Shown here: positions 1 through 64,000 of the stretch, piece by piece
How positions within the stretch are numbered: position 1 is the stretch's first letter
Layout of the letters: each line of letters opens with the position of its first letter
Virus record (IMG/VR): IMGVR_UViG_3300041411_000178
Coordinates: 1-64,000 of that record
Strand: one strand, 5' to 3'
Length of the DNA: 64,000 nt
Position numbers and translations under genes: made by a program
Notes under the pieces: model-generated
The model's input: the letters and a program-made list of their open reading frames with translations, nothing else
Databases searched by the model: none
What the model was told of the DNA's origin: nothing

Positions 1-47
1 CGAAACGACTTGGTGATAATGTCGCGGTCTCGAATTGTTACGGCCAT
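1..47 (-). CDS. 5' end of a gene running off the window (MAVTIRDRDIITKSF...), probably a virion structural protein
   Basis: CAT at 45-47, open frame to the window edge, AGGT SD-like sequence upstream on the minus strand; lies downstream of the tail lysin. Confidence 0.55.
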   Translation of the reverse strand, partial: MAVTIRDRDIITKSF

Positions 48-68
48 TGATAAATACCTGGTTTGTGT

Positions 69-106
69 AAAGAAAAAAGCGGAAGTGGGTGTGACCCCAC
101 CTCCGT
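69..106 (-). terminator. Intrinsic terminator after the tail lysin gene
   Basis: Imperfect GC stem GCGGAAGTGGG/CCCACCTCCGT, followed on the minus strand by a U-rich tract. Confidence 0.65.
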
Positions 107-110
107 ACAA

Positions 111-3100
111 TCAGATGGTGACAGCAGGCGAAGCAGGCTTCGAGTTGCTTTCCATCGATTTCAACAGTCCAGCAATTTGTTGCAACAGCTGGTTGGTCGT
201 ATCCTGCTTACCAGTACCCTCACCAACAACAGTAGTGAGTTTCTCCATCAAGCCACCTGGATCAGCCGGAGCAGGCTGCTGAGCCGTAGCTTGTTGTTTA
301 GGCACAGGTTTGCCGTACCCTTCTGGCAGTGGCTGCTTACTACCTTGAGGAGTAGACCCAGGAGCAGCAACAGGACCATTAGGGTTCTCGGTAGAACCAC
401 CCTGACCTGGCAATGGCAGCGAGGTGTACGGACCAGGGATCGCTCCCCCACCTGCTCCAGGAGCAACTTGATTACCCCCAGGTGCAGGAGCGTTGCTTTT
501 CATTGCTGGCGTTGGAACGGTCGTTGTATCTGGCGGAGTGGAAGGCATCTGACCCGGATCATACGCTTGATCTTTCGCAGTAACAGTCCCACCCGCTGTT
601 GTGTCTTGACCGGCTGGTTGTGCAGCACCAGCAGCTTGCGCAAACTTGTCAGCCGCTTCCTTCGACTTAAAGCCTACGTGAACATGACCACCCGTAGCAC
701 CGGCCGAAGCCTTAGCGTACTCGTTAAGCAGCAGGAAGTCATTTGGACCCATGTTAGCAGTCCGCAGGATGCCCGCTACAATGCTCATGGCCTGACCTGC
801 ACCAGTTGCACCGTTGGTCAAGGTGAAGTCCAACGCCAAGCCGAGAGCATGCTTAGAGTTAGGCTTCTTGTTCTTGTGGAACGCATCGTTCAATGCAGAG
901 AAGTAGCGGAAGTTCGGTACCTGACTCTGGATCAGTTGGCACAGACGGATAATACCAGGGTGAGCGTCACCGCCCGCAATGGCCTCTCCTGACTTAAGAC
1001 GCAAGCCACTCGAGTTAATTCCCGTACCGCCACCGACCAGAGAGCCTGGTTCGCTAGGAGCGCCGTTACCATAGTTCCCGCTGTAATCTGCACCGCCACC
1101 GCCTGGAGCCATGAGGCTTGGAGGTGTGCTGTAAGCCCCTGCGTTGCGAGAGCCACCACCTGGAGCTGCACCGATCTGCGGCGTGTTGCCTGTACCGATC
1201 GTAGGTGCTGGGTTGCTTCCCCCACCCCCGTACATCGAACCCGCACCTTGAGAAGGCGCTTGGTTCGTACCTTGAGCAGCCGCGTCGTCAGCCTTAAGCT
1301 GTCCGCTTTGCAACTGTTGCAGATAAGAGGTGTAGAGTTGGAACCGCTTAGGCATGCCCGGAAGTTCGTTACCACCATTCAAGCCAGTGGCTGCACGACC
1401 GAAGTTACCGTCCTGGGTGATGCTTTGCAGAAGCTTACTGTTCTTGTAGAAGTTGACCGCGATAGCCGCCATGACGTTTGGATCGTTCGACGCCAGCTCT
1501 GGATTGTTAACCAGGTCAATACCCAGTTGTTGTCCAATGCGAGCGTACTGTGCCCGACCCGTCAGTTGTACCAAGCCACGACCACGATACTTCCACCCAT
1601 CTCCTGGTGCAATGTTACCCAGTGTCTGACCCTTACCGCCGCCGTAAACGGTGTTAGCGATAGCTACAGGACCCGCAGCAACAAGTGCACGCGCCTGCGC
1701 CAGACTGGTAACCTCGCGGAACGTCTTGAGGAGATTCTCAGGAGTGGTATACCGCATGTTTTCGACAGTACGACCAAAGCCCTCTGTTTCGTAGTTGGTG
1801 AGTGCCAACATCTCAGCAATAGCACGAGGGTCAGTGAAGCCTTGTTTCAACATCTCGCGAATGATGAGTTGCTCTGCCAACTGCTTAGGAACTTTAACAC
1901 CGTTATCCTGACCATCGGCCGCCTGTACACCGCTCAAGTCCAAGTGACTGGTATCGCTGTCACCGGTAAGCGGTTGGTAGCCGTAGGAATTACCCGGGGT
2001 CTGATAAGCGCCGCCCAGGTTGTAGGTGTTACCAGTGCCTGAACCGCGACTGGTGTTCGTACCGTACTGCCCACCCAAGCCAACGTCACGACTATTTCTA
2101 GCCTTGCTCACGTCATCGACGTTTGCGCGTTTCGTTGTAAAGTCACCGCCCGTCTTGTGAGGGGAGATAGCCTTAGCCCAGGACTGGGTGTTCGTTTTAC
2201 CGGCTTCCTTTTCCGGGTCTTTCAGTTTAGCCGTTGTACTGGCTTCACCAAGCACGTCCAACATCCTGTCAACACGGTCTGGTTTACCCGGCGATACTGC
2301 GTCTTTGAACGGTGCGGCCCTGACATTCCAGATCGGTACAATCAACCCAGCGCCTGGTTCCACCTTGGTCTCTACCAGCGCCTTGGCGATCTCATAACGC
2401 GCGGTTACCGACAGGGATCTCCACACCACACCCGGATTACCACGACGGTAGTTCTGGATAAGGTTGAAGTAGTTCAGCAACGTTGGCATAAAGCGGTCTT
2501 TAAACCACCGGCACCAGTTATCTGCGTCACCCTTGTCAAGACGGAAGGCCTCTTTGAAGATGCCGAACATGTCACCAACCTGACCTTTGAACTGAGCACC
2601 CCCATCTGCAATAACGATGAGAGACTCGCAGTAGCGTTCCAGTTTCAGAACGGCTTCCACACGCCAGGTCAAGTCTTGATCGTTACCGTAGCACGCCAGA
2701 CGGATACCCGTGAGCATGTCCACTGGACGATTGTCAGGCAGCAAGTCTTTGATGAACACTTCACCAACTACTTTGGAGACCTTGTAGCCACCATTCAACT
2801 GGGCCAGCTGAGTATCGATCTCGTTCAGGCGGTCCTGTGCTTTGATAACGGCTTGCAACTTATCGTTGCTATCAAAGAACCCGCGAGGCTGTGCCAACAC
2901 AGCTTGCAGAGCGGCCTGCTCCTTCTTCATCGCCTCAACACCTTGCGGTGTCTTGATCGCTTCAGCATCGGCAGACGTATCTGTTTTACGGTCGATGTAC
3001 TTCTTCAGCTCTTCCAGTAAGTTGTTGCAACGTACCACGGTGGTCTTTTCACCCAGCAACGGGGTATCCGGATCGATCTTAGCAACGATCGAGTAGGGAA

Positions 3101-6100
3101 ACGGCATCACCGAACCGAGGGTCTGGTGAACCTGTTTGGCGACCTTGTATACGTCTTGACTGACAGCATCGTCGTAGTCCTTTAACGACTTCAGCTTAAC
3201 CACATCCAGACAGGCCATGTAGGTCAGGTACACCGGTTTGAAACGACCGTTGAACCAACTGAAGATGCTGCCAAGTTGTTGCTTGTCTTTCGGGTCAGTG
3301 ATGAACGCTTGCAGGATCTCTTGTAGTGGAGCATCTTTGGAGAACGACGCACGACCGTTACCGATCACCACGTAGTTGGTAAGCTTCTCCTCGATCTGCA
3401 AGATCTTCTTGCCCAAGTCGCTGTCAGGATCCGATACACCGTACTGTGTCATCCGGAGGTCGAACTGTTTCCCCGAGCCTCGTTTGACATAACGGTAGAT
3501 CCCGTAACCAATTGCACCTACAGCAACAGCCGCCAGCACATACGGGTTAAGCAACAGCGGAGCCATTGTAGTCCAGGCACCTGCCAACAGCGGTGTAGCC
3601 GCAGTCGCCATGGCACCCAACCCAATGTCCACACCTGCTGCCGCAGCAACCCCAGTAGCCATTTGGTAACCACCAATTACAGTGGTGGCAGTGGTGGCAA
3701 TATCTCCGATCTGGTTCAGCGCGCCGCCTTCGTCAATGAAGCCTGTGTTAACCAGCGCATCAACGCCCAAGCCCACTGCCAGACCAGCACCCACCTTCAT
3801 GCCACCTTTTGCAACGCGCCCACGAGGAGCCTTGCGATCACGGAGCTGTTTTGCGCGCTCTGCTTTCGTACGCTTCTTCCCGCGCAGATGGTCAAAGGTA
3901 TCAACACCCGCACCCGTCAGACTGCCTGTGCTAACGAGGGTGTAGATACCCTTCGCAATTGCCGCAATCCCTGTGGCCATAAACGGAAGCACTTTAATAC
4001 CGATGTTGGCAAAGGTACCGAGTGTCTTGAAACTGTTCCACAGCGTGCCCGTGAAGAACTTAGTAAGACCGAAGATCCCACCAGCGATAGCACCCAGACC
4101 GTCTTTCAACAGACCGAAGATACCCTGGCTTTCTTTCTTCTCCTTCTTACCACCGCCACCAAAGAAGCCCATACCCTGAGACATCTTAATCAAGGCATCC
4201 TGAGCGTCTTCGGCTTTCTTCTCCTTAGCCTTTTCCAACTTGTCGGCACGGGAGTTAAGACGGTTGTTCTCTTCGGGCTGCTCACCCAATTGCTTACGGA
4301 TACGTGCTTTGATTTGCTCGGCAACATTCCCGAAGCTGGCGTCCTTAGGCTTGGCATCTTCCGCCTCCCGGCGTTCCAATTCTTCAGGCGATACTTGAGC
4401 CTGTTGAGCACCCTTTGGAATCTCCAGCTTTTCCTGAGGTGCCGATGGTGCAGAGGCTGTGGTTTTCAACTTAACTTTCAGCTTAGGAGGTTTAACGCTC
4501 GTTACCGGAACGTTGACGTTCTCATCCCCCACCGGTGTATCCACTGTCGCGCCTGGCATCTCCAGTGCGTAACCCCAGTGCTTCAGCAGCAAGTGGTAGA
4601 TACGGTCGACCGAGTTAACGATCGGGCTGTAGTCAGCCTTGAAGGCCTTTACAGTGGCATCCTTGGCCTTACCGAATGCAGGACCCGCTTTCTCCCGGGC
4701 TTTGTTGAACAGGTCGAGACCCCATTCTCCCAGTTTCTTGCTAGCAGCACCCAGCTTGTTAACGCTCACACCCATCGAGGTACGCAGACCACGATCGTAC
4801 TCTTCCTGGGTAATGATTATGTCACCGTTCTTGTCGTAGACCGGTCCGTCGATCTCATGCCAGCCTGTCAGCTGAACCGCCTCACCACCCTCACCACGTT
4901 TCCAATACTCACCGGCAGCAAAACGCTTACCTACGAGCACAGGTGATTTCTCACCCTCCTTGTAAACGTCCATCTGGTGGAAGCGATTAACGATACGGTC
5001 TTTCAGGGCCACAGCACGACCGAATGGATCAACCCACTTGAACGCCCGCATAGCAAAGTCACGGATCTTGCTCAAACCGCTGAGCAATACTTCCTTGTTC
5101 TCCTTGGTAAACAGTTTACCGGCCAGACGACGTGCACCAATAATGGTGTCGTTGGTCTTGTCCTTAACGCTACCAGTGATCTGCTTCCACGACGTAATGA
5201 GGAATCCTTTCGTTGCGTCGTAGTAGTTACGGTTGGCCAGTTTGTTCGCTTCCAGGATCGGGGTATCAGAACCCTCCTCATAAAGGTCTTCACTGTCCAG
5301 AGCAGCACGGGTTTTCGACATGCTGTGAATCTTGCCGTAAGCCAAGGCTACCGCAGCACCACCACCCAGCAATGCAGCCGCTTTAGGGTCGTGGATTGCA
5401 TACGCTGCCAAACCACCCAACAGACCACCCAATACCAAAGGCTGAGCATCCAGGAGTTTATCAACCCCTTTGTTGAACATGTCCTTCAGGTTGGTTGCTT
5501 TCAGACGTTCAATGATCGAACGCTTACCGGCACTGATGTCGTGCTTGTCTTCGGAGGTAGGTGGTTTACCACTACCCGGTTGGTTGTGAAGGATACGAGT
5601 CAGGAGGTCATTACGCTCCACACCCATTTCCACCAGACGCTTCACCTGTTCATTTAGGCTGGTCATGCCAGCGTTCAACGGATCGAGGTTCAACATCTGA
5701 GCCAGCGGGTTGCCTGGACCTCCCATGTTGTTAATGGCTGTCTTCAAATCGCCCATGCTTGCCAGGGATTCAGTCAGCTTGTCCATTCCTTGAACCTTAA
5801 CACCCTCTGGAGACTCCTCTCCGGGGATTACAGGCGTTCTGTTACCGAAGGTCGGCACAGTGTAAGGGAAGCCACCAAAGCTCCCTGGACGAGTCGGTAG
5901 GGGGGTACGATCCGGGATCTTCGTATTACGGCGATTGGGGTCGGCAATGTACGAAGCGATAGCATCCTTGATCATGTCCATGTTGATGTCATCACGGTTA
6001 TACTCATCCGTGACAATCAACCCCGATTCTTTCAAGGCATCGTAACTACCGGTGCCCTTATGAATGTCCAACTGTGCAGCAATGTCAGGAACCAGGTTAC

Positions 6101-8108
6101 CCAGGCTCTTAACGGCATCGGCCACACCCACAACGTTCTTACGGGCCTTTTCAGTTGGCAGGTAGCCCGCCATCTTGATGCGGTTGGCATCAGAACCCGT
6201 TTCGAAGTCAGCGATGTGTTTGTCGGTAATGTCGAACGCAGCTTTCATGGCACGACGGATTTCAGCAGCAACCTTCGGACTAACGCCCGCATGCTCATCC
6301 AGCTTCAAGAAGTTCCAAGGCGTGAACGCCTCTTCCTTGTCGCTACCCATGATCAGTTCCATCGACAGCGCTTTCTTGGCCTCAGGGCTGAGTGCACCTA
6401 ACCCCAGTTGGTCAATCGTGTCTGTGATGTTGTTGGAGGACTGAGCCACCGAACTGAAGCTGTTGCGGTCGAGAACCTTGTTAACAACGTTGTTAACCTT
6501 TTGGTCGTGAGTAATGAAGCGGGCCTTTACGTAGTCATACGACATCGGCTTGAGCTTGTCTTCACCCGTCCGGATCTTCTCCAGCGACAGGTGGATCTGG
6601 CTCATCCACTGTGGAATGATTTCGTTCAGCGTACGGTCACTGCGACGGCTCCAGTGAGTTTGTTCGTAGCTGTCAGCCAAAGTACGATTGGTCAGCGAGT
6701 AACGACTACCACTGTTAGACCACGAGTTCTCGTACAACGACCCCAGACCCTTGTTAGCAGTCTTCTTCAGGGTGTTGAGAACTTCCCACTCCAACTTCGG
6801 CGTAGGCTTAGCACCCGGTGGCAACGAAGCCAGGTACTCGTCGTAGTCTTCATGACCGTTAACGTCCATACCACCGACGTAGTGACGCTGCATGGCGTTA
6901 ACCAGCCCAGCTGCGTTACCCGTGGTGTAGGTTGCGACGTTACCCAGATCCTCCATTCGCTTATAGGCGTCTTCTGCCCACTTCGCTTGTTTCGGATAGT
7001 TCTTCTTGAACTTGGCGAGGTACTCACGTGCTCTGCCCGACTTCATAATGCGTGGCAGTTGGCTAATAAACAAACCAGCCGCAGCATTACCTGCGATGTC
7101 ACCGAGGTTAAGGGTCATGCCCTCAGTCATCTCAGTGGCCATGCGCAGAGAGCCTACAACGTCGCCTACAGCCCCGATCGTGTCACTCCGTGCATCCTTA
7201 CCGAACTTGTCGTTAATGAACTCAGAGATGCCACCGAACTTGCTCTTGACGCTGCTGAAGAACTGCGAACGGATTTCCTTACGGATAGCCTGGCTGTGAG
7301 AGGTCTTCTCATAGTCCGACATCTTCGAGAACTCACGAATACTCTTCAGTTCACTGATGACGCGGTGTTGAGCCGCTTCCTGGAACTTGTAGTACTTCGC
7401 GTTCGTCAGGTACATCCGTGTCATGACGTTCAGCTGCATGGCATCGCTACGGGCTTGTACCCGACGCTGATGATCCAACAGCTGTTCCATGAGTTGGTTG
7501 TTGCGTACCAGGGAACGGTTCAGCGTGTTCATGCTGCCGATGGTACGACCACCCACCTCGGCCATCATGTCCATGGTGCGGTCGGCGATGGTCTCCATGG
7601 TGTTGCGTTCTAGGAGGGAGTTAGCCTCGCTAGCTTCCATGGCCATCTTGACCTGATCTTCGCTGACGTCTTCCATTCGAGGGGTGCTATCACCCTCAGA
7701 AAAGTCGGTCTTTTCCCAGTCAGAAAAATCGTGGGAACTGAACTTCATCAGCTGATCGGAGATTTTATTAGGACCCCCTTTACCGAGTTTGGTTCCGGCC
7801 CTTTTTGCGAGGTACTGGAGGTCTTGTACCGTCTGGTAACTATCTCCCTTAATTTCCTCCATTACTTCGCGACGACGCTGGTTTAACTGAGCGACGTTAC
7901 TGAATGCGCCAAGCCAAGTATTGGGCAAAACCATTTTGAGGGTGTTAACCCTGGCATCGGTGTCACCTACGGTCTTGCCGACGACACCCGAAAGGAAGCC
8001 GGTAGCAAAGCTTCTGATAAAGCCCGCTTTGGGTTTATCAAAATCGTCGTCAAAGTCTAGATCGCCACCAAAGGGATCGTCGTCCCATGAATCGAAATCA
8101 TCGGCCAT
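111..8108 (-). CDS. Giant tail-associated peptidoglycan hydrolase / tape-measure-like protein (phiKZ gp181-like) with GH19 and peptidase M15-like domains
   Basis: 2665 aa; Gly/Ala hydrophobic segments; GH19 motif GDGWKYRGRGLVQLTGR; SKHALGLALDF...HVH zinc motif; divergent from vRNAP beta' as in phiKZ-like phages. Confidence 0.85.
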   Translation of the reverse strand: MADDFDSWDDDPFGGDLDFDDDFDKPKAGFIRSFATGFLSGVVGKTVGDTDARVNTLKMVLPNTWLGAFSNVAQLNQRRREVMEEIKGDSYQTVQDLQYLAKRAGTKLGKGGPNKISDQLMKFSSHDFSDWEKTDFSEGDSTPRMEDVSEDQVKMAMEASEANSLLERNTMETIADRTMDMMAEVGGRTIGSMNTLNRSLVRNNQLMEQLLDHQRRVQARSDAMQLNVMTRMYLTNAKYYKFQEAAQHRVISELKSIREFSKMSDYEKTSHSQAIRKEIRSQFFSSVKSKFGGISEFINDKFGKDARSDTIGAVGDVVGSLRMATEMTEGMTLNLGDIAGNAAAGLFISQLPRIMKSGRAREYLAKFKKNYPKQAKWAEDAYKRMEDLGNVATYTTGNAAGLVNAMQRHYVGGMDVNGHEDYDEYLASLPPGAKPTPKLEWEVLNTLKKTANKGLGSLYENSWSNSGSRYSLTNRTLADSYEQTHWSRRSDRTLNEIIPQWMSQIHLSLEKIRTGEDKLKPMSYDYVKARFITHDQKVNNVVNKVLDRNSFSSVAQSSNNITDTIDQLGLGALSPEAKKALSMELIMGSDKEEAFTPWNFLKLDEHAGVSPKVAAEIRRAMKAAFDITDKHIADFETGSDANRIKMAGYLPTEKARKNVVGVADAVKSLGNLVPDIAAQLDIHKGTGSYDALKESGLIVTDEYNRDDINMDMIKDAIASYIADPNRRNTKIPDRTPLPTRPGSFGGFPYTVPTFGNRTPVIPGEESPEGVKVQGMDKLTESLASMGDLKTAINNMGGPGNPLAQMLNLDPLNAGMTSLNEQVKRLVEMGVERNDLLTRILHNQPGSGKPPTSEDKHDISAGKRSIIERLKATNLKDMFNKGVDKLLDAQPLVLGGLLGGLAAYAIHDPKAAALLGGGAAVALAYGKIHSMSKTRAALDSEDLYEEGSDTPILEANKLANRNYYDATKGFLITSWKQITGSVKDKTNDTIIGARRLAGKLFTKENKEVLLSGLSKIRDFAMRAFKWVDPFGRAVALKDRIVNRFHQMDVYKEGEKSPVLVGKRFAAGEYWKRGEGGEAVQLTGWHEIDGPVYDKNGDIIITQEEYDRGLRTSMGVSVNKLGAASKKLGEWGLDLFNKAREKAGPAFGKAKDATVKAFKADYSPIVNSVDRIYHLLLKHWGYALEMPGATVDTPVGDENVNVPVTSVKPPKLKVKLKTTASAPSAPQEKLEIPKGAQQAQVSPEELERREAEDAKPKDASFGNVAEQIKARIRKQLGEQPEENNRLNSRADKLEKAKEKKAEDAQDALIKMSQGMGFFGGGGKKEKKESQGIFGLLKDGLGAIAGGIFGLTKFFTGTLWNSFKTLGTFANIGIKVLPFMATGIAAIAKGIYTLVSTGSLTGAGVDTFDHLRGKKRTKAERAKQLRDRKAPRGRVAKGGMKVGAGLAVGLGVDALVNTGFIDEGGALNQIGDIATTATTVIGGYQMATGVAAAAGVDIGLGAMATAATPLLAGAWTTMAPLLLNPYVLAAVAVGAIGYGIYRYVKRGSGKQFDLRMTQYGVSDPDSDLGKKILQIEEKLTNYVVIGNGRASFSKDAPLQEILQAFITDPKDKQQLGSIFSWFNGRFKPVYLTYMACLDVVKLKSLKDYDDAVSQDVYKVAKQVHQTLGSVMPFPYSIVAKIDPDTPLLGEKTTVVRCNNLLEELKKYIDRKTDTSADAEAIKTPQGVEAMKKEQAALQAVLAQPRGFFDSNDKLQAVIKAQDRLNEIDTQLAQLNGGYKVSKVVGEVFIKDLLPDNRPVDMLTGIRLACYGNDQDLTWRVEAVLKLERYCESLIVIADGGAQFKGQVGDMFGIFKEAFRLDKGDADNWCRWFKDRFMPTLLNYFNLIQNYRRGNPGVVWRSLSVTARYEIAKALVETKVEPGAGLIVPIWNVRAAPFKDAVSPGKPDRVDRMLDVLGEASTTAKLKDPEKEAGKTNTQSWAKAISPHKTGGDFTTKRANVDDVSKARNSRDVGLGGQYGTNTSRGSGTGNTYNLGGAYQTPGNSYGYQPLTGDSDTSHLDLSGVQAADGQDNGVKVPKQLAEQLIIREMLKQGFTDPRAIAEMLALTNYETEGFGRTVENMRYTTPENLLKTFREVTSLAQARALVAAGPVAIANTVYGGGKGQTLGNIAPGDGWKYRGRGLVQLTGRAQYARIGQQLGIDLVNNPELASNDPNVMAAIAVNFYKNSKLLQSITQDGNFGRAATGLNGGNELPGMPKRFQLYTSYLQQLQSGQLKADDAAAQGTNQAPSQGAGSMYGGGGSNPAPTIGTGNTPQIGAAPGGGSRNAGAYSTPPSLMAPGGGGADYSGNYGNGAPSEPGSLVGGGTGINSSGLRLKSGEAIAGGDAHPGIIRLCQLIQSQVPNFRYFSALNDAFHKNKKPNSKHALGLALDFTLTNGATGAGQAMSIVAGILRTANMGPNDFLLLNEYAKASAGATGGHVHVGFKSKEAADKFAQAAGAAQPAGQDTTAGGTVTAKDQAYDPGQMPSTPPDTTTVPTPAMKSNAPAPGGNQVAPGAGGGAIPGPYTSLPLPGQGGSTENPNGPVAAPGSTPQGSKQPLPEGYGKPVPKQQATAQQPAPADPGGLMEKLTTVVGEGTGKQDTTNQLLQQIAGLLKSMESNSKPASPAVTI

Positions 8109-8135
8109 CTTTAACTCCCAAGGGATAATTTTTAA

Positions 8136-9752
8136 ATGAAACCCACAAACCTTACGTTACTGGACTTTAACAAAATCGGTCCACCTGTGTTTCAACCGGT
8201 GACGTCCACTGACGCGTTTGAAGGCATGACCCAAAACCTCAACGAGGAAGGTCTTTATTCTCCTGAAATCTTCGGCAAGTTGGGTAGCAAAGAGCGCGAC
8301 GAGACCGAAGCGTTTATCGATACCAAATTAGAAATATTCAACCCAACGTACTTTAAAGCGATGATTCAAACAAAGTCGCTTTACCTCGGAATTATCAAAG
8401 GCACGGAATACGCCGTCTGGGACCCGCAGGCCAAAGATTTCATAAAATCCAACCTCCTCGACGGGGAGACTGGTTTCAGTTTCTTTGTGAGTCACTTCAA
8501 AGAATTGCAACCCACCCTGTCCGAGAGTTACAAGCGTAAACAAAAGGTTGAACTGGTTCAGCGCTTCAAGCCGATTGCATTGGCGAATAAGGTTCTGGTT
8601 CCGCCCGCCGGTCTTCGGGACATTGAGTTCCAACCGGATGGTTCTTCAGTAGAACCTGAGATCACCGACCTATACCGCAAGCTGTTGTTCCGCACGCGGG
8701 TAGTGTCACTGGGTAGCAAGGAAGATGGTGACAACCCACTGTATGATACGGTGCGTTGGGGACTTCAGAGTTCCTACAACGATATCGATCAGTACATCTT
8801 CGATCTGATGGACGGGAAGTCGGGTCTGTTCCAACGTCGGGTTTCGACTCGGGGTGTGGTGTCGGGTACTCGTAACGTTATTACCGCCCGTAAGGTCTCC
8901 AGAGAACACTTGCACAAAGGGAACGGGGTTAACCCGAACTCGGTGGACATGGGTCTCTATCAAGCGTTGCTGAACTTTCAGTACGTTTGTATTCACGCAT
9001 TGCTCACTAAGTACCTGGGGGATATTTTCCAGCCAGGCTCCCAAAACGTCAAGTTGGTTAACACCAAGACTCTGGAGTACGAATATGTCGAGGTCGCAGC
9101 AGCTGTTGTCGAAAAGTGGTCAACGGCCACAGGCATCTCCAAACTCTTCAACGGTTTCGGAAACGCTCGACTCCGCTCCAAACCCATCATCCTTTCTGGG
9201 CACTATCTGGCGCTGGTGTACGACGACGGTCATGATGTTTGTGTCCTGAGTGACATCAACGATCTGCCTGCCGGGAAAGATCGTAAACTGGTGACACCTA
9301 TCACCTACATGCAGCTCTATTACCTGTCCTGCCACAAAGTCATTGGCGAACAGGTTTCCCAGCAGACGCGTTACCCGGTAATCGGTATCGGTTCCATCTT
9401 CCCTGCCAAAGTTAACCTCTTGAGCATTGAAGGGGCCAAGCCGCGAACCATCCGTAACTCCGAGTGGGATGTGATCGAAGAGTGCATGCGCTATCCGCAC
9501 AACCTTGAAAAGCCTGATTACTTTGACGCCATGTCGGTAGACCCAAGTCGTGAAGCCGGTCTCGATTCCGACCACGACGGTGACATGCTCAACAGTAACA
9601 GTGTCTGTGCCGAAGACAGTAAGGCTCAGGTTAACGATCTATTCGGTAAACGTGAGTACTACATCAGCGGCAGCAATCGGTTCCTTTATGACCCTGTGAA
9701 CGAACCTATCTTGTTTATGCTCAAAGCCGCCACCAGCGGTATGGAGAAATAA
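8136..9752 (+). CDS. Virion RNA polymerase beta' subunit, N-terminal/catalytic part (phiKZ gp180-like)
   Basis: EGLYSPEIFG motif, GTRNVIT, catalytic DxDGD (DSDHDGD). Confidence 0.9.
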   Translation: MKPTNLTLLDFNKIGPPVFQPVTSTDAFEGMTQNLNEEGLYSPEIFGKLGSKERDETEAFIDTKLEIFNPTYFKAMIQTKSLYLGIIKGTEYAVWDPQAKDFIKSNLLDGETGFSFFVSHFKELQPTLSESYKRKQKVELVQRFKPIALANKVLVPPAGLRDIEFQPDGSSVEPEITDLYRKLLFRTRVVSLGSKEDGDNPLYDTVRWGLQSSYNDIDQYIFDLMDGKSGLFQRRVSTRGVVSGTRNVITARKVSREHLHKGNGVNPNSVDMGLYQALLNFQYVCIHALLTKYLGDIFQPGSQNVKLVNTKTLEYEYVEVAAAVVEKWSTATGISKLFNGFGNARLRSKPIILSGHYLALVYDDGHDVCVLSDINDLPAGKDRKLVTPITYMQLYYLSCHKVIGEQVSQQTRYPVIGIGSIFPAKVNLLSIEGAKPRTIRNSEWDVIEECMRYPHNLEKPDYFDAMSVDPSREAGLDSDHDGDMLNSNSVCAEDSKAQVNDLFGKREYYISGSNRFLYDPVNEPILFMLKAATSGMEK

Positions 9753-9756
9753 AGGT

Positions 9757-12700
9757 ATGAATATCCCATCGGCGAACACGCTGAGTCCCCTAGACGCAGT
9801 AACGGGGGATGAAGCACTCTACCCCCAGTTCTACCGCGCCTTTGTACAGCGTAAGCGTCAAGAGTTGATCGCCCCTGTGTTCATCGGGATTGGCGAGATT
9901 ATCTTGCCACGTGGGTCGCTGGTTCACTTCTTCCCAAACAACCCACAAGAGATCGGTCCTTCGATTTCTGAAGCCTTTATCAGCAACTACCCGGATGAGG
10001 TGTTTGTTGAGTTCCCGGCGAAGTACACCCCGGTGATTGGCAACGGTCGCGCAGTACAGATCGAACCCCGCAAGATCATCACGGGTTATCGTGGGTCGCA
10101 CTACAAGTACAACTGGACCAAGGACATCAACACGGTCTACAACAAGGACAAGGTACTGGTTGTTAAGAGCTACGGCCTCGCCGACATGCTCTGGCATCCA
10201 CGTGCTTCGCTGTTTATCAATTTCGAGAAGTATTACAACCACTTCAACCTGTTGATGGATGGCGTTAACGAAGAAGCTGAGCGCAGCAAACGCCGTAAGC
10301 AGTTCTACCGTATTGACCTGCCGCTGCACATGCCGTCGTTTACTGACCTGATGATCGACTACGACCATTACGTCGAAAGCTTCCGTGACGGTAAGCCGTT
10401 GCCGAGCAACAAGACCGTTCGGACTACCAAGCAGGAGAACTCCTACTGGTTGATGGACTGGATGGCGTTCCTGTTTGGTGACAACGAATTCAGTCTGCTG
10501 AATAAGCTGTCTGATAAAGCGATCGAAGATTTCCACCTGATCTTTGTTTTCAACAGTCGTGCACTGGTGATTCACCTGGGTACGCTGAAAGGGTGGTTGG
10601 ATGCAGAGATGGATCCTAAAGCAAAAGCCAAGGAAGGCAGCGCGCCAAAGAGCAACCGTGATAAACACGGAAAGCGTTTGAACGCATCCAAGCGTGTTTA
10701 CCTGGCCTTGCTGAACCTTACCCGAGGTGGTGTCTCGGAAGAGGAAGTAGTAAAAGAGGAAAAATCCGATGGAAGAGGAGAAGAAACAGCGTCGGCTGGG
10801 GGCGTGGTTGCAGAAGCGCCGGGAGCTGAGAAAGGGAAAGGCAAAGTATCCGGTGGATCCGGAGAAGGAACGCTTCCTCGCAAAAATGACAGTAAGCGAA
10901 CTGTTGATCATCCTGATCCTCTCCGTGATGCTTTCGGTGGCGGTCAAAAAGCTGACGACGGAGTTCATGAAGGGGCCGGACAAGAGGGAGACGGAACAAA
11001 TTCTGAAAGCCTTGAAGAGTGGACATCACACGTAGACGACCGTCTGCTGGAACAAGACAAGGTGGTTGCAGATACTTCGATCAAGAAGGATCCGTTTCCC
11101 AAGTTTGAAAGTGGCGTAGGGGCTGCTCTGGAAGAAGTAGCGCGTGAGGGTAAGCTGTCTGTTTCCACTCAGCAGTTCTTCATGCGTAAAGCGACTCAGG
11201 TGTATCACATCGAAATGGAAAACGGCCAGAGTCTGGCTGAATACATGGAGATCAAACCAGAGGAGCTGAAGACGCTTACCAGCGACGCAAAGATCGAGGG
11301 TAACTTCCCCACGATTCTCGACCAATCGATGCTCCAGAGCCGTGCCAAGGTCTTGAAGCAGGGTTATGTGGACAAGTTCCTGCATAAGGACATTGCCCGC
11401 ATGGCAGTCGGTATTCAAAACGCCGGCTTTGCGTTGAACGACTACAAGCATGAGCAGATCCACGGTGTAGAAGGTTCCTACGACGTTGTGACGATGCAAG
11501 TCCACCACGTCGATGGCGAACAGTCGACTCACCAGGTTCGCTTCCCTATGGTGAACAAGGACAGTTCCTTCACTGTTGACGGGGTTAAGTCCCACCTGCA
11601 ACTGCAACGCATGGAACTGCCGATCCGCAAGATCGACGCCAGTACTGTGTTGTTGACCAGTCACTACGACCGCCAGCTCATGGTGACCCGTAGCAAGAAG
11701 GTTGTGGACGATCTGGGTGTGTGGCTGAAGAAACAGATCCTGCTGCGTGCTATGGCTGACAAGGACATCACGCTCAGTCGTGGTAATGGTCGTAACCGTG
11801 ACTATACTGGTCCGCGGATCTACACCATCTTGGCCAGTCGTTTCCAGTGGATCAATGTCGGCGGCTACATGCTGGACTTCCGCATCGAGAAGCTGCTGGA
11901 AGAGTATCCAGAGTTCAAGAAGTTCACCAAGCCGGACATGTTCCTGGTGGGCGTCAAGGACAAGAAGCCGATCACGATCGACAGCTACGGCAACCTCTAC
12001 CTGGACGGTGTTGAGTTTAACACCTTTGAAGGGTTGATGGGGATCAACTTCAGCAAAGCACCTAACGAACATGCCGTGATCAACATCAGCGGCTTTCAGT
12101 TTCCTCTGGGTGTTGTGCTGTGTTACTACTTCGGGATTGACGAACTGCTGAAGATCGTTAAGGCTACCACTCGAAGTGTCCCTATGGGTACCCGGCCTAA
12201 GTTGGCGGATGATGAATACGCCATTCAGTTCAACGACGAGTATTTGATCTTTAACCGTCGTGAGAAACTGTCCACCTTGATCTTCGGTGGGATGCCTAAG
12301 TTGAACAACATCAGTAACTTCAGCCGAAGTGACCTGAACAACAAAGGTATCTGGGGTCCGCTGATGGGAGACCCTAAGGTTCGTCCTTCTCAGTTCCTGG
12401 AGATGAACCTGCTGTACAAAATGTTTATCGACCCGGTCACTAAAGACCAGTTGAAACGCATGGGTTACAGCGAGTCCTTCCATTACCTGCTGATCGATGC
12501 TGCGAAGCTGCTGGAAACCGACTACACCCCTCACGAGGTGGAATTGGAAGAACAGCGGATCGTTGGCTATGAGCGTTTCGCAGGGCACTTCTACAAGGTC
12601 ATGGTAGGGGCATCGCGTCAGTTCTTCAACAAAGGTAAGGGTCGTAAGCAGAAGCTGGAGATCAACCCTGAAGCTGTGATCATGAACATCCTCAAGGACA

Positions 12701-14127
12701 CCTCGGTTAACCGGGTAGAGGAAGTGGGCCCAATTCACCAGTGTAAGGATCAGGAGGAACTGACCTTTGGTGGCACGGGTGGTCGCAGTGAGATCACGGT
12801 AGTTAAGCGCGCACGTGTGCAGCTGAAAAGCTATCGTGGCAAGATCTCTGAGGCGAACAAGGATAGCGGCAAGGTAGGTTTCGTAACTTACTTGACGTCT
12901 GATCCTTTGATCCTCGACTACCGCGGCAACATCGACACCAAGAGTAAACCATCTGCTACCTCGCTGTATTCGGTAACAGGTAACCTCGCATTCGGTATGA
13001 ACAAGGACGATACCAAGCGTGGCATGTTTACCTCGACTCAGGCGTCTCAAGCGGTCAGTGCTGAAAACTACACCATGCCAATCACCCGCACAGGCTATGA
13101 CAACATCATTGCTCAGCGGACCTCTGAACTCTACAGCAAGGTTGCTAAAGAGGCCGGTAAGGTAACGGCTGTTGAAGACGACCATATGGAAATCACCTAT
13201 AACGACGGCAACACTGAAAAGTATCCGTTGGGTTTGGTTATTGGTGAAGCCAGTGGTGAGTACCATCGTCACACCCGCGTTACCGATATGAAAGTCGGCG
13301 ACAAGTTTACGAAGGGTGAGATCCTGGGTTGGGACAAGCAGTGGTTTGCGCGTGACCCATTCTGCCCAGGACAAGTGGTTTGGAAAAACGGTCGTCAAGT
13401 TCGTATTGCGCTGGTAGAAGACCAAGACACCTACGAAGACTCCATCGCGGTTTCGAAAGAGATCATGGAGGAATCGATTACCCCGTTCCTGACGAAGAAC
13501 ACCTTCGCCGTGGATGTGGATAAAGTTGTGACCTTCCGGGTTAAACTAGGTGACCAAATCGACTACGACGCGATTTTATGCGAAATTGAAGAGAGCCACC
13601 TGGCGGGGGCTGGAGAGGCGAATAGCCAAGTCGGGGATATCAACCGTCTGGGGATCAAGCAGATCCGCTCCAAGTACCACGGCCAGGTCGTGAAGATCGA
13701 GGTGATGTACAACTCACCCGCGGAAAAGATGTCGGACAGTGTGCGTAAACTGGTTGCTGCTTCGGACAAAGAACGCAAGCGCATGTCTTCGATTGATGGC
13801 AGTGTTCCAACAGGTAGCGTGAGTAACAACCTCAACGTGAGTAAGCCTGTATTGTCACCAGGAAAAGTATTGTTTACTGTCTACGTCGAATCCATGGATG
13901 GTTCTACCACCTCGGACAAATACGTAATTGCCAACCAGATGAAAGGTACTGTCAACGGTGTAATGAAGAAGCCGTTGATGACTCAAGACGGTCGTGTGGT
14001 AGACGTCAAGTGTAGCTTTAAAGGCGGCTTTAACCGCATGGTACTGAGCTTACGGGATCGACTGGGTACAAGTGAACTGTCGGTTGGGGTTACCAAACAG
14101 GCTATTGCCATTTACAGAGGTAAGTAA
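9757..14127 (+). CDS. Virion RNA polymerase beta subunit (phiKZ gp178-like)
   Basis: 1456 aa; TFGGTGGRS, SGKVG, DDTKRGMF, TYEDSI, DKYVIANQMKG beta-like motifs; adjacent to beta'. Confidence 0.9.
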   Translation: MNIPSANTLSPLDAVTGDEALYPQFYRAFVQRKRQELIAPVFIGIGEIILPRGSLVHFFPNNPQEIGPSISEAFISNYPDEVFVEFPAKYTPVIGNGRAVQIEPRKIITGYRGSHYKYNWTKDINTVYNKDKVLVVKSYGLADMLWHPRASLFINFEKYYNHFNLLMDGVNEEAERSKRRKQFYRIDLPLHMPSFTDLMIDYDHYVESFRDGKPLPSNKTVRTTKQENSYWLMDWMAFLFGDNEFSLLNKLSDKAIEDFHLIFVFNSRALVIHLGTLKGWLDAEMDPKAKAKEGSAPKSNRDKHGKRLNASKRVYLALLNLTRGGVSEEEVVKEEKSDGRGEETASAGGVVAEAPGAEKGKGKVSGGSGEGTLPRKNDSKRTVDHPDPLRDAFGGGQKADDGVHEGAGQEGDGTNSESLEEWTSHVDDRLLEQDKVVADTSIKKDPFPKFESGVGAALEEVAREGKLSVSTQQFFMRKATQVYHIEMENGQSLAEYMEIKPEELKTLTSDAKIEGNFPTILDQSMLQSRAKVLKQGYVDKFLHKDIARMAVGIQNAGFALNDYKHEQIHGVEGSYDVVTMQVHHVDGEQSTHQVRFPMVNKDSSFTVDGVKSHLQLQRMELPIRKIDASTVLLTSHYDRQLMVTRSKKVVDDLGVWLKKQILLRAMADKDITLSRGNGRNRDYTGPRIYTILASRFQWINVGGYMLDFRIEKLLEEYPEFKKFTKPDMFLVGVKDKKPITIDSYGNLYLDGVEFNTFEGLMGINFSKAPNEHAVINISGFQFPLGVVLCYYFGIDELLKIVKATTRSVPMGTRPKLADDEYAIQFNDEYLIFNRREKLSTLIFGGMPKLNNISNFSRSDLNNKGIWGPLMGDPKVRPSQFLEMNLLYKMFIDPVTKDQLKRMGYSESFHYLLIDAAKLLETDYTPHEVELEEQRIVGYERFAGHFYKVMVGASRQFFNKGKGRKQKLEINPEAVIMNILKDTSVNRVEEVGPIHQCKDQEELTFGGTGGRSEITVVKRARVQLKSYRGKISEANKDSGKVGFVTYLTSDPLILDYRGNIDTKSKPSATSLYSVTGNLAFGMNKDDTKRGMFTSTQASQAVSAENYTMPITRTGYDNIIAQRTSELYSKVAKEAGKVTAVEDDHMEITYNDGNTEKYPLGLVIGEASGEYHRHTRVTDMKVGDKFTKGEILGWDKQWFARDPFCPGQVVWKNGRQVRIALVEDQDTYEDSIAVSKEIMEESITPFLTKNTFAVDVDKVVTFRVKLGDQIDYDAILCEIEESHLAGAGEANSQVGDINRLGIKQIRSKYHGQVVKIEVMYNSPAEKMSDSVRKLVAASDKERKRMSSIDGSVPTGSVSNNLNVSKPVLSPGKVLFTVYVESMDGSTTSDKYVIANQMKGTVNGVMKKPLMTQDGRVVDVKCSFKGGFNRMVLSLRDRLGTSELSVGVTKQAIAIYRGK
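10769..11035 (+). CDS. Putative overprinted small membrane protein in the +1 frame inside vRNAP beta (holin/antiholin candidate)
   Basis: 88 aa; GAGGA SD 8 nt before ATG; basic N-terminus, one hydrophobic helix LLIILILSVMLSVAV, charged C-terminus; coincides with a low-complexity linker of the host gene. Confidence 0.5.
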   Translation: MEEEKKQRRLGAWLQKRRELRKGKAKYPVDPEKERFLAKMTVSELLIILILSVMLSVAVKKLTTEFMKGPDKRETEQILKALKSGHHT

Positions 14128-14129
14128 AG

Positions 14130-15050
14130 ATGAGCTTCCGGACAGTCAACGGGGTTAAGGACGTACAAGTGGTTCTCGAAGAGAGCCATGTCTACTCTGG
14201 CGGTATTGACGGCGTCTGGGGTGCTGGGTCGGCGAATGGGGTTCTGAAGCTTCTTCAGGACTACCATTTGTTCCTGAACGGGGGGCGCTCTGTGCCCCTC
14301 CCAGTTACCGCAGGCAAGGGTCTTGAAATACAAGGCATCAAGGACATCCAGAGCAACCTTAAGCTGGTGGGTCTGTACACCGGTGAAGTTGACGGTATTC
14401 CGGGTAACGGCAGCCTGGGTGGTTTGCGTCAAGCAGCCTTCAGCTATGCCAAGCGCAACAAGGTTCCGTTCTACGACCTCGGTTGGAGTGCACGGGTTCC
14501 TGCGGCCTTCACCAAGAAGGTACGTGACTGGGCTACACAGCGCAGCATGTTCCCCGGTGCGGCTTCTGCACTGATGGCGTGCATGTGCTTTGAATCAGGC
14601 GGCACCTTCCGTCCTGATAAACAGAACAACGGCGGTAGCAACTACTGGGGTCTGATCCAATTCGGTAAGGACGCGGTAGAAGACTTGGCTAAAACGTTTG
14701 GGTTGAAGATCACCCTGGATGACGTCAAGGCCATGAGTCAACTGGATCAACTCGATCTGGTGTTCAAGTATTTCGAAATGTGGCAGAAGCGCGGCAAGGT
14801 TTACAAGCGCCTCGAAGACTTCTATCTGACGATCTTCTATCCCGCTGCTGTGGGTAAGGGTCCAGACGAAGTTCTGTTCACCAAAGGTTCTGAGGTTCCT
14901 ATCATTGCCAAGTCGTATGTCCAGAACAACGGATTCGACATCAACAAGGATGGGGCCATCACCGTGGGCGAGATCTGTACTCGTCTCTACGATTTCTATT
15001 ACCAAGGGATGTCGGTCAAAAACCGTGTCTCCAGCCCTTCACCACTCTAA
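14130..15050 (+). CDS. Modular endolysin: N-terminal peptidoglycan-binding repeats plus lysozyme/transglycosylase-like catalytic domain (EL188-like)
   Basis: DGVWGAGS and DGIPGNGS PG-binding motifs; FESGGTF...GLIQFG catalytic motif; follows vRNAP beta as in EL/OBP. Confidence 0.85.
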   Translation: MSFRTVNGVKDVQVVLEESHVYSGGIDGVWGAGSANGVLKLLQDYHLFLNGGRSVPLPVTAGKGLEIQGIKDIQSNLKLVGLYTGEVDGIPGNGSLGGLRQAAFSYAKRNKVPFYDLGWSARVPAAFTKKVRDWATQRSMFPGAASALMACMCFESGGTFRPDKQNNGGSNYWGLIQFGKDAVEDLAKTFGLKITLDDVKAMSQLDQLDLVFKYFEMWQKRGKVYKRLEDFYLTIFYPAAVGKGPDEVLFTKGSEVPIIAKSYVQNNGFDINKDGAITVGEICTRLYDFYYQGMSVKNRVSSPSPL

Positions 15051-15071
15051 CCCTACCAGGAGATCGGTCCG

Positions 15072-15248
15072 ATGACTGATAAAGAGCAACTCATCACCAA
15101 CATCGTCACGGTAGCCAATACCGTGGAGGTGGTCAAAAAGACCCTCGCCAAAGTAGGGTTGCAGTTCCTTGCCCCTTTGGGTGAATCCATGCTGGATGAG
15201 AAAATCAGCAAGGCTATCGTGGGCTGCGTTCAAGGAGCGTCGAAATGA
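15072..15248 (+). CDS. Small hypothetical protein (58 aa, MTDKEQLITNIV...), missing from the ORF track
   Basis: AGGAGA SD; stop overlaps the next start (ATGA). Confidence 0.7.
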   Translation: MTDKEQLITNIVTVANTVEVVKKTLAKVGLQFLAPLGESMLDEKISKAIVGCVQGASK

Positions 15249-16774
15249 TTCGTGAATCCAGCATTGCACTGGGCGAACTGATCGCCGTTGGCGGGGGTAC
15301 CTTCCGCCCGAGTCAAGTGATCGCCGGCCTGAACGGTGAGTCCTCTGGCGCCCTGGCCTTTACTGACAACTTCCGTCAGGAGATCATGGATGCCAGCCAA
15401 GGCAACATGCACACCGAAACCGTTGAAGGCGCTTCTGATCGTCTGGCTGAGATGATCCGTGAGTCGTTGGGCAACATCCGCACTTACGGCGTGCCAATGG
15501 CGCGTCGTGTGTTGAAGGACACCCAGCTGCTGTATTCGCGTAAACAACTGCAAAGCCTGACCGAGCAGTTGGTCGAAGTCCAGTACATCAACGTGGACAA
15601 CGGCTTCTTCGAATCGGCGCTGTATCCAACTGAAGTCCGTGACAAGTCGCTCACCTACACCGGTGTTGACCTGAAGTTGGCCAACCAACTGAAATGGCGC
15701 TGGCCTGATCAGAAAGAGATCATCGACTTCATCGGTGCTTCTCACGGTGACCTCATCGCCATCCTCGAAGATGACGACGAAAGTCTGACCGACGCGGCCA
15801 GCCGTATCTCCGATTTCGGCGAACTGCAACAACTGTTCACGAACAACGACGGTATCTTCGATTTCTCGCAAATCAAGTCTGTTCGTTTCGTGCTGCTGCT
15901 GAAGATGTACGTCCTGCTGACCAAGATGTACTTCAGCGAAGATCCTGCGCCGTGGCTGGAAACGGGTGAACTGTCGACCTACCGCAGCTTCGTGAGCCTG
16001 CTGTGGAACGGCATGACTCTGTACCTCATCAAGCTGAAGCAGGTGGTGCAAGTGTACCGTCAGCGTCAACTGGTAATCGTGCCGGAGAAGCAGCCTTCGC
16101 TGACGCCTCACAGTCAGTCGCAATACGGTGACACTCGTTTCATGCAAGCCAAGCTGAAGGTGTTCTACACCAACGGTATCCTGGACAAGATCCAGTCGGC
16201 AGGCGTGGGTTTCACTGAATCGCTGATGGGTTACTACTGGGCATCGCTCACCGGTACCCCGATGACCATGACCGACTTCATCGCTGATGTGGGTAAAGGC
16301 GGTGTTCACGCCAAGGCTTACTACGGCCACATCCACGAGAAGCTCTCGACTCAGTCGCGTGACCTGTTCATCAAGGGTGGCGTTAAAGCGATCTTCGACT
16401 TCATCAGCGAGAACCCTGCGCTGCTGGAACGTGCGAATGCCAGTCGTGGCGAAAACCAGATGCTGATGAGCTGGGTAGCGGGTACCTTCTCCGGTCAACT
16501 GGAAAAGGCTCACTACATTCTGGCTGAGCGTTTCAGCGGTGATGCTGTGCTCGACGTTGCCGGTGGCGATGACGGTGCTGATCCTCGTCTGGACGCACTG
16601 CTGGAAACCACGCTGATCCCTGCGTTCCTGCGTGCCTGTGGTGCCACCCTGACGGCGGACATCATCGAAGCCACCTTCGTGGACACGAGCAAAGAAGACA
16701 ACGTCATGGACAAGCGTGAGCGCCTGACCGTTGCGGTGGTTAACGAACTCGTGAAACGCCTGCTCGGAGCTTAA
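15245..16774 (+). CDS. Conserved jumbo-phage protein, probably virion/head associated
   Basis: 509 aa, strong codon bias, operon with the head protease. Confidence 0.6.
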   Translation: MIRESSIALGELIAVGGGTFRPSQVIAGLNGESSGALAFTDNFRQEIMDASQGNMHTETVEGASDRLAEMIRESLGNIRTYGVPMARRVLKDTQLLYSRKQLQSLTEQLVEVQYINVDNGFFESALYPTEVRDKSLTYTGVDLKLANQLKWRWPDQKEIIDFIGASHGDLIAILEDDDESLTDAASRISDFGELQQLFTNNDGIFDFSQIKSVRFVLLLKMYVLLTKMYFSEDPAPWLETGELSTYRSFVSLLWNGMTLYLIKLKQVVQVYRQRQLVIVPEKQPSLTPHSQSQYGDTRFMQAKLKVFYTNGILDKIQSAGVGFTESLMGYYWASLTGTPMTMTDFIADVGKGGVHAKAYYGHIHEKLSTQSRDLFIKGGVKAIFDFISENPALLERANASRGENQMLMSWVAGTFSGQLEKAHYILAERFSGDAVLDVAGGDDGADPRLDALLETTLIPAFLRACGATLTADIIEATFVDTSKEDNVMDKRERLTVAVVNELVKRLLGA

Positions 16775-16777
16775 CCG

Positions 16778-17503
16778 ATGGACGTCGGCAATCTCAAGCA
16801 CGACCCCAAGATTGCAGACCGCCTGTTGATTGAAATGGAAGATGGGTCCGTTATTGCTAAACGCGATTTCGAGATTCATCTTCCTAAGCGTTTCGTTGAC
16901 AGCGGCATGGCAGAGGTTGGGGAAACAGTCACAACGCCAGTGGTGCTTGGGTTGGTGATCCCAGGGGATAGTTACGCTCCCCTGATGTCATTGATGGACA
17001 TTACCCTCGTTCCGTTGAGCATTCGTGAAGTTGCAATCAAGGGCACCCAGTACCTGGTGTTGGAGTTTACCAAAGGTGACACGGTAATCGACAACATCAA
17101 CGTGCTGCAAGAGCCCAATCACCCGTACGCGTATTACATGGAGTTCCTCTACTACGCCAAGCGTCCTTGGTATGTCACTGAAAACGCCTTGTCGTCGATG
17201 TTTGACTTGGCAGCTTCGCAGAGTGGCGACCCGGTAGGTAGCAGTCCTCAGGTGATGCGCGTCTACATGTCATTAATGTTCCGTGATCCAGACAACCTGG
17301 AGAAGCCGTACCGGTACAGTAAGGCGATGTTGGAAGGACGACCTCCAGTCATTGTAGGTCTTAATAACAGTGGGCTCCTGATCGACGGTACGTTCCCGAA
17401 AATCATGGGCGGTTACCAACGTGACAACACGGTAGCGGCTATTGTGAACCCTGATGACCGTGTTACTGACCTGGAGAAGATTATTAAAGGGGTCCCAGTA
17501 TGA
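16778..17503 (+). CDS. Conserved jumbo-phage protein (phiKZ gp176-like by position)
   Basis: 241 aa, directly upstream of the protease with ATGA overlap. Confidence 0.6.
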   Translation: MDVGNLKHDPKIADRLLIEMEDGSVIAKRDFEIHLPKRFVDSGMAEVGETVTTPVVLGLVIPGDSYAPLMSLMDITLVPLSIREVAIKGTQYLVLEFTKGDTVIDNINVLQEPNHPYAYYMEFLYYAKRPWYVTENALSSMFDLAASQSGDPVGSSPQVMRVYMSLMFRDPDNLEKPYRYSKAMLEGRPPVIVGLNNSGLLIDGTFPKIMGGYQRDNTVAAIVNPDDRVTDLEKIIKGVPV

Positions 17504-18360
17504 GCCAGATACTTACATTTGGTAGCACGGTGTTGGAAGGTAGTGGTAAGCGCGGGATCCTCAAACCGATGGAGCCCGGCGGTCATTACTACCTGATGAA
17601 CGCGGGTGGTTTCAACATCAAAAACCGCGGTGGCGTGGGTTATCGTTTCAATGACTACGTCAAAGAGTGCATGAACCCAGACAGCGACCTGAACCGTCGT
17701 GCAGCGGAAAACCAGCTCTGGTGTGAGTTGGGGCACCCTCCGCAGTACTTCTGGACCCGTGAAGGCGGGCGCATCATTCAAACGCCTATCACGGATCTGT
17801 ATCAGTGGATCCATCGTCTGCGTACAGTGTTGGAACCCAACGTCTGCGCGTCGATCCGGAAGATCCACTTCCTCTTGACCGGTGGCGACAAAGACCCGGT
17901 GCACAACAAAGTAGAGATCCGTTCATTCGGTCCTCTCAAAGAAGTGTTCCAGGACAGCATCGAAGATCCGGACATGAACACCGCAATCTCCATCCGTACG
18001 GTTACCAAGCCGCAGCAGATGGGTGATCGTAACCGTGAAGTTGAATACTGGACGGGCTACGACGTGGTGATGGAGCAGGGCATGTTGAACGCCTGCAAAC
18101 ACCGTACCGCAGGTCTGGAGGACTTCCTGTCTTCGGCCCTGTACAACCCAGAGCCTGCGGAAGTTATGGCAACGGTTGACGAGTTCCTGTTCATGTGCAA
18201 GCAAACGGTGCACGGTGAGGCAGCGAAAGCTCGCTTTGCAGGTACTGAGAGCTACGAGCGGGTTACTTCGATGATTCGTGAAGTAGAACAACGTCTTCGT
18301 GGTCAACACGACAAGAAGATTCAGGTTGTGCGTTCCAGTGCTCTGTCGATCTTCAAGTAA
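17500..18360 (+). CDS. Prohead (head maturation) serine protease (phiKZ gp175-like)
   Basis: ELGHP catalytic His motif, AISIRT catalytic Ser motif, C-terminal AGLE/AGTE candidate autocleavage sites. Confidence 0.85.
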   Translation: MSQILTFGSTVLEGSGKRGILKPMEPGGHYYLMNAGGFNIKNRGGVGYRFNDYVKECMNPDSDLNRRAAENQLWCELGHPPQYFWTREGGRIIQTPITDLYQWIHRLRTVLEPNVCASIRKIHFLLTGGDKDPVHNKVEIRSFGPLKEVFQDSIEDPDMNTAISIRTVTKPQQMGDRNREVEYWTGYDVVMEQGMLNACKHRTAGLEDFLSSALYNPEPAEVMATVDEFLFMCKQTVHGEAAKARFAGTESYERVTSMIREVEQRLRGQHDKKIQVVRSSALSIFK

Positions 18361-18367
18361 TACCCCT

Positions 18368-18410
18368 TATAACTGCTACCGGGGGCGACCCCGGTAGCAG
18401 TTATATTTAT
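18368..18410 (+). terminator. Intrinsic terminator, 17-bp perfect stem with GCGA loop
   Basis: TATAACTGCTACCGGGG-GCGA-CCCCGGTAGCAGTTATA. Confidence 0.85.
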
Positions 18411-18473
18411 TCACGGCACCACGATACATATAGCAATTAGTGCATTTTGTTAAAAACCATGAGGATGAAGTTA

Positions 18474-19586
18474 ATGGATATTGAATCGCGTGCGGCTACG
18501 CAGCTGTTGGAAACACTGTCTTTCGTAAACACACTGCGCGAAGTCACCGGCGGGGTTAAAATCATTCAGGCACTTCTGGAGACTTCCTCGAAAGAGTGGG
18601 ACAACTCCAAAGATGCCAACGACGACACTCACCTGATCCAGGGTGTAGCAGTCAGCACCAAGAAGTCCGATGCTGTTCACGTTTATATCGCCAAGATCGT
18701 GGCACAGCACATGCGTTCGGTGGGCAATCGTCAAACGGCGTGGACCAAAGGCACCATCGCTTCCGAGCACCACACCAACGTGGCCATCACCAACCGTATC
18801 GCCGCCGGCGACTTCCAGACTCACGTCGATCTGTTCAAGATTGTTGCTGGTCGTCTGCTGGGTTACGACGATGGTCTGTTCGACTTCGCTCTGGCTGAAA
18901 CACCGCGTGACAAAGCAGAAGCGCTGGTTGCCTACATGGCCACTCGCTTCGACCTGTCGGATGACCGCAATTGCGCACTGTCCGATTACCCGAATGCGAC
19001 CGACTTCGTTGAAATGATGTTCGAGAAGGAAGGTTTCACCAACGAATACTTCCTCAAGACCATCGGGCAGGTTATCTCGTACTTCGCGAATCCTACCAAC
19101 GACGCCGGTAGCCATCTGACCGATCCGTTCGACGTAATCGACATGCTGGCCACTGAGTCGGACTTCGACTCCCTGACGTCGGCTACAACGCTCCTGGGCG
19201 TTACTGTACACACCATCATCCTGGACAAGCATGACCTGGATCCAGAAGCCACTGTCGCAGAACTCCGTAAGGTGTATGGTGATGTGAAGTTCATCGCACC
19301 CAACGGTGTACTGGACCTGAACAGCGACGAAGCCCCAGTTGTTCAAGTGGGCGTTGTCGATGCTCATCGCGAAGCCAGTCTGACCGTGAAACGTATCGAT
19401 GAAATCGTTCCGGCATCCACCGTCAAGATCGATGCAGCATTGAAAGGTGAAGAGACTGTTCTCGGTTTCGATCATCGCAACGGTGACTACAAGCTTGCCG
19501 GTGATGGCAAATCGGTTTCCGGTGAAGCCCCTTTCCGTACGGTCACTGCTGACTATCCGGAAGAAGCAGAGAAGCCAGTTGAGTAA
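18474..19586 (+). CDS. Hypothetical protein (phiKZ gp174-like by position)
   Basis: About 370 aa; GAGGA SD before ATG 18474; good codon bias. Confidence 0.65.
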   Translation: MDIESRAATQLLETLSFVNTLREVTGGVKIIQALLETSSKEWDNSKDANDDTHLIQGVAVSTKKSDAVHVYIAKIVAQHMRSVGNRQTAWTKGTIASEHHTNVAITNRIAAGDFQTHVDLFKIVAGRLLGYDDGLFDFALAETPRDKAEALVAYMATRFDLSDDRNCALSDYPNATDFVEMMFEKEGFTNEYFLKTIGQVISYFANPTNDAGSHLTDPFDVIDMLATESDFDSLTSATTLLGVTVHTIILDKHDLDPEATVAELRKVYGDVKFIAPNGVLDLNSDEAPVVQVGVVDAHREASLTVKRIDEIVPASTVKIDAALKGEETVLGFDHRNGDYKLAGDGKSVSGEAPFRTVTADYPEEAEKPVE

Positions 19587-19618
19587 GTGATGTCCGGTCT
19601 GTTGTTTGGGTTAGAATA

Positions 19619-19635
19619 TTTCAAGCCTATATTAC
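19619..19635 (+). promoter_or_regulatory. Early (vRNAP) promoter
   Basis: TTTCAAGCCTATATTAC; contains the phiKZ early core TATATTAC; motif recurs five times in intergenic DNA. Confidence 0.8.
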
Positions 19636-19729
19636 TATCCCGAGCAACAGACTTACCGTCTGGGGGGACGTGGACAACACCTCTTCTTGCTTCCTAATTT
19701 CTAACACCTGTACTCACACGAGGTTTACA

Positions 19730-20170
19730 ATGAGCTTGAATAAAGAATACACAGCCGCACAAGACGCAGCCGTTAAAGATCTGGTGGAAAACGTCACGTA
19801 CAACAAGGCCACCAACCACGCTACGTTCGACGCTGCCAAACTGGAACTGCCGGAAGACATCACTCCGGAATCGATGCAAGCCCACGTGTCTTACATCAAC
19901 CAGCTGTCCGGCCAGGTTGAAGTGGCTACCGCTCAAGTGGCTCGTGATCAGTTCGCTGACAACAACAAGCTGACCACCATCGACGGCACCCTGGACTTCG
20001 GCGGCTTCACCATCAATTCCCAGCACCACCTGCAACAGCAAGTGGGCGACGATCACCTGTACGGCATCTCGACCACCGCGATCGACTACTACCACAGCGA
20101 AGAACAAACTGACTGGTTGCAAGAACACCGCGACCAACACGTAACGCTGGCCACCGCGCTGTTCGGCTAA
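19730..20170 (+). CDS. Acidic early protein, 146 aa, probably highly expressed
   Basis: GAGG SD, own promoter and terminator, strong C-ending codon bias. Confidence 0.8.
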   Translation: MSLNKEYTAAQDAAVKDLVENVTYNKATNHATFDAAKLELPEDITPESMQAHVSYINQLSGQVEVATAQVARDQFADNNKLTTIDGTLDFGGFTINSQHHLQQQVGDDHLYGISTTAIDYYHSEEQTDWLQEHRDQHVTLATALFG

Positions 20171-20187
20171 TACCTCCACAGTAGTAC

Positions 20188-20240
20188 GGATGACTAGGGA
20201 GCAATCCTTAGTCATCCACTATTACGCATTTTGTTTTTCG
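20188..20240 (+). terminator. Terminator-like hairpin with GCAA loop
   Basis: GGATGACTAGGGA-GCAA-TCCTTAGTCATCC; T-rich tract lies about 12 nt further on. Confidence 0.7.
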
Positions 20241-20251
20241 TGAGGTGTCAT

Positions 20252-20764
20252 ATGTCTCAAGATCCACTCAACGAACAATTCATTCCCGACGGTAGCGTGG
20301 AATGGGTTTATACGCCGCTGCCTGGTTCTCCGGTTCAGGTTCCTTCGTTCTTCATGGACGGTGGGTACAACGCTGAACTTCATAAGCAGGGCTGCAAAGA
20401 GCTGGAAGAGATGTATCCTTGCAGTACGTTTCTTATTGTGGATCCTCCCGTGAGCAGTCATGATTACAAGAAGCTTTACCGTGAATTAGACGAAACGGGG
20501 TTCTTTACAGACCGTAAGTCTGAAGGTGACGTAAATGGGTTCAGAGTGTCGTATGCGCTTACCTTCACCATGAAGCCCAATGGTGTTAACGTCACCTGTT
20601 CTATTCCTGGTTACAGCCGTAGCAAAGGAAAGATTGCTGTTCCTAATATACGCGTTGTAGAGTTCTATTCCGATGGCAGTGCATGGGTTGCTCAGCCAGC
20701 TAAGTTGGATGAAGCTATCCGGGCTATTGAAGCGCTTATTGAGCAGCGTAAAGCGACGGGGTAA
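20252..20764 (+). CDS. Hypothetical protein
   Basis: GAGGTG SD before ATG 20252. Confidence 0.7.
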   Translation: MSQDPLNEQFIPDGSVEWVYTPLPGSPVQVPSFFMDGGYNAELHKQGCKELEEMYPCSTFLIVDPPVSSHDYKKLYRELDETGFFTDRKSEGDVNGFRVSYALTFTMKPNGVNVTCSIPGYSRSKGKIAVPNIRVVEFYSDGSAWVAQPAKLDEAIRAIEALIEQRKATG

Positions 20765-20766
20765 TA

Positions 20767-21717
20767 ATGGATACATACGAACTTGTTCAGATGCTTGTCA
20801 AGATGGGTGTGTTCTTTGCCCCCCAAGACCAGTTTGTAATAAAGGACTGTTTGGTGAAGCTCTACACCAATCCTCAGTTTGACAACAACGGCTTGGAAGT
20901 CTCTATCGGTCATCCTGAGTATGCTGGTGCTTACGTACCTTGGTACAGCTACACTCATGGGAGCCACCTGGGGCATTGTTTCCACGGTGAGACGATAAGT
21001 GCTACGAAACTACGTGCTGCTTTGTCAGCGGCTATCGTTACTTGGTACGGTGCTGAATCAGTGGACATCATGTTTGGCGCGGGTATGTACTTGCGGCTTC
21101 TTGATACTACATTGAGATTTGATCCTGATTTTAAAGGTCACCTCAAAATAGTTAAACTCGGTCCTCGTAAAGACCTACAAAAAGATGTAGACGAACACTT
21201 GCTCAAACTTCCTTTCGAGGAAGTCCATTCTTGGGGCATGCCATTGGCCCCTTATTCTGGAGGGATCCACGTGACCACTAAACTCAATAAGGCGGAAGCC
21301 CAAGTGCCACGTATCAGCTATCGCGACGCCGTAGCCAATTTGGCAGCAGAAGAAAAGCTCCGCTTCGAAGGGGAACACTATAAGCCCCAGAAAGCCGAGC
21401 CAAGTCCTTTCGGCGATAAACCTGAGGGCGTGGATGATCACCCGTGGGTAGCCTGGCGTCGTAACCACTACTCCACTCCGGTGGGTATGAAGGCTGACGA
21501 ATACCGTCGGGCGCTGATCGATGTACTGGAGACTGAACCCTTCCGTACGTTGAACAGCCTGAGTCTGGTTAACTGTGAACGCGAACGCCACGGTCATTTG
21601 ACACTGGGGTGGGTCATCTGTATGTACTACAATTTCGGCGGTAAGTCCTGGGAAGAAATTCACCAGGTAGGTATTGAACGCATCAAATACGATCGTCGTA
21701 AAGACGGTAAAAATTAA
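20767..21717 (+). CDS. Hypothetical protein
   Basis: 316 aa, tightly packed in the operon. Confidence 0.7.
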   Translation: MDTYELVQMLVKMGVFFAPQDQFVIKDCLVKLYTNPQFDNNGLEVSIGHPEYAGAYVPWYSYTHGSHLGHCFHGETISATKLRAALSAAIVTWYGAESVDIMFGAGMYLRLLDTTLRFDPDFKGHLKIVKLGPRKDLQKDVDEHLLKLPFEEVHSWGMPLAPYSGGIHVTTKLNKAEAQVPRISYRDAVANLAAEEKLRFEGEHYKPQKAEPSPFGDKPEGVDDHPWVAWRRNHYSTPVGMKADEYRRALIDVLETEPFRTLNSLSLVNCERERHGHLTLGWVICMYYNFGGKSWEEIHQVGIERIKYDRRKDGKN

Positions 21718-21729
21718 TAGGGGGTAGGT

Positions 21730-22506
21730 ATGCTTCATGAACTCGATTATGACAAAGACTTGGATTTGACACTCGGACTGGTGCGCAAAGAGTTACGCGC
21801 GCTGGTAGACGGCCGTACGTTCGTCGATGAGCGGGAAATGCGTGGCGGTAAGACCGGGCATTACTTCCTGCCAAACAGTTTTGCCGTTATGGCAGGTCTG
21901 CGCTATCTCGGGGAAGATTCTTCCGCTCAGCCTCTTAAAACGTTCACCGTTATCGCCAAACCAGTAACAGTGGTCGTACACGGCGGCGGTACTGAATACG
22001 AATTGATGTTTGCCAGCTTCGAAGACGCGCAAAGCGGTGCTATCTCGTTGGGCCTGGAACGCGAGATCGTGTATGGCGACATTACCATGCACGAAGAACT
22101 GCTCGACCAGCGAGCGGCGTTTCCAGGTATTATCGACGTGGTCGGTTCTGCGAAAAAAGCCAGCAATCGGTCTCTGGCGGATATGTCATTGTATCCAGCA
22201 GGGCGCCAGGTCAGTTCCGGTAACAAGGACCCCTATTTCTTAGGGTTCATGCTCGGATCGACCATGGGCGGCGATTGCCGTTCGCTACACATCAGCATGG
22301 CCGGTGAAGGTGAGTACGACATCAAGCACTCCGGTGACGAACACCGCTATACGCCCAATGCCTGGGTATCGGCCAGCCGTCTGCTGGAAAACCCCAACAC
22401 CTTCGAAAAACTCTGCCCGTGGTCTGCTCAGTTTGTTGAGGCGCTGCGGGGTAATCGTAATCACTGGACGCCTGAGCGCGAACAGGGTTTGAAAACTATT
22501 CGTTAA
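21730..22506 (+). CDS. Hypothetical protein
   Basis: 258 aa, G-rich SD. Confidence 0.7.
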   Translation: MLHELDYDKDLDLTLGLVRKELRALVDGRTFVDEREMRGGKTGHYFLPNSFAVMAGLRYLGEDSSAQPLKTFTVIAKPVTVVVHGGGTEYELMFASFEDAQSGAISLGLEREIVYGDITMHEELLDQRAAFPGIIDVVGSAKKASNRSLADMSLYPAGRQVSSGNKDPYFLGFMLGSTMGGDCRSLHISMAGEGEYDIKHSGDEHRYTPNAWVSASRLLENPNTFEKLCPWSAQFVEALRGNRNHWTPEREQGLKTIR

Positions 22507-22533
22507 TCGTTTTATCCATCAGGAGCAATACCC

Positions 22534-23343
22534 ATGTTGTTGAAGTCTATCCCTAAAGGTGCTGAATTCACTTACGGCGTTCACGGCCCATCCCTGGCCG
22601 CTATCGTGCCTGACAACGCGTTCACGCTGTTGCCTCAGGAACAGCTGCGTGACGCTGTACGTAAACTCGACGAAATCACCATGGGCTCCGTGCGCGCTCT
22701 GAACGCCAAGTTCGAGTTGCTGCGCCAAGGCATCGGTTACATCCTGTTCTACCGCATCGAACGTGATTTCAGTGGTAACAGTTTTGTTCAATTCATGGTC
22801 TATCGCCGCAACAAGACCAACAACGAAGGTCAGCTGGTCTCCAAACTGAGCCTGGGGGCTGGCGGTCATATCGAAGGTTTCGACGTGTCCTACCACCGGA
22901 TCATTAAAGACGAGTTGCTGCACGGGACTCCGATCATCGATATGGGTGAAACCACCGACGATTCCGTTGATCGTGAGGGCGGTGAAGAAGTCAAGCTGTT
23001 CGACAAAGATGACCAGAACGTTACTGGCGATGTCATGGTCGATGCCAAAGAAGGCCCGTTCAACAAGATCGGCTTCGTGATGGACAGCAAGCCTGAAGAG
23101 AAAGGCTACGTCGGCAACATCCATTACGGTGTGGTGTACGCCATCGACGCTTCTGAAGCTGTTCGCTTCGAAATGGCTGAGCCTCAGAACGACGCTGTTG
23201 CCTGGGCGTGTGCTGACGACCTCAAGAACGGCGACCTGTTCAAGAACCCTGAATGCCCGCTCGAACCGTGGTCGCAAATGATCGCTGATCAAATCGATGC
23301 GGTTGAAGACTACATCCTGACGCACTTCGCGCCGGCGGCCTAA
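22534..23343 (+). CDS. NUDIX-fold phosphoesterase (COG4112/YmaB-like)
   Basis: LRQGIGY, SLGAGGHI, REGGEEV (Nudix box variant), VGNIHYGVV, LEPWSQ motifs. Confidence 0.75.
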   Translation: MLLKSIPKGAEFTYGVHGPSLAAIVPDNAFTLLPQEQLRDAVRKLDEITMGSVRALNAKFELLRQGIGYILFYRIERDFSGNSFVQFMVYRRNKTNNEGQLVSKLSLGAGGHIEGFDVSYHRIIKDELLHGTPIIDMGETTDDSVDREGGEEVKLFDKDDQNVTGDVMVDAKEGPFNKIGFVMDSKPEEKGYVGNIHYGVVYAIDASEAVRFEMAEPQNDAVAWACADDLKNGDLFKNPECPLEPWSQMIADQIDAVEDYILTHFAPAA

Positions 23344-23351
23344 CCGCAATG

Positions 23352-23388
23352 CACTGCCCTCTTCGGAGGGTGGTGTTTATTTTTTTGT
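23352..23388 (+). terminator. Intrinsic terminator with cUUCGg loop
   Basis: CACTGCCCTC-TTCG-GAGGGTGGTG followed by a T-run. Confidence 0.85.
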
Positions 23389-23406
23389 CATGTGGGGGAT
23401 TTATTA

Positions 23407-23838
23407 ATGGTCGTTAGAAGTAAAGAAGTTTCTCCTGAGCTGCGATCCTTATACGAGGAAACAATACAGGTGTTCACCAAAGACATTACTGGTACATTTA
23501 TAGGCGGGATTGTCGTTGCAATAGTTCCCATGGAACATTGGTCACCCAATATTTACTTTTACGATTTCGCTAAACGTCGTGACCCAATTGCCGAGATCGG
23601 TAGTGGTGGGCAAAGTCTAGTGTTCCGACCTTACTCAGTTAAGGGTCATAACGGCGACGTTTATCTTGATGAATCCATTGTGTTAGCACAGATGCAAGTC
23701 TTACCTGAATTGATAAGAATGAGAATCCAGGAAGTACAAGCGTTAGAACTGGGTGTAGCGGTAAGGCACGTTCACAAGTTTACAGATCCCAATTACGTAC
23801 CACCCCAACAGAAAAAGAAGCAGGGACGGAATAAATAA
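23407..23838 (+). CDS. Hypothetical protein
   Basis: GGGGGA SD; TAATG overlap with the next gene. Confidence 0.65.
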   Translation: MVVRSKEVSPELRSLYEETIQVFTKDITGTFIGGIVVAIVPMEHWSPNIYFYDFAKRRDPIAEIGSGGQSLVFRPYSVKGHNGDVYLDESIVLAQMQVLPELIRMRIQEVQALELGVAVRHVHKFTDPNYVPPQQKKKQGRNK

Positions 23839-24776
23839 TGTCAGAAGTTAACGTTGCTTTCAGTTCGGGTATTGATTCAACTGCTTTGCTGGTAATGGGT
23901 CTGCGTCGGGGGTTTCGTGTGAACCTGCACATGATCAACGTGTCTGGTATTCCTGAGACGATGATGTACGAAGCGTACACGATGTGGCGTATCATTGAAG
24001 AGGTCAAGAAGATGACCTTCAAGAGTGGGAGTATCGGGACTGTTTCTTACAGCTTTGAATCACCCTTCCCGGCTCGTACGAAGGGCGGTACTGAAGACCA
24101 AGTCTGTAACTCCATTGTACAACAACTCGCCACTGTCTTGGGCATGGTGGATATTCGGCGGATGAACTATGACCAATGCCCAGGGACCTGGATTGGGTGG
24201 AACAAAGCAGATGCTTCCGAATCCTCCCTAATTGAATGGGATCACACCGAGCAAGATTACGAAGACCTTGTTACTAAGGTTCCAGCTATGATCGGTCGTC
24301 TTGGTAATGCGGACAACCTGGAAACGCCTTTCCGTATGCCGTTGTGGGATTTGAGCAAGAAAGAGATCTACGCTATCTTGCCACCAGAGTTGAAAGCACT
24401 GACTTTGGTAAACGGCAAAGCCTATGTTGATCCTGAGAAGAACAAGGCGACGTATAACGCCTATCCACACAAGCTTAAGGAACTTGCTGAGCAGCTGGAT
24501 ATGGAAATGCCAGAACACTGGGCTGTTGATCTAACCGACATTCCTGCGCACATCCGCATTATGTGCGGCTATGGTCTACCATCTGATGTGGGGTTGTCCG
24601 ATGATGCGTTACCACTTGTTCTTGAGCTGAGCAAGTTGTTCTCGTGGAAATACAACATTACTTTTGAAAAGGCCGAGAAAAGTAACGCTGTCAGCAACTT
24701 CAAGTATTTCGTAGACAACCACATTGAACTGGTTGGTAAACTCTCCGCATTTAAGAAAGAGGAAGCAGTCGCATGA
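23838..24776 (+). CDS. QueC-like PP-loop (adenine nucleotide alpha-hydrolase) protein
   Basis: N-terminal VAFSSGIDST PP-loop; PLWDLSKKEI motif; no CxxCxxC zinc site. Confidence 0.7.
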   Translation: MSEVNVAFSSGIDSTALLVMGLRRGFRVNLHMINVSGIPETMMYEAYTMWRIIEEVKKMTFKSGSIGTVSYSFESPFPARTKGGTEDQVCNSIVQQLATVLGMVDIRRMNYDQCPGTWIGWNKADASESSLIEWDHTEQDYEDLVTKVPAMIGRLGNADNLETPFRMPLWDLSKKEIYAILPPELKALTLVNGKAYVDPEKNKATYNAYPHKLKELAEQLDMEMPEHWAVDLTDIPAHIRIMCGYGLPSDVGLSDDALPLVLELSKLFSWKYNITFEKAEKSNAVSNFKYFVDNHIELVGKLSAFKKEEAVA

Positions 24777-25543
24777 AGGGGCACTTAATTGTTGTAGAGG
24801 GCCTAGGAGGCTCTGGAAAGACCAGTGTCTTGGATCGCATGGAAATGCAGCTGCAACAGGCTAACGTTCCTTACATCCGCACCCGTGAGCCCGGCGGTAC
24901 CTTTGCTGCCGAGTATCTGCGCAAATTGTGTCGCGAAGGCATTCCGGATAACCCAGGTAAGTTGGACCCTATGACGGTGGCATTGCTGTTCAATGCTGCT
25001 CGTTCTGAAAACATCAAGGACGTAATCAAACCAGCGCTGGCAGCAGGTAAAGTGGTTCTGTGTGATCGCTTCTGTGATGCAACGTTTGCCTTCCAACATG
25101 AGGCCGGTCTGAAGAATCTGCTCGACCTTCATCTGGCGGCACACGGTGATTTCTTCCCGGACCTTACTTTCCTGTTGGACGGCGACCCTGCGATCTTCCA
25201 ACGCCGGATTACCCCTGAAGAAATGGCCAGCGATCAGTTTGACTCCATGGGAATGGAGAAGCTGAACATCGCCCGCAAGAACTTCGTAAACCTGACCAAG
25301 TTCCGAATTCACGACGGCCGTTACGTTTTGGTTAACGCTGAAGTTAACCAAGACCAGGTCTACGCGCAGATCCTCCCTGATCTGATGGGTGTCATTGACC
25401 GGATGAAACAACGCCCGGATCCAGTGCCGGCACCAACATTAGACCAGCTGTTGGAGCTTTCGCAGAAGTCCACAAAGATGTTAGAAGGTCTGGTTGAGAC
25501 TTACACCCCTACCGACCGTCCCGCGGTGTCGATCAAGGACTAG
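24773..25543 (+). CDS. tmk: Thymidylate kinase
   Basis: VEGLGGSGKT P-loop, TREPGGT, LCDRF, PDLTFLLD. Confidence 0.92.
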   Translation: MKGHLIVVEGLGGSGKTSVLDRMEMQLQQANVPYIRTREPGGTFAAEYLRKLCREGIPDNPGKLDPMTVALLFNAARSENIKDVIKPALAAGKVVLCDRFCDATFAFQHEAGLKNLLDLHLAAHGDFFPDLTFLLDGDPAIFQRRITPEEMASDQFDSMGMEKLNIARKNFVNLTKFRIHDGRYVLVNAEVNQDQVYAQILPDLMGVIDRMKQRPDPVPAPTLDQLLELSQKSTKMLEGLVETYTPTDRPAVSIKD

Positions 25544-25573
25544 ATGCTATAGTCCAAACAAGAGGTTAGGGTT

Positions 25574-25762
25574 ATGACACCTGATGACGAAATGCGCCAA
25601 CGGCTTCACCTGGATTCCCTGGGCAAGGTCTATTCGACTGTTCCACCGGAACGTAACTCCTGGAGCCCTCAAGGCTTGAAGGAAGATCCGAACTTTGTAA
25701 AACGTGCTGAACCGCCTAAGCAGTTCGGTTACGGGATGGAACTGAATCTCCCCAAACGTTAA
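25574..25762 (+). CDS. Small hypothetical protein
   Basis: 62 aa, GAGG SD, followed by a terminator. Confidence 0.55.
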   Translation: MTPDDEMRQRLHLDSLGKVYSTVPPERNSWSPQGLKEDPNFVKRAEPPKQFGYGMELNLPKR

Positions 25763-25770
25763 CTCGTTAT

Positions 25771-25811
25771 TATACCTACCTAGCCCGTAATAGGCTAGGT
25801 AGGTATATTTA
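25771..25811 (+). terminator. Terminator, 15-bp perfect stem
   Basis: TATACCTACCTAGCC-CGTAATA-GGCTAGGTAGGTATA. Confidence 0.8.
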
Positions 25812-25823
25812 AGATACATCATC

Positions 25824-25840
25824 TTTCAGGTCTATATTAC
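25824..25840 (+). promoter_or_regulatory. Early promoter
   Basis: TTTCAGGTCTATATTAC. Confidence 0.8.
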
Positions 25841-25886
25841 TCCTGTGATTAAGACAATTAAGTCTTTCATACTCCGGAGTAACATC

Positions 25887-26786
25887 ATGAACAATTCCAT
25901 CGCTACTGTTTCTTTCATGGCTGACCGTTTCGCTAAACTGCTGGCCAACATCGCTTTCGAAATTCCATTCGAACCAGAGTGGAAAAACGGCACTGGTTAC
26001 TTTGACCATGCTGTTGATTGCTACGTGCCTGAAGGGCGTGTGGTCAAAGCTGTTTGCCCAAGCACGCAACGCCGCATCGTTCTGGTCGGCACCGTGCTGG
26101 GTACTGTGGTTGTGTTTGAACGCTACACGCCAGACATCGGCCAGGCATTCATTCTGACCTGGCATGCTCCTAAAGCGCTGCGTGCATTCATTGGCGAACC
26201 AGCACTGACGTCGGACACGCTGGAAAAGATCGTCTGCACCTACCACCCGCAGGAAAACATCAGTGCGCACGTTGACCGTCTGATTGACGATGGCATCAAA
26301 GCGCGCATTGCCCGCAAGGTGGATGTAGCGTCGATACACATGCCAGCTCCAGAGAAGGGCGTTGCCTGCCGTGTGGTGCCTGACGATGAAGTATCGTCGG
26401 ATTACCGCCCGTTGGTGATTGCTGACTCCAACGTGTCGCAGATCTTCGTGGCTGTTGCTAAAGCAGTTCATGCAGCCAAGGGTGTGGTAAAAGACGATCA
26501 CCGCGCATCCATTGGCGGTACCCTGAAGCTGTGTGGTGTGGCGACTCTGGATAATGGTGATTCTTCCATTCCAGTGGCGCTGATCGACGACGAGTACTTC
26601 TCGCTGAACGAACTGTACCTGGACGAAGCGGGTGTTCCACACGTGTCCACTCGTTCGGTGGCTGGTGTGATTCACACGCCGAAGTCTCAGAACGTGACAC
26701 TGGAGCAAGGCATCGCTGCTTACAACAAGGCGATGGAAGGCAATCGCTTCTCGTGTGGCCAAGTCAACAACGTAGTCCTGTTCTAA
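25887..26786 (+). CDS. Early hypothetical protein (299 aa)
   Basis: GGAG SD before ATG 25887; monocistronic between promoter and terminator. Confidence 0.75.
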   Translation: MNNSIATVSFMADRFAKLLANIAFEIPFEPEWKNGTGYFDHAVDCYVPEGRVVKAVCPSTQRRIVLVGTVLGTVVVFERYTPDIGQAFILTWHAPKALRAFIGEPALTSDTLEKIVCTYHPQENISAHVDRLIDDGIKARIARKVDVASIHMPAPEKGVACRVVPDDEVSSDYRPLVIADSNVSQIFVAVAKAVHAAKGVVKDDHRASIGGTLKLCGVATLDNGDSSIPVALIDDEYFSLNELYLDEAGVPHVSTRSVAGVIHTPKSQNVTLEQGIAAYNKAMEGNRFSCGQVNNVVLF

Positions 26787-26795
26787 GCAGGACGT

Positions 26796-26832
26796 AAAAG
26801 GCGGGGGAGAAATCCTCCGTCTTTTATTTTTT
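26796..26832 (+). terminator. Intrinsic terminator
   Basis: AAAAGGCGGGGGA-GAAA-TCCTCCGTCTTTT plus T-run. Confidence 0.75.
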
Positions 26833-26872
26833 GGGGGATTAGGAATATTCCCCTTCATCAAAGGAGTTAGTT

Positions 26873-27349
26873 ATGCGATTGCTTATCGTGCTGTTATTGG
26901 TGGTCCTTGCTTCGGCAGAGCCCGCCATGGCCAGAGCAGGTATCATGGCTGGTATACCTGAGAGCAAACAAGAAAGTGTTCTGATGAGCTGTGACACGGA
27001 AGCTGGCAAGAGTCTGCTAGTCCTTCGTGATCCAGATACAGACACCTTCACGATTCTCTACGGTAAAGACCTGATCCGGCCTGAGCAGATAGTAGTCAAG
27101 CTAGGCAATGACATGGGTACCTCCTATCACCATTCCGCGTCGGAAGCTACCGACACTCGAGAGATCTACTCGGCGGATGGGCAACAGTTCACTACAGTGG
27201 GCTATATGGATAAGGCAGGTGTCATATCGGCGTATTACAAATTACAAACCGGTGTGACAGTGTTGATCTCGGATAAGTGTACTGCGGCTAGTATCAGCAG
27301 TGCGTTTGACTTCTCTGAGAACTTCTCCAATATGACCGAGGTTGACTAA
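26873..27349 (+). CDS. Secreted/periplasmic protein with Sec signal peptide
   Basis: MRLLIVLLLVVLASAEPAMA signal (AMA cleavage), two Cys, AAGGAG SD. Confidence 0.75.
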   Translation: MRLLIVLLLVVLASAEPAMARAGIMAGIPESKQESVLMSCDTEAGKSLLVLRDPDTDTFTILYGKDLIRPEQIVVKLGNDMGTSYHHSASEATDTREIYSADGQQFTTVGYMDKAGVISAYYKLQTGVTVLISDKCTAASISSAFDFSENFSNMTEVD

Positions 27350-27397
27350 GGTAGCGGGAGGGTTTCCTCCCCCACCTACCTTTCTTTATTTTTTTGC
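27348..27397 (+). terminator. Intrinsic terminator
   Basis: Imperfect G/C hairpin followed by a long T-run. Confidence 0.65.
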
Positions 27398-27417
27398 TTT
27401 AAGTACAGGAGTACGTT

Positions 27418-28152
27418 ATGAATCGGTTTCGTATAGCGGACCGCAAAAACTTCCAGCTCTTTCAGGGCATTCTTACTGTTGCAGGCAATTACCTTCCTTT
27501 GGGCTTTATCTTCAGAGTTTTCAACCACATGAAGAAGAACCCTGAAGGATACGATCAAGAGTGGTTGTACAACGCTCTGTGTGCTACCAAGGACCTCTCT
27601 CAGCTACATTCCCTACCTGAGGGTGCTCTTCACGTGATGTACGCCGTGACGATGCTTATGGAGACTGGTAGGACGTATGAGAGTTCTATTCCCACAGACG
27701 CCGCTGCGGCGTTTGCTGTGGTGTTCTTGAATGAACATGCCGACGGTTTCTTCTCTGATGACGAAATACAAAGCATCTACAAAAGCTGTCGCCGTACCAG
27801 CGTCATGAATATGCGACCTTCGGTGGACACCACCATTGCTGTTGTGGCAAATGAAGTTCGGTTATTAACGGACATCTTTTATCCGAACCCGGCAAAGATG
27901 GTGATTGAATTTGTCAGAAACAATTCTACGCCTAATCTCGCCCCCATGGAACCTGATGAATGGTGCAGAGAGTTAGCGGTTAGTTTCGCTGAGCGCTTTG
28001 GCCGTCGTGGAACGGCGTGGAAAACGCTGCCAGTCATGGTTCTAAACAACAAGCAGGAGCAGTTAAGAAACTTCCAGGCTCTGGCTGATGACGCGGATTA
28101 TATCAGCGGGCTTGTGAAGAATAACTATAACCGCATTTTTGCTCGAAGGTAA
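27418..28152 (+). CDS. Hypothetical protein, degenerate HD-domain-like
   Basis: Helical pattern AVTMLMETG...AAAFA..FL....FSDDEI..I resembles the HD fold but lacks the His-Asp pair. Confidence 0.5.
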   Translation: MNRFRIADRKNFQLFQGILTVAGNYLPLGFIFRVFNHMKKNPEGYDQEWLYNALCATKDLSQLHSLPEGALHVMYAVTMLMETGRTYESSIPTDAAAAFAVVFLNEHADGFFSDDEIQSIYKSCRRTSVMNMRPSVDTTIAVVANEVRLLTDIFYPNPAKMVIEFVRNNSTPNLAPMEPDEWCRELAVSFAERFGRRGTAWKTLPVMVLNNKQEQLRNFQALADDADYISGLVKNNYNRIFARR

Positions 28153-28158
28153 AAAGGT

Positions 28159-28587
28159 ATGTCAGCACTCATCGAGGACTTCATACTGGTCGCTATCTGG
28201 GCAACCGTTGTTGTCTTACTGGTGGTACGGCACAAGGAAAGACGTGGGCTGCTCTACGGATTAACCTTAACCGATGACGGTATGACGTTCTGGTACAGAT
28301 TAGGAATCTACGCCGGAACTGTAACGATGGTTCGCGATGTGATGGTAAAGGAGCCACAACTAACCGGAAACGTTGTGGGTTGGTTGTGTCGGTTCCCTGT
28401 TCGCTACACGAATAAGGAGATGTGCAACTACATCAGGATGTATGCCCCTTTCTGTTCTGAGACCACGCCTCACTCGAAGGACCTTTGGATCTTTAATGAG
28501 GTGGTCAATCGAAACAACAATGGTTTGATTAGTGTCTATGGTCAGATCTTCTTGTTTGACAATCGCGATGGTAAAGGCTTTTATTGA
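28159..28587 (+). CDS. Membrane-anchored hypothetical protein
   Basis: N-terminal hydrophobic helix FILVAIWATVVVLLVV. Confidence 0.65.
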   Translation: MSALIEDFILVAIWATVVVLLVVRHKERRGLLYGLTLTDDGMTFWYRLGIYAGTVTMVRDVMVKEPQLTGNVVGWLCRFPVRYTNKEMCNYIRMYAPFCSETTPHSKDLWIFNEVVNRNNNGLISVYGQIFLFDNRDGKGFY

Positions 28588-28595
28588 AAAGCAGC

Positions 28596-28635
28596 TATAA
28601 GCCCTCCTAGCCCGCAAAGGCTAGGAGGGCTTATA
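28596..28635. terminator. Bidirectional terminator, 17-bp perfect stem
   Basis: TATAAGCCCTCCTAGCC-CGCAAA-GGCTAGGAGGGCTTATA between convergent genes. Confidence 0.85.
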
Positions 28636-28642
28636 TTTACGC

Positions 28643-29551
28643 TTAACCCAGGTAGTCGCCTGCCTCGGCCGCTACGGTTGCTTTCGCTGCCGTCATGCGT
28701 TCGATGGTACCTGCGTTGGCGAGGTTTTCCAGTACCGAAGTACGTTCCTGGAAGCCGGCCGGTGCAGTCACCGCGTCAGGGTTGAACAGTGGGAGCAGTT
28801 GCAGCATTTTGCGAGCGATCTGTTTCACCGCGAGGGTGTCCATTTCGATCACGCCGGTGAATTCCATCTCGATGGAGCGGATTTGGTTTTCGTCGGCTTT
28901 GTTGCGCTTGATCTCGATCGGAACGGTCGTGGTCGGCTGACCGGCAACCAGGATAGCGGCGTGAGCCACGTCCTTCATGTTGCGGGTTGGCTCGAAGTAG
29001 ATCGCCGAGTACGAGGTGTCGTCGAGCAGCATGTCGCCCGGATCATCCAGAATCACCATTTTGGCGTTCAGGATTTCAGGGTCCATGACACCCCAACGCG
29101 ACCAGGTCTTCAGCATGTGAGTGAAGACTTCACCTTCCACGTCGTAGGCCTTGTGCGTCACGCTACCCAGGGAGCGGGTAGCGCCGGTTGCCACGGACAT
29201 TTTGTGACCAGTCCACTCCATCGAACCGAAGTTGATTTCTGTGGAGTCACGGATACCGCTCCATTCCTGCGAACGGTTCTCGAAGAACGCCTTGCACAGG
29301 GAATGGAGTTTGGTGCCGCCCGGCAGACGGGAGAAGAATGCCGGAGTACTCAGGACAATACACCAGCCCTGTTGAGACACGTGCGGCTGAGCCGACATGT
29401 ACTCGAATACGTTACCGGCCCAACCGTACATGCCACCAGCGTCGCCATCGATGACGGGACGATTACCGAGGTCCAAGGCCTCGACAAACGGATCGCTCGA
29501 CGGCATCAACGTGGTGTCTGTACGGTGCGGGTAGTTAGTATCAGCAGCCAT
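28643..29551 (-). CDS. Tail tube protein (phiKZ gp30-like)
   Basis: 302 aa, directly downstream of the sheath, strong codon bias. Confidence 0.75.
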   Translation of the reverse strand: MAADTNYPHRTDTTLMPSSDPFVEALDLGNRPVIDGDAGGMYGWAGNVFEYMSAQPHVSQQGWCIVLSTPAFFSRLPGGTKLHSLCKAFFENRSQEWSGIRDSTEINFGSMEWTGHKMSVATGATRSLGSVTHKAYDVEGEVFTHMLKTWSRWGVMDPEILNAKMVILDDPGDMLLDDTSYSAIYFEPTRNMKDVAHAAILVAGQPTTTVPIEIKRNKADENQIRSIEMEFTGVIEMDTLAVKQIARKMLQLLPLFNPDAVTAPAGFQERTSVLENLANAGTIERMTAAKATVAAEAGDYLG

Positions 29552-29564
29552 AACTACTTACTCC

Positions 29565-31739
29565 TTACGAGTTGGTGGCCAGATCTTCTTCGTTGTAGGC
29601 AAAGAGATCCAGGTTCATCATGTACTTACCCTTGTTGAAGTAAGCATGGGCGATGGTGTTCATCACAGCACGACCACCCGGTTGGGTCTCGTCGTAGCTT
29701 GGTACGAACGTGATGGACTTGCACAGGCCACCGAGGTTGTCGCGGCACTTGCGTTCCGCGCCGTCTTTGAAGTTGGCCACGTAGTCGGAAGCCGACAGCG
29801 AGGTGTCACCGCAGACGTTGTTCCACTCGTCTTGTGCGATCTTCTCGATGCACACGCAGAGGAAGTTGGTGACCAGGTCCTTCAGCACGGAATCCGCGTT
29901 CGGGTACAGGGTAACCAGCGATGGGCGGAACAGGGTTTCGACGTTGCGCGGACGCAGCGTGATACCGCCGTTGGTGAAGTTGTCGCCCGCCACGAAGTCT
30001 TCCTCGAACTCGATGTTCGGGGAGTGCATGATGCGCAGGTTGCGGTTGTCCTTGCTGTCAGGCGAGAACGCTGCACGGATCACACCAGCGCTGTTACCAG
30101 CGAAGAGTGCAAACGCGTAAGCCAGGTCGAGGTTACCCGACATTGCTTCGCCGGACTTCTCGTCGATCATGTAAGCTTCGATGAGGTTGACCGCCGAACG
30201 GCAGGTTGGGGTACCCCAGTACTGGGATTCCGGGAACAGCTTGGCTTGAGCGGACAGCGCAGTGAAACGCGAGTACACTTCGGCCAGAGTGTTCGTCTTG
30301 CCTGGGGTGAAGACCGTGGCATCAGGAATAACGATGATGTCCTTACGGCTGGCAAGCAACTGCACCGAGAGGTCTTTGACTTCTTGAGAGAAGCCGACGT
30401 CCCAGTAGAACGACTGACGGTTCTTGGTGTAGTTCTTGGTTTCGGTACCGGCCAGGTACTCGGTCATGTCCAGCGCCATCAGCTTGTTGTTGATTTCCCA
30501 AGCTTGAACGTTGGTGATCGGGAACTTGGCGTTGGCCAACACGTTGAACGGGTCATCCAGCTCAGGCTGTGTAGCGTAAGCCGGCAGTTTGCCGTCAGCG
30601 TCCAGGAACGGCGAAACGCCACCCTTGGCTTTAACCGAACCGGTCATGTCCCAGGTCACAGCACCAGCGCTAACGAGCGCGTAGTACGGAGCACCGGTGT
30701 GGTTCACGCAGGTGAACGGGTTCATCTGCTGGTACGGGAACTGGCTCGTGTCGAGCATGTTCGGGTTGTTCGGCTCTTCAACCGCGTACATCGCCTGGCA
30801 GAGCGAAGCGATATGGTCTTCGTAAACGTAGACCGAGTTGAACGGCTGTTGAACAGGCACAACCTTGCGGTTGACGTTCGTGCCGGTGAACTGACCGAAG
30901 CCGTCTTTGATGCTGAACCGCACACCATTGATTTCGGTTTTGAAGAGGGTATACGAAACGGTTTCCAGACGTTTTGGCGTCTTGGAGAAACTGCGTGCGC
31001 CGGTTTCGGTTTCGGTGAACATCTTCAGATCGAACGGGAACACACCCGTTGCAGTCACGAATTCCGAAACAGCACGCCAGTTAACAGCGTTGTCCGAAAC
31101 ACCGGTCACCAGGCCACCGCGGTTGTACAGGTCGCCCACACCGGCCACTGCTTCGAAAAGCGGGTAGACGATGGTGTCAGGCACGGCAGGAACTTCACCG
31201 TTGGCCGGGGTACCAGTGATGGTGCGACGGGTCAGTGCGCCAACTGCAACGCCTTTCTTCGCTTCAGGATCAGGCTTGATCTCGATGCTCAGTGCAGTGG
31301 TGAACGTTTCGCCGGTTGGAATCTTTTTGCCGTCGGCGTCACGCTTGAACTTACCAGCCAGGTCACGCTCGTAGTCTGGCAGTTCTACCAGTTGAACGAA
31401 CGCAGAGATTGCCACACGGGCAACTTCTTTGTTAGCCGATACACGACGAACACCGATCGACGCTTGTTGGCCCTGAGACAGCGCAGCAATCAGCGCAGCG
31501 TTCGGGTTGTAGTACGGAGTGGTGTGGTCCAGCACGTTACCGAACTTCTTGGTGAAGTCGGACGTGGCGATCCACTGGGTACCCTTGTCGTCCGCCAGAT
31601 CACCCACAGGGGTCACCATGGTAATGACCGGAAGATGCAGCGGATACGTCGGGTTAGAGATGGTGTAATCGGGGATCGACTTGTCGTTGATACCACGATT
31701 ATTCACTTTCCCCGGAATGATGCTGTTAAGAACAGTCAT
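29565..31739 (-). CDS. Tail sheath protein (phiKZ gp29-like)
   Basis: 724 aa; PLHLP near the N-terminus, YWDVGFS, PESQYWGTPTCR; synteny with the terminase block. Confidence 0.85.
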   Translation of the reverse strand: MTVLNSIIPGKVNNRGINDKSIPDYTISNPTYPLHLPVITMVTPVGDLADDKGTQWIATSDFTKKFGNVLDHTTPYYNPNAALIAALSQGQQASIGVRRVSANKEVARVAISAFVQLVELPDYERDLAGKFKRDADGKKIPTGETFTTALSIEIKPDPEAKKGVAVGALTRRTITGTPANGEVPAVPDTIVYPLFEAVAGVGDLYNRGGLVTGVSDNAVNWRAVSEFVTATGVFPFDLKMFTETETGARSFSKTPKRLETVSYTLFKTEINGVRFSIKDGFGQFTGTNVNRKVVPVQQPFNSVYVYEDHIASLCQAMYAVEEPNNPNMLDTSQFPYQQMNPFTCVNHTGAPYYALVSAGAVTWDMTGSVKAKGGVSPFLDADGKLPAYATQPELDDPFNVLANAKFPITNVQAWEINNKLMALDMTEYLAGTETKNYTKNRQSFYWDVGFSQEVKDLSVQLLASRKDIIVIPDATVFTPGKTNTLAEVYSRFTALSAQAKLFPESQYWGTPTCRSAVNLIEAYMIDEKSGEAMSGNLDLAYAFALFAGNSAGVIRAAFSPDSKDNRNLRIMHSPNIEFEEDFVAGDNFTNGGITLRPRNVETLFRPSLVTLYPNADSVLKDLVTNFLCVCIEKIAQDEWNNVCGDTSLSASDYVANFKDGAERKCRDNLGGLCKSITFVPSYDETQPGGRAVMNTIAHAYFNKGKYMMNLDLFAYNEEDLATNS

Positions 31740-31857
31740 GGAGAACCTCGTTGATGTCCTGTTTGTGGGTCCTAAAACAATCGTATGCTAGCCATTTCTG
31801 GGCCGTACAGTGTGTTATACCACTGGCACATAACATGTTATTTTTAGAGGTAACCTC

Positions 31858-32736
31858 ATGCTGATCAACGCCTATGACACTACGGTCGGGAAACCCTTCA
31901 AGGCTACTGACAAGGTCGAGAGCACTATTAAGACCCTTCATGTGACTCGTAACCTGACCCCCACAAAGAAACCTGGGGTGTTCGTGGTGACCCATGAAAC
32001 GGATCTTCCAATCCCTATTTTCGCCTTTCCAATCACCATGGAAGGGTTCAATCGTCAACTGATTACCGTCTACGACGAGCGTCCGTTCCGCAACAAAAGC
32101 AATGCCATCGTTAACCAAAACGAAATCACCATCATGCGTCTGGCGGCGTTCATGCAACACGACGTAGCCGAAGGTGATGTGGTTCCGTTGAAGAACTGCC
32201 GACTGATGGCGACCAAAGCGTTCTCGGAAGCATTCGGTGCTCGCTTGATTCGTCGGGCTGGTCTCGATGTCAACGCCGGCCTTACCCTCAAGGTGCTGCT
32301 GTCGTTCTACATGGTCTCGATTCAGGAAGACCTGGGCACCGGCTTGGACATGTTGGCGCTCAATGTGATCCGCTCGATTTACGGCACCGAGAAAGGTTAC
32401 ATCATGGGTGTGATCGAAGGGCTGTCCCGGATGACCACGCTGGAGCAATTGTTCCAGGCCATTCACGATAACCCTGTTCTGTACCAACTGAAAGGCGTGG
32501 AGTTCAAAGACTTCATGGCACTGTTGGGTGGTATCAGTTTCGTGGCATTGGGTAGCAAGGTGATCATTGCCTCGGCTGAAGCCCCTTGCCTGTTCACCGC
32601 ACTGGTCTACGGTGCAGCGCGTTACAAACTGTACGCTAAGACCCCGTTGGGTATGGCGTTGGATCCTAAATACAACAAGGGTGTACTGGAATCGTTTACT
32701 AAACACATCGATTACACCTACGACCTCAACGGGTAA
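31858..32736 (+). CDS. Virion structural protein (phiKZ gp28-like)
   Basis: 292 aa, divergent from the sheath, conserved synteny. Confidence 0.65.
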   Translation: MLINAYDTTVGKPFKATDKVESTIKTLHVTRNLTPTKKPGVFVVTHETDLPIPIFAFPITMEGFNRQLITVYDERPFRNKSNAIVNQNEITIMRLAAFMQHDVAEGDVVPLKNCRLMATKAFSEAFGARLIRRAGLDVNAGLTLKVLLSFYMVSIQEDLGTGLDMLALNVIRSIYGTEKGYIMGVIEGLSRMTTLEQLFQAIHDNPVLYQLKGVEFKDFMALLGGISFVALGSKVIIASAEAPCLFTALVYGAARYKLYAKTPLGMALDPKYNKGVLESFTKHIDYTYDLNG

Positions 32737-32741
32737 ACATC

Positions 32742-35411
32742 ATGGGTATTCGTGGACCGGAAGACAATACGCCGCTGGTTCGATACACGGACGATCATCT
32801 CTGGTCTAATCCGGAAGAGAACCAGCAGTACCAGGTAAAGCTCAATCGCATTACCGAGGAATACGGTTACAGTTCCAATTTCAGCTACATGAACAAGTGG
32901 CGAACCCTGCCCAAGAAGAACACGTTCTTCCATGTGTTCTCGGCGGGTGGTCTTCACCCTGGGTTCTGGAACTTCAAGAACAACACCCTGCGACGCAATC
33001 CGTTGGATCGTTGGGTGAACATCGGCTTGCTGTGTAAAGCGCGTGGTCTGAAAGTTGATGTCTATTCGACCAAAGGCTATTCGCAGAGCCGCAGTCACTG
33101 CTGGTTGATGGTGACGTACGACGGTCTGGTGTTGATCGCTATTCAGAAGCTGGGTAAGACCCCGGTGGTTGATGGTGATGCCATGCGCTTCCGCTGCTAC
33201 ACGCCTTCGGTGTTGGTGGATAAGAGCCGTTTGGTGGTTAACGAAACGGGTAACCCGTACATCTTCGAAACCTGTGTGTACGAGAACCCGGGTGAGTACG
33301 GTACCTTCCTGGCTCGCTATAACGCGGTTAAGGCTCGTCCTGGTTATACCGGGTTGATCCATAACGGTGTGGAGATCTACGGAACGCCGGCAGATATCAA
33401 TCCGATTGCGCCAGGCGATGTGATCGAGTTCTGGCACGATCCAACGGTACTACGTGCTGATCGATACGCGTACACCACGTTGCTGTCGTTCCATTCTGAT
33501 CTGGACCAGAAAAAGAAACTCATTCTGCATCCGCCCAAGATCAAGGGTGACTTCACCATCCGTTACTTCGACGACAACGATTACTTCCTGTTGGGGGCTA
33601 AACGTCGTGGTCTCTATCTCCATCGCAATGATGAGAAGACCATTCGTCAACTGACGCATGTCGATGTGGCTGTGGCAGACGATGTGGTTAACGCCATGAC
33701 TGAATACCACCCAGACCTGAGCGATCCAATGGACTGCCAGATCCTGGTACTGGTTCGCAAGACCGCGTGGGTATTTCAGTGGCCTCATGAACACCAGCGT
33801 ATCCGTTACCTGTATCGGATGCCGGACATCGACATCATGCGTGCCATGGTAGATGCTCGAGCCAACATGCCGGAATGGACTGCCAAGGAATTGGAACAAG
33901 GTCCTGTCTTGCAGTTGCTGCGCAAGCAGTGGAAGAACGTCAAGCGTGATGACGCGATCCTGTCGGTAGGCTACAACGCCGCCACGCGCGTTCTGAGCGA
34001 GACGCCGGTGCGAGCCACCTACTTGCTAGGCAGTCGTGGTGTGGACGTTCCTGTGACCTACCAGGAGGGTTTCACGGCCTGGGAACATGACGCCAACGGC
34101 CAGCTGTTGGAATGGCGGAACATGACGGGTGTGTTGTACTACTCTCCGAACAATCCTGCCTGTGCCATGGTTGAGTTCACCATGGGGTCTACCGGTCGTG
34201 TGTTGGATACGTTGATCACCAACCAGGACGTTGATGTTTCCAAGGATTGGGATTATCAGGTCTACGTGTCTTCGTGGAACATCAACCTTGGTGAGCTGGT
34301 GGGTCCGTGGACTAACGTGACGGGTGATCCTGCCATGTACATCATCAAAGATGGTGTGCTGATTTGGAAAGGCCTGGACCGTGTCAACAAGCGCGGTATC
34401 CTGATCACCAACAAGAAGATCCTGGGTTACCAGTTCCAACTGGACCACATGGATCACAGCTTGGCGTTTGCCATCACGGACGTTTACGAAGATGGCGGGC
34501 AACTGGTTGATCTGACGTTTGCACAGATCGACATCTGGCTGAACAAACATCCGTTGGTCGACAAAGTTGACTGGATCTACAAGGACGGGTATTGCTACAT
34601 CATCAACAAGGAGTTTTTAGTTGATGGGCCTCAAGACATTGTTGTCCGCGCTATGGGTCTCGATAAAACTGTGGTGCTGCCGAACGCTGACACAGAACTG
34701 GGATTTGTGGATGGTGGGGTTATCGGTCGCGTTGATCGTTATAATCTGCGCGGCGATCGAGTTACTCGTACGGTTATTAATGGAGCCCTTTACCTGACCG
34801 ATGAAGTTCCACGGGCAGAGCGAGAAGTTCCAGACGACATCGGTAACCCTCTGAACGGCAAGCCGTACATGGTTAAGCACCACTGGTGTCCGATTCGTTT
34901 CGTCGATGACTACGACCTGTTGCCTTATCGTCAGCGCAGTCGTGAGACGGATCAACGGGTAAGTGATTACCTCACCAAGTACTTGCCGAAGCCTCGAACC
35001 AATGACGAAGAGATTGACTGGGAGAATGGGGATCCTCATCGTCCAGACGGCAGTGGTACGGCGGTGATTCCAAACCTGCAAGACAAGTACCGTCTGTTCA
35101 GCCCGTTCTTGAACGTGGTTGTGAACGGCGTACTGAACGGCCTGATCCACCTGCCGAACAAGGATAGCGGGGATACCTACTACAGCGACCAGGATATCAA
35201 GGATACGCTCAAGGCGTATATCTGGTGGTTGAAGTACGACCCTGTGCCCCTCAAGTTTGACCGTCGTTATTTTGCTATTACCCCGTTTGCCAACTTCGGT
35301 AAACTTACCGTATCGGATAAACAACTCATCTTCTTCAAACAGGTCAACGATCTCTACCTGGAGTCGGTCTGCGTGATTGAAGGCTATTTTGAGGTGAACA
35401 ACAATGTTTGA
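32742..35411 (+). CDS. Virion structural/baseplate protein (phiKZ gp27-like)
   Basis: 889 aa, synteny. Confidence 0.65.
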   Translation: MGIRGPEDNTPLVRYTDDHLWSNPEENQQYQVKLNRITEEYGYSSNFSYMNKWRTLPKKNTFFHVFSAGGLHPGFWNFKNNTLRRNPLDRWVNIGLLCKARGLKVDVYSTKGYSQSRSHCWLMVTYDGLVLIAIQKLGKTPVVDGDAMRFRCYTPSVLVDKSRLVVNETGNPYIFETCVYENPGEYGTFLARYNAVKARPGYTGLIHNGVEIYGTPADINPIAPGDVIEFWHDPTVLRADRYAYTTLLSFHSDLDQKKKLILHPPKIKGDFTIRYFDDNDYFLLGAKRRGLYLHRNDEKTIRQLTHVDVAVADDVVNAMTEYHPDLSDPMDCQILVLVRKTAWVFQWPHEHQRIRYLYRMPDIDIMRAMVDARANMPEWTAKELEQGPVLQLLRKQWKNVKRDDAILSVGYNAATRVLSETPVRATYLLGSRGVDVPVTYQEGFTAWEHDANGQLLEWRNMTGVLYYSPNNPACAMVEFTMGSTGRVLDTLITNQDVDVSKDWDYQVYVSSWNINLGELVGPWTNVTGDPAMYIIKDGVLIWKGLDRVNKRGILITNKKILGYQFQLDHMDHSLAFAITDVYEDGGQLVDLTFAQIDIWLNKHPLVDKVDWIYKDGYCYIINKEFLVDGPQDIVVRAMGLDKTVVLPNADTELGFVDGGVIGRVDRYNLRGDRVTRTVINGALYLTDEVPRAEREVPDDIGNPLNGKPYMVKHHWCPIRFVDDYDLLPYRQRSRETDQRVSDYLTKYLPKPRTNDEEIDWENGDPHRPDGSGTAVIPNLQDKYRLFSPFLNVVVNGVLNGLIHLPNKDSGDTYYSDQDIKDTLKAYIWWLKYDPVPLKFDRRYFAITPFANFGKLTVSDKQLIFFKQVNDLYLESVCVIEGYFEVNNNV

Positions 35412-37122
35412 CCAGACGCCGTTGTCTAATGCGATTGCTGCTGTTGCGGGGACGAACATCAGTCCCCTCAATACCGGTGAACGCAAGAACTTGCACTACC
35501 TCTGGAACATCTACGATCCAGACATCCATCCACCAAGTGACCTGAAGAAGTACGTGGTTCCGCAAGAAGGGGAATTGGTGTTCGATCCTCCTAACGGCAT
35601 GATCTACCTCGTGGCTAAGGTGGATTGGCAGGCTACCCTGAAATCGACACTGGTGCCTTGGCGCTTGCAGAACGTCGACGAGGGTAACACCACCGATCAG
35701 GATTACATCTACGGTCTCCGTGGTGGTCCGATGGCCGGTGAAGCCCTGCTGTCGATCGACTACTCGGTTCGTCCGAACGTAGCCCGTGTCGATGCTACCA
35801 TCATGCGTCCAGGCGCCACCCACGCCTTCGTGTACCTGGGCAGTTCGGCTGTTGAGAGCAACATCATCTCAGCTCAGTACGACCAGTCGATGAACATGGT
35901 CAGCAAGACTGTTCCGGTCAAGTTGGCATTGATCAACGAGTACACGAACAAGAACATCATGACCACCGGTCCGTTCAGCGTTACCAAGAACGAGCTGGCA
36001 CTGCCTGATGGCACTCGTGCGTGGCTGGTGTTCTTCGAGGGTGAGAACTTCATCCCGCCTGCTCAACCGTTGATGGTTCAGCATTCGTCGTACATGAAGG
36101 ACCACAACGTTGGCGTCAAGTTCGTTACCGGTGTCGAGTTGCTGTCGCCATGGTTCACCCATGTCAGCGATCGCGATCGTCTGATCATTCCGGTCAACGT
36201 TCAATTGGCGGCTGTTGAGCTGCGTGCGGTTACACATTACTCGGATGGTTCGACGTCTGACCCTGAAGCGGTTAACGGCGGTGAATACAGCCTGTACGGT
36301 GTTAACGAGTACCGTCCTAAGTTCCCTGGTCAAACCGCTGATGTGGTATTGGTCAAGAAACTGGGTGCCAACGAGAAACACTACATCGCCCAGCCAGGTA
36401 ACCCTGACTTCGTTCGTCACTCGTATACCTTCGAGGCCGGTGCAGCCAAGGGTGCTTACAGCCCACGGATCTTCACCTACCCTCAGTGGGATGCGAGTCT
36501 CAACGGTTACCGCTTGCAGCACTTCCTGTACGACTTGGATCGCAAGACGTTCACCGAAGTTACCGACGTTGTTACTTACAACGACAAGAGCCCGGTCTAC
36601 AAGCCATCGGCCTACGGTCTGTCGCAGGCACTCATCTTCAACATCAACCTCAAGGACGTCGCTCAGACGTACGAAAGTGTGCCGTTCATTCAGCACAACG
36701 AGATTGTGTTGCTGAAGGATGTCAACGGTCCAGGTAAACGCTGGAGTGTGAACTACAGCTTCGGCAAACCTGCTTATACCGCGTTGAATGTTGTGGCGAA
36801 GAACAACGGGGCCAACACCACGTTCAGTGTCGTCAACGGTCAGGATGCGATGGATGAGTGGCTGGACGTGATGTACTGGTCCGTGTACCCAAGCTACGAC
36901 ATCTTCAACGAAGACGAGGCACCTACCCCGACGCACTTCGATCTGATGCATGAAGACGGCCGTAAGTGGCGCTTCCCGGTTGAGGCCTGGAATGACGACA
37001 ATGCGATCACCGTGGCCATGCAGAAGGGCAAGACCTGGTACCTCAACTGGATCAACAAGTCGGTATCGGGCGTCGAGCTGCAACTGGGTATGACCGGTGT
37101 AACGGTAGAGTTGGCACCTTAA
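35404..37122 (+). CDS. Virion structural protein (phiKZ gp26-like)
   Basis: 572 aa, beta-rich, HYSDG Ig-like motif, synteny. Confidence 0.65.
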   Translation: MFDQTPLSNAIAAVAGTNISPLNTGERKNLHYLWNIYDPDIHPPSDLKKYVVPQEGELVFDPPNGMIYLVAKVDWQATLKSTLVPWRLQNVDEGNTTDQDYIYGLRGGPMAGEALLSIDYSVRPNVARVDATIMRPGATHAFVYLGSSAVESNIISAQYDQSMNMVSKTVPVKLALINEYTNKNIMTTGPFSVTKNELALPDGTRAWLVFFEGENFIPPAQPLMVQHSSYMKDHNVGVKFVTGVELLSPWFTHVSDRDRLIIPVNVQLAAVELRAVTHYSDGSTSDPEAVNGGEYSLYGVNEYRPKFPGQTADVVLVKKLGANEKHYIAQPGNPDFVRHSYTFEAGAAKGAYSPRIFTYPQWDASLNGYRLQHFLYDLDRKTFTEVTDVVTYNDKSPVYKPSAYGLSQALIFNINLKDVAQTYESVPFIQHNEIVLLKDVNGPGKRWSVNYSFGKPAYTALNVVAKNNGANTTFSVVNGQDAMDEWLDVMYWSVYPSYDIFNEDEAPTPTHFDLMHEDGRKWRFPVEAWNDDNAITVAMQKGKTWYLNWINKSVSGVELQLGMTGVTVELAP

Positions 37123-37155
37123 TGTTATACGTGTAATCCATCATTGGAGAAATGT

Positions 37156-37380
37156 ATGACGTCGCAAGTTAAAGTGGATGCCCACTGTGTTGATACCAAG
37201 GAAGTCGTTGTTCGCGTGTTCAACGTGAAGACCGATCAACTGATCGAAGAGTTCGCGCTGCAAAACGGTGAAAGCCGTGAAGTGCTGATTTACGATGACC
37301 GTGCGGTCGCGACCTACGAGCGTCTGAAAGACGAAACCGTGGATCCGGAAGTCGGTGTACCGGCAGCAATCCTGAAGTAA
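37156..37380 (+). CDS. Small acidic hypothetical protein
   Basis: GGAGA SD, biased codons, followed by a terminator. Confidence 0.7.
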   Translation: MTSQVKVDAHCVDTKEVVVRVFNVKTDQLIEEFALQNGESREVLIYDDRAVATYERLKDETVDPEVGVPAAILK

Positions 37381-37393
37381 GCAACTCGCTCCA

Positions 37394-37432
37394 ACAGGCC
37401 TGGGGTTAACGCCCTGGGCCTGCTTTATTTTC
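37394..37432 (+). terminator. Intrinsic terminator
   Basis: CAGGCCTGGGG...CCCTGGGCCTG plus T-run. Confidence 0.75.
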
Positions 37433-37476
37433 AATGTGTTATGTTTATTTTTTGATATGTTCAATGGGGGTCTATC

Positions 37477-40400
37477 ATGGACACAACTGAATCTGACAAT
37501 ACATCAGCCGAAGCACGGCTAAAGTTTGCAAAAGAGTTAGTGGAGTATTTGGGTGCTCAGAATCTGCCACCTGAGCTGATCGACGATCGCAAGAACCGGG
37601 TGGATTGGGAAAAGCGTACCGAAGACGAATTGGTCATGGCTCACTTCAATGAAGACAGCCTGAGCAAGATCAAGACCGTTCGTTTCCTTAAGGACTTTCC
37701 TCGTTACCAGGCGGCCGCTGACCGCACTACCAAGAACACCAGCTTTATCCGGACGGCAGAGATCTTCCGGCAGCAGGGGATCAAGAACTACTTCTTCCTG
37801 CTGCAACTGAACAACCCGGCTTTGATCGGGGTGGACCCGTACGACGAGAACTTGACCAACGAACAGAAGGTCATGGTCATGCACGAATGTGAGACCAACT
37901 TCTGGTATTTCCTTCGTGAGGTTTGTAAGCTGCGCGCTGATCGTCAGTTCTTGGCTAACCGGGGTAACATCAGTTTCATCTGGAACTACCTGAACCACAT
38001 CACCCAGTACATGATCATGCCTCGTCAACAAGGCAAGTACCAGGACGATAACGATAAGGTTCGTAAAGCAGACGGGACCTGGGTGCGTATCGGTGATCTG
38101 CAAGCGGGTGATCAAGTCATCGACCGTTACGGTAAAGAGTCCACGGTAATTGGTATCCATGCTCAAGGCATTAAGCGCTTGTACCGGGTTCACACCAGTG
38201 ACGGTCGTTATGTCAGCGCAGGACCTGAGCACCTCTGGACATTGGCAGATCATAGCCGTACTGTAAATGACGATCCAGTCTGGGACGATTACACTACCGC
38301 AGAAATGATCACCAAGCTCAAGGATGATGTAAAGCTCGAACTCCCGTTGATCGAAGCGGAGAAGGGCGTCAAGCAGAACCTGGCAATTGACCCTTATGTG
38401 ATGGGCACACTTATTGGGGGTCAACGCATTGGTGGTTTCATCCTCATTAAGAAAGTCTCTGAGTCTGCCGATGCCTGGATTGAAGAGAACCTGCCTGAAA
38501 GCCTGGAGCTGGTGAAGAAGGGCAATCGTCGCGAGATCCATTCAACCGACGAGAATGTCAAGATCAGCTTCGATCCGGACATGGGTCTGCCGGCTAACTA
38601 CCTGGAAGGGGCTCTGGAAGATCGTCTGGCCGCGCTGCAAGCGTTTCTCGACCAAGGAGCAATCGGTGAGGAGGGTGTGGTCTACAACACCACCAGCAGG
38701 CTTGTAGGCGGTCACGTTCAGTACCTGGCCCGTAGCTTGGGCGGTACGGCTTCCAAAGCGGGTAGCAAGATTACAGTTACACTGCCGCATTCGATGGCAC
38801 TGTTCAAGTACAAGCATGTTGAGGAAGAGTTCGTTTTCCCTAACCGTTTGTTTGTAGAGCGCATCGAGTATCATGGTGAAGCACCGTGCACCTGCATTGA
38901 GGTGGATAACGAAGATCACCTTTATGTCACCGACGACTTCCTGGTCACGCACAACACGGTCTCCGTGCAAGTGATTGCGTTCTGGTTGACGTACATCATG
39001 GGGCGTGGCTACAAGTCTCACCTGGTAACCCTGAAGTCGGATAACCGTGCTCAGTTCATTGACGCGATCAAGAAGATCCGGACATGTCTGCCGAAGTACC
39101 TGGTTAACCCAACCTGGAAGGACAAGGACGCGGGTAACTACCTGACGTATAAAGCGTTTGGGGAGGAGCACGTTAACACCCTAACCATCTCAGTACCCCA
39201 GATGGGTGAAGACGCCGCAGGCGACCTTGGACGGGGTCTCACGGTAGGTACCACGAACTACGACGAGCCAGGTTACATCAACTGGATCGAGGCGATCATC
39301 AACGGATGCTCTCCTTCTGCTTTGACAGAGATGGAGATTTGTCGTGACAGCGGTATTCCTTACGGGATCAGTTACATCACGACACCGAACACGACCCTGC
39401 ACCCAAGTGGCGCATTCATGTTTGAGAAACTGATGACGTCGACGGAGTGGCGTGAGAAGTTCTTCGACTCGTACAGCGAGAGTCACCTGAAGATGCGCTT
39501 GTTGAAGGCGTCTCCTCGTAAGACCACCTCGCCGTCTGTGGCCCTTGTGTATAACTACCTGCAACTGGGTAAAGACAAGGCCTGGGTACGCGAGACGATC
39601 GACAGCCTGAACCTCAGCCTTGCTAAGGCCAAGATCGACTTGCTCCTCATGTGGGTTGAAGACGGTGAGAACCGTGTGTTCGATGACATCACTCGTGAAG
39701 CGATTAACAACGTGAAGCGGGATAAGGTCTGGAGTAAGGAGTATCGTGACAGTGGTCTGTTTATCGACTTCTTTGTCACGCAGCAAGAACTGCTGGAGAT
39801 GGCGAAGAAGAGTTATAATGACTTCTTCCTCATTGGGGTGGATACCTCGTCGGCTATCAACAAGGATGCTTGTACGCTGATTATCCGCAGTATGAAGACT
39901 GGTAAGGTCATTGGGGTGGGTCGTTATCAGTTGGCATTCTTGGACGACGTGACGGGCATTATCGTCGACATGTTGGCCACTTTGGAAAACAGCCTGCTGG
40001 TGATTGAGCGTAACTATGCTCACCACATGATCGACAACCTGCTGGTTATGCTGCCGGCCAAGGGGATGGACCCATTCACTCGCATCTACAACACGGTCTT
40101 CCAAGATCCTGTTAACCATGCGAAGGAATACGAGGCAGTGCAGCACACCAAGTTTGCCCACCGCAGTAAGAGTTTCTACCTGAAGTACAAGCAGTTCTTC
40201 GGGTTCATCACGACCTCTACTTCACGTCAAGTGTTGTATGGCCTGATTCAGGAAGCTGTGGGTAACACAGGGTATGGCCTGCACTATGATCGGCTTGCTG
40301 ATGAGTTGATCAACCTCAAGACCCGAGGCGACCGGATTGACCACGATAGCAAACAGCACGATGACTTGGTTATCGCCTGGCTGCTGACGTACTGGTTCAT

Positions 40401-40740
40401 TAAGCTGGGTATGAACAAACCGATGTACGGAATCCCGACTGGGATTGCCCTCACGGAAACTCGTAACCTGCTCGATGCCGGTAAGCAGAAGAATGCTCCT
40501 GAAGTTGACCCAAGTGTTGTTTCGTTCTTGGACAACATCAAGAAACGTGTACAGAAGTTGACGGACGAGTTGTTGAACACCAACGACAATATCCTCGCCA
40601 TGAGGTTGGAGGCTGAGATCAACAAGCTCAGCAGACTGCTCCCACCTGAAACGGCTAAACTCCTGACCGTGGATACCTTGATCGAGGAGGCTAAGCTCGA
40701 AAGGGCTAAGCGTATCTTGAGAGAACGTAAGCGCGCATAA
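37477..40740 (+). CDS. terL: Terminase large subunit, intein-containing
   Basis: FWYFLRE; Walker A PRQQGK/T split by the intein; GRGLT, YDEP Walker B; nuclease IGVDTS and HDDLVIAW. Confidence 0.92.
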   Translation: MDTTESDNTSAEARLKFAKELVEYLGAQNLPPELIDDRKNRVDWEKRTEDELVMAHFNEDSLSKIKTVRFLKDFPRYQAAADRTTKNTSFIRTAEIFRQQGIKNYFFLLQLNNPALIGVDPYDENLTNEQKVMVMHECETNFWYFLREVCKLRADRQFLANRGNISFIWNYLNHITQYMIMPRQQGKYQDDNDKVRKADGTWVRIGDLQAGDQVIDRYGKESTVIGIHAQGIKRLYRVHTSDGRYVSAGPEHLWTLADHSRTVNDDPVWDDYTTAEMITKLKDDVKLELPLIEAEKGVKQNLAIDPYVMGTLIGGQRIGGFILIKKVSESADAWIEENLPESLELVKKGNRREIHSTDENVKISFDPDMGLPANYLEGALEDRLAALQAFLDQGAIGEEGVVYNTTSRLVGGHVQYLARSLGGTASKAGSKITVTLPHSMALFKYKHVEEEFVFPNRLFVERIEYHGEAPCTCIEVDNEDHLYVTDDFLVTHNTVSVQVIAFWLTYIMGRGYKSHLVTLKSDNRAQFIDAIKKIRTCLPKYLVNPTWKDKDAGNYLTYKAFGEEHVNTLTISVPQMGEDAAGDLGRGLTVGTTNYDEPGYINWIEAIINGCSPSALTEMEICRDSGIPYGISYITTPNTTLHPSGAFMFEKLMTSTEWREKFFDSYSESHLKMRLLKASPRKTTSPSVALVYNYLQLGKDKAWVRETIDSLNLSLAKAKIDLLLMWVEDGENRVFDDITREAINNVKRDKVWSKEYRDSGLFIDFFVTQQELLEMAKKSYNDFFLIGVDTSSAINKDACTLIIRSMKTGKVIGVGRYQLAFLDDVTGIIVDMLATLENSLLVIERNYAHHMIDNLLVMLPAKGMDPFTRIYNTVFQDPVNHAKEYEAVQHTKFAHRSKSFYLKYKQFFGFITTSTSRQVLYGLIQEAVGNTGYGLHYDRLADELINLKTRGDRIDHDSKQHDDLVIAWLLTYWFIKLGMNKPMYGIPTGIALTETRNLLDAGKQKNAPEVDPSVVSFLDNIKKRVQKLTDELLNTNDNILAMRLEAEINKLSRLLPPETAKLLTVDTLIEEAKLERAKRILRERKRA
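38038..38955 (+). mobile_element. Class 3 intein (306 aa) in the TerL Walker A motif, with a degenerate LAGLIDADG domain
   Basis: Inserted between GK and T; ends THN/T; Trp-Cys-Thr triplet (EHLW, TCIEV, VTHN); DPYVMGTLIGG and LQAFLD remnants. Confidence 0.88.
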
Positions 40741-40745
40741 ACCAA

Positions 40746-40777
40746 ACCCTGGAGCCCCCGCAAGGAGGCTCCAGGGT
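40746..40777. terminator. Bidirectional terminator with GCAA loop
   Basis: ACCCTGGAGCCCCC-GCAA-GGAGGCTCCAGGGT between convergent genes. Confidence 0.8.
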
Positions 40778-40791
40778 AAGGGTCGTATTCG

Positions 40792-41472
40792 TTATGGCGA
40801 GCTGTGGGTAACCAAGATGCTCTTGATGATGCAGACGGAGCCGTCATCGACTGGGGTGTCTGGGGAATAATCAACCTGGTTGTACACACCGCCGTGGAAT
40901 TGGAGTAATTGGCGTTGCCAGGAGGAATCCATTTGCAGGTTGCACGGTTCGAATGCTACACCGTTGCAAGTCCCGTTGATCTGTACTTTACCGCTACGGG
41001 TTACCCCGATGTTCAGTTTGAACTTGGCACCCAGGGGTACATCACGCTGAATGCTGACGTTAACGATGTCTGGGTTAACAAAGCTCTTGCGGAAGCCGGC
41101 CGTGATATTGCCGCGATTCCAGAACACCTTGAGCGGTGGGGTGGTGGCGTCTTTGACATGGATCTGTCCGATAACCACCTTGTCAGCATGGTTAACTTTG
41201 GAAAGGATCATCTCCTGACGATTCCAATGACGGTCAGCACTGGAGAGTGACCAGTACTCGGCTTCTTTCCATTCACAGCGTGTACGTTTGGTGCTCTTGC
41301 TCGACGCACCTTGAGTAGGGGCTGACAACTGGAGGGAACCGTCTTCCAGTAAACAAGCAACGTTGGGATAAAGATCCAGGATTTCAAGAGCGGGCATTTC
41401 GAGGGCTACCAACGACTTCGCCGAGACGGGCAAAGGGGTAGCGATGGTGAAAGTGCTAAGGTCAATAGACAT
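40792..41472 (-). CDS. Polysaccharide lyase family 7 (alginate lyase-like)
   Basis: RTRCEWKE, VIGQIH and FHGGVYNQ correspond to the PL7 motifs RxELR, QIH and YFKAGxYxQ. Confidence 0.85.
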   Translation of the reverse strand: MSIDLSTFTIATPLPVSAKSLVALEMPALEILDLYPNVACLLEDGSLQLSAPTQGASSKSTKRTRCEWKEAEYWSLSSADRHWNRQEMILSKVNHADKVVIGQIHVKDATTPPLKVFWNRGNITAGFRKSFVNPDIVNVSIQRDVPLGAKFKLNIGVTRSGKVQINGTCNGVAFEPCNLQMDSSWQRQLLQFHGGVYNQVDYSPDTPVDDGSVCIIKSILVTHSSP

Positions 41473-41504
41473 GGTAGTCTCGCATGTTGGCTAGTAGTTC
41501 TTAT

Positions 41505-41544
41505 TAACCGCTCTCCTAGCCCGTGAAGACTAAGAGAGTGGTTA
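41505..41544 (-). terminator. Hairpin/terminator
   Basis: TAACCGCTCTCCTAG...CTAAGAGAGTGGTTA imperfect stem. Confidence 0.55.
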
Positions 41545-41563
41545 GGGGAGGAGTTACATAAAA

Positions 41564-41995
41564 TCAGAACCATTCGGTCCGTTCGATAATGATGTTGAGT
41601 GTCGTCTCCATACAGGACAGTTGTGACACCATCAGCTGTATTTCCCAATCAGTAACGTGGAAGGTATCCACATCATTGATCTCTTGTTTCAGTGTTGCGA
41701 TGTCATGCTCCAGTTGGACCTTCTTGGCGAAGAGCCGTTGTTGCTCTGGAGTGTACGTCCCCATATTCCCCATGTTCAGATAAGCATTTTCATGCTGCTC
41801 CTTGGGAGCCCAGGAGATGTAACCTTGGTGGTCAGGGTGATTTGGTTTACCGCCGTCCAAATACTCGACCAGATAGCCTGGTTCAGCGCCATCTTCATCA
41901 GCTGGCATCTCCCAGCCTCTGTAATCGTTGTACACCGATTTTGTCATCGGCTTTGACTTAACGATTTTCGTTCCTACGAAGTGTTGAAGATCCAT
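41564..41995 (-). CDS. Two-domain phage protein (GTK..PMT/GYISW.P domain plus helical crAss001_48-like domain)
   Basis: FVGTKIVKSKPMT, GYLVEY.DG, YISWAPK; C-terminal QQRL...QL..M...L.IIIER. Confidence 0.7.
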   Translation of the reverse strand: MDLQHFVGTKIVKSKPMTKSVYNDYRGWEMPADEDGAEPGYLVEYLDGGKPNHPDHQGYISWAPKEQHENAYLNMGNMGTYTPEQQRLFAKKVQLEHDIATLKQEINDVDTFHVTDWEIQLMVSQLSCMETTLNIIIERTEWF

Positions 41996-42010
41996 GAATG
42001 GTCTCCGGTG

Positions 42011-42577
42011 TTAAGGGTTGAGAAGCATCCCAATCTCAGAGCGACCGCCGTTACCAAACTCGTATTGAACATACTTGAAACGAGACATGGCGTCGCCCAT
42101 CCGTTGGGCACGTGTTTCAAACAGCTCGGTGTAGCCTTCCACAAGATCTTCCTCATCCGTTCCTTTCACAAGGATAACACCCGCAGGATAAGCGACCCCA
42201 CCCAGAGATTGCAACATCTCCAGGTTTTCCTTCAAGACAGTCTGGAAGGAATCTACCGTGTAGTCCATCCAACGCATGTCATGAATCAACCCGCCTTTGA
42301 CGAGCACAATTTCACACTCGTCCAGGCAGGGCAGTAAGGTTTCTTTGTAGAACTTTGAACGGGCCTCAAGAAGAGCCACAATCTTTTCCTCGTTGCTCTT
42401 GTCGGGGTGTGTAAGCGTCATCCAGAGTTCGCGGTTTGCGCCCAAGGCATCGGATCCCACACCGACGTCAGTACAAATCGCAACCTTCTTGCCCTGTAGG
42501 GTAAGTCGATCTTTGATTTGATCAATGGCCGCATTTACGTTCAGCTCGTTTTGACCATCCACGTTAAAGTAATGCAT
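42011..42577 (-). CDS. Degenerate thymidylate-kinase-fold protein
   Basis: Topology echoes TMK (NVDG..., LLEARS...LLPCL...IVLV, PAGVIL) but there is no GKT P-loop. Confidence 0.5.
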   Translation of the reverse strand: MHYFNVDGQNELNVNAAIDQIKDRLTLQGKKVAICTDVGVGSDALGANRELWMTLTHPDKSNEEKIVALLEARSKFYKETLLPCLDECEIVLVKGGLIHDMRWMDYTVDSFQTVLKENLEMLQSLGGVAYPAGVILVKGTDEEDLVEGYTELFETRAQRMGDAMSRFKYVQYEFGNGGRSEIGMLLNP

Positions 42578-42586
42578 TCAACCTCC

Positions 42587-43969
42587 TTACTCAAAATAGT
42601 CCTTGCTCAGGATACGCAGCACAATGTACAGACACAGTGCCGTGCGTACCAGTTGCACGGTTTGTTGGGTTTTGACCCCAGTACGTTCTTTGACGATTTC
42701 GTCACCCAGGGTTCGGATCACCTTAACGGTATCGTTCTTGCTTCGAGGGGCACCGTAGGCACCGCGCATCTTGATCAAGACGTCATAGACGTTGGTTTTC
42801 TTAATACCATTGGTATGCAGGTACTCAAACATGTGCTGAAGGACTGCATCAGCGAACTGTTTGTACTCCGGCTTCTTCGGGTTGTTGTACATCGTCGGGA
42901 ACTGCTGAATAACATACGCCAACTTATCGCGAGGGCAACCTTCCAGCGCATCCGCAGAGTACTTGATCAACTCGTCCTTGTAGAACGAGGTCTCCTCAGT
43001 GAGGATACGATCCAGGTAGAGACCAAACTGCGTGATCTCTTTGGTCTGCGTCTTCAAAGCCAGTTCGTCACCGAGGTTAACCTTGGCTCCGTCAATCCGC
43101 ACGATGTCAGTTTTGTTCTTGACGTCGTGGAAGACTTTGTTGATGTCGTTAATAGCCCGACGCAAACGGTTCTGGATATCACCGACCATGTAGACGATTT
43201 TCTTGTCGTCATCCATCTTGGAGAAAGCGTCGTAGTGGATACCCGTCTTCGGATTGATAATGAACTCAGCCCGAGCTTCGATCAGTGCACGCCAGCTACC
43301 GTAACGCTTGATGTCGTATTTCAGACTCAAGCGGTTGTAGGTTTCCATCGCCACTTCTTTCCGTGCCATGAACGGATAGTCGTTGTGAATGATCGAGGTC
43401 AAACACTTGTAGTGGTACATCGCCAGGATGTCGATCATGGCCTGGTGTTTGGTGTCCTTGCTCAGACTTGAGCGATTGACCCGATACAGCAGGTACGGAA
43501 TGGTCAGGTTGAAGGTATCACCCACCACACTCCATTCCTTGTTCACCGCTTTGGCTGCGTGCAGGTTTTCTTTGAGTTCCTCTTCATCAACGTCGAAGAT
43601 CTCAGAGAACCACTGGTTACGGTCGGCCGTCGTGAAGGTGATCTTGTGCAAACCCAGATACGGAGAACCGAAGAACTCCATATGACTGACCACGCCTACG
43701 GTCCGGGTTACGAACGAATAGACATAACGGCGAAGTGTCTTGGCCCACTTCTCGTCAACTACCAGGAAATCACCGAACGAGTTGCAGATGTCCAGGATCG
43801 CATGGTTGCTGTCGAAGTTGATGCCGTTGAGCAAAGCCTCAGCACCCGTGACCGACTGGATCTCTTGAGGCTCGATCGGGTACAGGTACAGTCCGCCTTG
43901 AGCGAGGATCGAGTGTTCCTCCAGACCTTCAAACAAACTGAAGATCGAGGGTTCAATGAAAGATGTCAT
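42587..43969 (-). CDS. Conserved jumbo-phage protein
   Basis: 460 aa, TGATG overlap with the upstream gene, conserved position between TerL and PhuZ. Confidence 0.7.
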   Translation of the reverse strand: MTSFIEPSIFSLFEGLEEHSILAQGGLYLYPIEPQEIQSVTGAEALLNGINFDSNHAILDICNSFGDFLVVDEKWAKTLRRYVYSFVTRTVGVVSHMEFFGSPYLGLHKITFTTADRNQWFSEIFDVDEEELKENLHAAKAVNKEWSVVGDTFNLTIPYLLYRVNRSSLSKDTKHQAMIDILAMYHYKCLTSIIHNDYPFMARKEVAMETYNRLSLKYDIKRYGSWRALIEARAEFIINPKTGIHYDAFSKMDDDKKIVYMVGDIQNRLRRAINDINKVFHDVKNKTDIVRIDGAKVNLGDELALKTQTKEITQFGLYLDRILTEETSFYKDELIKYSADALEGCPRDKLAYVIQQFPTMYNNPKKPEYKQFADAVLQHMFEYLHTNGIKKTNVYDVLIKMRGAYGAPRSKNDTVKVIRTLGDEIVKERTGVKTQQTVQLVRTALCLYIVLRILSKDYFE

Positions 43970-44817
43970 CAGAATCTCCTTGGTACGGCACGACGTACGG
44001 CATCAGTCACACGCTGACGGTCACTGTAGGCCATCCGCTTGGTCCATTCCGTAGTGAGGTATTCGTGGTAGTCTTTCCAGGCATCACGATATTCCATGAT
44101 GTCGTCTTTGATGTCACTCAAAGAAACACCGCTACGGATAATCGCTTCCTGGGTTGGTCGACGGCAGGTCCGGTAGATGTGTGCCTTAACGGCCAACTCT
44201 ACCAGGTGAGCAAAGTGTTCATACTGGCGTGTCGAAATACTGCTCAGACCTTCATCGTACTCCAGGATCATCTTGGCCGACATCGAGTAAGTACCCGAAC
44301 TCAAACCAAAGATCACGAAGCAGTTGTTACCGGTCATATGGATGTTGTTGTAGGTCACCGGCATCTGACGGTTGGAGCTGAGGCTGTCCACCAGCGCTTC
44401 AGTCATGTCCGAGACGCTACCTTGTCCACACATCTCGCTGCTGTTAACCGTCATACCCAGCATGCCCGTCGACGAGGTCATCGAACCCAGGTAGATCTCG
44501 GTCACGGAAATGATCTTGCGACCACCGGTAACAATGTCCGGTACGTTTACTTCAATACATGCGTTACCCAGGTCCCGGATACGAGCACCGGTCAGGTCGA
44601 TGAACTCGGTCTTGCCACCGTTGGCATTACAGGCTGGCAGTACAGTACGGTGAATTACTTTCTCACGGATACCCTGTTCCACAGTCGTGTGGTTAACCAG
44701 GTTGTACCAGTTGCCTGCGAAGTTACCATTGGGGGCTTCGAAAGCAAGTTTAAGCAGGTAGTCATCGATGTCACAGTTGGTGACCCGATTGATGGCATAA
44801 TCCACCGCATTACTCAT
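43969..44817 (-). CDS. Conserved jumbo-phage (virion) protein
   Basis: 282 aa; TATG late-promoter-like motif about 35 nt upstream. Confidence 0.7.
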   Translation of the reverse strand: MSNAVDYAINRVTNCDIDDYLLKLAFEAPNGNFAGNWYNLVNHTTVEQGIREKVIHRTVLPACNANGGKTEFIDLTGARIRDLGNACIEVNVPDIVTGGRKIISVTEIYLGSMTSSTGMLGMTVNSSEMCGQGSVSDMTEALVDSLSSNRQMPVTYNNIHMTGNNCFVIFGLSSGTYSMSAKMILEYDEGLSSISTRQYEHFAHLVELAVKAHIYRTCRRPTQEAIIRSGVSLSDIKDDIMEYRDAWKDYHEYLTTEWTKRMAYSDRQRVTDAVRRAVPRRF

Positions 44818-45011
44818 GATAGGATTCTCGATGGGATGAAATGAGGGAAGTCATAGCATCGTATATCTTTTTTCACTTTTCACTTTTTGGAAGGTATCAT
44901 TTCAGGTGGGTTATGGGGATACCCTGTAGGGTAGATTACCCTCTGGCTATAAAACGTCTCAAATCGCTTCTCAGGAGATCGGTGGATAGATATGAAGGTA
45001 GGGTAGGATAT

Positions 45012-45028
45012 TCTTAGGTCTACATTAT
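45012..45028 (+). promoter_or_regulatory. Early promoter (variant)
   Basis: TCTTAGGTCTACATTAT, preceded by GATAT as in other copies. Confidence 0.6.
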
Positions 45029-45298
45029 CTGGTTGATAGGAAATAAAGGTATTTTTCTACTCATTTCTCCTAATCATATACGGAGAAAAGTGGGGAGGGG
45101 GTCTAACAGTAAAACAGCAACAGTTTAGTAAAAGTGTTTAACTCAGTTAGCAACAAAGAAAAGAAACATTACTTATTAAAACTCTCTATGACTGAGGTCA
45201 TGGAGGGGTAAGGGGATATATGCGGGCTGAAAGGTTATTTCTAACCCTAAGACGCATATTCTAGAAAAACTATTTAGAAGTAACGTGAGGAGAGACCT

Positions 45299-45841
45299 AT
45301 GACAACGATTTGCTGGGATGGGAAGAAACTTGTCAGTGATTCACAGGTGACAGCCGGCATGCAGATCTCACCTGGGGGACTGCGGAAGATCTACACCCCT
45401 GAAGAAGGTGAGTATTGGGATGTGAACGGCCATCGTGTTTTGGCTGCTGGCATTTCGGGGGACGGTAAGTCGATTGAATACGTCAGGGAACACCTGCGAG
45501 TTGGTGTGACCTACAAAACGAGAATTGAGGATGTAGACGAACTCAACTTCTCTGCACTGCTGATCGCTGAAGACGGCAATTGCTATCGCTGGGGAATGAC
45601 TAAGCGTCAGGGTCGTCCTCTGATGACAGACATCGTACCACTGCTGCCTCCTACTGCCGTAGGTTCTGGGCAAACCTTTGCACTGGCAGTGATGTCGATT
45701 GGCAAACCCGCAGAAGCCGCTGTACGCGCCGCTATCCGTCACGACAAGTGGTCCGGTGGCGATCTGCAAATCTGGGAAGTCCCACCTAAACCCGCCACCA
45801 AGTCCGTTCGACCAGTGGTTACCGAACCTACACCCGCTTGA
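45299..45841 (+). CDS. HslV/proteasome-beta-like Ntn hydrolase, copy 1
   Basis: N-terminal MTTI, SDSQ, RKI, AVGSG: Thr1/Asp/Lys/GSG pattern. Confidence 0.8.
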   Translation: MTTICWDGKKLVSDSQVTAGMQISPGGLRKIYTPEEGEYWDVNGHRVLAAGISGDGKSIEYVREHLRVGVTYKTRIEDVDELNFSALLIAEDGNCYRWGMTKRQGRPLMTDIVPLLPPTAVGSGQTFALAVMSIGKPAEAAVRAAIRHDKWSGGDLQIWEVPPKPATKSVRPVVTEPTPA

Positions 45842-45856
45842 TCAGGAAAACACATC

Positions 45857-46468
45857 ATGTCAACAGCCGCATTCGACGGTAAACTTCTGGTCACTGACTC
45901 GGCCATCCACACCGGCGGGCAAATCAGCCCCAGTGAGTTCCGCAAGATCTATACACCAGAAGAAAATGAGTACTGGGAGATCTGCGGTGTTAAAGCAATC
46001 GCATTTGCTCTGATCGGTACTCCCATTGTCTACCCGCAGTTCCGCAAGATATTGCAGGACGGCATGGATCACAGTTCTGACGCAACGGTATTTGACGGTA
46101 CATTCGAAGCCATTGTGGTGGGTGAAAACGGCGCCGGGTACCAGATCATCTTGTCGGAATCCAACAAGGAAGGCAAGAAGCAAATACTGCAAATCGTTCC
46201 AGGTACCGGATTCCTTGCCGTTGGGGACGGCGATCAATTCGCGTTGGCTGTAATGTCTGTCGGTAAGTCTGCTCGTGTGGGTGTCAAGGCGGCGATCAAC
46301 CTGTGCATTGAGAGCGGGGGCAATCTCCAGGTATTCGAAGTACCACCGCCACCTGAGACACCTTCTGTGCGTCCTAAGAAGGGGTACCCAACAACCGAAG
46401 AGTCGCTGGCCCAGCTTCGGGAATTGGTCAAGGAAGAAGAGCGTCAGGAAGCCAAAGCCAAGGCGTAA
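45857..46468 (+). CDS. HslV/proteasome-beta-like Ntn hydrolase, copy 2 (variant)
   Basis: Paralog of copy 1 (RKIYTPEE.EYW, FALAVMS.GK); starts MST and has GDG for GSG. Confidence 0.75.
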   Translation: MSTAAFDGKLLVTDSAIHTGGQISPSEFRKIYTPEENEYWEICGVKAIAFALIGTPIVYPQFRKILQDGMDHSSDATVFDGTFEAIVVGENGAGYQIILSESNKEGKKQILQIVPGTGFLAVGDGDQFALAVMSVGKSARVGVKAAINLCIESGGNLQVFEVPPPPETPSVRPKKGYPTTEESLAQLRELVKEEERQEAKAKA

Positions 46469-46477
46469 TTTTCTATG

Positions 46478-46696
46478 CTATGTGAACTCGTGAGTTTGCT
46501 CCTGCTTGAAGATAGTTAGCCCTGGCGTACCCGCGGGAATAGTTTGGAGTCCCCTACCCGCAACAGTTGGTTGTCCCCCATTAACGACCGGCTGTCCTGA
46601 CAAGTTATCGTTGGGAAAAGCTCCACCTGCCAAAGATATTTCCATCGTGCCCAGTCCTCCTAAACGGGGATTGGGTGCGGTGGGACTATTTTGCAT
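46478..46696 (-). CDS. Possible small Gly/Pro-rich protein
   Basis: 72-aa ATG ORF in an otherwise empty gap; weak SD. Confidence 0.3.
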   Translation of the reverse strand: MQNSPTAPNPRLGGLGTMEISLAGGAFPNDNLSGQPVVNGGQPTVAGRGLQTIPAGTPGLTIFKQEQTHEFT

Positions 46697-46856
46697 TTTG
46701 TTTTTTCTTACTCAGTAGCTATATTTTATACTTGCACACGCCGTCCGGTTTTTCTCGTAGCTGGGTTATCCGGAGGGGGTTTATTGGAGGTGGGTCCTAC
46801 TGTCCTTCGGTTTGCAGGTATTCTCACTCACAAGTGTTTAAGTCTTTTCTGAGGAC

Positions 46857-46895
46857 ACCCCCTGTTTGCCTCGTTTGCGGCAGGGGTTCTTTTTC
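46857..46895 (+). terminator. Intrinsic terminator upstream of the PhuZ promoter
   Basis: CCCCTG...CAGGGG stem followed by TTCTTTTT. Confidence 0.6.
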
Positions 46896-46951
46896 ACTTG
46901 TAGTCAGATTCTTAGGTAGTGTTGGCAATGGGTTGACGTCTTGTAAAAAGA

Positions 46952-46968
46952 TTTCAAGCCTACATTAC
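46952..46968 (+). promoter_or_regulatory. Early promoter of phuZ
   Basis: TTTCAAGCCTACATTAC. Confidence 0.8.
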
Positions 46969-47031
46969 CTGTGTGTTGACCATAAACGGTCTAACGAATT
47001 CTTCCAACTGGTAACTCAAAGAGAACTTCAC

Positions 47032-48030
47032 ATGAATGCGAATACTTCTGATCTGGCATATTTCCTCTGCGGTGGTACCGGGATCAACATCGGCGTGGCT
47101 CTGAAAAAGGGTACTCACACCGACAACAACAAAAACGCTTTCTTCGTGGGCCTGGACTCCTCGGACCGCAACAGCTCCAACGATCTGTTCGAAGTCGTGC
47201 AGATGGCCGTTGCCAACGATCCAGACCAGAAAGCCAAGGGCTCGGGTAAAGTCAAAGCGACCAACTACCCACAGGCTGAGCAGTTCGTGACTCAGTTCCT
47301 GACCAAGCACAAGCCGCGCGATTACAACATCATCGTCTGCTCCACCGGCGGTGGTACTGGTTCCATGCTGGCCTTCGTTCTGGCGCGCATGCTGTTCGAA
47401 CGCGATCAACTGGTTGTGCTGTGCTTCGTCAACGACAAGACCTCGCAGGTTGAAGAGATCAACGTCGTGAACAGCTACCGTTCGTACGCATCGCTGACCA
47501 CCCCAGGTTCGCTGAATCGCGTCGTTCCGTACATGGAATTCGACAACACCCTGACCAACACTCGCGGTGAAGTCAACCAGATGATCATCGACAAGCTCGA
47601 TGTGGCCAGCCTGTTCCTGACCAACGCGAACAAAGAGCAAGACCACACCGACCTGAAGAACCTGCTGAACTTCAGCAAGCACTACGGCGTTCCACCGTCC
47701 ATGTCGCGCATCCGCTTCTACGACGAAAACGGCGTGGCAGACTTCAAGGGCAAAGTGCCGGTTGCGGTCTCCTCCCTGTTCGAAAGCAGCGATGCGGTCA
47801 TCCCACGTTTCAACGGCACCGTGATCCGTTCCACCGGCGTGTTCGCTGACGGCGTTAAGCGTCCAAGCAACGCCAACGAACTGCACATGGTCCTGGACCA
47901 CGGCGAGGCTCTGAAAGAGCTGGAGAAACACATCGAAGCCATGGAAACCCGCAAGGTCGAAACTCAATCGTCCTTTACCCAGCAGAAGGATCTCTCTGCC
48001 GGCGCGGACGACAAAGGCTTCTTCCTGTAA
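47032..48030 (+). CDS. phuZ: PhuZ phage tubulin (332 aa; start is ATG 47032, not 46675)
   Basis: CGGTGINIG, GLDSS, GSGK, GGGTGS tubulin signature; start lies downstream of the early promoter. Confidence 0.93.
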   Translation: MNANTSDLAYFLCGGTGINIGVALKKGTHTDNNKNAFFVGLDSSDRNSSNDLFEVVQMAVANDPDQKAKGSGKVKATNYPQAEQFVTQFLTKHKPRDYNIIVCSTGGGTGSMLAFVLARMLFERDQLVVLCFVNDKTSQVEEINVVNSYRSYASLTTPGSLNRVVPYMEFDNTLTNTRGEVNQMIIDKLDVASLFLTNANKEQDHTDLKNLLNFSKHYGVPPSMSRIRFYDENGVADFKGKVPVAVSSLFESSDAVIPRFNGTVIRSTGVFADGVKRPSNANELHMVLDHGEALKELEKHIEAMETRKVETQSSFTQQKDLSAGADDKGFFL

Positions 48031-48047
48031 GTCAGCGTAGATAGTGT

Positions 48048-48098
48048 AGGGTACCGGGGAGTGATCCTCGGTACCTTATAGCTGCTACATTGTTTTTT
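48048..48098 (+). terminator. Terminator after phuZ
   Basis: AGGGTACCGGGGA-GTGA-TCCTCGGTACCTT. Confidence 0.7.
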
Positions 48099-48129
48099 GA
48101 TATCTTTTTCCACAGCCAAACTCATTACT

Positions 48130-48459
48130 ATGAGGCATGGTTTTTATAAAGGGGTCAAGAAGGTGTCTAGAAGCTTCTCTCTGGATTTAAAATCCTATAC
48201 CCTGGACGTACCAGTGGGTGGCGATCAAAGTTGCTTAAATCGTGCTGTATCCACGATGGATCTCCATTCCATACTCGTCGATGAGGGGTTTAATTCATTC
48301 GAATGCTCCAGAGCCTATCACCGGATCTGGGGAAATGACATTAACGCGTTACGGGATCAGGTAGCTAACAAGTTGTTGGGGGTACCTAGAGACGCTGTGG
48401 TTAAAATGCAGACTTTCGGTAAACTTCGTCAGCATGTATTGGTTACGCTGAAATACTAA
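48130..48459 (+). CDS. Hypothetical protein (start uncertain)
   Basis: First gene of a tightly packed small-gene cluster between phuZ and the DNA polymerase. Confidence 0.6.
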   Translation: MRHGFYKGVKKVSRSFSLDLKSYTLDVPVGGDQSCLNRAVSTMDLHSILVDEGFNSFECSRAYHRIWGNDINALRDQVANKLLGVPRDAVVKMQTFGKLRQHVLVTLKY

Positions 48460-48470
48460 AGGGGCCAGCA

Positions 48471-49022
48471 GTGATCAGATTCGATGTCCTAAACTTAGGC
48501 AATAGCTTAGTAATGGAAAAGGACGACGCTCCCGCTGTCAGGGAGTCAATTGCTGTACGAATGCTTGAAGCCGTAGTAGAGATGATCAATCATCCAGCAC
48601 GGCAGGATAAACTTCTGGATCAACTGGGGAACGTTTACGAAGAACATTACGACATGCTGACACCAGATCTCGTGATGCTCAAAATCAGAGATCAGCTGCA
48701 AAAAGAAACAAAGCGTCGGTCATGGGATTCACGCCTTAAGCTGAAGGTTAGCTTTAAGAAAATTTCACACGGCTTCCACCAAGCTCATATTGAGATGGAT
48801 CTGGATGCTACGTTGAAAGCAAACGTCAAACCCAAGGTTACCCGTGTTAAGCGTGAGAAGGTAACCGGCGAAACCATCAGCGATAATCCAAGTCCGGAGG
48901 CGATCAATGAATTCCTTGAAACTGTTGAGCGTCGGAGTATTCGGCGAACTCCGCGGCTTTCAGATCGACAACCGACAGCTGTTAGAGAACCTTTTGAGCG
49001 AGATCTCTTCGCTCAGCAATGA
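48471..49022 (+). CDS. Hypothetical protein
   Basis: 183 aa, AAGGGG SD, GTG start. Confidence 0.65.
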   Translation: MIRFDVLNLGNSLVMEKDDAPAVRESIAVRMLEAVVEMINHPARQDKLLDQLGNVYEEHYDMLTPDLVMLKIRDQLQKETKRRSWDSRLKLKVSFKKISHGFHQAHIEMDLDATLKANVKPKVTRVKREKVTGETISDNPSPEAINEFLETVERRSIRRTPRLSDRQPTAVREPFERDLFAQQ

Positions 49023-49401
49023 TTACGTGCCCCATCTTTATAAGGAAATGGCTTGGGGTGTACTCGAGATGGGTATCCAGCAACTCATGTTCCTCAAGGG
49101 CAAGAATCTTTACGACTGTCGCTACAATCAGAAGGCCGCACGTTGTTACCTGTATGAAGACCACCTGGAAGTTGAACTGGACAAGATCATGTCCCACATC
49201 ACCAGCCAGATGGGTAACGCAACCAATAAAACGTCACCGGATCATCCTTTTGTATACCAGATCCTAGCAAACGGCGATTTGTTGGTGTACATGGACGTCA
49301 GAGACTATGAACCCTTGGTAACTGACACCATTGAAGAGGAGTGCGGTGATGAGCAAGACATTTGGCTTGGCCCTGGGCTGCATTCCGATAGCCTTTGGTA
49401 A
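48907..49401 (+). CDS. Hypothetical protein
   Basis: GGAGG SD before ATG 48907; overlaps both neighbours. Confidence 0.6.
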   Translation: MNSLKLLSVGVFGELRGFQIDNRQLLENLLSEISSLSNDYVPHLYKEMAWGVLEMGIQQLMFLKGKNLYDCRYNQKAARCYLYEDHLEVELDKIMSHITSQMGNATNKTSPDHPFVYQILANGDLLVYMDVRDYEPLVTDTIEEECGDEQDIWLGPGLHSDSLW

Positions 49402-49717
49402 CCGTGGCTTTCACACCAATGAAATCACGAACCTGGTCACACTGTTAATGGGCGTGTGTCGGTTCAATGAAGAACCTTATATACCAGGCGTCATTGCGGA
49501 GTTCATTCGCACCGAAATGGATTTGGATCCGTTACACGCACAGATCCTTATCCTTGACGCCTTAGGTGAATTGGTGGAAATAGGCATGCAGTTCAGACGG
49601 GTCGCTGCTACTGGCTTCCTGCAACGCTACGTGGTACACCCTCACATTATTTTGCTGGAAGTTGACGATGACTACCAAAACCATTACGCACACAGTGATG
49701 CTGCCGCCAAACACTGA
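49349..49717 (+). CDS. Hypothetical protein
   Basis: GAGGAG SD before ATG 49349. Confidence 0.65.
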   Translation: MSKTFGLALGCIPIAFGNRGFHTNEITNLVTLLMGVCRFNEEPYIPGVIAEFIRTEMDLDPLHAQILILDALGELVEIGMQFRRVAATGFLQRYVVHPHIILLEVDDDYQNHYAHSDAAAKH

Positions 49718-49979
49718 TGTTCCGCAGTTCATCGGTGTGCACCGCAACCTTATGGATTCAATGCAAATTCCGCACACGCTGGATTTCTTCGATTCCACGG
49801 AAGCCTTCACTCACCCGATCGAGGAATGCCAGAAGCAGCTGACCACGGGATTCTTTGAATTCTTCCGTCAGCTGCAAGATCTGAAGAACCTCTACGGGTC
49901 GGTGCAATGTACCAACGCTACGGTGGGTAACAGCACGGTCACCTTTGTGTTTACCTACCAGGATTTGACCTCTGCATAA
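49668..49979 (+). CDS. Hypothetical protein
   Basis: About 103 aa, within the cluster. Confidence 0.6.
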   Translation: MTTKTITHTVMLPPNTDVPQFIGVHRNLMDSMQIPHTLDFFDSTEAFTHPIEECQKQLTTGFFEFFRQLQDLKNLYGSVQCTNATVGNSTVTFVFTYQDLTSA

Positions 49980-49989
49980 AGAGAACATC

Positions 49990-50349
49990 ATGTGGAAACG
50001 CATCCTGCCTATTGACTACGAAGAATTAGCTGATCACTTGTTGAGCAGCTATGCAATGGATTGCAAGGACTGGCCTGCTGAACCGTTTGATTTTCAAATG
50101 GCCAAGAACGTCCTGATCGATCATGTGGAAGCTATCATGGAAGATGGCGAGTGTTGCGCGGATGACAATCTTACTGACTTGTTGTTCAAAAACCACATCC
50201 ATGGCTCGGTCAAGAATATCCATGTTACAAGCTTGCCTGGGACGGTTGTGTTTCGAGACGGACATTCTTTGAAGCTTCCGTTGGTTATTATTGAACTCGA
50301 AATGCAAGGAGACCTCCCATATGGCAACCCCGAATCCTTCACGTGGTGA
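49990..50349 (+). CDS. Hypothetical protein
   Basis: 119 aa, within the cluster. Confidence 0.6.
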   Translation: MWKRILPIDYEELADHLLSSYAMDCKDWPAEPFDFQMAKNVLIDHVEAIMEDGECCADDNLTDLLFKNHIHGSVKNIHVTSLPGTVVFRDGHSLKLPLVIIELEMQGDLPYGNPESFTW

Positions 50350-50734
50350 CATTGTTTCATTTCAGCTGGTAAAGAACGGTATCAACGGGGGTGATCGCGT
50401 CGATGTGAAGGTCGACGGCATCCTCCAGTATGCCACGGCTCGATTGGTTGACCCGCAGTTGGCCATCAAGCACAAGAACCTGTTCCCGTACTTCAAGGAC
50501 AAGGTCGGTAACGTCGACGATCCAAACGCCTATGGTTACCTGGCGTTGATCGGGCGTAACGACAAGCTGGAAATCGTCGGGATCCCTTGGATCAACGATT
50601 CGACCTTCCAGTTGATCGACGGCCGCAATGCGAACATGATGATCAACAACTGGCGTGAAGACTTCAGAGCTCCCCTGGAAACCTTCATGCAGAGCATTGG
50701 CGCTACGTACACCCTCACGGTGTTCGATAAGTAA
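50321..50734 (+). CDS. Conserved jumbo-phage protein
   Basis: AAGGAG SD before ATG 50321; GIPWI motif; biased codons; followed by a terminator. Confidence 0.7.
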   Translation: MATPNPSRGDIVSFQLVKNGINGGDRVDVKVDGILQYATARLVDPQLAIKHKNLFPYFKDKVGNVDDPNAYGYLALIGRNDKLEIVGIPWINDSTFQLIDGRNANMMINNWREDFRAPLETFMQSIGATYTLTVFDK

Positions 50735-50745
50735 GAATGATCTGT

Positions 50746-50795
50746 CACTACATTCCTCATCAATAGGGGAGTGTAGTGGCCCATTTTCTTTTTTG
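50746..50795 (+). terminator. Intrinsic terminator
   Basis: CACTACATTCCTC...GGGGAGTGTAGTG plus T-rich tract. Confidence 0.65.
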
Positions 50796-50849
50796 CGATC
50801 TGTCTTTTTCTTTTATGTCCAATTTGACTTTTCACCGAGTAATAAACCG

Positions 50850-52934
50850 ATGACTGCTGCGGCTCAACATCTGTCTCCCTTCTTGGAAGAGGAGTATGTA
50901 CCTAACCGCAACTTGCTCCAGAACTACCACTACATGGCAGCGGCGTACCTGACGTCGATCTACAAGTGGGATTACAAGACAGTACTGGAGCTGGTTGAGA
51001 AAGTATTCGTACCGAATCAGAATGGCTATAAGGAAGCCAAGTTCAAGGTATTCAAGAAGAACAAGTACGGCGACCGTGTTCCGGATATCATGCCGGCTCG
51101 TGAGTTCTTCCAGACGGTCAAAGATAACAACTGGCATCTGTCACCTTCGTTTGTTGCGTATACGCACACCAACCAGGAACAGTCGATTAACTCGATTGGT
51201 ACTGAAACCTTTATTGAATTCCGTCGTCTTTACAAAGGCAAGATGAAAGGCGCCTTGGCGGTAGGTGATAAAGAAGCAGCACAAGCGTTTGACGAAATCC
51301 AGAAGGCTCTCAAGATCTTTAACAACGCCCAGTCTGGTGCGATGTCGTCTTCGGGTACTCCGCTGAACAACAAGTCGGGTCACACCACACTGACCTCGAT
51401 CTGCCGTTCCCTGACCTCCGTCGCCAACCTGATGAACGAGCGACTGATTACAGGTAACCGGTTGCTACTCAGTTACAACAAGTCCATGGAACTGTTTATC
51501 AGTACCCTGGCATTTGCGAAGCGTGACAAGATCCAGGCGGTCATCGATAAGTACCAGATGAACTACGCCACTGTGGACCAGGTCATGGACATGGTGAAAC
51601 GTTGCTCCGCGTATTACTGGAACAACAAGACACAGTTGGGTGCTATCCGTGAGTTCATGAGTGGGCTGTCTCCGCTGGAACTGACCATCATCCTCTGCAC
51701 CATGGACCTTCGCGGTCTGTACACCACCAACAAAGAAGTCATCAAGCGATTCTTCGATGAATGGTGCAAAGTTCCTGAGATGCCTGCGTCGTTTGAAAAC
51801 GTTACCACCATCAAGGCGGCTAACGACGACTACAAGACGCTCTGTATTACCAAGCTGGGTAAGAAGGCCACGCCTGAGCAATCAGCGTACCTGAACGCTT
51901 ACCACGTTAGCCTGGAAGTTAAATGGAAGGACTTCATTGAAGCTTTCTTGAAGGCCGACATTCCGCCGTCGGGTGTATTCAGTGTTAAGGAATTGGTACG
52001 TGAAAACGTAGTGACCTCCGACACTGACTCGATGATCTATTCGGTTGATGCGATCATTGACGACTACATCACCGACAAGGAAGATGTGCTGGCGTTCAAC
52101 GGGGTACTGACGTACTTCATTCGCTGTATCGCTGTAGACCAGCATGCGCGCCTCAGTGTCAACATGAACGTGGCTCGTAAGTATCGTCATCGTCTGAACA
52201 TGAAGAACGAGTACTTGTTCAGTGCTTACTTCACCACGTCGATGTCCAAGCACTATTACGCATTGCAGCTGATGTTGGAGGGTATTCTTTACGACGACCC
52301 TAAACTGGAACTGAAGGGTGTGCATCTCAGGGGTATCAAGATTGCACTCAAGGTTCGGGAGTTCACCAACAAGCTCATGCGGGATTCGTTGGATGCGCTC
52401 TACAACGGCAAGCAAATGGATGCACCAGCTTTGTTGAAAGCAGTGGGTGATCTGGAACGCTTGTTGTTCGAAGAACTGGAGAGCGGTGGTTGGAGCTGGT
52501 TGACCAAGAACGGCATCAAGGAAGAAAGCGCATACAGCAACGCTGACTCATCGATCTACTTCTACCACGAGATGTGGAAGCAGGTGTTTGCCGATACCTA
52601 TGGCGACGCACCAGAGCTGCCGTACCGTGCGTACAAGGTCAACGTCACACTGGATAACAAGACCAAGGTCAAGAAGTTTACTGAGACCTATGGTGAGAGT
52701 GATGTTGTGAAAAAGATGATGGAGTACATCGAGGCTCGTGGTTCTTTGACTGCGATCTATGTTCCGATTGACATGATTGAAAGTATTGGTGGTATCCCGA
52801 AAGAGATCCTGCCGATTGTCGATACACGCTCGTTGATTGCACAGAACTATAAGTCCATTTACGCGATCCTCGAATCGTTGGGCTTGTACATCATGAACGC
52901 TAAAGTGACTCGGTTGGTATCGGACGAGCATTGA
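50850..52934 (+). CDS. Family B DNA polymerase, polymerase subunit of the split phiKZ-type enzyme
   Basis: KIFNNAQSG (motif B), SDTDS (motif C), KHYYA, ELKGV; no exonuclease domain; start ATG 50850. Confidence 0.85.
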   Translation: MTAAAQHLSPFLEEEYVPNRNLLQNYHYMAAAYLTSIYKWDYKTVLELVEKVFVPNQNGYKEAKFKVFKKNKYGDRVPDIMPAREFFQTVKDNNWHLSPSFVAYTHTNQEQSINSIGTETFIEFRRLYKGKMKGALAVGDKEAAQAFDEIQKALKIFNNAQSGAMSSSGTPLNNKSGHTTLTSICRSLTSVANLMNERLITGNRLLLSYNKSMELFISTLAFAKRDKIQAVIDKYQMNYATVDQVMDMVKRCSAYYWNNKTQLGAIREFMSGLSPLELTIILCTMDLRGLYTTNKEVIKRFFDEWCKVPEMPASFENVTTIKAANDDYKTLCITKLGKKATPEQSAYLNAYHVSLEVKWKDFIEAFLKADIPPSGVFSVKELVRENVVTSDTDSMIYSVDAIIDDYITDKEDVLAFNGVLTYFIRCIAVDQHARLSVNMNVARKYRHRLNMKNEYLFSAYFTTSMSKHYYALQLMLEGILYDDPKLELKGVHLRGIKIALKVREFTNKLMRDSLDALYNGKQMDAPALLKAVGDLERLLFEELESGGWSWLTKNGIKEESAYSNADSSIYFYHEMWKQVFADTYGDAPELPYRAYKVNVTLDNKTKVKKFTETYGESDVVKKMMEYIEARGSLTAIYVPIDMIESIGGIPKEILPIVDTRSLIAQNYKSIYAILESLGLYIMNAKVTRLVSDEH

Positions 52935-52943
52935 GGAGTAATA

Positions 52944-53300
52944 ATGATCACAATCAAAAAAGGCCCGCACGGGTACTATACGGACGAACCTAAGTATACC
53001 AATGATGGGTTTGGTGATCCTATCATCGACGAAACTTTTGACAGGACCAGTGTGGTACTGACGGTTGGATTTAACCAACCAGGTTGTCGGTTACCGTTGG
53101 TAGGTTACACCGTCATGTACGTAACCGATATCAATGGTCGTGAGTGTCGGGTTGTCTGCAACAAAGACAATGAAATCGAGAAGATCAGCATTGGCAACGA
53201 ACTGATCACTTCTCTTGATGTGGATGACAATAACGGTTTCTGGTTTCTGGTGAGCGGTATTCCCAAGCAGACAAGCATTGAGGCAATACATGCGAAATAA
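52944..53300 (+). CDS. Hypothetical protein
   Basis: GAGGAG SD. Confidence 0.7.
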   Translation: MITIKKGPHGYYTDEPKYTNDGFGDPIIDETFDRTSVVLTVGFNQPGCRLPLVGYTVMYVTDINGRECRVVCNKDNEIEKISIGNELITSLDVDDNNGFWFLVSGIPKQTSIEAIHAK

Positions 53301-53646
53301 CAAGATGGGACTCATGCATGACCCCGCTAAAGGGGTCTACCTCTTCAGGCATCCGCCGAGTCAACTCGTGTTCGCTATTGAGGGTAACCGCCCGGAAGCT
53401 TACCTGAAAGACTGTGTGGCTTTCCCAGACCGTGAGGATGTGGACCCCACTAACTATCAGGTGGTGCTTGAAGACTTCAAGGTTGTGACCCGATACCAGT
53501 TCGATGAGTTTGTGCTCTATCCTGAATGTCCTGGGCAAATGGAGAAGCTGTTGACGTTCATTCGTGAACAGACCTGCTTCGAAGAACCACGGATCGTTAT
53601 TTCCGAGTCGATGTTTAAACACATCTACGGAATGGACAGAGCGTAA
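53290..53646 (+). CDS. Hypothetical protein
   Basis: GAGG SD; TAATG coupling to the next gene. Confidence 0.65.
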   Translation: MRNNKMGLMHDPAKGVYLFRHPPSQLVFAIEGNRPEAYLKDCVAFPDREDVDPTNYQVVLEDFKVVTRYQFDEFVLYPECPGQMEKLLTFIREQTCFEEPRIVISESMFKHIYGMDRA

Positions 53647-53948
53647 TGGGTACCGTACATTACTTACCAACCCCTCAGAATAGGAATCATCAAGAACGCC
53701 GGCTGAGCGAACTTCAGTTCCGAACGGCGGTACTGGGTAGCCGTTTAGGCAGCTATACCGACGCTACAGCAAGTCTGATGAAAGCGCGGGACGAACTGGA
53801 CAAGTGGTATGGGTTCTTTGGTCCCGTGCTGCGTTTCTTAAATCCGACACAGCACATGTTGGCTGTAGAGAAGCTCGCCAGGGCAGAGCACAAACAGCGG
53901 GAAGCTTACAGGGACTTTGTAAAAGCCAGAAACAAGTTGCACGAATAA
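53646..53948 (+). CDS. Hypothetical basic helical protein
   Basis: 100 aa, followed by a terminator. Confidence 0.6.
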   Translation: MGTVHYLPTPQNRNHQERRLSELQFRTAVLGSRLGSYTDATASLMKARDELDKWYGFFGPVLRFLNPTQHMLAVEKLARAEHKQREAYRDFVKARNKLHE

Positions 53949-53963
53949 AGATATAACTCGACC

Positions 53964-54010
53964 TACTCCTACCAGCCCCGCAAAGGGCTGGTAGGAGTAT
54001 AGTCTTTTTG
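53964..54010. terminator. Bidirectional terminator, 15-bp perfect stem
   Basis: TACTCCTACCAGCCC-CGCAAA-GGGCTGGTAGGAGTA. Confidence 0.85.
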
Positions 54011-54089
54011 CTATTTTTAAGATTTTTGAATGAAATATGGGAGCACTTCGTCGGTTGGACCGTTAAGTCTCCTCCCGTACAATGAAAAA

Positions 54090-55193
54090 TCAACGAAAGT
54101 TGATGTCATTGAGTACTTTCACTTCTTCCAGCAAATCACTCAGATGCTTCCTGAAAAACACTTCGGGGATGTTCTTCTGGCGGTAGGCAATTTGGCGATA
54201 CAGTCGGTCGATGTCAGCATTGATGTCCGCACACTTATACTTCATGCGGTTACCAATCGACAGGTAGATCGCACACACTTTCAGGTAAGCCGGTTCAAAG
54301 GCCCAACCCGTCTGCGCATACAGCGCCTGGTCATGCGGGTCAACGTAGTTCGTGTAGGGCTTGCGGTACAGACTGTCAATCTGCTTAAGCATCATCCACA
54401 CGTCCTGTAACCGACGACCGGTCAACACATCTATAAGGAAGAGCATGTAGTTCTTGAACAGCTTCTCTTCATTCAACGTGGTGAACTTCACCGACTCGCT
54501 ACGCAGCAGGTCATTGAGATCTTGTTCCTTTACGAAGAACTCGTAAAGGATGTTGATGACTGCTAACTGGTTCTGGTACAGCGTGGCGTGGTACAGTGGG
54601 TACATGCAGACGTAGGAGGCAGGACCCGTATTGACTTCCCGCTTCTCACGCATGAACAACCACCAGCCAACTGCCAGAGCTACCATGTCCAAACCAATGA
54701 TCGCAACATCCTTAATGTCATTGCTAATGGTCTGGCTCTTTTCAACAGTATGTTTGTACCCCCGATCCAATACTGTTGAGTATAGCGGGATCACCGCTCG
54801 CAGGTCTTCCAGCTTCAGGGTGTTTTCATCTAAGTTGGTTAAGCCATCCAGTAGAACCCAGTGCTCTCGGACATTGCGACGATAGAACCCATCGGCCTCT
54901 GCAAAGCCAATACGGTTGATCGAAGTGATGTGGAAGATCGTGCACAGTGAATTAGCACGGAAGCGTGTATTATCTACAACCTCCTGCAAGGTCCATGCGG
55001 GATCGATCATCAGGTGGTGGAGAAGACCCACCAGTTTGTTCTGGTCTTCGAGGTGGAAGGAAGAACGATCCACGTAGGCTCGGTAGTCCTTTCGGTTGAA
55101 CTCGGTTACACGGTGTAGATTCCCCAAGTCACTGAAATTGCTACGGGGATACTTCCGGCTGATATCCTCAGCAGGATACGTAAAGATAGTCAT
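54090..55193 (-). CDS. Conserved jumbo-phage protein divergent from chimallin
   Basis: 367 aa; synteny with phiKZ-like phages. Confidence 0.7.
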   Translation of the reverse strand: MTIFTYPAEDISRKYPRSNFSDLGNLHRVTEFNRKDYRAYVDRSSFHLEDQNKLVGLLHHLMIDPAWTLQEVVDNTRFRANSLCTIFHITSINRIGFAEADGFYRRNVREHWVLLDGLTNLDENTLKLEDLRAVIPLYSTVLDRGYKHTVEKSQTISNDIKDVAIIGLDMVALAVGWWLFMREKREVNTGPASYVCMYPLYHATLYQNQLAVINILYEFFVKEQDLNDLLRSESVKFTTLNEEKLFKNYMLFLIDVLTGRRLQDVWMMLKQIDSLYRKPYTNYVDPHDQALYAQTGWAFEPAYLKVCAIYLSIGNRMKYKCADINADIDRLYRQIAYRQKNIPEVFFRKHLSDLLEEVKVLNDINFR

Positions 55194-55397
55194 AGGGGGG
55201 CTGTCCGAAACAAATGATGGGGATGTAGAAATAAAGTGTTACTGTAATTCCCTATCTTATGTGAACAAGTCACATCGGGAGAAGATCTCCCATTGGGGAC
55301 CATTGCGCAATTCTGGGATTTGTGATGCAGTATTGAATACGCTTACTCTATATCATCCCTGCTGAAAAGTGGGGTGATTTTGGTTGGGGTAAGAATA

Positions 55398-55414
55398 TTT
55401 CAGGCCTACATTAC
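55398..55414 (+). promoter_or_regulatory. Early promoter of chimallin
   Basis: TTTCAGGCCTACATTAC; shares upstream AGAATA with the 19619 copy. Confidence 0.85.
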
Positions 55415-55499
55415 TTATGGGATTAGTAATACGAATGTTCCACATCCGTAAAGATAATCCTGCTATAGCAAACTATCTTCGTACACAAGGAATAAATCC

Positions 55500-57518
55500 A
55501 TGACTCTGAATACCGGTTCCGAAAGCACTTCCTGGAACGAAAACGAAAAGCCTACCAACGCTAACCAGGCTCCAGGCGCTCCGGGCACCATGGCTCCTCT
55601 GGATGGTCTTGCTGGTCTGCTCCGTCTGCCGTCCATGACGTCCGACAACCGTAACCTCAAAGAGGTTGCTGAATGCGTCGAGAAACTCGAGGCCATTTAC
55701 GAATCCGCCAAGAAGTCGACCACCAACGAACTGCAACGCCGCATCGTTCCGACCGTCGAAAGCCTCACCCCGGCCATCTCGGCCCAACTGCCAGGCGTCG
55801 GCCTGTACGTTGTCTTCGACGGCACCATGTACGTCATGGCTGCGCTGTTCTACAACCGCACCCTGTCCATCGGCGTCGAGCGCATCACCGTCAACGCCAA
55901 CAACATCATGCAGCAAATGTCGGCGCCGCTGACTCCAGCCCAGTACCCGAACAACGTGTTCCTGGAAAAGCTGACTTCCCACTACACCAAAGTGGCCGAA
56001 GGTCAAGGCGTGAAGAACGTCAGCGTGATCAACATGATCGTCGTCGACCTGGAAATGCTGGGCCATCCGGAAGCCGGCGATCCGAAAGACTACGCTCACC
56101 GTCAGGCGAACTACATCGCCTCCGAGTGGGAAGAAGCGATCATGGTCAAGACCGTGCGCGAAATCGTTGCCAAGGGTTATCAGATCCCTGCTCCGTTCGC
56201 CACTCCTGATCAGCCGTACGGCAAAGACGGTTGCGCTGAAGCACGCGTCAACGCCATCAGCTTCCGTACCTCCAAGGCCGGCACTCTGACCGCGGACAAC
56301 ATGGAAGTGATCGTTTCGACGATCAACAACAACAACCAGAACAGCGGCAACTTCCAGGCGAACTCGAAAGAGATCATCCGGGCTACCGCAGCTGTCAGCC
56401 TGAACGGCGTGTCGTGGGAAGACCACCAGCGTTTCATGATGTCGCACCGCTCGCAAGAGCAAATGAACGCGCTGCAACAGTTCCTCGGCAACCAAATGGG
56501 CATGGGTGTTTACCCACAGGGCTTCAAACCTCTGCGTCCAGTGATCACTGTCGGTACCGTTCAAGCCGGCGAGCAACTCTGCAACAACGGCGGTCTGTTC
56601 CCGTTCTTCACCGGCCTGTACGCGCTGATGGCGACGAACAACCAGTACGTCTGGTCCGAAGCTCTGCGCCGTCATAGCGTTGGTGCTCGCGGTAACCTGG
56701 CCGACCTGGAAACCCGTGTTGACCAAATGGTTAGCCAGATCCCTGGTGGCTTCCAGAACCCGCAACGTATCCGTCTCGACGAGAAGAAGATGTCGGACAC
56801 CGAGCTGGTCAACAACTGGATCCGTCAGAACGTTTCCCCGCATGCGACTTTCCAGATCAACCTGATCCCGGCCGGTCCGAACGCGTCGATCAACAACTTC
56901 TTCTTCCAACTGGCCAAGGTCGGTCAGAACGCAGCAGAAATCAAAGTTGTTATCTCGCTCATCGACAGCATGACCAAGGGCGCGTTCTCGGAAATCATCC
57001 GTGCCAACGCCACCTCGCAACAAGGCTGGGTACCGTCCAAGCCAGTGCTGATCCCGACTGGCATGATCGCTGTAAACGGCCTGGCCGAATACGCCGGTCG
57101 CAAGTTCAACACCCAGGAACTGGACGAGATGATGATCTCGCACATCAAGGGCCCGAAAGGTCAGCTCGCAGCCGAAAGCCTGCTGTCGACCATGTACGGC
57201 ACCATCCAGGGCGAAGAGTTCAAGCAACGTGCTCAGAAGCTGCGCGTGGAAACCAGCTCGTCGCTGTTCGACGGTCAGGTTCACATCAACGGCTGGGCTC
57301 AGCCTCACATCTGGGCGCCTGACTTCATGGCTGCCATGTCGAAAGCCATGGACTCCATCGGTCAGCTGAACGTTGCCAACAACCTGGGCAGCTGGCGCAA
57401 CACCAGCCTGGCTTCGACGCCGGGTATCGGTCTGGCTACCCTCGTGGGTGCTGGCTCGAACAACGCCACCGGCAACGGTCTCGGCGTTGCTTACAACATG
57501 AACATGCCATTCATGTAA
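55500..57518 (+). CDS. chmA: Chimallin, phage nuclear shell protein
   Basis: 672 aa; directly upstream of nvRNAP beta'; early promoter; extreme codon bias; C-terminal half pattern (TFQINL..AG, PVL.PTG, GQVHING....APDF..A) resembles chimallin as I recall it. Confidence 0.85.
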   Translation: MTLNTGSESTSWNENEKPTNANQAPGAPGTMAPLDGLAGLLRLPSMTSDNRNLKEVAECVEKLEAIYESAKKSTTNELQRRIVPTVESLTPAISAQLPGVGLYVVFDGTMYVMAALFYNRTLSIGVERITVNANNIMQQMSAPLTPAQYPNNVFLEKLTSHYTKVAEGQGVKNVSVINMIVVDLEMLGHPEAGDPKDYAHRQANYIASEWEEAIMVKTVREIVAKGYQIPAPFATPDQPYGKDGCAEARVNAISFRTSKAGTLTADNMEVIVSTINNNNQNSGNFQANSKEIIRATAAVSLNGVSWEDHQRFMMSHRSQEQMNALQQFLGNQMGMGVYPQGFKPLRPVITVGTVQAGEQLCNNGGLFPFFTGLYALMATNNQYVWSEALRRHSVGARGNLADLETRVDQMVSQIPGGFQNPQRIRLDEKKMSDTELVNNWIRQNVSPHATFQINLIPAGPNASINNFFFQLAKVGQNAAEIKVVISLIDSMTKGAFSEIIRANATSQQGWVPSKPVLIPTGMIAVNGLAEYAGRKFNTQELDEMMISHIKGPKGQLAAESLLSTMYGTIQGEEFKQRAQKLRVETSSSLFDGQVHINGWAQPHIWAPDFMAAMSKAMDSIGQLNVANNLGSWRNTSLASTPGIGLATLVGAGSNNATGNGLGVAYNMNMPFM

Positions 57519-57550
57519 GTGTCGTAAGTGTTGTAGCCTGCAATGGATTG

Positions 57551-57610
57551 GTGGGCGAGAGGGGTAACACCCTCTCGCTTGCTGATCTCTTTTTTCTGTT
57601 TTATCTTTTT
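57551..57610 (+). terminator. Terminator after chimallin
   Basis: GTGGGCGAGAGGG...CCCTCTCGCTTGC plus T-rich tract. Confidence 0.8.
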
Positions 57611-57621
57611 TGGAGTCGGCC

Positions 57622-59256
57622 ATGGGCATGTATCTACCGGAACTCACTCCGTCAAATGAGCTGGCTATTAAGAAGCTCACACAGTACAACGAAGAAAAGC
57701 TCGACCCAATGCCTTTCTTCAACCGCTATGCCGCAGCCTTCGGCCGGTCGCTGGAGGATGACCCGCGTTATTCGGAGCCGCTGTATTGGGACTTCGAAGA
57801 CTACGACTACTTGCACGATACCAGTCGTCTTAAGCCAATCTATCTGAATGAGTTCGACTTCAACATTCAGGAAGATCGCGAAGCCATCGAGCGTCTGACT
57901 CGTATGGAGTTCAACGGCAACTCGTTCGAGACCGTGGCCAGCTGTAATCCGGCCTGTGGTCACTATCGGGGTAACTATCGCCTGAAGCAGGGTAAGGCCT
58001 GTCCTAAGTGCGGAGAGGTCCCAGAACTGTTCCTAGACCGCGGTGAAGACACTCGTCTGTGGTTGAAGCTGCCAGAAGGCGTCAATGGGTTTGTTAACTT
58101 GGGTTTCTTCTCGACCTTCTTTAACAAAGTCGGCATCGGCAGTCCGAAGGTCTGCGTACCAAGGTACTTCATTGACCCGACGTATCGCGGACAGATCAAC
58201 AAGCAAAAGAACACTACGGTCAACCTGATCCGGAACATGCTCGACGAGCTACAGATCAGCGAAGTCAACATGAACACCTTCCAGGAACGATGCGATGACA
58301 TTATGCATTGGATGCTGGTAGGCAATGGCAAACGTCATTGCACGACCTCTCACGAGGGCGTAGTGTTGATGGAAGTGTACCAGAAGAACAAGCACATCGC
58401 GTTCTCCAAGTACATGAAAGTACCGAACCGCTATGCAACGATCCTGGAGAAGACGGGCAAGGATACTTACGCCTATCCTCACCAACCGGTCACTGCACAG
58501 CTGTACACTGCGATCGCTGATACCAAGCGTTCCAACTCCGTGGTTAAACTGAGCGCCGCTGATAAGCGCCGTAACGTGGACATCGTGGGTAAGAACCTGG
58601 TTAAGCTGGCTGACCAATACCGTAAGGTGAACAACCCGAAAGCGTTGTTTGGTAAACCGGCTATCAACCGTAAACACGTGGCCTCTGGTGCAGTACCGTT
58701 CACTGGCCGCTCGGTTGTAACCTCGGTAACCGGTATCCTCAACCCGGACGAGTGGATGGTGCCGTGGAAGATGTGTCTGGCTATTCTGGACTATCACATC
58801 ACGGGCTTCCTGTATCGTCGTGGTCATACTCCGTATCAAGCCATTCAGCGAATCAGTCGAGCTGCTTATTGGATCGACCCGCTGATTGATGAATTCTTCC
58901 GCGACATGGAAGATAACAACAAGGCTATCATACAGAGTGGACGTAACCCGTCGATTGAGTTCCTCAGTCTGCGCAGTGCGTTCCTCCGAGTGAACCGCGA
59001 TCTCCGAGACGAAAGTATTCGGGTACCGATCCTCGCAGTTAGCGAATCGAACACCGACTTTGACGGCGACAACCACTACATCGTCCTTATGGCCGATAAC
59101 GAGTCGAAAGCAAAAGCTTACGGCGCGTGGGGTCACCACCAAACGTTGGACCGCAACATTCCGTTTACAGTGGGTGACTACGCTGGGCAAGCGGCGACTA
59201 ACCTCATGAACCTTAACACGCTCATGGCGCAAACGCCGATTCTTGATGTAGCCTAA
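57622..59256 (+). CDS. Non-virion RNA polymerase beta' N-terminal subunit (phiKZ gp55-like), uninterrupted
   Basis: Zinc finger CNPACG...CPKCG, FTGRSVVT, RNPS, catalytic NTDFDGD. Confidence 0.9.
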   Translation: MGMYLPELTPSNELAIKKLTQYNEEKLDPMPFFNRYAAAFGRSLEDDPRYSEPLYWDFEDYDYLHDTSRLKPIYLNEFDFNIQEDREAIERLTRMEFNGNSFETVASCNPACGHYRGNYRLKQGKACPKCGEVPELFLDRGEDTRLWLKLPEGVNGFVNLGFFSTFFNKVGIGSPKVCVPRYFIDPTYRGQINKQKNTTVNLIRNMLDELQISEVNMNTFQERCDDIMHWMLVGNGKRHCTTSHEGVVLMEVYQKNKHIAFSKYMKVPNRYATILEKTGKDTYAYPHQPVTAQLYTAIADTKRSNSVVKLSAADKRRNVDIVGKNLVKLADQYRKVNNPKALFGKPAINRKHVASGAVPFTGRSVVTSVTGILNPDEWMVPWKMCLAILDYHITGFLYRRGHTPYQAIQRISRAAYWIDPLIDEFFRDMEDNNKAIIQSGRNPSIEFLSLRSAFLRVNRDLRDESIRVPILAVSESNTDFDGDNHYIVLMADNESKAKAYGAWGHHQTLDRNIPFTVGDYAGQAATNLMNLNTLMAQTPILDVA

Positions 59257-59278
59257 CCCAGGCTAAGAGGTAAACACG

Positions 59279-59920
59279 ATGAATAGTGCTCATGCATTCA
59301 GCTACGCGGTCTCGGGTAGTTATACCGAGAATCAGATGCAGAAGTACGCCGAGTATGTGAACAACTCCACTCAGGCGTTTCAACAAGCCGGTGGTTGGTT
59401 GGCGCAGCAAGCTACAAACGCGTTGGAAGGGTTTAACAACTACATGACATCGCGTGCATGGGAAATGGGTAAACGACTGTTGGGCAAGTCGGACGGCGAT
59501 TACGTCGGTCGGTTTGAAGTCGGTTATCTGGGTTCTGTAGCCGGTCTGCAAGGTGCACAAGGTTTCATGCGTGACTACATCATGGCGCATGAAGGTCTGC
59601 ATCAGGATTACCTGGACGACAAGATCAGTGGTTATGATGGCGTCTTCAGTCCGCTCAATACCGGTATCGGCGCTGAGAACATTTTCTGGCGTCGGGCAAT
59701 GAACGGTTTGATGCACATGGAAACCAAAGACGACGTGACTCGGTTGAAGCACGCTCACTATCTGGAAAGTGCCGGTGGTGGGTTGTCATTCCGTGAACGT
59801 GTTGATGTGCAGAAAACCTGGGCTGCTGTGGGTTATCATCGGACCAAAGGTCTGTTCGATATCACCAGTGAGACCAACAAGGCGTTGAAGGGTGCTCAGC
59901 CGCCCGCAGACGTCGAATAA
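59279..59920 (+). CDS. Conserved jumbo-phage core protein
   Basis: 213 aa, GAGG SD, core block after nvRNAP beta'. Confidence 0.7.
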   Translation: MNSAHAFSYAVSGSYTENQMQKYAEYVNNSTQAFQQAGGWLAQQATNALEGFNNYMTSRAWEMGKRLLGKSDGDYVGRFEVGYLGSVAGLQGAQGFMRDYIMAHEGLHQDYLDDKISGYDGVFSPLNTGIGAENIFWRRAMNGLMHMETKDDVTRLKHAHYLESAGGGLSFRERVDVQKTWAAVGYHRTKGLFDITSETNKALKGAQPPADVE

Positions 59921-59935
59921 AGCCGTTTAGATAAA

Positions 59936-59971
59936 CAGGAGGGGGTAACACCCTTCCTGCTTTATTTTTTT
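59936..59971 (+). terminator. Intrinsic terminator
   Basis: CAGGAGGGG...CCCTTCCTG plus T-run. Confidence 0.75.
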
Positions 59972-60042
59972 GCTATACGCTATCTTACAGCGTTACCTGT
60001 AAGTTTATTCTTATAGAGGGCATTTCTATAAAGGAAAACGGT

Positions 60043-60450
60043 ATGAGTAGTTTTTGTGTAGGTACTATGTCCACACGCTCTGGCTGGGAGATCAAGTCTC
60101 CTCAAGAAGCCATGGCGCTGCATTTCATGTATTGGTTTACGTCCCGACGTGACCAAGGCAAGGTCATCGGCCAAGTTCCCAGTTTTTATTTTCTCTGGGC
60201 AGCCCATGGTACGACGCCAGAAACCATGGTTGATCGAACGCAACAAGAATTCGACGCCTACATGAAAGAACTGTTCCCACAGTCGGAAGTGTTGGTGCAG
60301 AAACAAACCGTAGCAAATGAAAAGAATAACTACCATCTATTACTCTCAGCGCGAGCGATTGTAGATGGTGTGTCGTATGACCTGTCCGAAGTGGTATTGG
60401 TAACGGGCAGTCTCTATCAAGTATTAGACAAGGCGAGGTTGGGTAAATGA
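60043..60450 (+). CDS. Conserved hypothetical protein
   Basis: 135 aa, AAGGA SD, ATGA overlap. Confidence 0.7.
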   Translation: MSSFCVGTMSTRSGWEIKSPQEAMALHFMYWFTSRRDQGKVIGQVPSFYFLWAAHGTTPETMVDRTQQEFDAYMKELFPQSEVLVQKQTVANEKNNYHLLLSARAIVDGVSYDLSEVVLVTGSLYQVLDKARLGK

Positions 60451-61256
60451 GTCAGATGACCAAGCAGGACCGCGAAGATATTCTCAAGGAAGACTTTGCC
60501 TTTCTGGAGAACGTGAAAGTACAGGACATCAACGGCAAGTTGATGATGAGCGACGGCGAGCTGCCTTTCAGCGTCTCTACCGTGATGTATGAGAAGGATT
60601 TCGTACGCGACTGGCTGATGCCCTTCGCCATCGGTAACGACCTCGGCAAGAACTACTTCAAGGTCAACGAGTGGTTCCAGATCAGCGCCAACGGCACCCG
60701 TGCAGTAATGGTGGTCGACGACAACTACAAGCCGGTTCTGATCGTTGCCCCGATGATCAACCATGGTCTGACTCAGAAAGAGTATCAGATGATGGAACAG
60801 GCCAGCCGGATGATTCACAGTCACAGCGCTGACACCATGAAGAAGCACGATCCCAACGCCAACCTCGGCCTGGCTCGTGCACTGACCAAGGCGTTGGACG
60901 GTAAGAAGCGCACCACGCTGACTGAAATGATCGCGCCTGAGTTCTACGTCAAGCACGGTGTTATCCCTGAAGTAGAGAAACAGATCTACTACATCAAGGA
61001 CTACCTGAACAACAACGAGCGTGACATCAAAGAGATCAACGCTATCCGGCCTATTCTCTATGCAAACTATCGCAAAGAGCCGGTGACGCAGGAACAAGTC
61101 AGCCAGGTCAATCGCCTGATGACTGGTAATACCGAGTTCCAGTTCAACGAAGAGTCCATCAAGGGCCACAAGGAAGGTTACGAGCGTATCCTGGGCACAG
61201 GCAAGAGTAACATTTCTGGCACCCGGGAAAAGCCGACCGACCCGCTGGAGTGCTAA
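60447..61256 (+). CDS. Conserved hypothetical protein
   Basis: 269 aa. Confidence 0.7.
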   Translation: MSQMTKQDREDILKEDFAFLENVKVQDINGKLMMSDGELPFSVSTVMYEKDFVRDWLMPFAIGNDLGKNYFKVNEWFQISANGTRAVMVVDDNYKPVLIVAPMINHGLTQKEYQMMEQASRMIHSHSADTMKKHDPNANLGLARALTKALDGKKRTTLTEMIAPEFYVKHGVIPEVEKQIYYIKDYLNNNERDIKEINAIRPILYANYRKEPVTQEQVSQVNRLMTGNTEFQFNEESIKGHKEGYERILGTGKSNISGTREKPTDPLEC

Positions 61257-61277
61257 CTATCATTAGGGGATTTATAA

Positions 61278-62399
61278 GTGCGTTTTCTCTGGAGCTCTGA
61301 TCAACACACGCTACACCAAACAACACCCACGCCACATATCCTTTCTAACCTGAGCCGTTTCCTATTAAAAGAAAACGATCTGGCTAAAGTGGATATGGTG
61401 GCGTTCGGTGGTGATTTCATGGAACGCATGGTTGAGTCCCCTAACGAAGACATGTTCAAGGTCAAGGACTGGGGGCGCGACTTTCTGCACTCAGCCCATG
61501 ACCTCAATGCCGACCTTATCGCCATCTGGCTGGCGGGCACAGAGTCCCACGACAGTAAACAACCCCGACACTTTGTAAACCTCGCACCCCGAGGCATGGA
61601 TGTCCGGTACATTGATACACTGTCGATTGAGGTGTTCCCGCAGTTAGACGATCTGTCCATTATGTTTGTTCCAGACAACATGGGCAAGATGACACCGGAT
61701 GAGATCTGGGAGCGCGCACTCCAGGTCTTGAAAGCTAACGAAATGGATAAGGTCGACTTGATCTTCTTCCACGGCGGCTTTACCTTTCAACTGCACGCAA
61801 TGGCTCAGAAGAATGCACACCTGCTGGAACGTTGGGAAACCATCGTCAGGTACGCTATCTTTGCAGGTCATATACACAAGCCAGTGCAGAAGGGGAAGCT
61901 TTACACCTCTGGTTCGTTTGACCGTACCGCTCACGGTGAGGAGCATCCCAAGGGCGGTTACGTTGTCGACCTGGATAAGAAGAAGAACTACTTCAACCCA
62001 GTGTTCTGGGAGAACAAGAACGCCCTGCCGTACCTCACCATGGATGTACCGTCTGATATCACGCCTGAAAAGCTGATCACAGAATTCCACACCTTCATTG
62101 CAGCCCGTAAGCTCCCACCTTTCTCGCAGTTGCGTATCCGAGGTGGTAAAGCTGAGATCGTTAACCCGATCGTGGAAGTAATGAAGAAAGACTACCCCAT
62201 GTTTGGGATCAAGGCTGAGAACGAAGTCGATAAAAGCGTCAGTGTTGACGAGACGTTGTTTGATGCTAAGGTCTACGAAGGGGTTTCATTAACGAAAGAG
62301 AACTTAAACGATTCTCTCATGCCAGAAGTTGCTCCCAGGTTCTTGGAACTGGGGATTGACCTGGAAGAGGCGTTTGAGGTGTTGGAGGAGTTCAAATGA
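61278..62399 (+). CDS. sbcD: SbcD/Mre11-like metallophosphoesterase nuclease
   Basis: SDQH, GGDF, GTESHD, FHG, GHIH, SGSF motifs. Confidence 0.85.
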   Translation: MRFLWSSDQHTLHQTTPTPHILSNLSRFLLKENDLAKVDMVAFGGDFMERMVESPNEDMFKVKDWGRDFLHSAHDLNADLIAIWLAGTESHDSKQPRHFVNLAPRGMDVRYIDTLSIEVFPQLDDLSIMFVPDNMGKMTPDEIWERALQVLKANEMDKVDLIFFHGGFTFQLHAMAQKNAHLLERWETIVRYAIFAGHIHKPVQKGKLYTSGSFDRTAHGEEHPKGGYVVDLDKKKNYFNPVFWENKNALPYLTMDVPSDITPEKLITEFHTFIAARKLPPFSQLRIRGGKAEIVNPIVEVMKKDYPMFGIKAENEVDKSVSVDETLFDAKVYEGVSLTKENLNDSLMPEVAPRFLELGIDLEEAFEVLEEFK

Positions 62400-63190
62400 G
62401 AGCACTGGGTGCGTTAGGCATGTCGGTGGGAACTTCACTGGCATTAGAACTTGGCGGGGATGCAGTCCGATCGGCGGATACCCTGCTGTTTAATCTCAGG
62501 ACTTTGATCCGTAACGCTCAGGCAGCTTACGAGAAGGATGATGCAGGAGCTGACGACGTCAAGCAACTGGTCAAGGATGTTGAAGAGGATTTGGTTAAGT
62601 TAGGCCAGTATCTGGAACAGCTGCGTAAAGGCAAGCCTATTCAGATGGTGGTCTACTACCCGTCTTACCGCGGTCTGAAAAGCAAGTACAAACACGCTGA
62701 CCTGACCGACTTCATCAACAACGGTACTGAGAAACAGAAGAAGTTTGCCAAGTTGACTAAAGACGTGGCAGAAGGGCTAATGGAGAAACATTCCAAGATC
62801 CTCGTGAGCACAGATATCGGCATGCCTGATTTTAAGGGGAATGGCGTTGTCATGACTCACCACGTAGTCGACCTGGCAGATGCACGCGGTATTGGTCGCC
62901 TCTTTCTTCTGGAATCTTACACGGGGGTATTAAAACCTTTCACGACTTGGTACACCAAACTGACTGGCGGGGAAGAACTGCACTACATGCCGTTTAACCA
63001 CCTCACCATTCAGATCTTCGGCGATCGCTCTACCAACTTTAAATCGTCTTCCAAGGCGATCAAGGATCTGGTGAAGAAGCTTGCCCTGGACAGTAACTGG
63101 ACGTCAGCCACGTCTATGAGTCGTGTAAGAAACAGTATCGCTGGAATGGACAATCCCGTTGACAAAGCCGGACTCTTGATGATGTTGTAA
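62396..63190 (+). CDS. Conserved jumbo-phage protein, possibly a PIN/5' nuclease-like fold
   Basis: 264 aa, ATGA-coupled to sbcD; fold is a guess. Confidence 0.6.
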   Translation: MRALGALGMSVGTSLALELGGDAVRSADTLLFNLRTLIRNAQAAYEKDDAGADDVKQLVKDVEEDLVKLGQYLEQLRKGKPIQMVVYYPSYRGLKSKYKHADLTDFINNGTEKQKKFAKLTKDVAEGLMEKHSKILVSTDIGMPDFKGNGVVMTHHVVDLADARGIGRLFLLESYTGVLKPFTTWYTKLTGGEELHYMPFNHLTIQIFGDRSTNFKSSSKAIKDLVKKLALDSNWTSATSMSRVRNSIAGMDNPVDKAGLLMML

Positions 63191-63201
63191 GGGAACAGAC
63201 C

Positions 63202-63435
63202 ATGCTCGAGAACACTATTCGCGATTTGACATCTGAAGTGGATAATCGCATCAGCAGTGCGCAATGTCATGATGTTGATACGGGGCCTTTGGAGGAAGCA
63301 CTGAAAATGCTGCACCTGATCCCTGAACTGTTTGAAAAGATCAAGCATGGTGAGCCGGGACATGAAGCGTGGCTTAAGGAAGCTATCGAATGTCATTTCC
63401 TCGGTAAACCCATGCCGGAGTACGTCGCCAAGTAA
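63202..63435 (+). CDS. Small hypothetical protein
   Basis: 77 aa, AAGGGA SD. Confidence 0.65.
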   Translation: MLENTIRDLTSEVDNRISSAQCHDVDTGPLEEALKMLHLIPELFEKIKHGEPGHEAWLKEAIECHFLGKPMPEYVAK

Positions 63436-63515
63436 CTCGTTTAATACCACTGAGTCGCCATTCATATAGACTCAAATCACCAATTTCCCAGTTTGAATAA
63501 AAAGGTAGAATCTCT

Positions 63516-64000
63516 ATGCAACCACAACGCAACGGCGCGCCCTCCGGTCAGAAGCGCAAGAAGACGTTCCTGAACGATTACCGTCAGGCACACCCATCCA
63601 CGGATGGTCCGATCAACGGTGGTAAGTACCCTGCTCAGCTGATGTTCGAGCAGAAGATCACCGGGCAGATCGTGTTGAAGATCAACGACGGCGTGTTCTC
63701 CGAAGGCAAGTCGACTCACAAAGAAGTCGAGCTCGATGCCTACGATCGCGGCCTGCTGTTCGAAGCCCTGAAAGACGCGGCTGATATCGCTGGTAACCCG
63801 AACTTCAAAGCGGCCAAGGTTGTACCGGCTCGTCACCAGTTCGTGTTTCAGGGCGGTTCGGGCCGTATGTCCGAGAAGCCAGTGGTGCAGTGCAACTTCA
63901 CCATCACCCGTGAAGACAACGGCGAGATCACCCTGGGTTACAGCAAGGGCGACTACAAGGCGCTGATCCGCTTCAAGGGTCCTCGCAGCATGAGCGTCAT
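63516..64000 (+). CDS. Truncated gene (MQPQRNGAPSGQKRKK...), ChmC-like nucleus-associated RNA-binding protein by position
   Basis: AAGG SD; open to the window end; biased codons; missing from the ORF track because it has no stop; product inferred from synteny only. Confidence 0.55.
   Translation, partial: MQPQRNGAPSGQKRKKTFLNDYRQAHPSTDGPINGGKYPAQLMFEQKITGQIVLKINDGVFSEGKSTHKEVELDAYDRGLLFEALKDAADIAGNPNFKAAKVVPARHQFVFQGGSGRMSEKPVVQCNFTITREDNGEITLGYSKGDYKALIRFKGPRSMSV

What the first reader, a model, noticed from the sequence alone, without database searches (positions are those of the whole stretch)
38038..38955. Tyr-initiated class 3 intein splitting the terminase Walker A motif
Seen: the intein starts YQDDND (no Cys, Ser or Ala at position 1), ends THN before Thr+1, and has the Trp(B12)-Cys(F4)-Thr(G5) triplet. 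The LAGLIDADG motifs lack the usual acidic residues (GTLIGG, AFLDQG). Known: class 3 inteins initiate through the block F Cys and are phage-associated. Inference: Tyr1 is a rare N-terminus. Retention despite a probably dead endonuclease suggests domestication, for example redox- or temperature-gated control of DNA packaging through the CTC cysteines.
Basis: partly seen in the sequence, partly recalled or inferred. Interest (0 to 1): 0.7.

Follow-up and report, generated by a model that had tools for sequence, protein, structure and literature searches.

The report
Class 3 intein in phage terminase
The large terminase gene of this EL-like jumbo phage is interrupted, inside its ATP-binding loop, by a self-splicing class 3 intein with an inactivated homing endonuclease; this is a typical member of a large, already known kind of phage intein, and nothing here shows it acts as a regulatory switch.

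Summary
Window 38038-38955 (+) encodes a 306-aa intein inside a 1087-aa ORF (37477-40740). The ORF is the large terminase of an EL-like jumbo phage. Intein-less homologs read PRQQGK|TV, so the insert lies exactly between Lys and Thr of Walker A.

All sequence marks of a class 3 intein are present: no Cys/Ser/Thr at position 1, His B10, Trp B12, Cys F4, Thr-His-Asn and Thr+1. These marks are invariant in 114 intein-bearing homolog clusters.

Position 1 is unconstrained in this family, with 11 residue types and Tyr in 9 of 114. Tyr1 is therefore uncommon but not meaningful.

The middle domain has a confident LAGLIDADG fold. Both catalytic Asp are missing in the whole EL-like clade (75 of 75) but intact in 17 distant relatives.

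In the EL-like clade intein and extein co-diverge, which indicates vertical inheritance. In sister Vibrio/Aeromonas-type clades the intein is gained, lost and swapped.

The first Cys of "CTC" is not conserved (51 of 114), and several relatives have deleted parts of the endonuclease domain. The evidence fits a fixed selfish element that only precise excision could remove, not domestication. The phage EL terminase carries the orthologous intein. Verdict: new member of a known kind, low interest.

The parts
37477..40740 (+). Terminase large subunit precursor ORF (1087 aa plus stop) with the intein in frame.
   Evidence: ORF listing. phrog_2 'terminase large subunit' E 1.9e-40. 64.5% identity to phage EL gp011, annotated terminase large subunit. 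The model of the intein-less homolog P0116 matches T4 gp17 at E 1e-16, plus T7, D6E, Sf6 and HK97 terminases.
37477..38037 (+). N-extein (aa 1-187). It ends with the first part of Walker A, PRQQGK (38020-38037).
   Evidence: phrog_2 E 1.8e-36 on this piece alone. Junction defined by comparison with intein-less homologs. Lys-1 is invariant in 121 of 121.
38038..38955 (+). Class 3-type intein, 306 aa (Tyr1 to Asn306).
38038..38343 (+). HINT splicing domain, N-terminal part (intein aa ~1-102), holding blocks A and B.
   Evidence: Profile match to class 3 DnaB inteins 6bs8/6rix and to gp41-1_WCT 6riz over these residues. Beta-rich secondary structure in the model.
38230..38238 (+). Block B His65-Leu66-Trp67, i.e. 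B10 His and the class 3 signature B12 Trp.
   Evidence: His and Trp are invariant in 114 of 114 intein-bearing homologs.
38344..38841 (+). LAGLIDADG homing-endonuclease-derived domain (intein aa ~103-268), catalytically degenerate. Boundaries are approximate.
   Evidence: Profile match to the PI-SceI endonuclease domain at E 1.5e-9. Foldseek matches to TliVMA/PI-SceI/PhoVMA inteins and to I-DmoI. No Pfam LAGLIDADG hit, unlike distant relatives that carry PF14528. dN/dS 0.12-0.36.
38389..38421 (+). Degenerate LAGLIDADG motif 1 (DPYVMGTLIGG). The catalytic Asp position is absent.
   Evidence: Aligned to GVLLGDG in relatives with an intact motif. Helix 119-127 in the model.
38626..38661 (+). Degenerate LAGLIDADG motif 2 (LAALQAFLDQGA). 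The catalytic Asp is replaced by Gly.
   Evidence: Aligned to GLMDTDG in relatives with an intact motif. Helix 193-205 in the model.
38842..38955 (+). HINT splicing domain, C-terminal part (intein aa ~269-306), holding blocks F and G.
   Evidence: Profile match to the C-terminal blocks of 6riz and 6bs8. Strands 271-289, 295-298 and 302-305 in the model.
38893..38895 (+). Cys286 (block F position 4), the predicted initiating nucleophile of class 3 splicing.
   Evidence: Invariant in 114 of 114. Its role is inferred from PMC2807308 and PMC5222942. The neighbouring Cys284 (38887-38889) is not conserved.
38947..38955 (+). Block G Thr304-His305-Asn306, i.e. the class 3 signature Thr, the penultimate His and the cyclising Asn.
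   Evidence: All three are invariant in 114 of 114.
38956..40737 (+). C-extein (594 aa). It starts with Thr+1 (38956-38958), which completes Walker A as GK-T. It holds the rest of the ATPase domain and the nuclease domain.
   Evidence: Thr+1 in 120 of 121 homologs. Fold of the intein-less homolog. No sequence-level PDB or PHROG hit for this piece alone.

Best explanation
This is a class 3 intein with a HINT splicing domain and an inserted, catalytically dead LAGLIDADG domain. It sits between Lys187 and Thr494 of the Walker A motif (PRQQGK|T) of the large terminase of an EL-like jumbo phage.

Inferred mechanism, taken from the class 3 paradigm:
1. The precursor folds.
2. Cys286 (block F4), positioned with His65 and Trp67, attacks the Lys187-Tyr188 peptide bond and forms a thioester-branched intermediate.
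3. The N-extein is passed to the hydroxyl of Thr+1.
4. Asn306 cyclises and releases the intein.
5. An O-to-N shift restores ...PRQQGKTVSVQ..., that is, an intact P-loop.

Only the spliced protein can bind ATP and package DNA, so splicing competence is under strong selection.

Inferred history: the element arrived by homing into this classic P-loop site and became fixed in the ancestor of the EL-like clade. Its endonuclease then lost both catalytic Asp, and the intein has since been inherited vertically. It persists because only a precise deletion would leave a working terminase. The endonuclease-derived domain is kept foldable, probably because a misfolding insert would hamper splicing, and it is slowly shrinking in some lineages. 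Residue 1 (Tyr here) is a non-catalytic, freely varying position.
For: Boundaries and site: intein-less homologs read PRQQGK|TV.

Signature: His B10, Trp B12, Cys F4, Thr G5, His G6 and Asn G7 are invariant in 114 of 114. Thr+1 is present in 120 of 121.

Fold:
- pLDDT 96.8.
- Foldseek matches endonuclease-bearing VMA/PI-SceI inteins at E ~1e-12, and class 3 DnaB inteins with target TM 0.73-0.80.
- The profile hits 6riz, 6bs8 and 6rix (WCT-grafted and class 3 inteins) at E 4e-16 to 1e-12.

Host protein is a terminase.

Dead endonuclease: both catalytic Asp are missing in 75 of 75 EL-like rows and present in 17 distant relatives.

Vertical inheritance within the EL-like clade:
- Intein and extein distances correlate at Spearman 0.80 over 2775 pairs.
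- No pair has an intein more similar than its extein.
- The intein/extein distance ratio is tight (median 1.93).
- 40 of 72 tree splits are shared, against 0.2 under label shuffling.

No intein-less allele appears among the EL-like homologs found in 5.8 billion proteins.

Selection: dN/dS is 0.03-0.10 for HINT, 0.06-0.10 for the extein and 0.12-0.36 for the endonuclease domain.

Decay: relatives carry inteins of 270, 255-257, 285 and 156 aa, with deletions inside the endonuclease domain.

Position 1 shows at least 35 changes on the tree.

The mechanism and the 'classic' Lys|Thr P-loop site are taken from PMC2807308, PMC5222942 and PMC5050341.
Against: - No biochemical evidence of splicing exists for this protein or, in the papers I could read, for any EL-like terminase.
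- The class 3 pathway is inferred from sequence signatures only.
- The endonuclease-derived domain is under clear purifying selection (pN 0.17-0.26 against pS 0.60-0.69). Pure decay would not predict this, so a residual function cannot be excluded.
- Synonymous sites are near saturation, so the dN/dS values are rough.
- Synonymous divergence is higher and GC3 lower in the intein than in the extein. This is not fully explained.
Confidence: 0.85

Rival explanations
1. Domesticated switch. The intein is kept because conditional splicing gates terminase activation and hence DNA packaging, for instance through a reversible disulfide or metal site involving Cys284 and the catalytic Cys286, or through temperature.
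For: - A class 3 DnaB intein is reversibly trapped by a disulfide between its catalytic F4 Cys and a non-conserved second Cys (PMC6195587).
- The intein is universal in the EL-like clade.
- Its non-splicing domain is under purifying selection.
- Cys284 is kept in the query's sub-lineage, P0001-P0010.
Against: - Cys284 (F2) is Cys in only 51 of 114 clusters, with at least 14 changes on the tree, and is Ala/Ser/Thr in many EL-like phages. Any such gate is not a property of the family.
- There are no other Cys in the intein.
- Intein-less terminases work in sister phages, so the gate is dispensable.
- Universal retention is equally explained by the need for precise deletion.
Confidence: 0.09
2. 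The LAGLIDADG-derived domain still has a nucleic-acid function. It could be a non-canonical nuclease or nickase, or a sequence-specific DNA binder that helps mobility or does another job.
For: - The fold is confidently predicted and complete.
- dN/dS is 0.12-0.36, well below 1.
- Several motif residues are conserved (P..Y.MG, G.P..YLEG, DR...LQ.F.D).
Against: - Both metal-binding Asp are missing in all 75 EL-like rows.
- There is no sign of horizontal movement in that clade, whereas clades with intact motifs do show it.
- Several lineages have deleted large parts of the domain.
- It is the fastest-evolving part of the protein, at ~35% identity where the exteins are ~75%.
Confidence: 0.05
3. 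The insert no longer splices. Either the ORF is a dead terminase, or the protein works with the insert in place.
For: No direct evidence of splicing.
Against: - Every catalytic splicing residue is invariant across 114 clusters that have diverged to ~45% identity.
- HINT dN/dS is 0.03-0.10.
- The insert splits GK|T of the P-loop, so an unspliced ATPase is implausible (PMC5050341 makes the same argument for TerL).
- The ORF is intact and is the ortholog of the gene annotated as terminase large subunit in phage EL.
Confidence: 0.01

Closest known systems
Pseudomonas phage EL gp011 (terminase large subunit) intein, and its orthologs in Erwinia phages RisingSun/Joad, Shewanella phage FishSpeaker, and Klebsiella/Vibrio/Aeromonas jumbo phages.
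   Same: - Same host protein (64.5% identity overall).
- Same GK|T site and same WCT/THN/Thr+1 residues.
- Same degenerate LAGLIDADG domain.
- EL even has the same CTCIEVDN block F.
- From my own memory, not checked here: the EL inteins were catalogued in InBase as PhiEL ORF11/39/40.
   Different: - The intein is only 46% identical to EL's.
- Position 1 is Tyr here and Gln in EL.
- The intein is 306 aa here against 313 aa in EL.
Mycobacteriophage TerL1-a inteins, the 'classic' P-loop insertion between the invariant Lys and Thr, and class 3 TerL inteins of actinobacteriophages (PMC5050341; bioRxiv 10.1101/2025.01.02.630785).
   Same: A phage large terminase is interrupted in Walker A at Lys|Thr. 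The architecture is HINT plus LAGLIDADG. Splicing is argued to be needed for ATPase and pentamer assembly.
   Different: - The terminase family is different (jumbo-phage type, no Pfam terminase hit).
- The tested mycobacteriophage TerL inteins had active endonucleases and sporadic distribution. Here the endonuclease is dead and the intein is fixed in a whole clade.
Class 3 DnaB inteins: MP-Be DnaB (PMC2807308), and Msm DnaBi1 and Mch DnaB1 with crystal structures 6bs8 and 6rix (PMC6195587, PMC7664689).
   Same: WCT triplet, no N-terminal nucleophile, Ser/Thr+1 and P-loop insertion. These are the best sequence and fold matches for the splicing domain.
   Different: - Those structures are mini-inteins or come from other host proteins.
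- They start mostly with Ala. Across a sample of 137 related class 3 inteins, position 1 is Ala in 89, Pro in 20 and Tyr in 0.
- The redox partner Cys48 of DnaBi1 has no counterpart here.
PI-SceI and archaeal VMA inteins (1vde, 7qsu, 7qst).
   Same: Overall two-domain architecture of HINT plus LAGLIDADG. These are the best Foldseek matches to the whole model.
   Different: Those are class 1 inteins (Cys1) and PI-SceI is an active endonuclease. Sequence identity is 13-16%.

Membership tests
Class 3 intein (Tori et al. 2010, PMC2807308) | No Cys, Ser or Thr at intein position 1. | tested here: met
   Tyr1. The boundary is fixed by intein-less homologs.
Class 3 intein | WCT triplet: Trp at B12, Cys at F4, Thr at G5. 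| tested here: met
   Trp67, Cys286 and Thr304. Each is invariant in 114 of 114 homolog clusters.
Class 3 intein | Block B His (B10), penultimate His, C-terminal Asn, and Ser/Thr at +1. | tested here: met
   His65, His305, Asn306 and Thr+1.
Class 3 intein | HINT fold related to solved class 3 inteins. | tested here: met
   Profile E 5e-13 to 6bs8 and 1e-12 to 6rix. Foldseek target TM 0.73-0.80. Model pLDDT 96.8.
Class 3 intein | Obligate block F Cys nucleophile with a block F branched intermediate, i.e. the mechanism itself. | not testable with these tools
   Needs a splicing assay with a Cys286Ala mutant and trapping of the branched intermediate.
Active LAGLIDADG homing endonuclease | Two LAGLIDADG helices in an alpha-beta-beta-alpha-beta-beta-alpha fold. 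| tested here: met
   Profile match to the PI-SceI endonuclease domain at E 1.5e-9. Foldseek to PI-SceI, VMA inteins and I-DmoI.
Active LAGLIDADG homing endonuclease | A conserved acidic residue at the end of each LAGLIDADG motif, which is the metal ligand. | tested here: not met
   MGTLIG-G aligns with GVLLGDG, and AFLDQGA aligns with GLMDTDG. Both Asp are absent. No Pfam PF14528 hit.
Active LAGLIDADG homing endonuclease | Evidence of mobility: sporadic presence, or intein/extein incongruence. | tested here: not met
   In the EL-like clade the intein is in 75 of 75 rows and co-diverges with the extein. Mobility signals are seen only in clades with intact motifs.
Phage terminase large subunit (host protein) | Walker A GK[TS] is restored by removing the insert. 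| tested here: met
   PRQQGK + TVSVQ matches PRQQGKTVTAQ of intein-less homologs.
Phage terminase large subunit (host protein) | N-terminal ATPase plus C-terminal RNase H-like nuclease fold. | tested here: met
   Tested on the intein-less homolog P0116 (52% identity to the query, BLASTP local alignment). Its model (pLDDT 84) matches full-length T4 gp17 at E 1e-16, ATPase domains 2o0h and 4znl, and nuclease domains 5m1f and 3c6a. phrog_2 E 5e-55.

The most novel reading that the evidence does not exclude
In EL-like jumbo phages the endonuclease-dead intein is no longer merely selfish. One reading is that it is retained as a post-translational gate that delays or conditions terminase activation, for example through oxidation or metal binding at Cys284/Cys286 in the query's sub-lineage. 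Another is that its LAGLIDADG-derived domain, which is still under purifying selection, has acquired a new DNA-binding role in packaging.
Probability: 0.1. Interest if true: 0.55.

Novelty: new member of a known kind. Interest (0 to 1): 0.25.

Why it matters
Practically, the intein explains three things:
- why this terminase is ~300 aa longer than its intein-less relatives;
- why Pfam finds no terminase domain;
- why public records call orthologs 'helicase', 'DarB-like antirestriction' or even 'gyrA'.

Biologically, the family is a clean natural series of the homing cycle at a single site. Sister clades hold active endonucleases with gain, loss and replacement. One large clade holds a fixed, endonuclease-dead, vertically inherited intein. 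Some lineages are shrinking toward mini-inteins.

The series also gives a natural mutational scan. It shows that residue 1 of a class 3 intein tolerates at least 11 amino acids while the WCT/H/HN/T+1 set is immovable.

If splicing turned out to be conditional, it would be a post-translational checkpoint on DNA packaging. Nothing here requires that.

Tried and rejected
- Pfam on the whole ORF and on the intein gave only a sub-threshold Hom_end_hint hit (E 0.02-0.15). Standard domain scans miss both the intein and the terminase.
- The C-extein alone gave nothing against PDB sequences or PHROGs. A 7-sequence profile of intein-less homologs gave nothing against PDB either. Terminase identity was therefore settled by structure prediction of an intein-less homolog plus Foldseek.
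- Megablast against phage genomes found only a 74% match to an EL-like phage. Protein-level search was needed.
- Tori & Perler 2011 (PMC3133030), which probably lists the EL inteins, is not held. The supplement of PMC2807308 is not held. A 'PhiEL' text search found nothing. The statement that the EL inteins are catalogued in InBase therefore rests on my memory.
- I rejected 'Tyr1 is functionally special' and 'CTC is a conserved redox motif'.
- I rejected recent horizontal transfer into the query lineage.
- I could not inspect model coordinates, so Cys286-to-junction distances were not measured.
- dN/dS used Nei-Gojobori pairwise estimates with near-saturated dS. No codon-model likelihood test was run.
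Full report
**Observation.** The window holds one long ORF at 37477-40740 (+), 1087 aa. The flagged stretch 38038-38955 translates in frame to 306 aa that begin YQDDND and end VTHN, followed by TVSVQ. A search of 5.8 billion proteins returned 484 relatives. Seven of the best 120 are 775-780 aa long and lack the insert. They read PRQQGK|TVTAQ where the query reads PRQQGK|Y...THN|TVSVQ.

**Host protein.** Pfam finds no terminase domain in the ORF or in the intein-less homologs. The C-extein alone hits nothing by sequence. Other evidence identifies the protein:
- The N-extein matches PHROG 2, 'terminase large subunit', at E 1.8e-36.
- The ORF is 64.5% identical to phage EL gp011, annotated terminase large subunit.
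- An AlphaFold model of the intein-less homolog P0116 (pLDDT 84) matches full-length T4 gp17 at E 1e-16. It also matches T7, D6E, Sf6 and HK97 large terminases, and separate ATPase and nuclease domain structures.

The host genome is a 224,004-bp viral record with terminal repeats. It is an EL-like jumbo phage.

**Intein anatomy.** A profile of 113 intein segments (alignment A1) matches three groups of solved structures:
- the WCT-grafted gp41-1 intein 6riz at E 4e-16;
- the class 3 DnaB inteins 6bs8 and 6rix/6riy at E 5e-13 to 7e-12;
- the PI-SceI endonuclease domain at E 1.5e-9, through the profile's middle part.

The AlphaFold model is very confident (pLDDT 96.8, pTM 0.93). Foldseek places the whole model with the endonuclease-bearing VMA and PI-SceI inteins at E ~1e-12. 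It places the splicing domain with class 3 DnaB inteins at target TM 0.73-0.80.

**Class 3 signature.** All sequence criteria of Tori et al. (PMC2807308) are met:
- no Cys/Ser/Thr at position 1 (Tyr1);
- His65 (B10);
- Trp67 (B12);
- Cys286 (F4);
- Thr304 (G5);
- His305 and Asn306;
- Thr+1.

In 114 intein-bearing homolog clusters, whose whole-protein identity to the query falls to ~41%, each of the intein residues is invariant (114 of 114). Thr+1 is present in 120 of 121. HINT dN/dS against the four closest relatives is 0.03-0.10, as low as the extein at 0.06-0.10. Splicing competence is clearly under selection. The pathway itself can only be inferred. It would run from F4 Cys attack through a block F branched intermediate, transfer to Thr+1, Asn cyclisation and an acyl shift (PMC2807308, PMC5222942).

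**Tyr1.** In this terminase family position 1 is Met 23, Leu 22, Ala 16, Phe 12, Glu 12, Tyr 9, Gly 7, Pro 5, Gln 4, Asp 2 and Cys 2. It needs at least 35 changes on the extein tree, and Tyr appears in at least four separate places. EL itself has Gln1.

A library-wide search with the intein found 9461 representative clusters at E ≤ 0.001. I could delimit 137 related class 3 inteins in other proteins. Their features:
- position 1 is Ala 89, Pro 20 and Tyr 0;
- 97 of 137 sit after GK;
- all end in THN.

Tyr1 is therefore uncommon among class 3 inteins generally. Here it is one state of an unconstrained site, as expected for a residue that is not the nucleophile.

**Endonuclease domain.** Seventeen distant relatives (inteins of 346-360 aa, Pfam PF14528) keep GVLLGDG and GLMDTDG. 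The query and all 75 rows of the EL-like clade align MGTLIG-G and AFLDQGA at those places, so both catalytic Asp are lost. The domain is the fastest-evolving part of the protein, at ~35% identity where the exteins are ~75%. It is not neutral, however: dN/dS is 0.12-0.36 and pN is far below pS. Several relatives have deleted parts of it, leaving inteins of 270, 255-257 and 285 aa and one of 156 aa. The domain is therefore dispensable in evolution.

**History.** On the extein tree the EL-like clade (75 rows, support 100) is uniformly intein-positive and endonuclease-dead. Sister clades mix intein-less, dead and intact states, with at least 5 presence changes and at least 8 endonuclease-state changes.

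Within the EL-like clade:
- intein and extein distances correlate at Spearman 0.80 over 2775 pairs;
- no pair has an intein more similar than its extein;
- the distance ratio is tight (median 1.93, 5-95% range 1.65-2.59);
- 40 of 72 tree splits are shared, against 0.2 under label shuffling.

In the Vibrio/Aeromonas-type clades the pattern differs. Near-identical exteins carry very different inteins; for P0095 and P0096 the extein p-distance is 0.077 and the HINT p-distance is 0.57. Inteins more similar than their exteins occur only among the Vibrio/Aeromonas-type rows P0077-P0103, nearly all of which keep both LAGLIDADG Asp. This is the textbook homing cycle, and the query sits in the 'fixed, endonuclease decaying' stage.

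**Regulation idea.** The intein has only two cysteines, Cys284 and Cys286. Cys284 (F2) is Cys in only 51 of 114 clusters, with at least 14 changes on the tree, and many EL-like phages have Ala or Ser there. A redox trap between the catalytic F4 Cys and a second, non-conserved Cys is documented for the class 3 Msm DnaBi1 intein (PMC6195587). The idea is therefore legitimate for the query's sub-lineage. It is untested, and it is not needed to explain retention. Any imprecise deletion in the P-loop would kill an essential enzyme, and selection to keep the insert foldable accounts for the moderate constraint.

**Comparison with the known.** A Lys|Thr P-loop insertion in a large terminase is called 'classic' (PMC5050341). 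Class 3 inteins are abundant in phage terminases (bioRxiv 10.1101/2025.01.02.630785) and were proposed to be of phage origin. The orthologous intein is present in phage EL gp011, with 46% intein identity at E 1e-82. From memory, it was catalogued in InBase. The finding is thus a new member of a known kind. The only mildly new points are family-level: the freedom of residue 1, the clade-wide fixation with a dead endonuclease, and turnover at the same site in sister clades.

**Limits.**
- No biochemistry was available.
- Model coordinates could not be inspected.
- dS is near saturation.
- Trees were built with FastTree.
- The wider class 3 sample is the top 150 hits only.

Noticed in passing
Own genome outside the window: G000:C1 ~74,093-74,827 (+) (loci L004/L005) and ~206,777-207,556 (-) (loci L003/L006): There are two more class 3-type inteins in the same phage genome. 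Each has Ala1, H.W in block B, a block F Cys, and VTHN|T. Each is inserted after GK of a P-loop (GGGK|A and GSGK|A) in helicase-like ORFs of 792 and 1011 aa. They are 30-42% identical to the terminase intein over the matched stretches. Phage EL also shows three places matching the query.
   Followed up: partly
window 40792-41472 (-): An alginate lyase gene (Pfam PF08787, E 1.8e-36) lies directly downstream of the terminase, convergently. The same neighbour is present in the contigs of the close relatives P0002-P0004. It hints at an alginate-producing host such as a pseudomonad.
   Followed up: partly
window 38038-38955 versus the rest of 37477-40740: The intein has lower third-position GC than the exteins (0.59 against 0.69). 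It also has higher synonymous divergence from close relatives (pS 0.62-0.70 against 0.45-0.49). Weaker codon-usage selection on the intein, or an older or foreign origin, could explain this. It was not resolved.
   Followed up: partly
Public phage records matched (e.g. AJ697969, NC_070950, OM810292): Intein-bearing orthologs of this terminase are variously annotated as 'putative ATP-dependent DNA helicase', 'DarB-like antirestriction', 'gyrA: DNA gyrase subunit A' or 'hypothetical protein'. The intein is probably misleading automatic annotation.
   Followed up: no
Proteins P0121 (aa 156-844) and P0239 (aa 132-423): P0121 carries two class 3-like inteins directly abutting at one GK|T site. It reads GK|F...VTHN|C...VTHN|T, so the +1 residue of the first intein is Cys1 of the second. 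P0239, which has a PRQ.GKT-type P-loop, carries two mini-inteins three residues apart: PRQ|A...ITHN|TGK|L...VTHN|T.
   Followed up: partly
Homolog clusters P0077-P0107 (Vibrio/Aeromonas/Klebsiella-type jumbo phage terminases): Several divergent intein lineages occupy the same GK|T site in nearly identical terminases. For P0095 and P0096 the extein p-distance is 0.077 and the HINT p-distance is 0.57. For P0087 and P0092 the values are 0.039 and 0.415. Intein-less alleles (Vibrio phages VP4B and pTD1) nest among intein-bearing ones. The site appears to be one of ongoing intein replacement.
   Followed up: partly
Homologs P0090 and P0098: Two family members have Cys at intein position 1 while keeping the full WCT triplet. 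This resembles the few WCT inteins with an N-terminal nucleophile mentioned in PMC2807308.
   Followed up: no

What the first reader, a model, noticed from the sequence alone, without database searches (positions are those of the whole stretch)
40792..41472. Stand-alone PL7 alginate lyase in a jumbo phage
Seen: all three PL7 motifs with a variant third motif (FHGGVYNQ), and no signal peptide or tail-fibre anchor. Known: alginate is the mucoid and biofilm polymer of Pseudomonas and Azotobacter; phage depolymerases are usually beta-helix tailspikes. Inference: a host-derived soluble enzyme released at lysis to clear biofilm matrix. It also points to the host genus.
Basis: partly seen in the sequence, partly recalled or inferred. 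Interest (0 to 1): 0.65.

Follow-up and report, generated by a model that had tools for sequence, protein, structure and literature searches.

The report
Soluble alginate-lyase-like gene in jumbo phage
A complete 224-kb soil phage, probably of Pseudomonas, carries a small, intact, single-domain family-7 polysaccharide (alginate) lyase gene, but relatives are already annotated in cultured Pseudomonas phages, so it is a solid yet fairly ordinary accessory gene.

Summary
ORF 40792-41472 (-) encodes a 226-aa protein that is one PL7 domain end to end (Pfam PF08787, E 1.8e-36). It folds with high confidence as a PL7 jelly-roll: pLDDT 93, and TM 0.82 to PA1167. The Arg/Gln/His/Tyr catalytic set is intact. 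The third motif (QFHGGVYNQ) is variant, and the first (RCEWK) is also slightly off consensus. The His that replaces the canonical Lys is invariant in 202 relatives.

There is no signal peptide, anchor or beta-helix. The genome is a complete 224,004-bp phiKZ/EL-like jumbo phage from a rhizosphere metagenome.

The gene lies in a variable slot between a structural operon and the terminase gene, a slot that EL-like phage RU lacks. It is under strong purifying selection (dN/dS 0.06).

All jumbo-phage copies form one clade. Two Pseudomonas chromosomal clades stand apart from it at about 55% identity, so recent capture from the host is not supported and the direction of transfer is unresolved. The 80 cellular relatives kept by the scan (best of 148) are all Pseudomonas, which supports the host inference.

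Release at lysis to degrade alginate remains an inference. Psa21's homologue was annotated as PL7 in 2019, so this is a new member of a known kind.

The parts
40792..41472 (-). PL7 (Alginate_lyase2) gene. 226 aa, 24.9 kDa, single domain. Catalytic residues R65, Q103, H105 and Y197; H193 stands in place of the canonical Lys.
40746..40777 (-). Intrinsic-terminator-like hairpin (14-bp stem, 10 G-C pairs, T-rich tail). It lies 15 nt after the PL7 stop codon, in the 51-bp gap to the convergent terminase gene.
41505..41544 (-). Stable RNA hairpin in the 91-nt spacer upstream of PL7 (-25.1 kcal/mol, z -2.98). It has no T-run. It could be a processing or attenuation element that partly insulates PL7 from the genes upstream; its function is unknown.
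41564..41995 (-). 143-aa protein of unknown function (phrog_872). Co-directional, and part of the block that EL-like phage RU lacks.
42011..42577 (-). 188-aa protein with no family match. Co-directional, and part of the block that RU lacks.
42587..43969 (-). Conserved phiKZ-like protein (phrog_2921), annotated 'putative structural head protein' in Erwinia phages Joad and RisingSun. Found in 290 phage records. It lies upstream in the same leftward gene string as PL7.
43969..44817 (-). DUF7484 protein (phrog_3179), the first gene of the leftward string.
37477..40740 (+). Terminase large subunit, 1087 aa, with an intein-like insert. It is convergent with PL7 and marks the other edge of the variable slot.

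Best explanation
The gene encodes a catalytically competent, soluble, single-domain PL7 beta-elimination lyase. It belongs to a subfamily found only in Pseudomonas chromosomes and Pseudomonas-type phages. The subfamily is marked by APTxGASSKS, RxEW, QxHV and FHGG[VIL]YNQ, with His where other PL7 enzymes have Lys.

It is an accessory gene in a variable slot at the end of a leftward, structural-type gene string of an EL-like jumbo phage.

The inferred mechanism is as follows. The enzyme is made in the infected cell. Having no export signal, it stays cytoplasmic until lysis. It is then released with the progeny and cuts the uronic-acid exopolysaccharide of the host, most likely alginate (polyM/polyMG, O-acetylated in Pseudomonas). 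Cutting lowers matrix viscosity, so virions can diffuse to neighbouring cells.

Shown: the fold, the domain architecture, intact catalytic residues, purifying selection, the phage context, and the restriction of relatives to Pseudomonas.

Inferred: the substrate, the timing of expression, release at lysis, and the benefit to the phage.
For: Family and fold:
- PF08787 matches full length, E 1.8e-36.
- AF2 model has pLDDT 93.2 and pTM 0.90.
- Foldseek against the PDB: ranks 1-43 are alginate lyases, all PL7 or their close relatives except one PL7 glucuronan lyase (rank 13). The best are PA1167 (TM 0.82, E 1.5e-17) and A1-II' (TM 0.80).

Catalytic residues:
- They align to A1-II' R146/Q189/H191/Y284. 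H191 and Y284 are the residues mutated in the substrate-complex entries 2zaa and 2zab.
- R65, E67, Q103, H105, H193, Y197, N198 and Q199 are invariant in 202 subfamily sequences.

Selection and conservation:
- dN/dS is 0.06 against the orthologue in a 227.8-kb relative.
- Contigs from four independent studies lie across the gene, with base substitutions but no insertion or deletion reported inside it. The X3 contigs leave about 41332-41475 uncovered.

Architecture and context:
- No signal, lipobox or Tat motif. One domain only.
- Strong terminator right after the gene. A structural-type gene lies upstream in the same string.
- Homologues sit on at least 19 contigs of 214-317 kb and in Psa21.
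- In the small Pseudomonas phage AH02, a homologue lies two genes upstream of the holin.

Host:
- The 80 genome hits kept are all Pseudomonas.
Against: - No biochemical data exist for any member of this subfamily as far as the paper searches show.
- The canonical Lys and the first Tyr of the YxKAGxYxQ motif are replaced, so substrate binding at the + subsites may differ.
- PL7 includes glucuronan lyases (7nde).
- No expression data. The only 'RNA' runs holding relatives are probably DNA.
- No virion proteomics, so a virion-borne role is not excluded.
- EL and RU, the nearest cultured relatives, do without the gene.
- The host is not cultured, and its alginate production is assumed from general knowledge of Pseudomonas.
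Confidence: 0.55

Rival explanations
1. Virion-associated depolymerase. The small PL7 protein is carried on or in the particle, bound non-covalently to fibres or baseplate, and cuts a path through alginate at adsorption, as tailspike depolymerases do.
For: The gene ends a gene string that contains a protein annotated as a structural head or virion protein in relatives, next to packaging genes. In the P. putida phage Aura, the homologue lies beside a 'minor tail protein' gene.
Against: There is no anchor domain, no beta-helix and no trimerisation module; the whole protein is the catalytic jelly-roll. Its genomic position differs among jumbo phages: among tRNAs and HNH genes in Psa21, and next to Macro, acetyltransferase and thymidylate synthase genes elsewhere. 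That pattern is not what a fixed structural part would show. In Aura the tail gene is on the opposite strand.
Confidence: 0.15
2. An active lyase with a substrate other than alginate: another 4-linked uronic-acid polymer of Pseudomonas (a uronic-acid O-antigen or capsule-like EPS) or glucuronan.
For: PL7 holds beta-glucuronan lyases. Trichoderma PL7A (7nde) matches the model at TM 0.78 and the family profile at E 7e-5. The + subsite motif is altered (K to H, Y to Q) and the change is invariant in the subfamily. The middle residue of QxH varies I/M/L/V, and a review treats that residue as a weak guide to specificity.
Against: The closest solved relative by sequence and by fold is the Pseudomonas alginate lyase PA1167. 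Alginate is the well-known uronic-acid exopolysaccharide of the genus (general knowledge).
Confidence: 0.15
3. Intracellular or periplasmic role during infection rather than after lysis. For example, it might cut nascent or retained alginate once the envelope is breached late in infection, or shut down the host's alginate output, so that progeny are not trapped.
For: There is no export signal. PA1167, the closest solved relative, is likewise a 222-aa single-domain protein.
Against: Alginate polymer is made at the inner membrane and handled in the periplasm (general knowledge; PMC13709232 describes periplasmic AlgL). A cytoplasmic enzyme therefore has no polymer to act on before the membrane is breached. 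Nothing in the sequence addresses this.
Confidence: 0.1
4. Inactive passenger gene or carbohydrate-binding, lectin-like protein that has lost catalysis.
For: Two of the three textbook motifs deviate from consensus. EL and RU lack the gene.
Against: The catalytic Arg, Gln, His and Tyr are invariant in 202 sequences. dN/dS is 0.06. The gene is intact in independent environmental samples and is kept across a deep phage clade.
Confidence: 0.05

Closest known systems
PA1167 of Pseudomonas aeruginosa (PDB 1vav), PL7 alginate lyase
   Same: Single-domain jelly-roll of about 222 aa. It is the best match by sequence (E 1e-7 alone, 3e-13 with the profile) and by fold (TM 0.82). It shares the QIH motif and the catalytic Tyr.
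   Different: Only about 23% identity. PA1167 has the canonical RSELR and YFKAGLYLQ motifs; the phage protein has RCEWK and QFHGGVYNQ. No P. aeruginosa member of the phage-type subfamily was among the 80 genome hits kept.
PSA21_405 (QBJ02929.1) of jumbo phage Psa21, annotated 'polysaccharide lyase family 7 protein'
   Same: 56.5% identity over the full length and the same single-domain build. It is in the same phage clade and in a jumbo Pseudomonas phage.
   Different: Different phage genus (Tepukevirus, 305 kb) and different genomic context, among tRNA and HNH genes near the genome end. The genome announcement does not discuss it. It is uncharacterised.
Chromosomal 224-aa PL7 proteins of the Pseudomonas putida and fluorescens groups (e.g. 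P0067 of P. asiatica)
   Same: 50-57% identity. Same length, same signature motifs including FHGG[VIL]YNQ, and no signal peptide.
   Different: They form two clades separate from the phage clade. They sit in chromosomal neighbourhoods, and about half lie just downstream of an S24 LexA-like gene.
A1-II' of Sphingomonas sp. A1 (PDB 2cws, 2zaa-2zac), the mechanistic model for PL7
   Same: Same fold (TM 0.80). R146, Q189, H191 and Y284 all have counterparts.
   Different: About 20% identity. K280 corresponds to His, and Y278 to Gln.
Classical phage depolymerases (beta-helix tailspikes or tail fibres)
   Same: The presumed purpose is the same: getting phage through host exopolysaccharide.
   Different: No beta-helix, no N-terminal particle-binding domain, and only 226 aa. 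The fold class and the likely mode of delivery both differ.

Membership tests
Polysaccharide lyase family 7 (PL7; Pfam PF08787) | Significant sequence similarity to the PL7 catalytic module over its whole length | tested here: met
   PF08787 E 1.8e-36, 126.5 bits against a cut-off of 29.7, residues 3-223 on profile positions 1-225 of 225. PDB sequence hits are PA1167 and A1-II'.
Polysaccharide lyase family 7 (PL7; Pfam PF08787) | Beta-jelly-roll (beta-sandwich) fold | tested here: met
   AF2 pLDDT 93.2, nearly all beta. Foldseek ranks 1-43 are alginate lyases, all PL7 or their close relatives except one PL7 glucuronan lyase (rank 13), with TM up to 0.82. This rests on a predicted structure, not a solved one.
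Polysaccharide lyase family 7 (PL7; Pfam PF08787) | Catalytic set: Arg and Gln (charge neutralisation), His and Tyr (base and acid), equivalent to A1-II' R146, Q189, H191, Y284 | tested here: met
   R65, Q103, H105 and Y197 align to these residues and are invariant in 202 relatives.
Polysaccharide lyase family 7 (PL7; Pfam PF08787) | Textbook consensus motifs RXEXR, QXH, YXKAGXYXQ (PMC8618178) | tested here: inconclusive
   QIH is met. RCEWK keeps R and E, but the last R is K. QFHGGVYNQ keeps 6 of 9 positions, including the catalytic Tyr, but has Q for Y, H for K and G for A. These motifs describe characterised enzymes and do not define the family. Whether His can stand in for Lys is untested.
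Polysaccharide lyase family 7 (PL7; Pfam PF08787) | Beta-elimination activity on alginate (or another polyuronate) | not testable with these tools
   Needs an enzyme assay.
Phage tailspike or tail-fibre depolymerase | N-terminal particle-binding domain plus a (usually trimeric) beta-helix catalytic domain | tested here: not met
   226 aa, one jelly-roll domain, with no extra N- or C-terminal region.
Jumbo phage, phiKZ/EL-like | Genome over 200 kb, with hallmark genes of the group | tested here: met
   224,004 bp, direct terminal repeats, CheckV 100%. PhuZ tubulin, DUF7193, DUF7484 and phrog_2921 are present. Terminase and structural proteins are 55-70% identical to Elvirus RU and EL, with conserved gene order.
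Secreted (Sec/Tat/lipoprotein) enzyme | N-terminal signal peptide | tested here: not met
   No basic n-region, no hydrophobic core, no lipobox or RR motif (a rule-based check rather than a trained predictor). The N-terminus is a strand of the fold.

The most novel reading that the evidence does not exclude
The FHGG[VIL]YNQ-type PL7 proteins are a lysis-coupled matrix-dissolving enzyme class of Pseudomonas and its phages. Jumbo phages have kept one clade of them for a long time. The chromosomal copies, about half of which sit directly behind an S24 LexA-like repressor gene, would then be domesticated phage genes, or SOS/lysis-induced enzymes that free cells or particles from alginate. Their invariant Lys-to-His change would reflect adaptation to O-acetylated, G-block-free Pseudomonas alginate, a substrate that most characterised lyases handle poorly.
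Probability: 0.2. Interest if true: 0.6.

Novelty: new member of a known kind. Interest (0 to 1): 0.35.

Why it matters
Most alginate lyases that have been studied come from marine bacteria and were tested on non-acetylated algal alginate. A recent review names acetylated bacterial alginate as the main gap, and phage-encoded lyases as a source worth mining (PMC13709232).

This gene belongs to a compact enzyme clade of about 25 kDa, with no signal peptide, that Pseudomonas phages keep under strong selection. It is therefore a sensible candidate for an enzyme tuned to Pseudomonas alginate.

It also shows that jumbo phages can carry a matrix-degrading enzyme that is not built into a tail spike. 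For this uncultured phage, it gives an independent pointer to the host genus.

None of this is very surprising to a specialist, and the family assignment was already made for Psa21.

Tried and rejected
- Megablast of 39000-43000 against 50,697 phage records found only RU, and only over the terminase. No near-identical cultured phage exists, or the window's own record is withheld.
- Paper searches found nothing on jumbo-phage or Pseudomonas-phage PL7 enzymes. The search for 'vB_PpuM' found nothing. The Psa21 announcement does not mention the gene.
- The IQ-TREE 'careful' run and a separate UFBoot run did not finish in time (one search failed on thread count). The conclusions rest on the quick PMSF tree with SH-aLRT and an independent FastTree.
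- I considered that the lyase might travel with an alginate deacetylase. AH02's neighbour is annotated 'esterase', but neither it nor the 'aminohydrolase' has Pfam support. The window's genome has no GDSL/SGNH match. Idea dropped.
- NCBIfam has no model for the protein.
- Expression: no true RNA run holds the phage, and the 'RNA-Seq' wastewater run is probably DNA. No statement on transcription is possible.
- The direction of transfer could not be rooted, because the only outgroups to hand (Aura, AH02) are themselves phage genes on very long branches.
- The large representative protein search was not used, since the family was clear from Pfam and the word search.
- No alternative genetic code was used.

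Full report
**1. What is there**

The ORF 40792..41472 on the minus strand exists as described: 226 aa, ATG start.
- Pfam PF08787 (Alginate_lyase2, i.e. PL7) matches residues 3-223 to the whole 225-position profile at E 1.8e-36.
- PHROGs places it in phrog_31475, a family labelled 'unknown function' (E 4e-91).
- NCBIfam has no model for it.
- The only solved structure found by single-sequence search is PA1167, the small PL7 alginate lyase of P. aeruginosa (E 1e-7). A profile of 17 relatives raises this to 3e-13 and adds A1-II', Klebsiella AlyA, a fungal glucuronan lyase and AlyA5.

**2. Fold and active site**

An AlphaFold2 model built on that alignment is confident (pLDDT 93.2, pTM 0.90) and almost all beta. 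Foldseek against the PDB returns alginate lyases at ranks 1-43, all PL7 or their close relatives except one PL7 glucuronan lyase at rank 13. The best are PA1167 (TM 0.82, E 1.5e-17) and A1-II' (TM 0.80).

In the profile alignment to A1-II':

| This protein | A1-II' |
|---|---|
| R65 | R146 |
| E67 | E148 |
| K69 | R150 |
| Q103 | Q189 |
| H105 | H191 |
| Q191 | Y278 |
| H193 | K280 |
| Y197 | Y284 |
| Q199 | Q286 |

H191 and Y284 are the residues mutated to trap substrate in PDB entries 2zaa and 2zab (titles).

Measured against the textbook motifs RXEXR, QXH and YXKAGXYXQ (PMC8618178), the protein has RCEWK, QIH and QFHGGVYNQ.

Across 202 subfamily sequences, R65, E67, Q103, H105, H193, Y197, N198 and Q199 never change. 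The Lys-to-His replacement is therefore a fixed trait of the subfamily, not decay.

**3. Architecture**

The protein is the catalytic domain and nothing else. There is no basic n-region, hydrophobic core, lipobox or Tat motif (a rule-based check), and the first strands of the fold start at residue 8. There is no room for a particle-binding domain or a beta-helix. 'Stand-alone, no signal peptide, no anchor' is confirmed.

**4. The genome**

The window is the first 64 kb of a single 224,004-bp virus record with direct terminal repeats, rated 100% complete. The DNA is held in full by a rhizosphere metagenome run. Close relatives are held by soil, plant and wastewater runs from several studies.

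Nearby genes are a terminase large subunit, PhuZ tubulin, DUF7193, DUF7484 and phrog_2921. Gene order and 55-70% protein identity link the phage to Elvirus phages RU and EL of P. aeruginosa. It is a phiKZ/EL-like jumbo phage, uncultured, and of a lineage not represented among isolates.

**5. Local anatomy**

PL7 is the last gene of a leftward string:
- DUF7484 (43969-44817)
- phrog_2921 (42587-43969), annotated as a structural head or virion protein in some relatives
- a 188-aa protein (42011-42577)
- a 143-aa protein (41564-41995)
- PL7

The string runs head-on into the terminase gene. A 14-bp G+C-rich hairpin with a T-rich tail follows the PL7 stop codon (40746-40777). A stable hairpin without a T-run lies in the 91-nt spacer before PL7 (41505-41544; -25.1 kcal/mol, z -2.98).

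In RU, the distance from the terminase stop to the phrog_2921 homologue is about 560 bp, against about 1,850 bp here. RU has no homologue of PL7 or of the two small genes, and EL-type phages are absent from the tblastn hits. PL7 thus sits in a variable slot of an otherwise syntenic region.

A 227.8-kb environmental relative has the same arrangement. A 231-236-kb group has PL7 in the same slot but with different small neighbours. In 267-kb, 283-kb and Psa21-type phages the gene lies elsewhere. It is a mobile accessory gene.

**6. Selection**

Against the 227.8-kb relative, PL7 has dN/dS 0.06, so it is constrained like its neighbours (0.016-0.23). Its dS is 1.53, against 0.17-0.69 for the flanking genes, and amino-acid identity is 86% against 94-98%. 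The simplest reading is that one of the two phages exchanged its PL7 allele with a more distant phage.

Contigs from four other studies lie across the gene. They show many single-base differences in it, often spaced by multiples of three, and no insertion or deletion was reported inside it. In one run (X3) the contigs leave about 41332-41475 uncovered.

**7. Relatives and origin**

The word-index search found 297 homologues.
- The nearest (95%, 86%, 77% ...) are on contigs of up to 214-317 kb, and at least 19 clusters have such a longest contig.
- Named Pseudomonas chromosomal proteins of 224 aa follow at 54-55%.
- A scan of one genome per species (185,579 species) with the subfamily signatures gave 148 confirmed hits. 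The 80 kept are all Pseudomonas of the putida and fluorescens groups, at 50-57% identity.
- In 50,697 phage records, only 13 have a homologue: Psa21, nine P. putida phages of about 200 kb, P. koreensis phage AH02, and one faecal contig.

Trees (broader sampling; independent FastTree) give three well-supported groups:
- one clade with every jumbo-sized or phage-context sequence (33 rows; SH-aLRT 98; FastTree 0.98)
- a large Pseudomonas clade (39 rows; 95 and 0.97)
- a small P. fluorescens-type clade (7 rows; 96 and 0.98)

The order of the three groups is unresolved, and the available outgroups are phage genes on very long branches. The data show gene exchange between Pseudomonas and its phages. 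They do not show that this phage, or its recent ancestors, took the gene from a host. The bootstrap analyses did not finish, so support values are SH-like only.

**8. How it probably works**

- Shown: an intact PL7 enzyme gene under selection, without an export or anchoring device, in a lytic-type jumbo phage.
- Inferred: the enzyme accumulates in the cell, is freed at lysis, and cleaves host alginate by beta-elimination, easing the spread of progeny through the matrix.

Pseudomonas alginate is O-acetylated and polyM-rich (PMC13709232). That it lacks G-blocks is general knowledge, and the QIH motif is only a weak guide to specificity.

One parallel supports the lysis link: in AH02 the homologue lies two genes upstream of the holin.

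Rivals, none of which can be excluded without experiments:
- a virion-borne role
- another uronic-acid substrate, since PL7 includes glucuronan lyases
- a role before lysis
- loss of catalysis, which the conservation data make unlikely

**9. Comparison and novelty**

It works like, and is a member of, PL7. The fold, the similarity and the catalytic residues were tested and met. The strict motif consensus is only partly met, and activity is untestable here. It is not a tailspike depolymerase.

The homologue in Psa21 has been annotated as PL7 since 2019, although the announcement does not discuss it. A soil-virome preprint counts 33 viral PL7 genes. I found no paper characterising any phage PL7 of this type.

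Verdict: a new member of a known kind, of moderate-to-low interest. Its practical appeal is as a candidate lyase adapted to Pseudomonas alginate.

- Read laying received 4,001 letters.
- Only table 11 was used.
- The costly representative search was not run.

Noticed in passing
window 37477-40740 (+), insert roughly at nt 38029-39036: The terminase large subunit is 1087 aa and carries an intein-like insert. The piece spanning residues 185-520 hits solved DnaB, gp41-1 and Prp8 inteins (E 1.6e-5 to 5e-3), and the insert ends with a ...THNT motif. Phage RU's terminase aligns over the whole length, so it shares the insert.
   Followed up: partly
L004:6479-8675 and L090:7258-8675 (Pseudomonas chromosomes); 80 loci L010-L089: About half of the chromosomal PL7 homologues (40 of 80) lie within 1.5 kb downstream, on the same strand, of a Peptidase_S24 (LexA/repressor-like) gene, in at least two different chromosomal neighbourhoods. 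This suggests SOS- or repressor-linked control, or a prophage-remnant origin.
   Followed up: partly
window 40792-41472 vs L007:8001-8681: The PL7 allele is far more diverged from the closest relative (dS 1.53, 86% aa identity) than the flanking genes (dS 0.17-0.69, 94-98%). This points to allele exchange by recombination inside a conserved region.
   Followed up: yes
window 45299-45841 and 45857-46468 (+): Two adjacent paralogous HslV-like peptidase genes (phrog_1040; 37-40% identical to each other's counterparts) lie just upstream of PhuZ. RU shows matches for both at a single locus.
   Followed up: no
window 46675-48030 (+): The PhuZ ORF as listed is 451 aa from a GTG start, but the family matches only residues 125-448, and the relative's called gene is 332 aa. 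The true start is probably further downstream.
   Followed up: no
window 41505-41544 (-): A stable hairpin (z -2.98) lies in the spacer between the 143-aa gene and PL7. It has no T-run. It could be a processing or regulatory element.
   Followed up: partly
L003:3998-7034 (phage AH02): In this 39-kb Pseudomonas phage, a longer (285-aa) PL7 homologue sits between genes annotated 'aminohydrolase' and 'esterase', just upstream of the holin. Neither neighbour has Pfam support.
   Followed up: partly
window 111-8108 (-): A very long ORF of 2665 aa lies at the start of the genome. It was not examined.
   Followed up: no

What the first reader, a model, noticed from the sequence alone, without database searches (positions are those of the whole stretch)
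45299..46468. Tandem HslV/proteasome-beta-like pair, one canonical and one altered: possible phage heteromeric mini-proteasome
Seen: adjacent paralogs with DNA-level similarity (AAGATCTAcACcCCtGAAGAA..TGAGTAtTGGGA). Copy 1 has Thr1 and GSG. Copy 2 has Ser1-Thr2, GDG and an added charged C-terminal helix. Both have Pro-rich tails, lie downstream of an early promoter and are next to phuZ; no HslU ATPase is in the window. Known: Ntn proteases use the N-terminal Thr, and 20S proteasomes arose by duplication into active and inactive subunits. Inference: an early self-compartmentalising protease or deconjugase that removes host defence proteins or ubiquitin-like conjugates, or a decoy for host HslU.
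Basis: partly seen in the sequence, partly recalled or inferred. Interest (0 to 1): 0.75.

Follow-up and report, generated by a model that had tools for sequence, protein, structure and literature searches.

The report
Tandem phage proteasome-homolog (PPH) gene pair
An uncultivated EL-like jumbo phage carries two adjacent, co-oriented genes for miniature proteasome/HslV-like peptidases, one with a complete catalytic site and one with a deliberately kept but rewired site. Related phages carry similar arrays of two or three genes that include fully dead copies, which suggests, but does not prove, a virus-encoded mixed-subunit mini-proteasome.

Summary

- **Copy 1:** has Thr1, Asp17, Lys33, Gly47, Ser129, Asp166 and Ser169.
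- **Copy 2:** keeps Ser1, Asp17 and Lys33 but has lost Ile3 (now Ala), Ser129 (now Asp) and Asp166 (now Cys). It is still under purifying selection (omega 0.10-0.21), and its active-site half is its best-conserved part.

The duplication is old. The changes accumulated stepwise: Thr to Ser first, then GSG to GDG or GPG. At the same locus (DUF7484, array, PhuZ) relatives carry one to three copies. Ser1 or Gly1 copies arose at least twice and never occur without a Thr1 neighbour.

A hetero-oligomeric, ATPase-independent peptidase is the best reading but is unproven. The early promoter, deconjugase, HslU-decoy and anti-defence ideas have no support.

The parts
45255..45268 (+). Conserved cis element CATATTCTAGAAAA, which contains the palindrome TTCTAGAA. 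It lies 31 nt upstream of the copy-1 start codon. Its function is unknown (operator, TSS-proximal or 5'-UTR element).
   Evidence: It is invariant in six loci whose surrounding intergenic DNA is otherwise unalignable. It is unique in the window and in the whole genome. It is present only in the clade whose copy 2 has Ser1.
45286..45292 (+). Shine-Dalgarno TGAGGAG for copy 1.
   Evidence: Invariant in all six aligned loci, 6 nt before the ATG.
45299..45841 (+). Copy 1: a 180-aa PPH-type proteasome homolog with a complete catalytic set. Residues and codons: Thr1 (45302-45304), Ile3, Asp17-equivalent D14 (45338-45340), Lys33-equivalent K30 (45386-45388), Gly47-equivalent G54, Ser129-equivalent S123 (45665-45667), Asp166-equivalent D149 (45743-45745), Ser169-equivalent S152.
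45779..45838 (+). Copy 1 proline-rich C-terminal tail (residues 161-180; PPKPATKSVRP...).
   Evidence: It is the most conserved segment of the protein among orthologs, at 82% mean pairwise identity. It is shared with copy 2 and with EL ORF015.
45842..45856 (+). A 15-nt intercistronic spacer with AGGA. The two genes are in the same reading frame.
   Evidence: Spacing in the related arrays is -4 to +18 nt, apart from one 503-nt gap in L021. The frame relation is not kept in L011-L013.
45857..46468 (+). Copy 2: a 203-aa paralog with a rewired site. It has Ser1 (45860-45862), Ala3, and keeps D14 and K30 (Asp17 and Lys33 equivalents). Ser129 is replaced by Asp124 (46226-46228) and Asp166 by Cys150 (46304-46306). 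Ser169 is kept.
46337..46393 (+). Copy 2 proline-rich segment (PPPPETPSVRP...).
   Evidence: 91% mean pairwise identity among orthologs. Residues 161-170 are modelled at pLDDT about 94.
46394..46465 (+). Copy 2 charged C-terminal helix (residues 180-203). It behaves as a variable module.
   Evidence: AF2 helix 180-202. In a wastewater strain about 95% identical to the window, 46376-46478 is replaced by 97 unlike letters. Orthologs carry different tails.
46640..46685 (+). A 20-bp hairpin followed by a U-rich run. It is a candidate terminator closing the two-gene unit.
   Evidence: The 46469-46700 stretch folds at -83.3 kcal/mol, z -3.95 against shuffles. There is no Rfam family above threshold.
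43969..44817 (-). Context: divergently transcribed DUF7484 gene (phrog_3179). It is the left syntenic anchor of the array in all relatives.
47032..48030 (+). Context: the PhuZ tubulin gene. It is the right syntenic anchor.
   Evidence: phrog_4733 E 1.7e-74. Pfam Tubulin and TubZ_C_2 give weak hits.

Best explanation
The locus is a two-gene unit encoding paralogous PPH-type proteasome homologs. These are compact, HslV-like N-terminal-nucleophile hydrolases with no propeptide and no helix H2, in an EL-like, PhuZ-encoding jumbo phage.

Host methionine aminopeptidase would expose residue 2 as the catalytic N-terminus. Copy 1 is a complete threonine peptidase: it has the Thr1-Lys33-Asp17 triad, the Gly47 oxyanion hole and the Ser129-Asp166-Ser169 proton relay. 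Copy 2 keeps a Ser1-Lys33-Asp17 triad but has lost the relay (Ser129 to Asp, Asp166 to Cys) and the Ile3 anchor. It is therefore predicted to be an attenuated or re-specialised site, not a dead one.

The two most likely co-assemble into a hetero-oligomeric, self-compartmentalising peptidase. That complex would work without a phage-encoded unfoldase on unfolded or loosely folded protein or peptide substrates in the infected cell. The conserved Pro-rich tails and the variable C-terminal helix would serve as assembly or targeting elements.

What is shown: the fold, the family, the residue inventory, the age and retention of the duplication, purifying selection, and the recurrence of arrays with degenerate subunits. 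What is inferred: catalytic activity, ring formation, hetero-assembly and the biological substrate.
For: Fold and family:
- phrog_1040.
- The family profile hits proteasome beta5 at E 8e-6, aligning the Thr1/Asp17/Lys33 and GSG/Asp166/Ser169 segments.
- AF2 pLDDT of about 90 for both copies.
- Both models have a single helix between the sheets, the signature of PPH/RPC in PMC8665760.

Catalytic inventory and its rarity: among 143 representatives Thr1 is present in 94%, Asp17 in 99%, Lys33 in 95%, Ser129 in 85% and Asp166 in 85%. None has Asp at position 129 or Ala at position 3. The roles of these residues come from PMC4792962: T1S lowers activity by 40-45%, and D166N drastically reduces it (put at about 60% in that paper's discussion).

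Retention:
- The pair is present in L006-L015.
- The downstream copies form one clade (98/94), with Thr to Ser on a 100/99 branch and GSG to GDG/GPG later. The two copies co-diverge.
- Omega is 0.10-0.21 for copy 2.
- Copy 2's active-site half is more conserved than copy 1's.

Hetero-assembly (indirect):
- Spacing is tight, -4 to +18 nt.
- Arrays of two or three genes occupy the same locus, with Gly1 or Ser1+Lys33Arg copies that cannot act alone as proteases. Every such array has at least one Thr1 copy: L017, L029, L030, L035, L036 and L037.
- Nucleophile alteration arose at least twice independently.

No ATPase.
Against: - There is no direct evidence of oligomerisation. No multimer modelling was possible.
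- PPH lacks H2, and Fuchs et al. caution that some new homologs may not form proteasome-like rings.
- Many family members, including EL, SPN3US and the small phages, function with a single copy, so a partner is not intrinsically required.
- In L013 and L014 both copies are canonical, which fits simple subfunctionalisation equally well.
- Copy 2's strongly conserved cleft could mean it is an independent enzyme with its own specificity.
- No expression data could be obtained.
- The substrate and the stage of infection are unknown.
Confidence: 0.5

Rival explanations
1. Subfunctionalised independent enzymes. Each copy forms its own homo-oligomer (or acts as a monomer) and cleaves a different set of substrates. 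Copy 2 would be a genuine Ser1 Ntn hydrolase with altered specificity or chemistry.
For: - Copy 2 keeps Ser1, Asp17, Lys33 and Gly47, and its active-site half is its most conserved part.
- Ser1 is a competent nucleophile in proteasome beta5-T1S (PMC4792962).
- In L013 and L014 both copies are canonical.
- Single-copy members exist.
Against: - Related arrays contain Gly1, Lys33Arg/Asn/Tyr or Asp17Thr copies that cannot be enzymes, yet they are retained and are never found alone. This argues that partnering is the general logic of the locus.
- The loss of both second-triad residues predicts poor turnover.
Confidence: 0.25
2. Non-proteolytic Ntn chemistry. One or both proteins act as a specific ligase, transpeptidase or amidase, connectase-like, and not as a compartmentalised protease.
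For: - The proteasome-like superfamily includes the monomeric ligase connectase.
- PPH and connectase are the only members that lack part of the H1/H2 pair.
- The TM-scores to ring-forming homologs are modest in Foldseek.
Against: - H1 is present, and neither model shows the S3/S4 two-helix insertion that defines connectase.
Confidence: 0.1
3. Hijack or decoy of a host unfoldase. The phage proteins dock onto host HslU (or another AAA+ unfoldase) to redirect or titrate it.
For: - The phage encodes no AAA+ ATPase.
- HslV is the nearest solved structure.
Against: - Helix H2 is absent, and H1/H2 form the face that, in the 20S, contacts the neighbouring ring, so canonical docking is doubtful. This is an inference.
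- There is no sequence match to the HslV models.
- BPH shows that group-I homologs can work without an unfoldase.
- The host is unknown.
Confidence: 0.1
4. Copy 2 is a decaying duplicate with no function of its own.
For: Several catalytic-shell residues are changed.
Against: - Omega is 0.10-0.21, with dN lower than copy 1 inside the subclade.
- It is conserved in at least 7 distinct genomes and co-diverges with copy 1.
- The reading frame is intact and the N-terminal half is highly conserved.
Confidence: 0.03

Closest known systems
[quoted passage not shown] Fuchs, Alva and Lupas 2021, PMC8665760. Equivalent to PHROG 1040, 'peptidase HslV family'.
   Same: - Proteasome-like beta-sandwich core.
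- Thr1/Asp17/Lys33/Gly47 present.
- No propeptide.
- Uniquely missing helix H2.
- Compact size.
- Found in tailed phages.
- C-terminal extensions occur in some members.
- No associated ATPase.
   Different: - PPH was described as about 140-aa single genes. Here the core is about 160 aa plus a conserved Pro-rich tail.
- The gene is multiplied into tandem arrays of two or three paralogs.
- The distal or extra copies carry altered (Ser1, second triad lost) or dead (Gly1) sites.
- I found no description of this arrangement in the searched literature.
HslV (ClpQ), the bacterial HslVU peptidase subunit
   Same: - The mature N-terminus is Thr1.
- It shares the Asp17/Lys33/GSG motifs.
- It is a small group-I proteasome homolog.
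   Different: - No match to Pfam PF00227 or the NCBIfam HslV models.
- Helix H2 is absent.
- There is no HslU in the genome.
- Sequence identity is 15-22%.
20S proteasome beta subunits (eukaryotic beta1-beta7)
   Same: The evolutionary logic is the same: gene duplication giving active and inactive or attenuated paralogs that are retained together. The same first- and second-triad residues are at stake.
   Different: - There are no alpha subunits, propeptides or assembly chaperones.
- Hetero-assembly is not demonstrated here.
- The duplication is independent and viral.
BPH (bacterial proteasome homolog)
   Different: BPH has H2 and a long acidic pore loop and forms homo-tetradecamers. It has no paralog arrays.

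Membership tests
PPH/RPC (Fuchs et al. 2021) | Proteasome-like S1-S11 beta core flanked by helices | tested here: met
   [not shown]
PPH/RPC (Fuchs et al. 2021) | Lacks the second helix (H2) | tested here: met
   DSSP on both models shows a single helix (58-68 or 58-67) between strands S6 and S7. H3 and H4 are present.
PPH/RPC (Fuchs et al. 2021) | No propeptide, so the nucleophile directly follows Met | tested here: met
   Both copies have M-T or M-S at residues 1-2, and nearly all of the listed representatives match the profile from residue 1.
PPH/RPC (Fuchs et al. 2021) | Catalytic triad Thr1/Ser1-Asp17-Lys33 plus the Gly47 oxyanion hole | tested here: met
   Copy 1 has T, D, K, G. Copy 2 has S, D, K, G.
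PPH/RPC (Fuchs et al. 2021) | Direct sequence relationship to the named representatives (WP_042125023.1 for PPH, WP_140207863 for RPC) | not testable with these tools
   The accessions could not be fetched. The link rests on shared features and on 142-160-aa small-phage members matching the same profile.
PHROG 1040 'peptidase HslV family' | Significant match to the family HMM | tested here: met
   E 4.2e-29 for copy 1 and 3.1e-16 for copy 2.
HslV proper | Match to Pfam Proteasome (PF00227) or the NCBIfam HslV models | tested here: not met
   No PF00227 hit for either protein or anywhere in the genome. NCBIfam gives nothing significant.
HslV proper | A cognate HslU AAA+ partner | tested here: not met
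   No AAA_2 or AAA domain in the complete 224-kb genome, and no homolog of the RAY gp116 HslU-like ATPase. Use of a host HslU was not testable.
20S-type heteromeric proteasome | Physical co-assembly of distinct paralogs in one ring particle | not testable with these tools
   Only single-chain prediction was available. The evidence is comparative only.
Connectase | Lacks both H1 and H2, and has a two-helix S3/S4 insertion over the active site | tested here: not met
   H1 is present and there is no helical insertion between S3 and S4 in either model.

The most novel reading that the evidence does not exclude
EL-lineage jumbo phages have independently re-invented the 20S strategy. A minimal, H2-less phage proteasome homolog was duplicated into arrays of two or three genes whose products form one hetero-oligomeric particle. 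That particle mixes a fully active Thr1 subunit with attenuated (Ser1, second triad lost) or dead (Gly1) subunits. This would be the first virus-encoded heteromeric proteasome-like machine. The variable C-terminal helices would act as exchangeable targeting modules.
Probability: 0.35. Interest if true: 0.75.

Novelty: new variant of a known kind. Interest (0 to 1): 0.55.

Why it matters
PPH is a large family, with 800 cluster representatives at E <= 1e-10, and it is widely annotated. Yet it is entirely uncharacterised: nobody knows whether it forms rings, what it cuts, or why phages carry it.

These arrays offer a natural experiment. The same locus holds one, two or three paralogs, with a graded series from a complete site, to a Ser1 site without the proton relay, to a Gly1 site. 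If the subunits co-assemble, this is an independent viral replay of how the 20S proteasome acquired inactive subunits, in a system small enough to reconstitute in E. coli.

It would also add a proteolytic activity to the biology of PhuZ-encoding, nucleus-forming-type jumbo phages. If the subunits do not co-assemble, the pair is still a clean case of Thr-to-Ser nucleophile switching in a family said to use threonine strictly.

Tried and rejected
1. **RAY gp116 lead.** A preprint reports that a nucleus-localised 'HslVU family' protein exists in Erwinia phage RAY. gp116 turned out to be a 569-aa HslU-like AAA+ ATPase, not an HslV homolog. RAY has no PPH, and gp117 and gp118 belong to unrelated PHROGs. 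The localisation result therefore does not transfer.
2. **Expression evidence.** The 'RNA-Seq cDNA' wastewater runs have flat depth and are flagged as probably DNA, so they say nothing about timing or co-transcription.
3. **Early promoter.** The sigma-70 scan does no better than shuffles. TCTACATTATC, shared with EL, occurs once. CATATTCTAGAAAA is unique in the genome. None of these is a repeated promoter consensus.
4. **G51 to Ala as a sign of degeneration.** Rejected, because Ala is common at that position in the family (50 of 143).
5. **Remnant of a third copy upstream of copy 1.** There is none. The window simply lacks the Gly1 gene that L036 has.
6. **Stop-codon readthrough fusion.** The genes are in frame, separated by TGA plus 5 codons. 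The frame relation is not conserved in L011-L013.
7. **Other libraries.** PADLOC, NCBIfam, Rfam and the tRNA scan gave nothing relevant.
8. **Direct PDB sequence search with copy 1 alone.** Only chance hits. The family profile was needed.

Full report
**What is there**

The window is the first 64 kb of a complete 224,004-bp IMG/VR virus record with direct terminal repeats. Two same-strand ORFs lie at 45299-45841 (180 aa) and 45857-46468 (203 aa), 15 nt apart. They are paralogs, with 42% identity over 180 residues and E 9e-44.

The flanking genes are a divergent DUF7484 gene (43969-44817) with a phrog_2921 gene behind it on one side, and PhuZ (47032-48030; phrog_4733, E 1.7e-74) on the other. 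The same order is found in Pseudomonas phage EL (ORF013, ORF014, ORF015, ORF016), but EL has a single copy. The phage is uncultivated. Near-identical DNA occurs in rhizosphere, soil and wastewater metagenomes.

**Family and fold**

Neither protein hits Pfam Proteasome or NCBIfam HslV. Both hit PHROG 1040, 'peptidase HslV family' (E 4e-29 and 3e-16). A profile of 38 relatives reaches proteasome beta5 chains at E 8e-6. That alignment covers the N-terminal Thr1/Asp17/Lys33 stretch and the GSG...D..SGG stretch.

Both models have only one helix between the two sheets, where HslV and 20S beta have H1 and H2. Fuchs, Alva and Lupas (PMC8665760) give exactly this as the signature of PPH and RPC: no H2 and no propeptide. 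[quoted passage not shown] I therefore file the pair as PPH/RPC-type proteasome homologs, not as HslV. I could not compare them directly with the paper's named representatives.

The family is large. An exhaustive profile search finds 800 cluster representatives at E <= 1e-10. I found no experimental study of it.

**The two active sites**

Huber et al. 2016 (PMC4792962) define a first triad, Thr1-Lys33-Asp17, and a 'second triad' in which Ser129 and Asp166 (with Ser169) set the protonation of the Thr1 amine. Thr or Ile at position 3 anchors the Thr1 methyl group. In that work T1S lowers activity by 40-45%, and D166N drastically reduces it (put at about 60% in the paper's discussion).

Copy 1 has every one of these residues. 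Copy 2 has Ser1, Ala3, Asp17, Lys33, Gly47, Asp at position 129, Cys at position 166 and Ser169. Among 143 family representatives:
- Thr1 is present in 134, Ser in 4 and Gly in 5.
- Asp17 is present in 142 and Lys33 in 136.
- Ser129 is present in 122 (plus 11 Thr, and no Asp).
- Asp166 is present in 122.
- Position 3 is I, V or L in 142, and never Ala.

Copy 2's combination is therefore unusual.

**Evolution**

Viral-contig relatives show tandem pairs in most EL-related jumbo contigs, three copies in L021, and single copies in L016, L018, L022, EL, SPN3US, phiEaH2 and the small phages.

In the tree, the downstream copies form one clade (98/94). Its early branches (L013, L014) still have Thr1 and GSG. 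Thr to Ser occurs on a long branch (100/99), and GSG to GDG or GPG occurs only in the window's subclade. The upstream copies form a mirror clade (99/99) with matching topology.

Copy 2 is under purifying selection. Omega is 0.10-0.21 at unsaturated dS, and dN is lower than for copy 1. Its active-site half (residues 1-56) is more conserved than the same part of copy 1, at 73-76% against 64-71%. In both proteins the Pro-rich tail is the most conserved segment, at 82% and 91%. This is a rewired site that is kept, not decay.

**Arrays with dead subunits**

The representatives with Gly at the nucleophile position led to further loci with the same synteny (DUF7484, array, PhuZ-sized gene):
- L029 and L030 have Thr1, Thr1, Gly1.
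- L035 has a Gly1 copy that also lacks Asp17 and Lys33, next to a Thr1 copy.
- L037 has Thr1, Thr1 and Ser1+Lys33Arg.
- L036 is a close relative of the window phage (copy-1 and copy-2 orthologs at about 75% identity). It has an extra Gly1 copy (Lys33Asn, Gly47Glu, Ser129His) lying where the window has only intergenic DNA.

A broader tree places the non-Thr variants in at least two separately supported clades. In every array examined, a degenerate copy sits beside at least one canonical copy. Spacing is -4 to +18 nt, with one exception. A protein with no nucleophile that is retained, and only next to an active paralog, is most simply a partner subunit. This is the main, indirect, support for a hetero-oligomer.

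**What is missing**

The genome has no AAA+ ATPase and no homolog of RAY's HslU-like gp116. In small phages the gene sits in accessory small-gene cassettes without an ATPase.

No expression data could be obtained, because the cDNA-labelled runs behave as DNA. The 'early promoter' is unsupported. The only conserved upstream block, CATATTCTAGAAAA, is unique in the genome. A strong hairpin with a U-run at 46640-46685 may end the unit.

Oligomeric state, activity, substrate, localisation and any link to defence systems remain untested. PADLOC gives nothing.

**Verdict**

The pair is a new variant (paralog arrays with graded active-site loss) of a known but uncharacterised kind (PPH). Best estimates:
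- Fold and family: about 0.95.
- Copy 1 is an active Thr1 peptidase: about 0.7.
- Copy 2 is attenuated or re-specialised, not dead: about 0.6.
- Hetero-assembly: about 0.4-0.5.
- Any specific biological role: 0.2 or less.

Noticed in passing
window 45255-45268: The block CATATTCTAGAAAA (palindrome TTCTAGAA) is invariant about 30 nt upstream of copy 1's start codon in six loci whose intergenic DNA is otherwise unalignable. It occurs once in the 224-kb genome and only in the clade whose copy 2 has Ser1. In L036 it lies between the Gly1 gene and the Thr1 gene.
   Followed up: partly
window 46376-46478: In a wastewater strain about 95% identical to the window, the last ~30 codons of copy 2 (the charged C-terminal helix) and a few bases beyond are replaced by 97 unlike letters. 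Orthologs also carry unrelated helical tails, so this looks like an exchangeable C-terminal module.
   Followed up: partly
window 44818-45254: The intergenic region upstream of the pair exists in two unrelated forms among close relatives (window and L012, versus L007, L009, L010 and L011). L036 shares the window form at 81% identity over 406 nt but carries an extra Gly1 paralog gene after it. This is a mosaic, indel-prone spot.
   Followed up: partly
window 46469-47031: The 563-nt intergenic region between copy 2 and PhuZ is strongly structured: 46469-46700 folds at -83 kcal/mol, z -3.95. It contains a 20-bp hairpin followed by a U-run at 46640-46685. No Rfam family matches.
   Followed up: partly
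window 45839-45859: Copy 1 and copy 2 are in the same reading frame, separated by TGA plus five codons. This holds in the window, L007, L009 and L010. In L011-L013 the gap is 14 or 16 nt, so there is no evidence for a readthrough fusion.
   Followed up: yes
L027 18181-18708; L039/L040 (MT710307.1 106144-107877): Salmonella phage pSal-SNUABM-04 has a second, distant PHROG-1040 paralog (ORF116) unlinked to its ORF1. About 2.4 kb downstream, ORF121 (annotated 'putative DnaA') is a homolog of RAY's HslU-like ATPase gp116. This may be a phage-encoded HslVU-like pair.
   Followed up: no
L028 8078-9164 (RAY gp117, gp118): Two adjacent 179-aa ORFs lie directly downstream of RAY's nucleus-localised HslU-like ATPase. 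They belong to PHROGs of unknown function (6870 and 10877) and show no detectable proteasome-like signal.
   Followed up: partly
L021 6001-8296: This locus has three family members, with a 503-nt gap after the first and a 4-nt overlap between the second and third. The two distal copies sit on very long branches.
   Followed up: no
window 45019-45029 and L001 ~3916: TCTACATTATC is shared between the window and phage EL upstream of their PPH genes. It occurs once in the window, which is within chance expectation.
   Followed up: yes
L035 2309-3001: A 230-aa gene immediately upstream of the Gly1/Thr1 pair in L035 did not match the family profile at E <= 10. It was not examined further.
   Followed up: no
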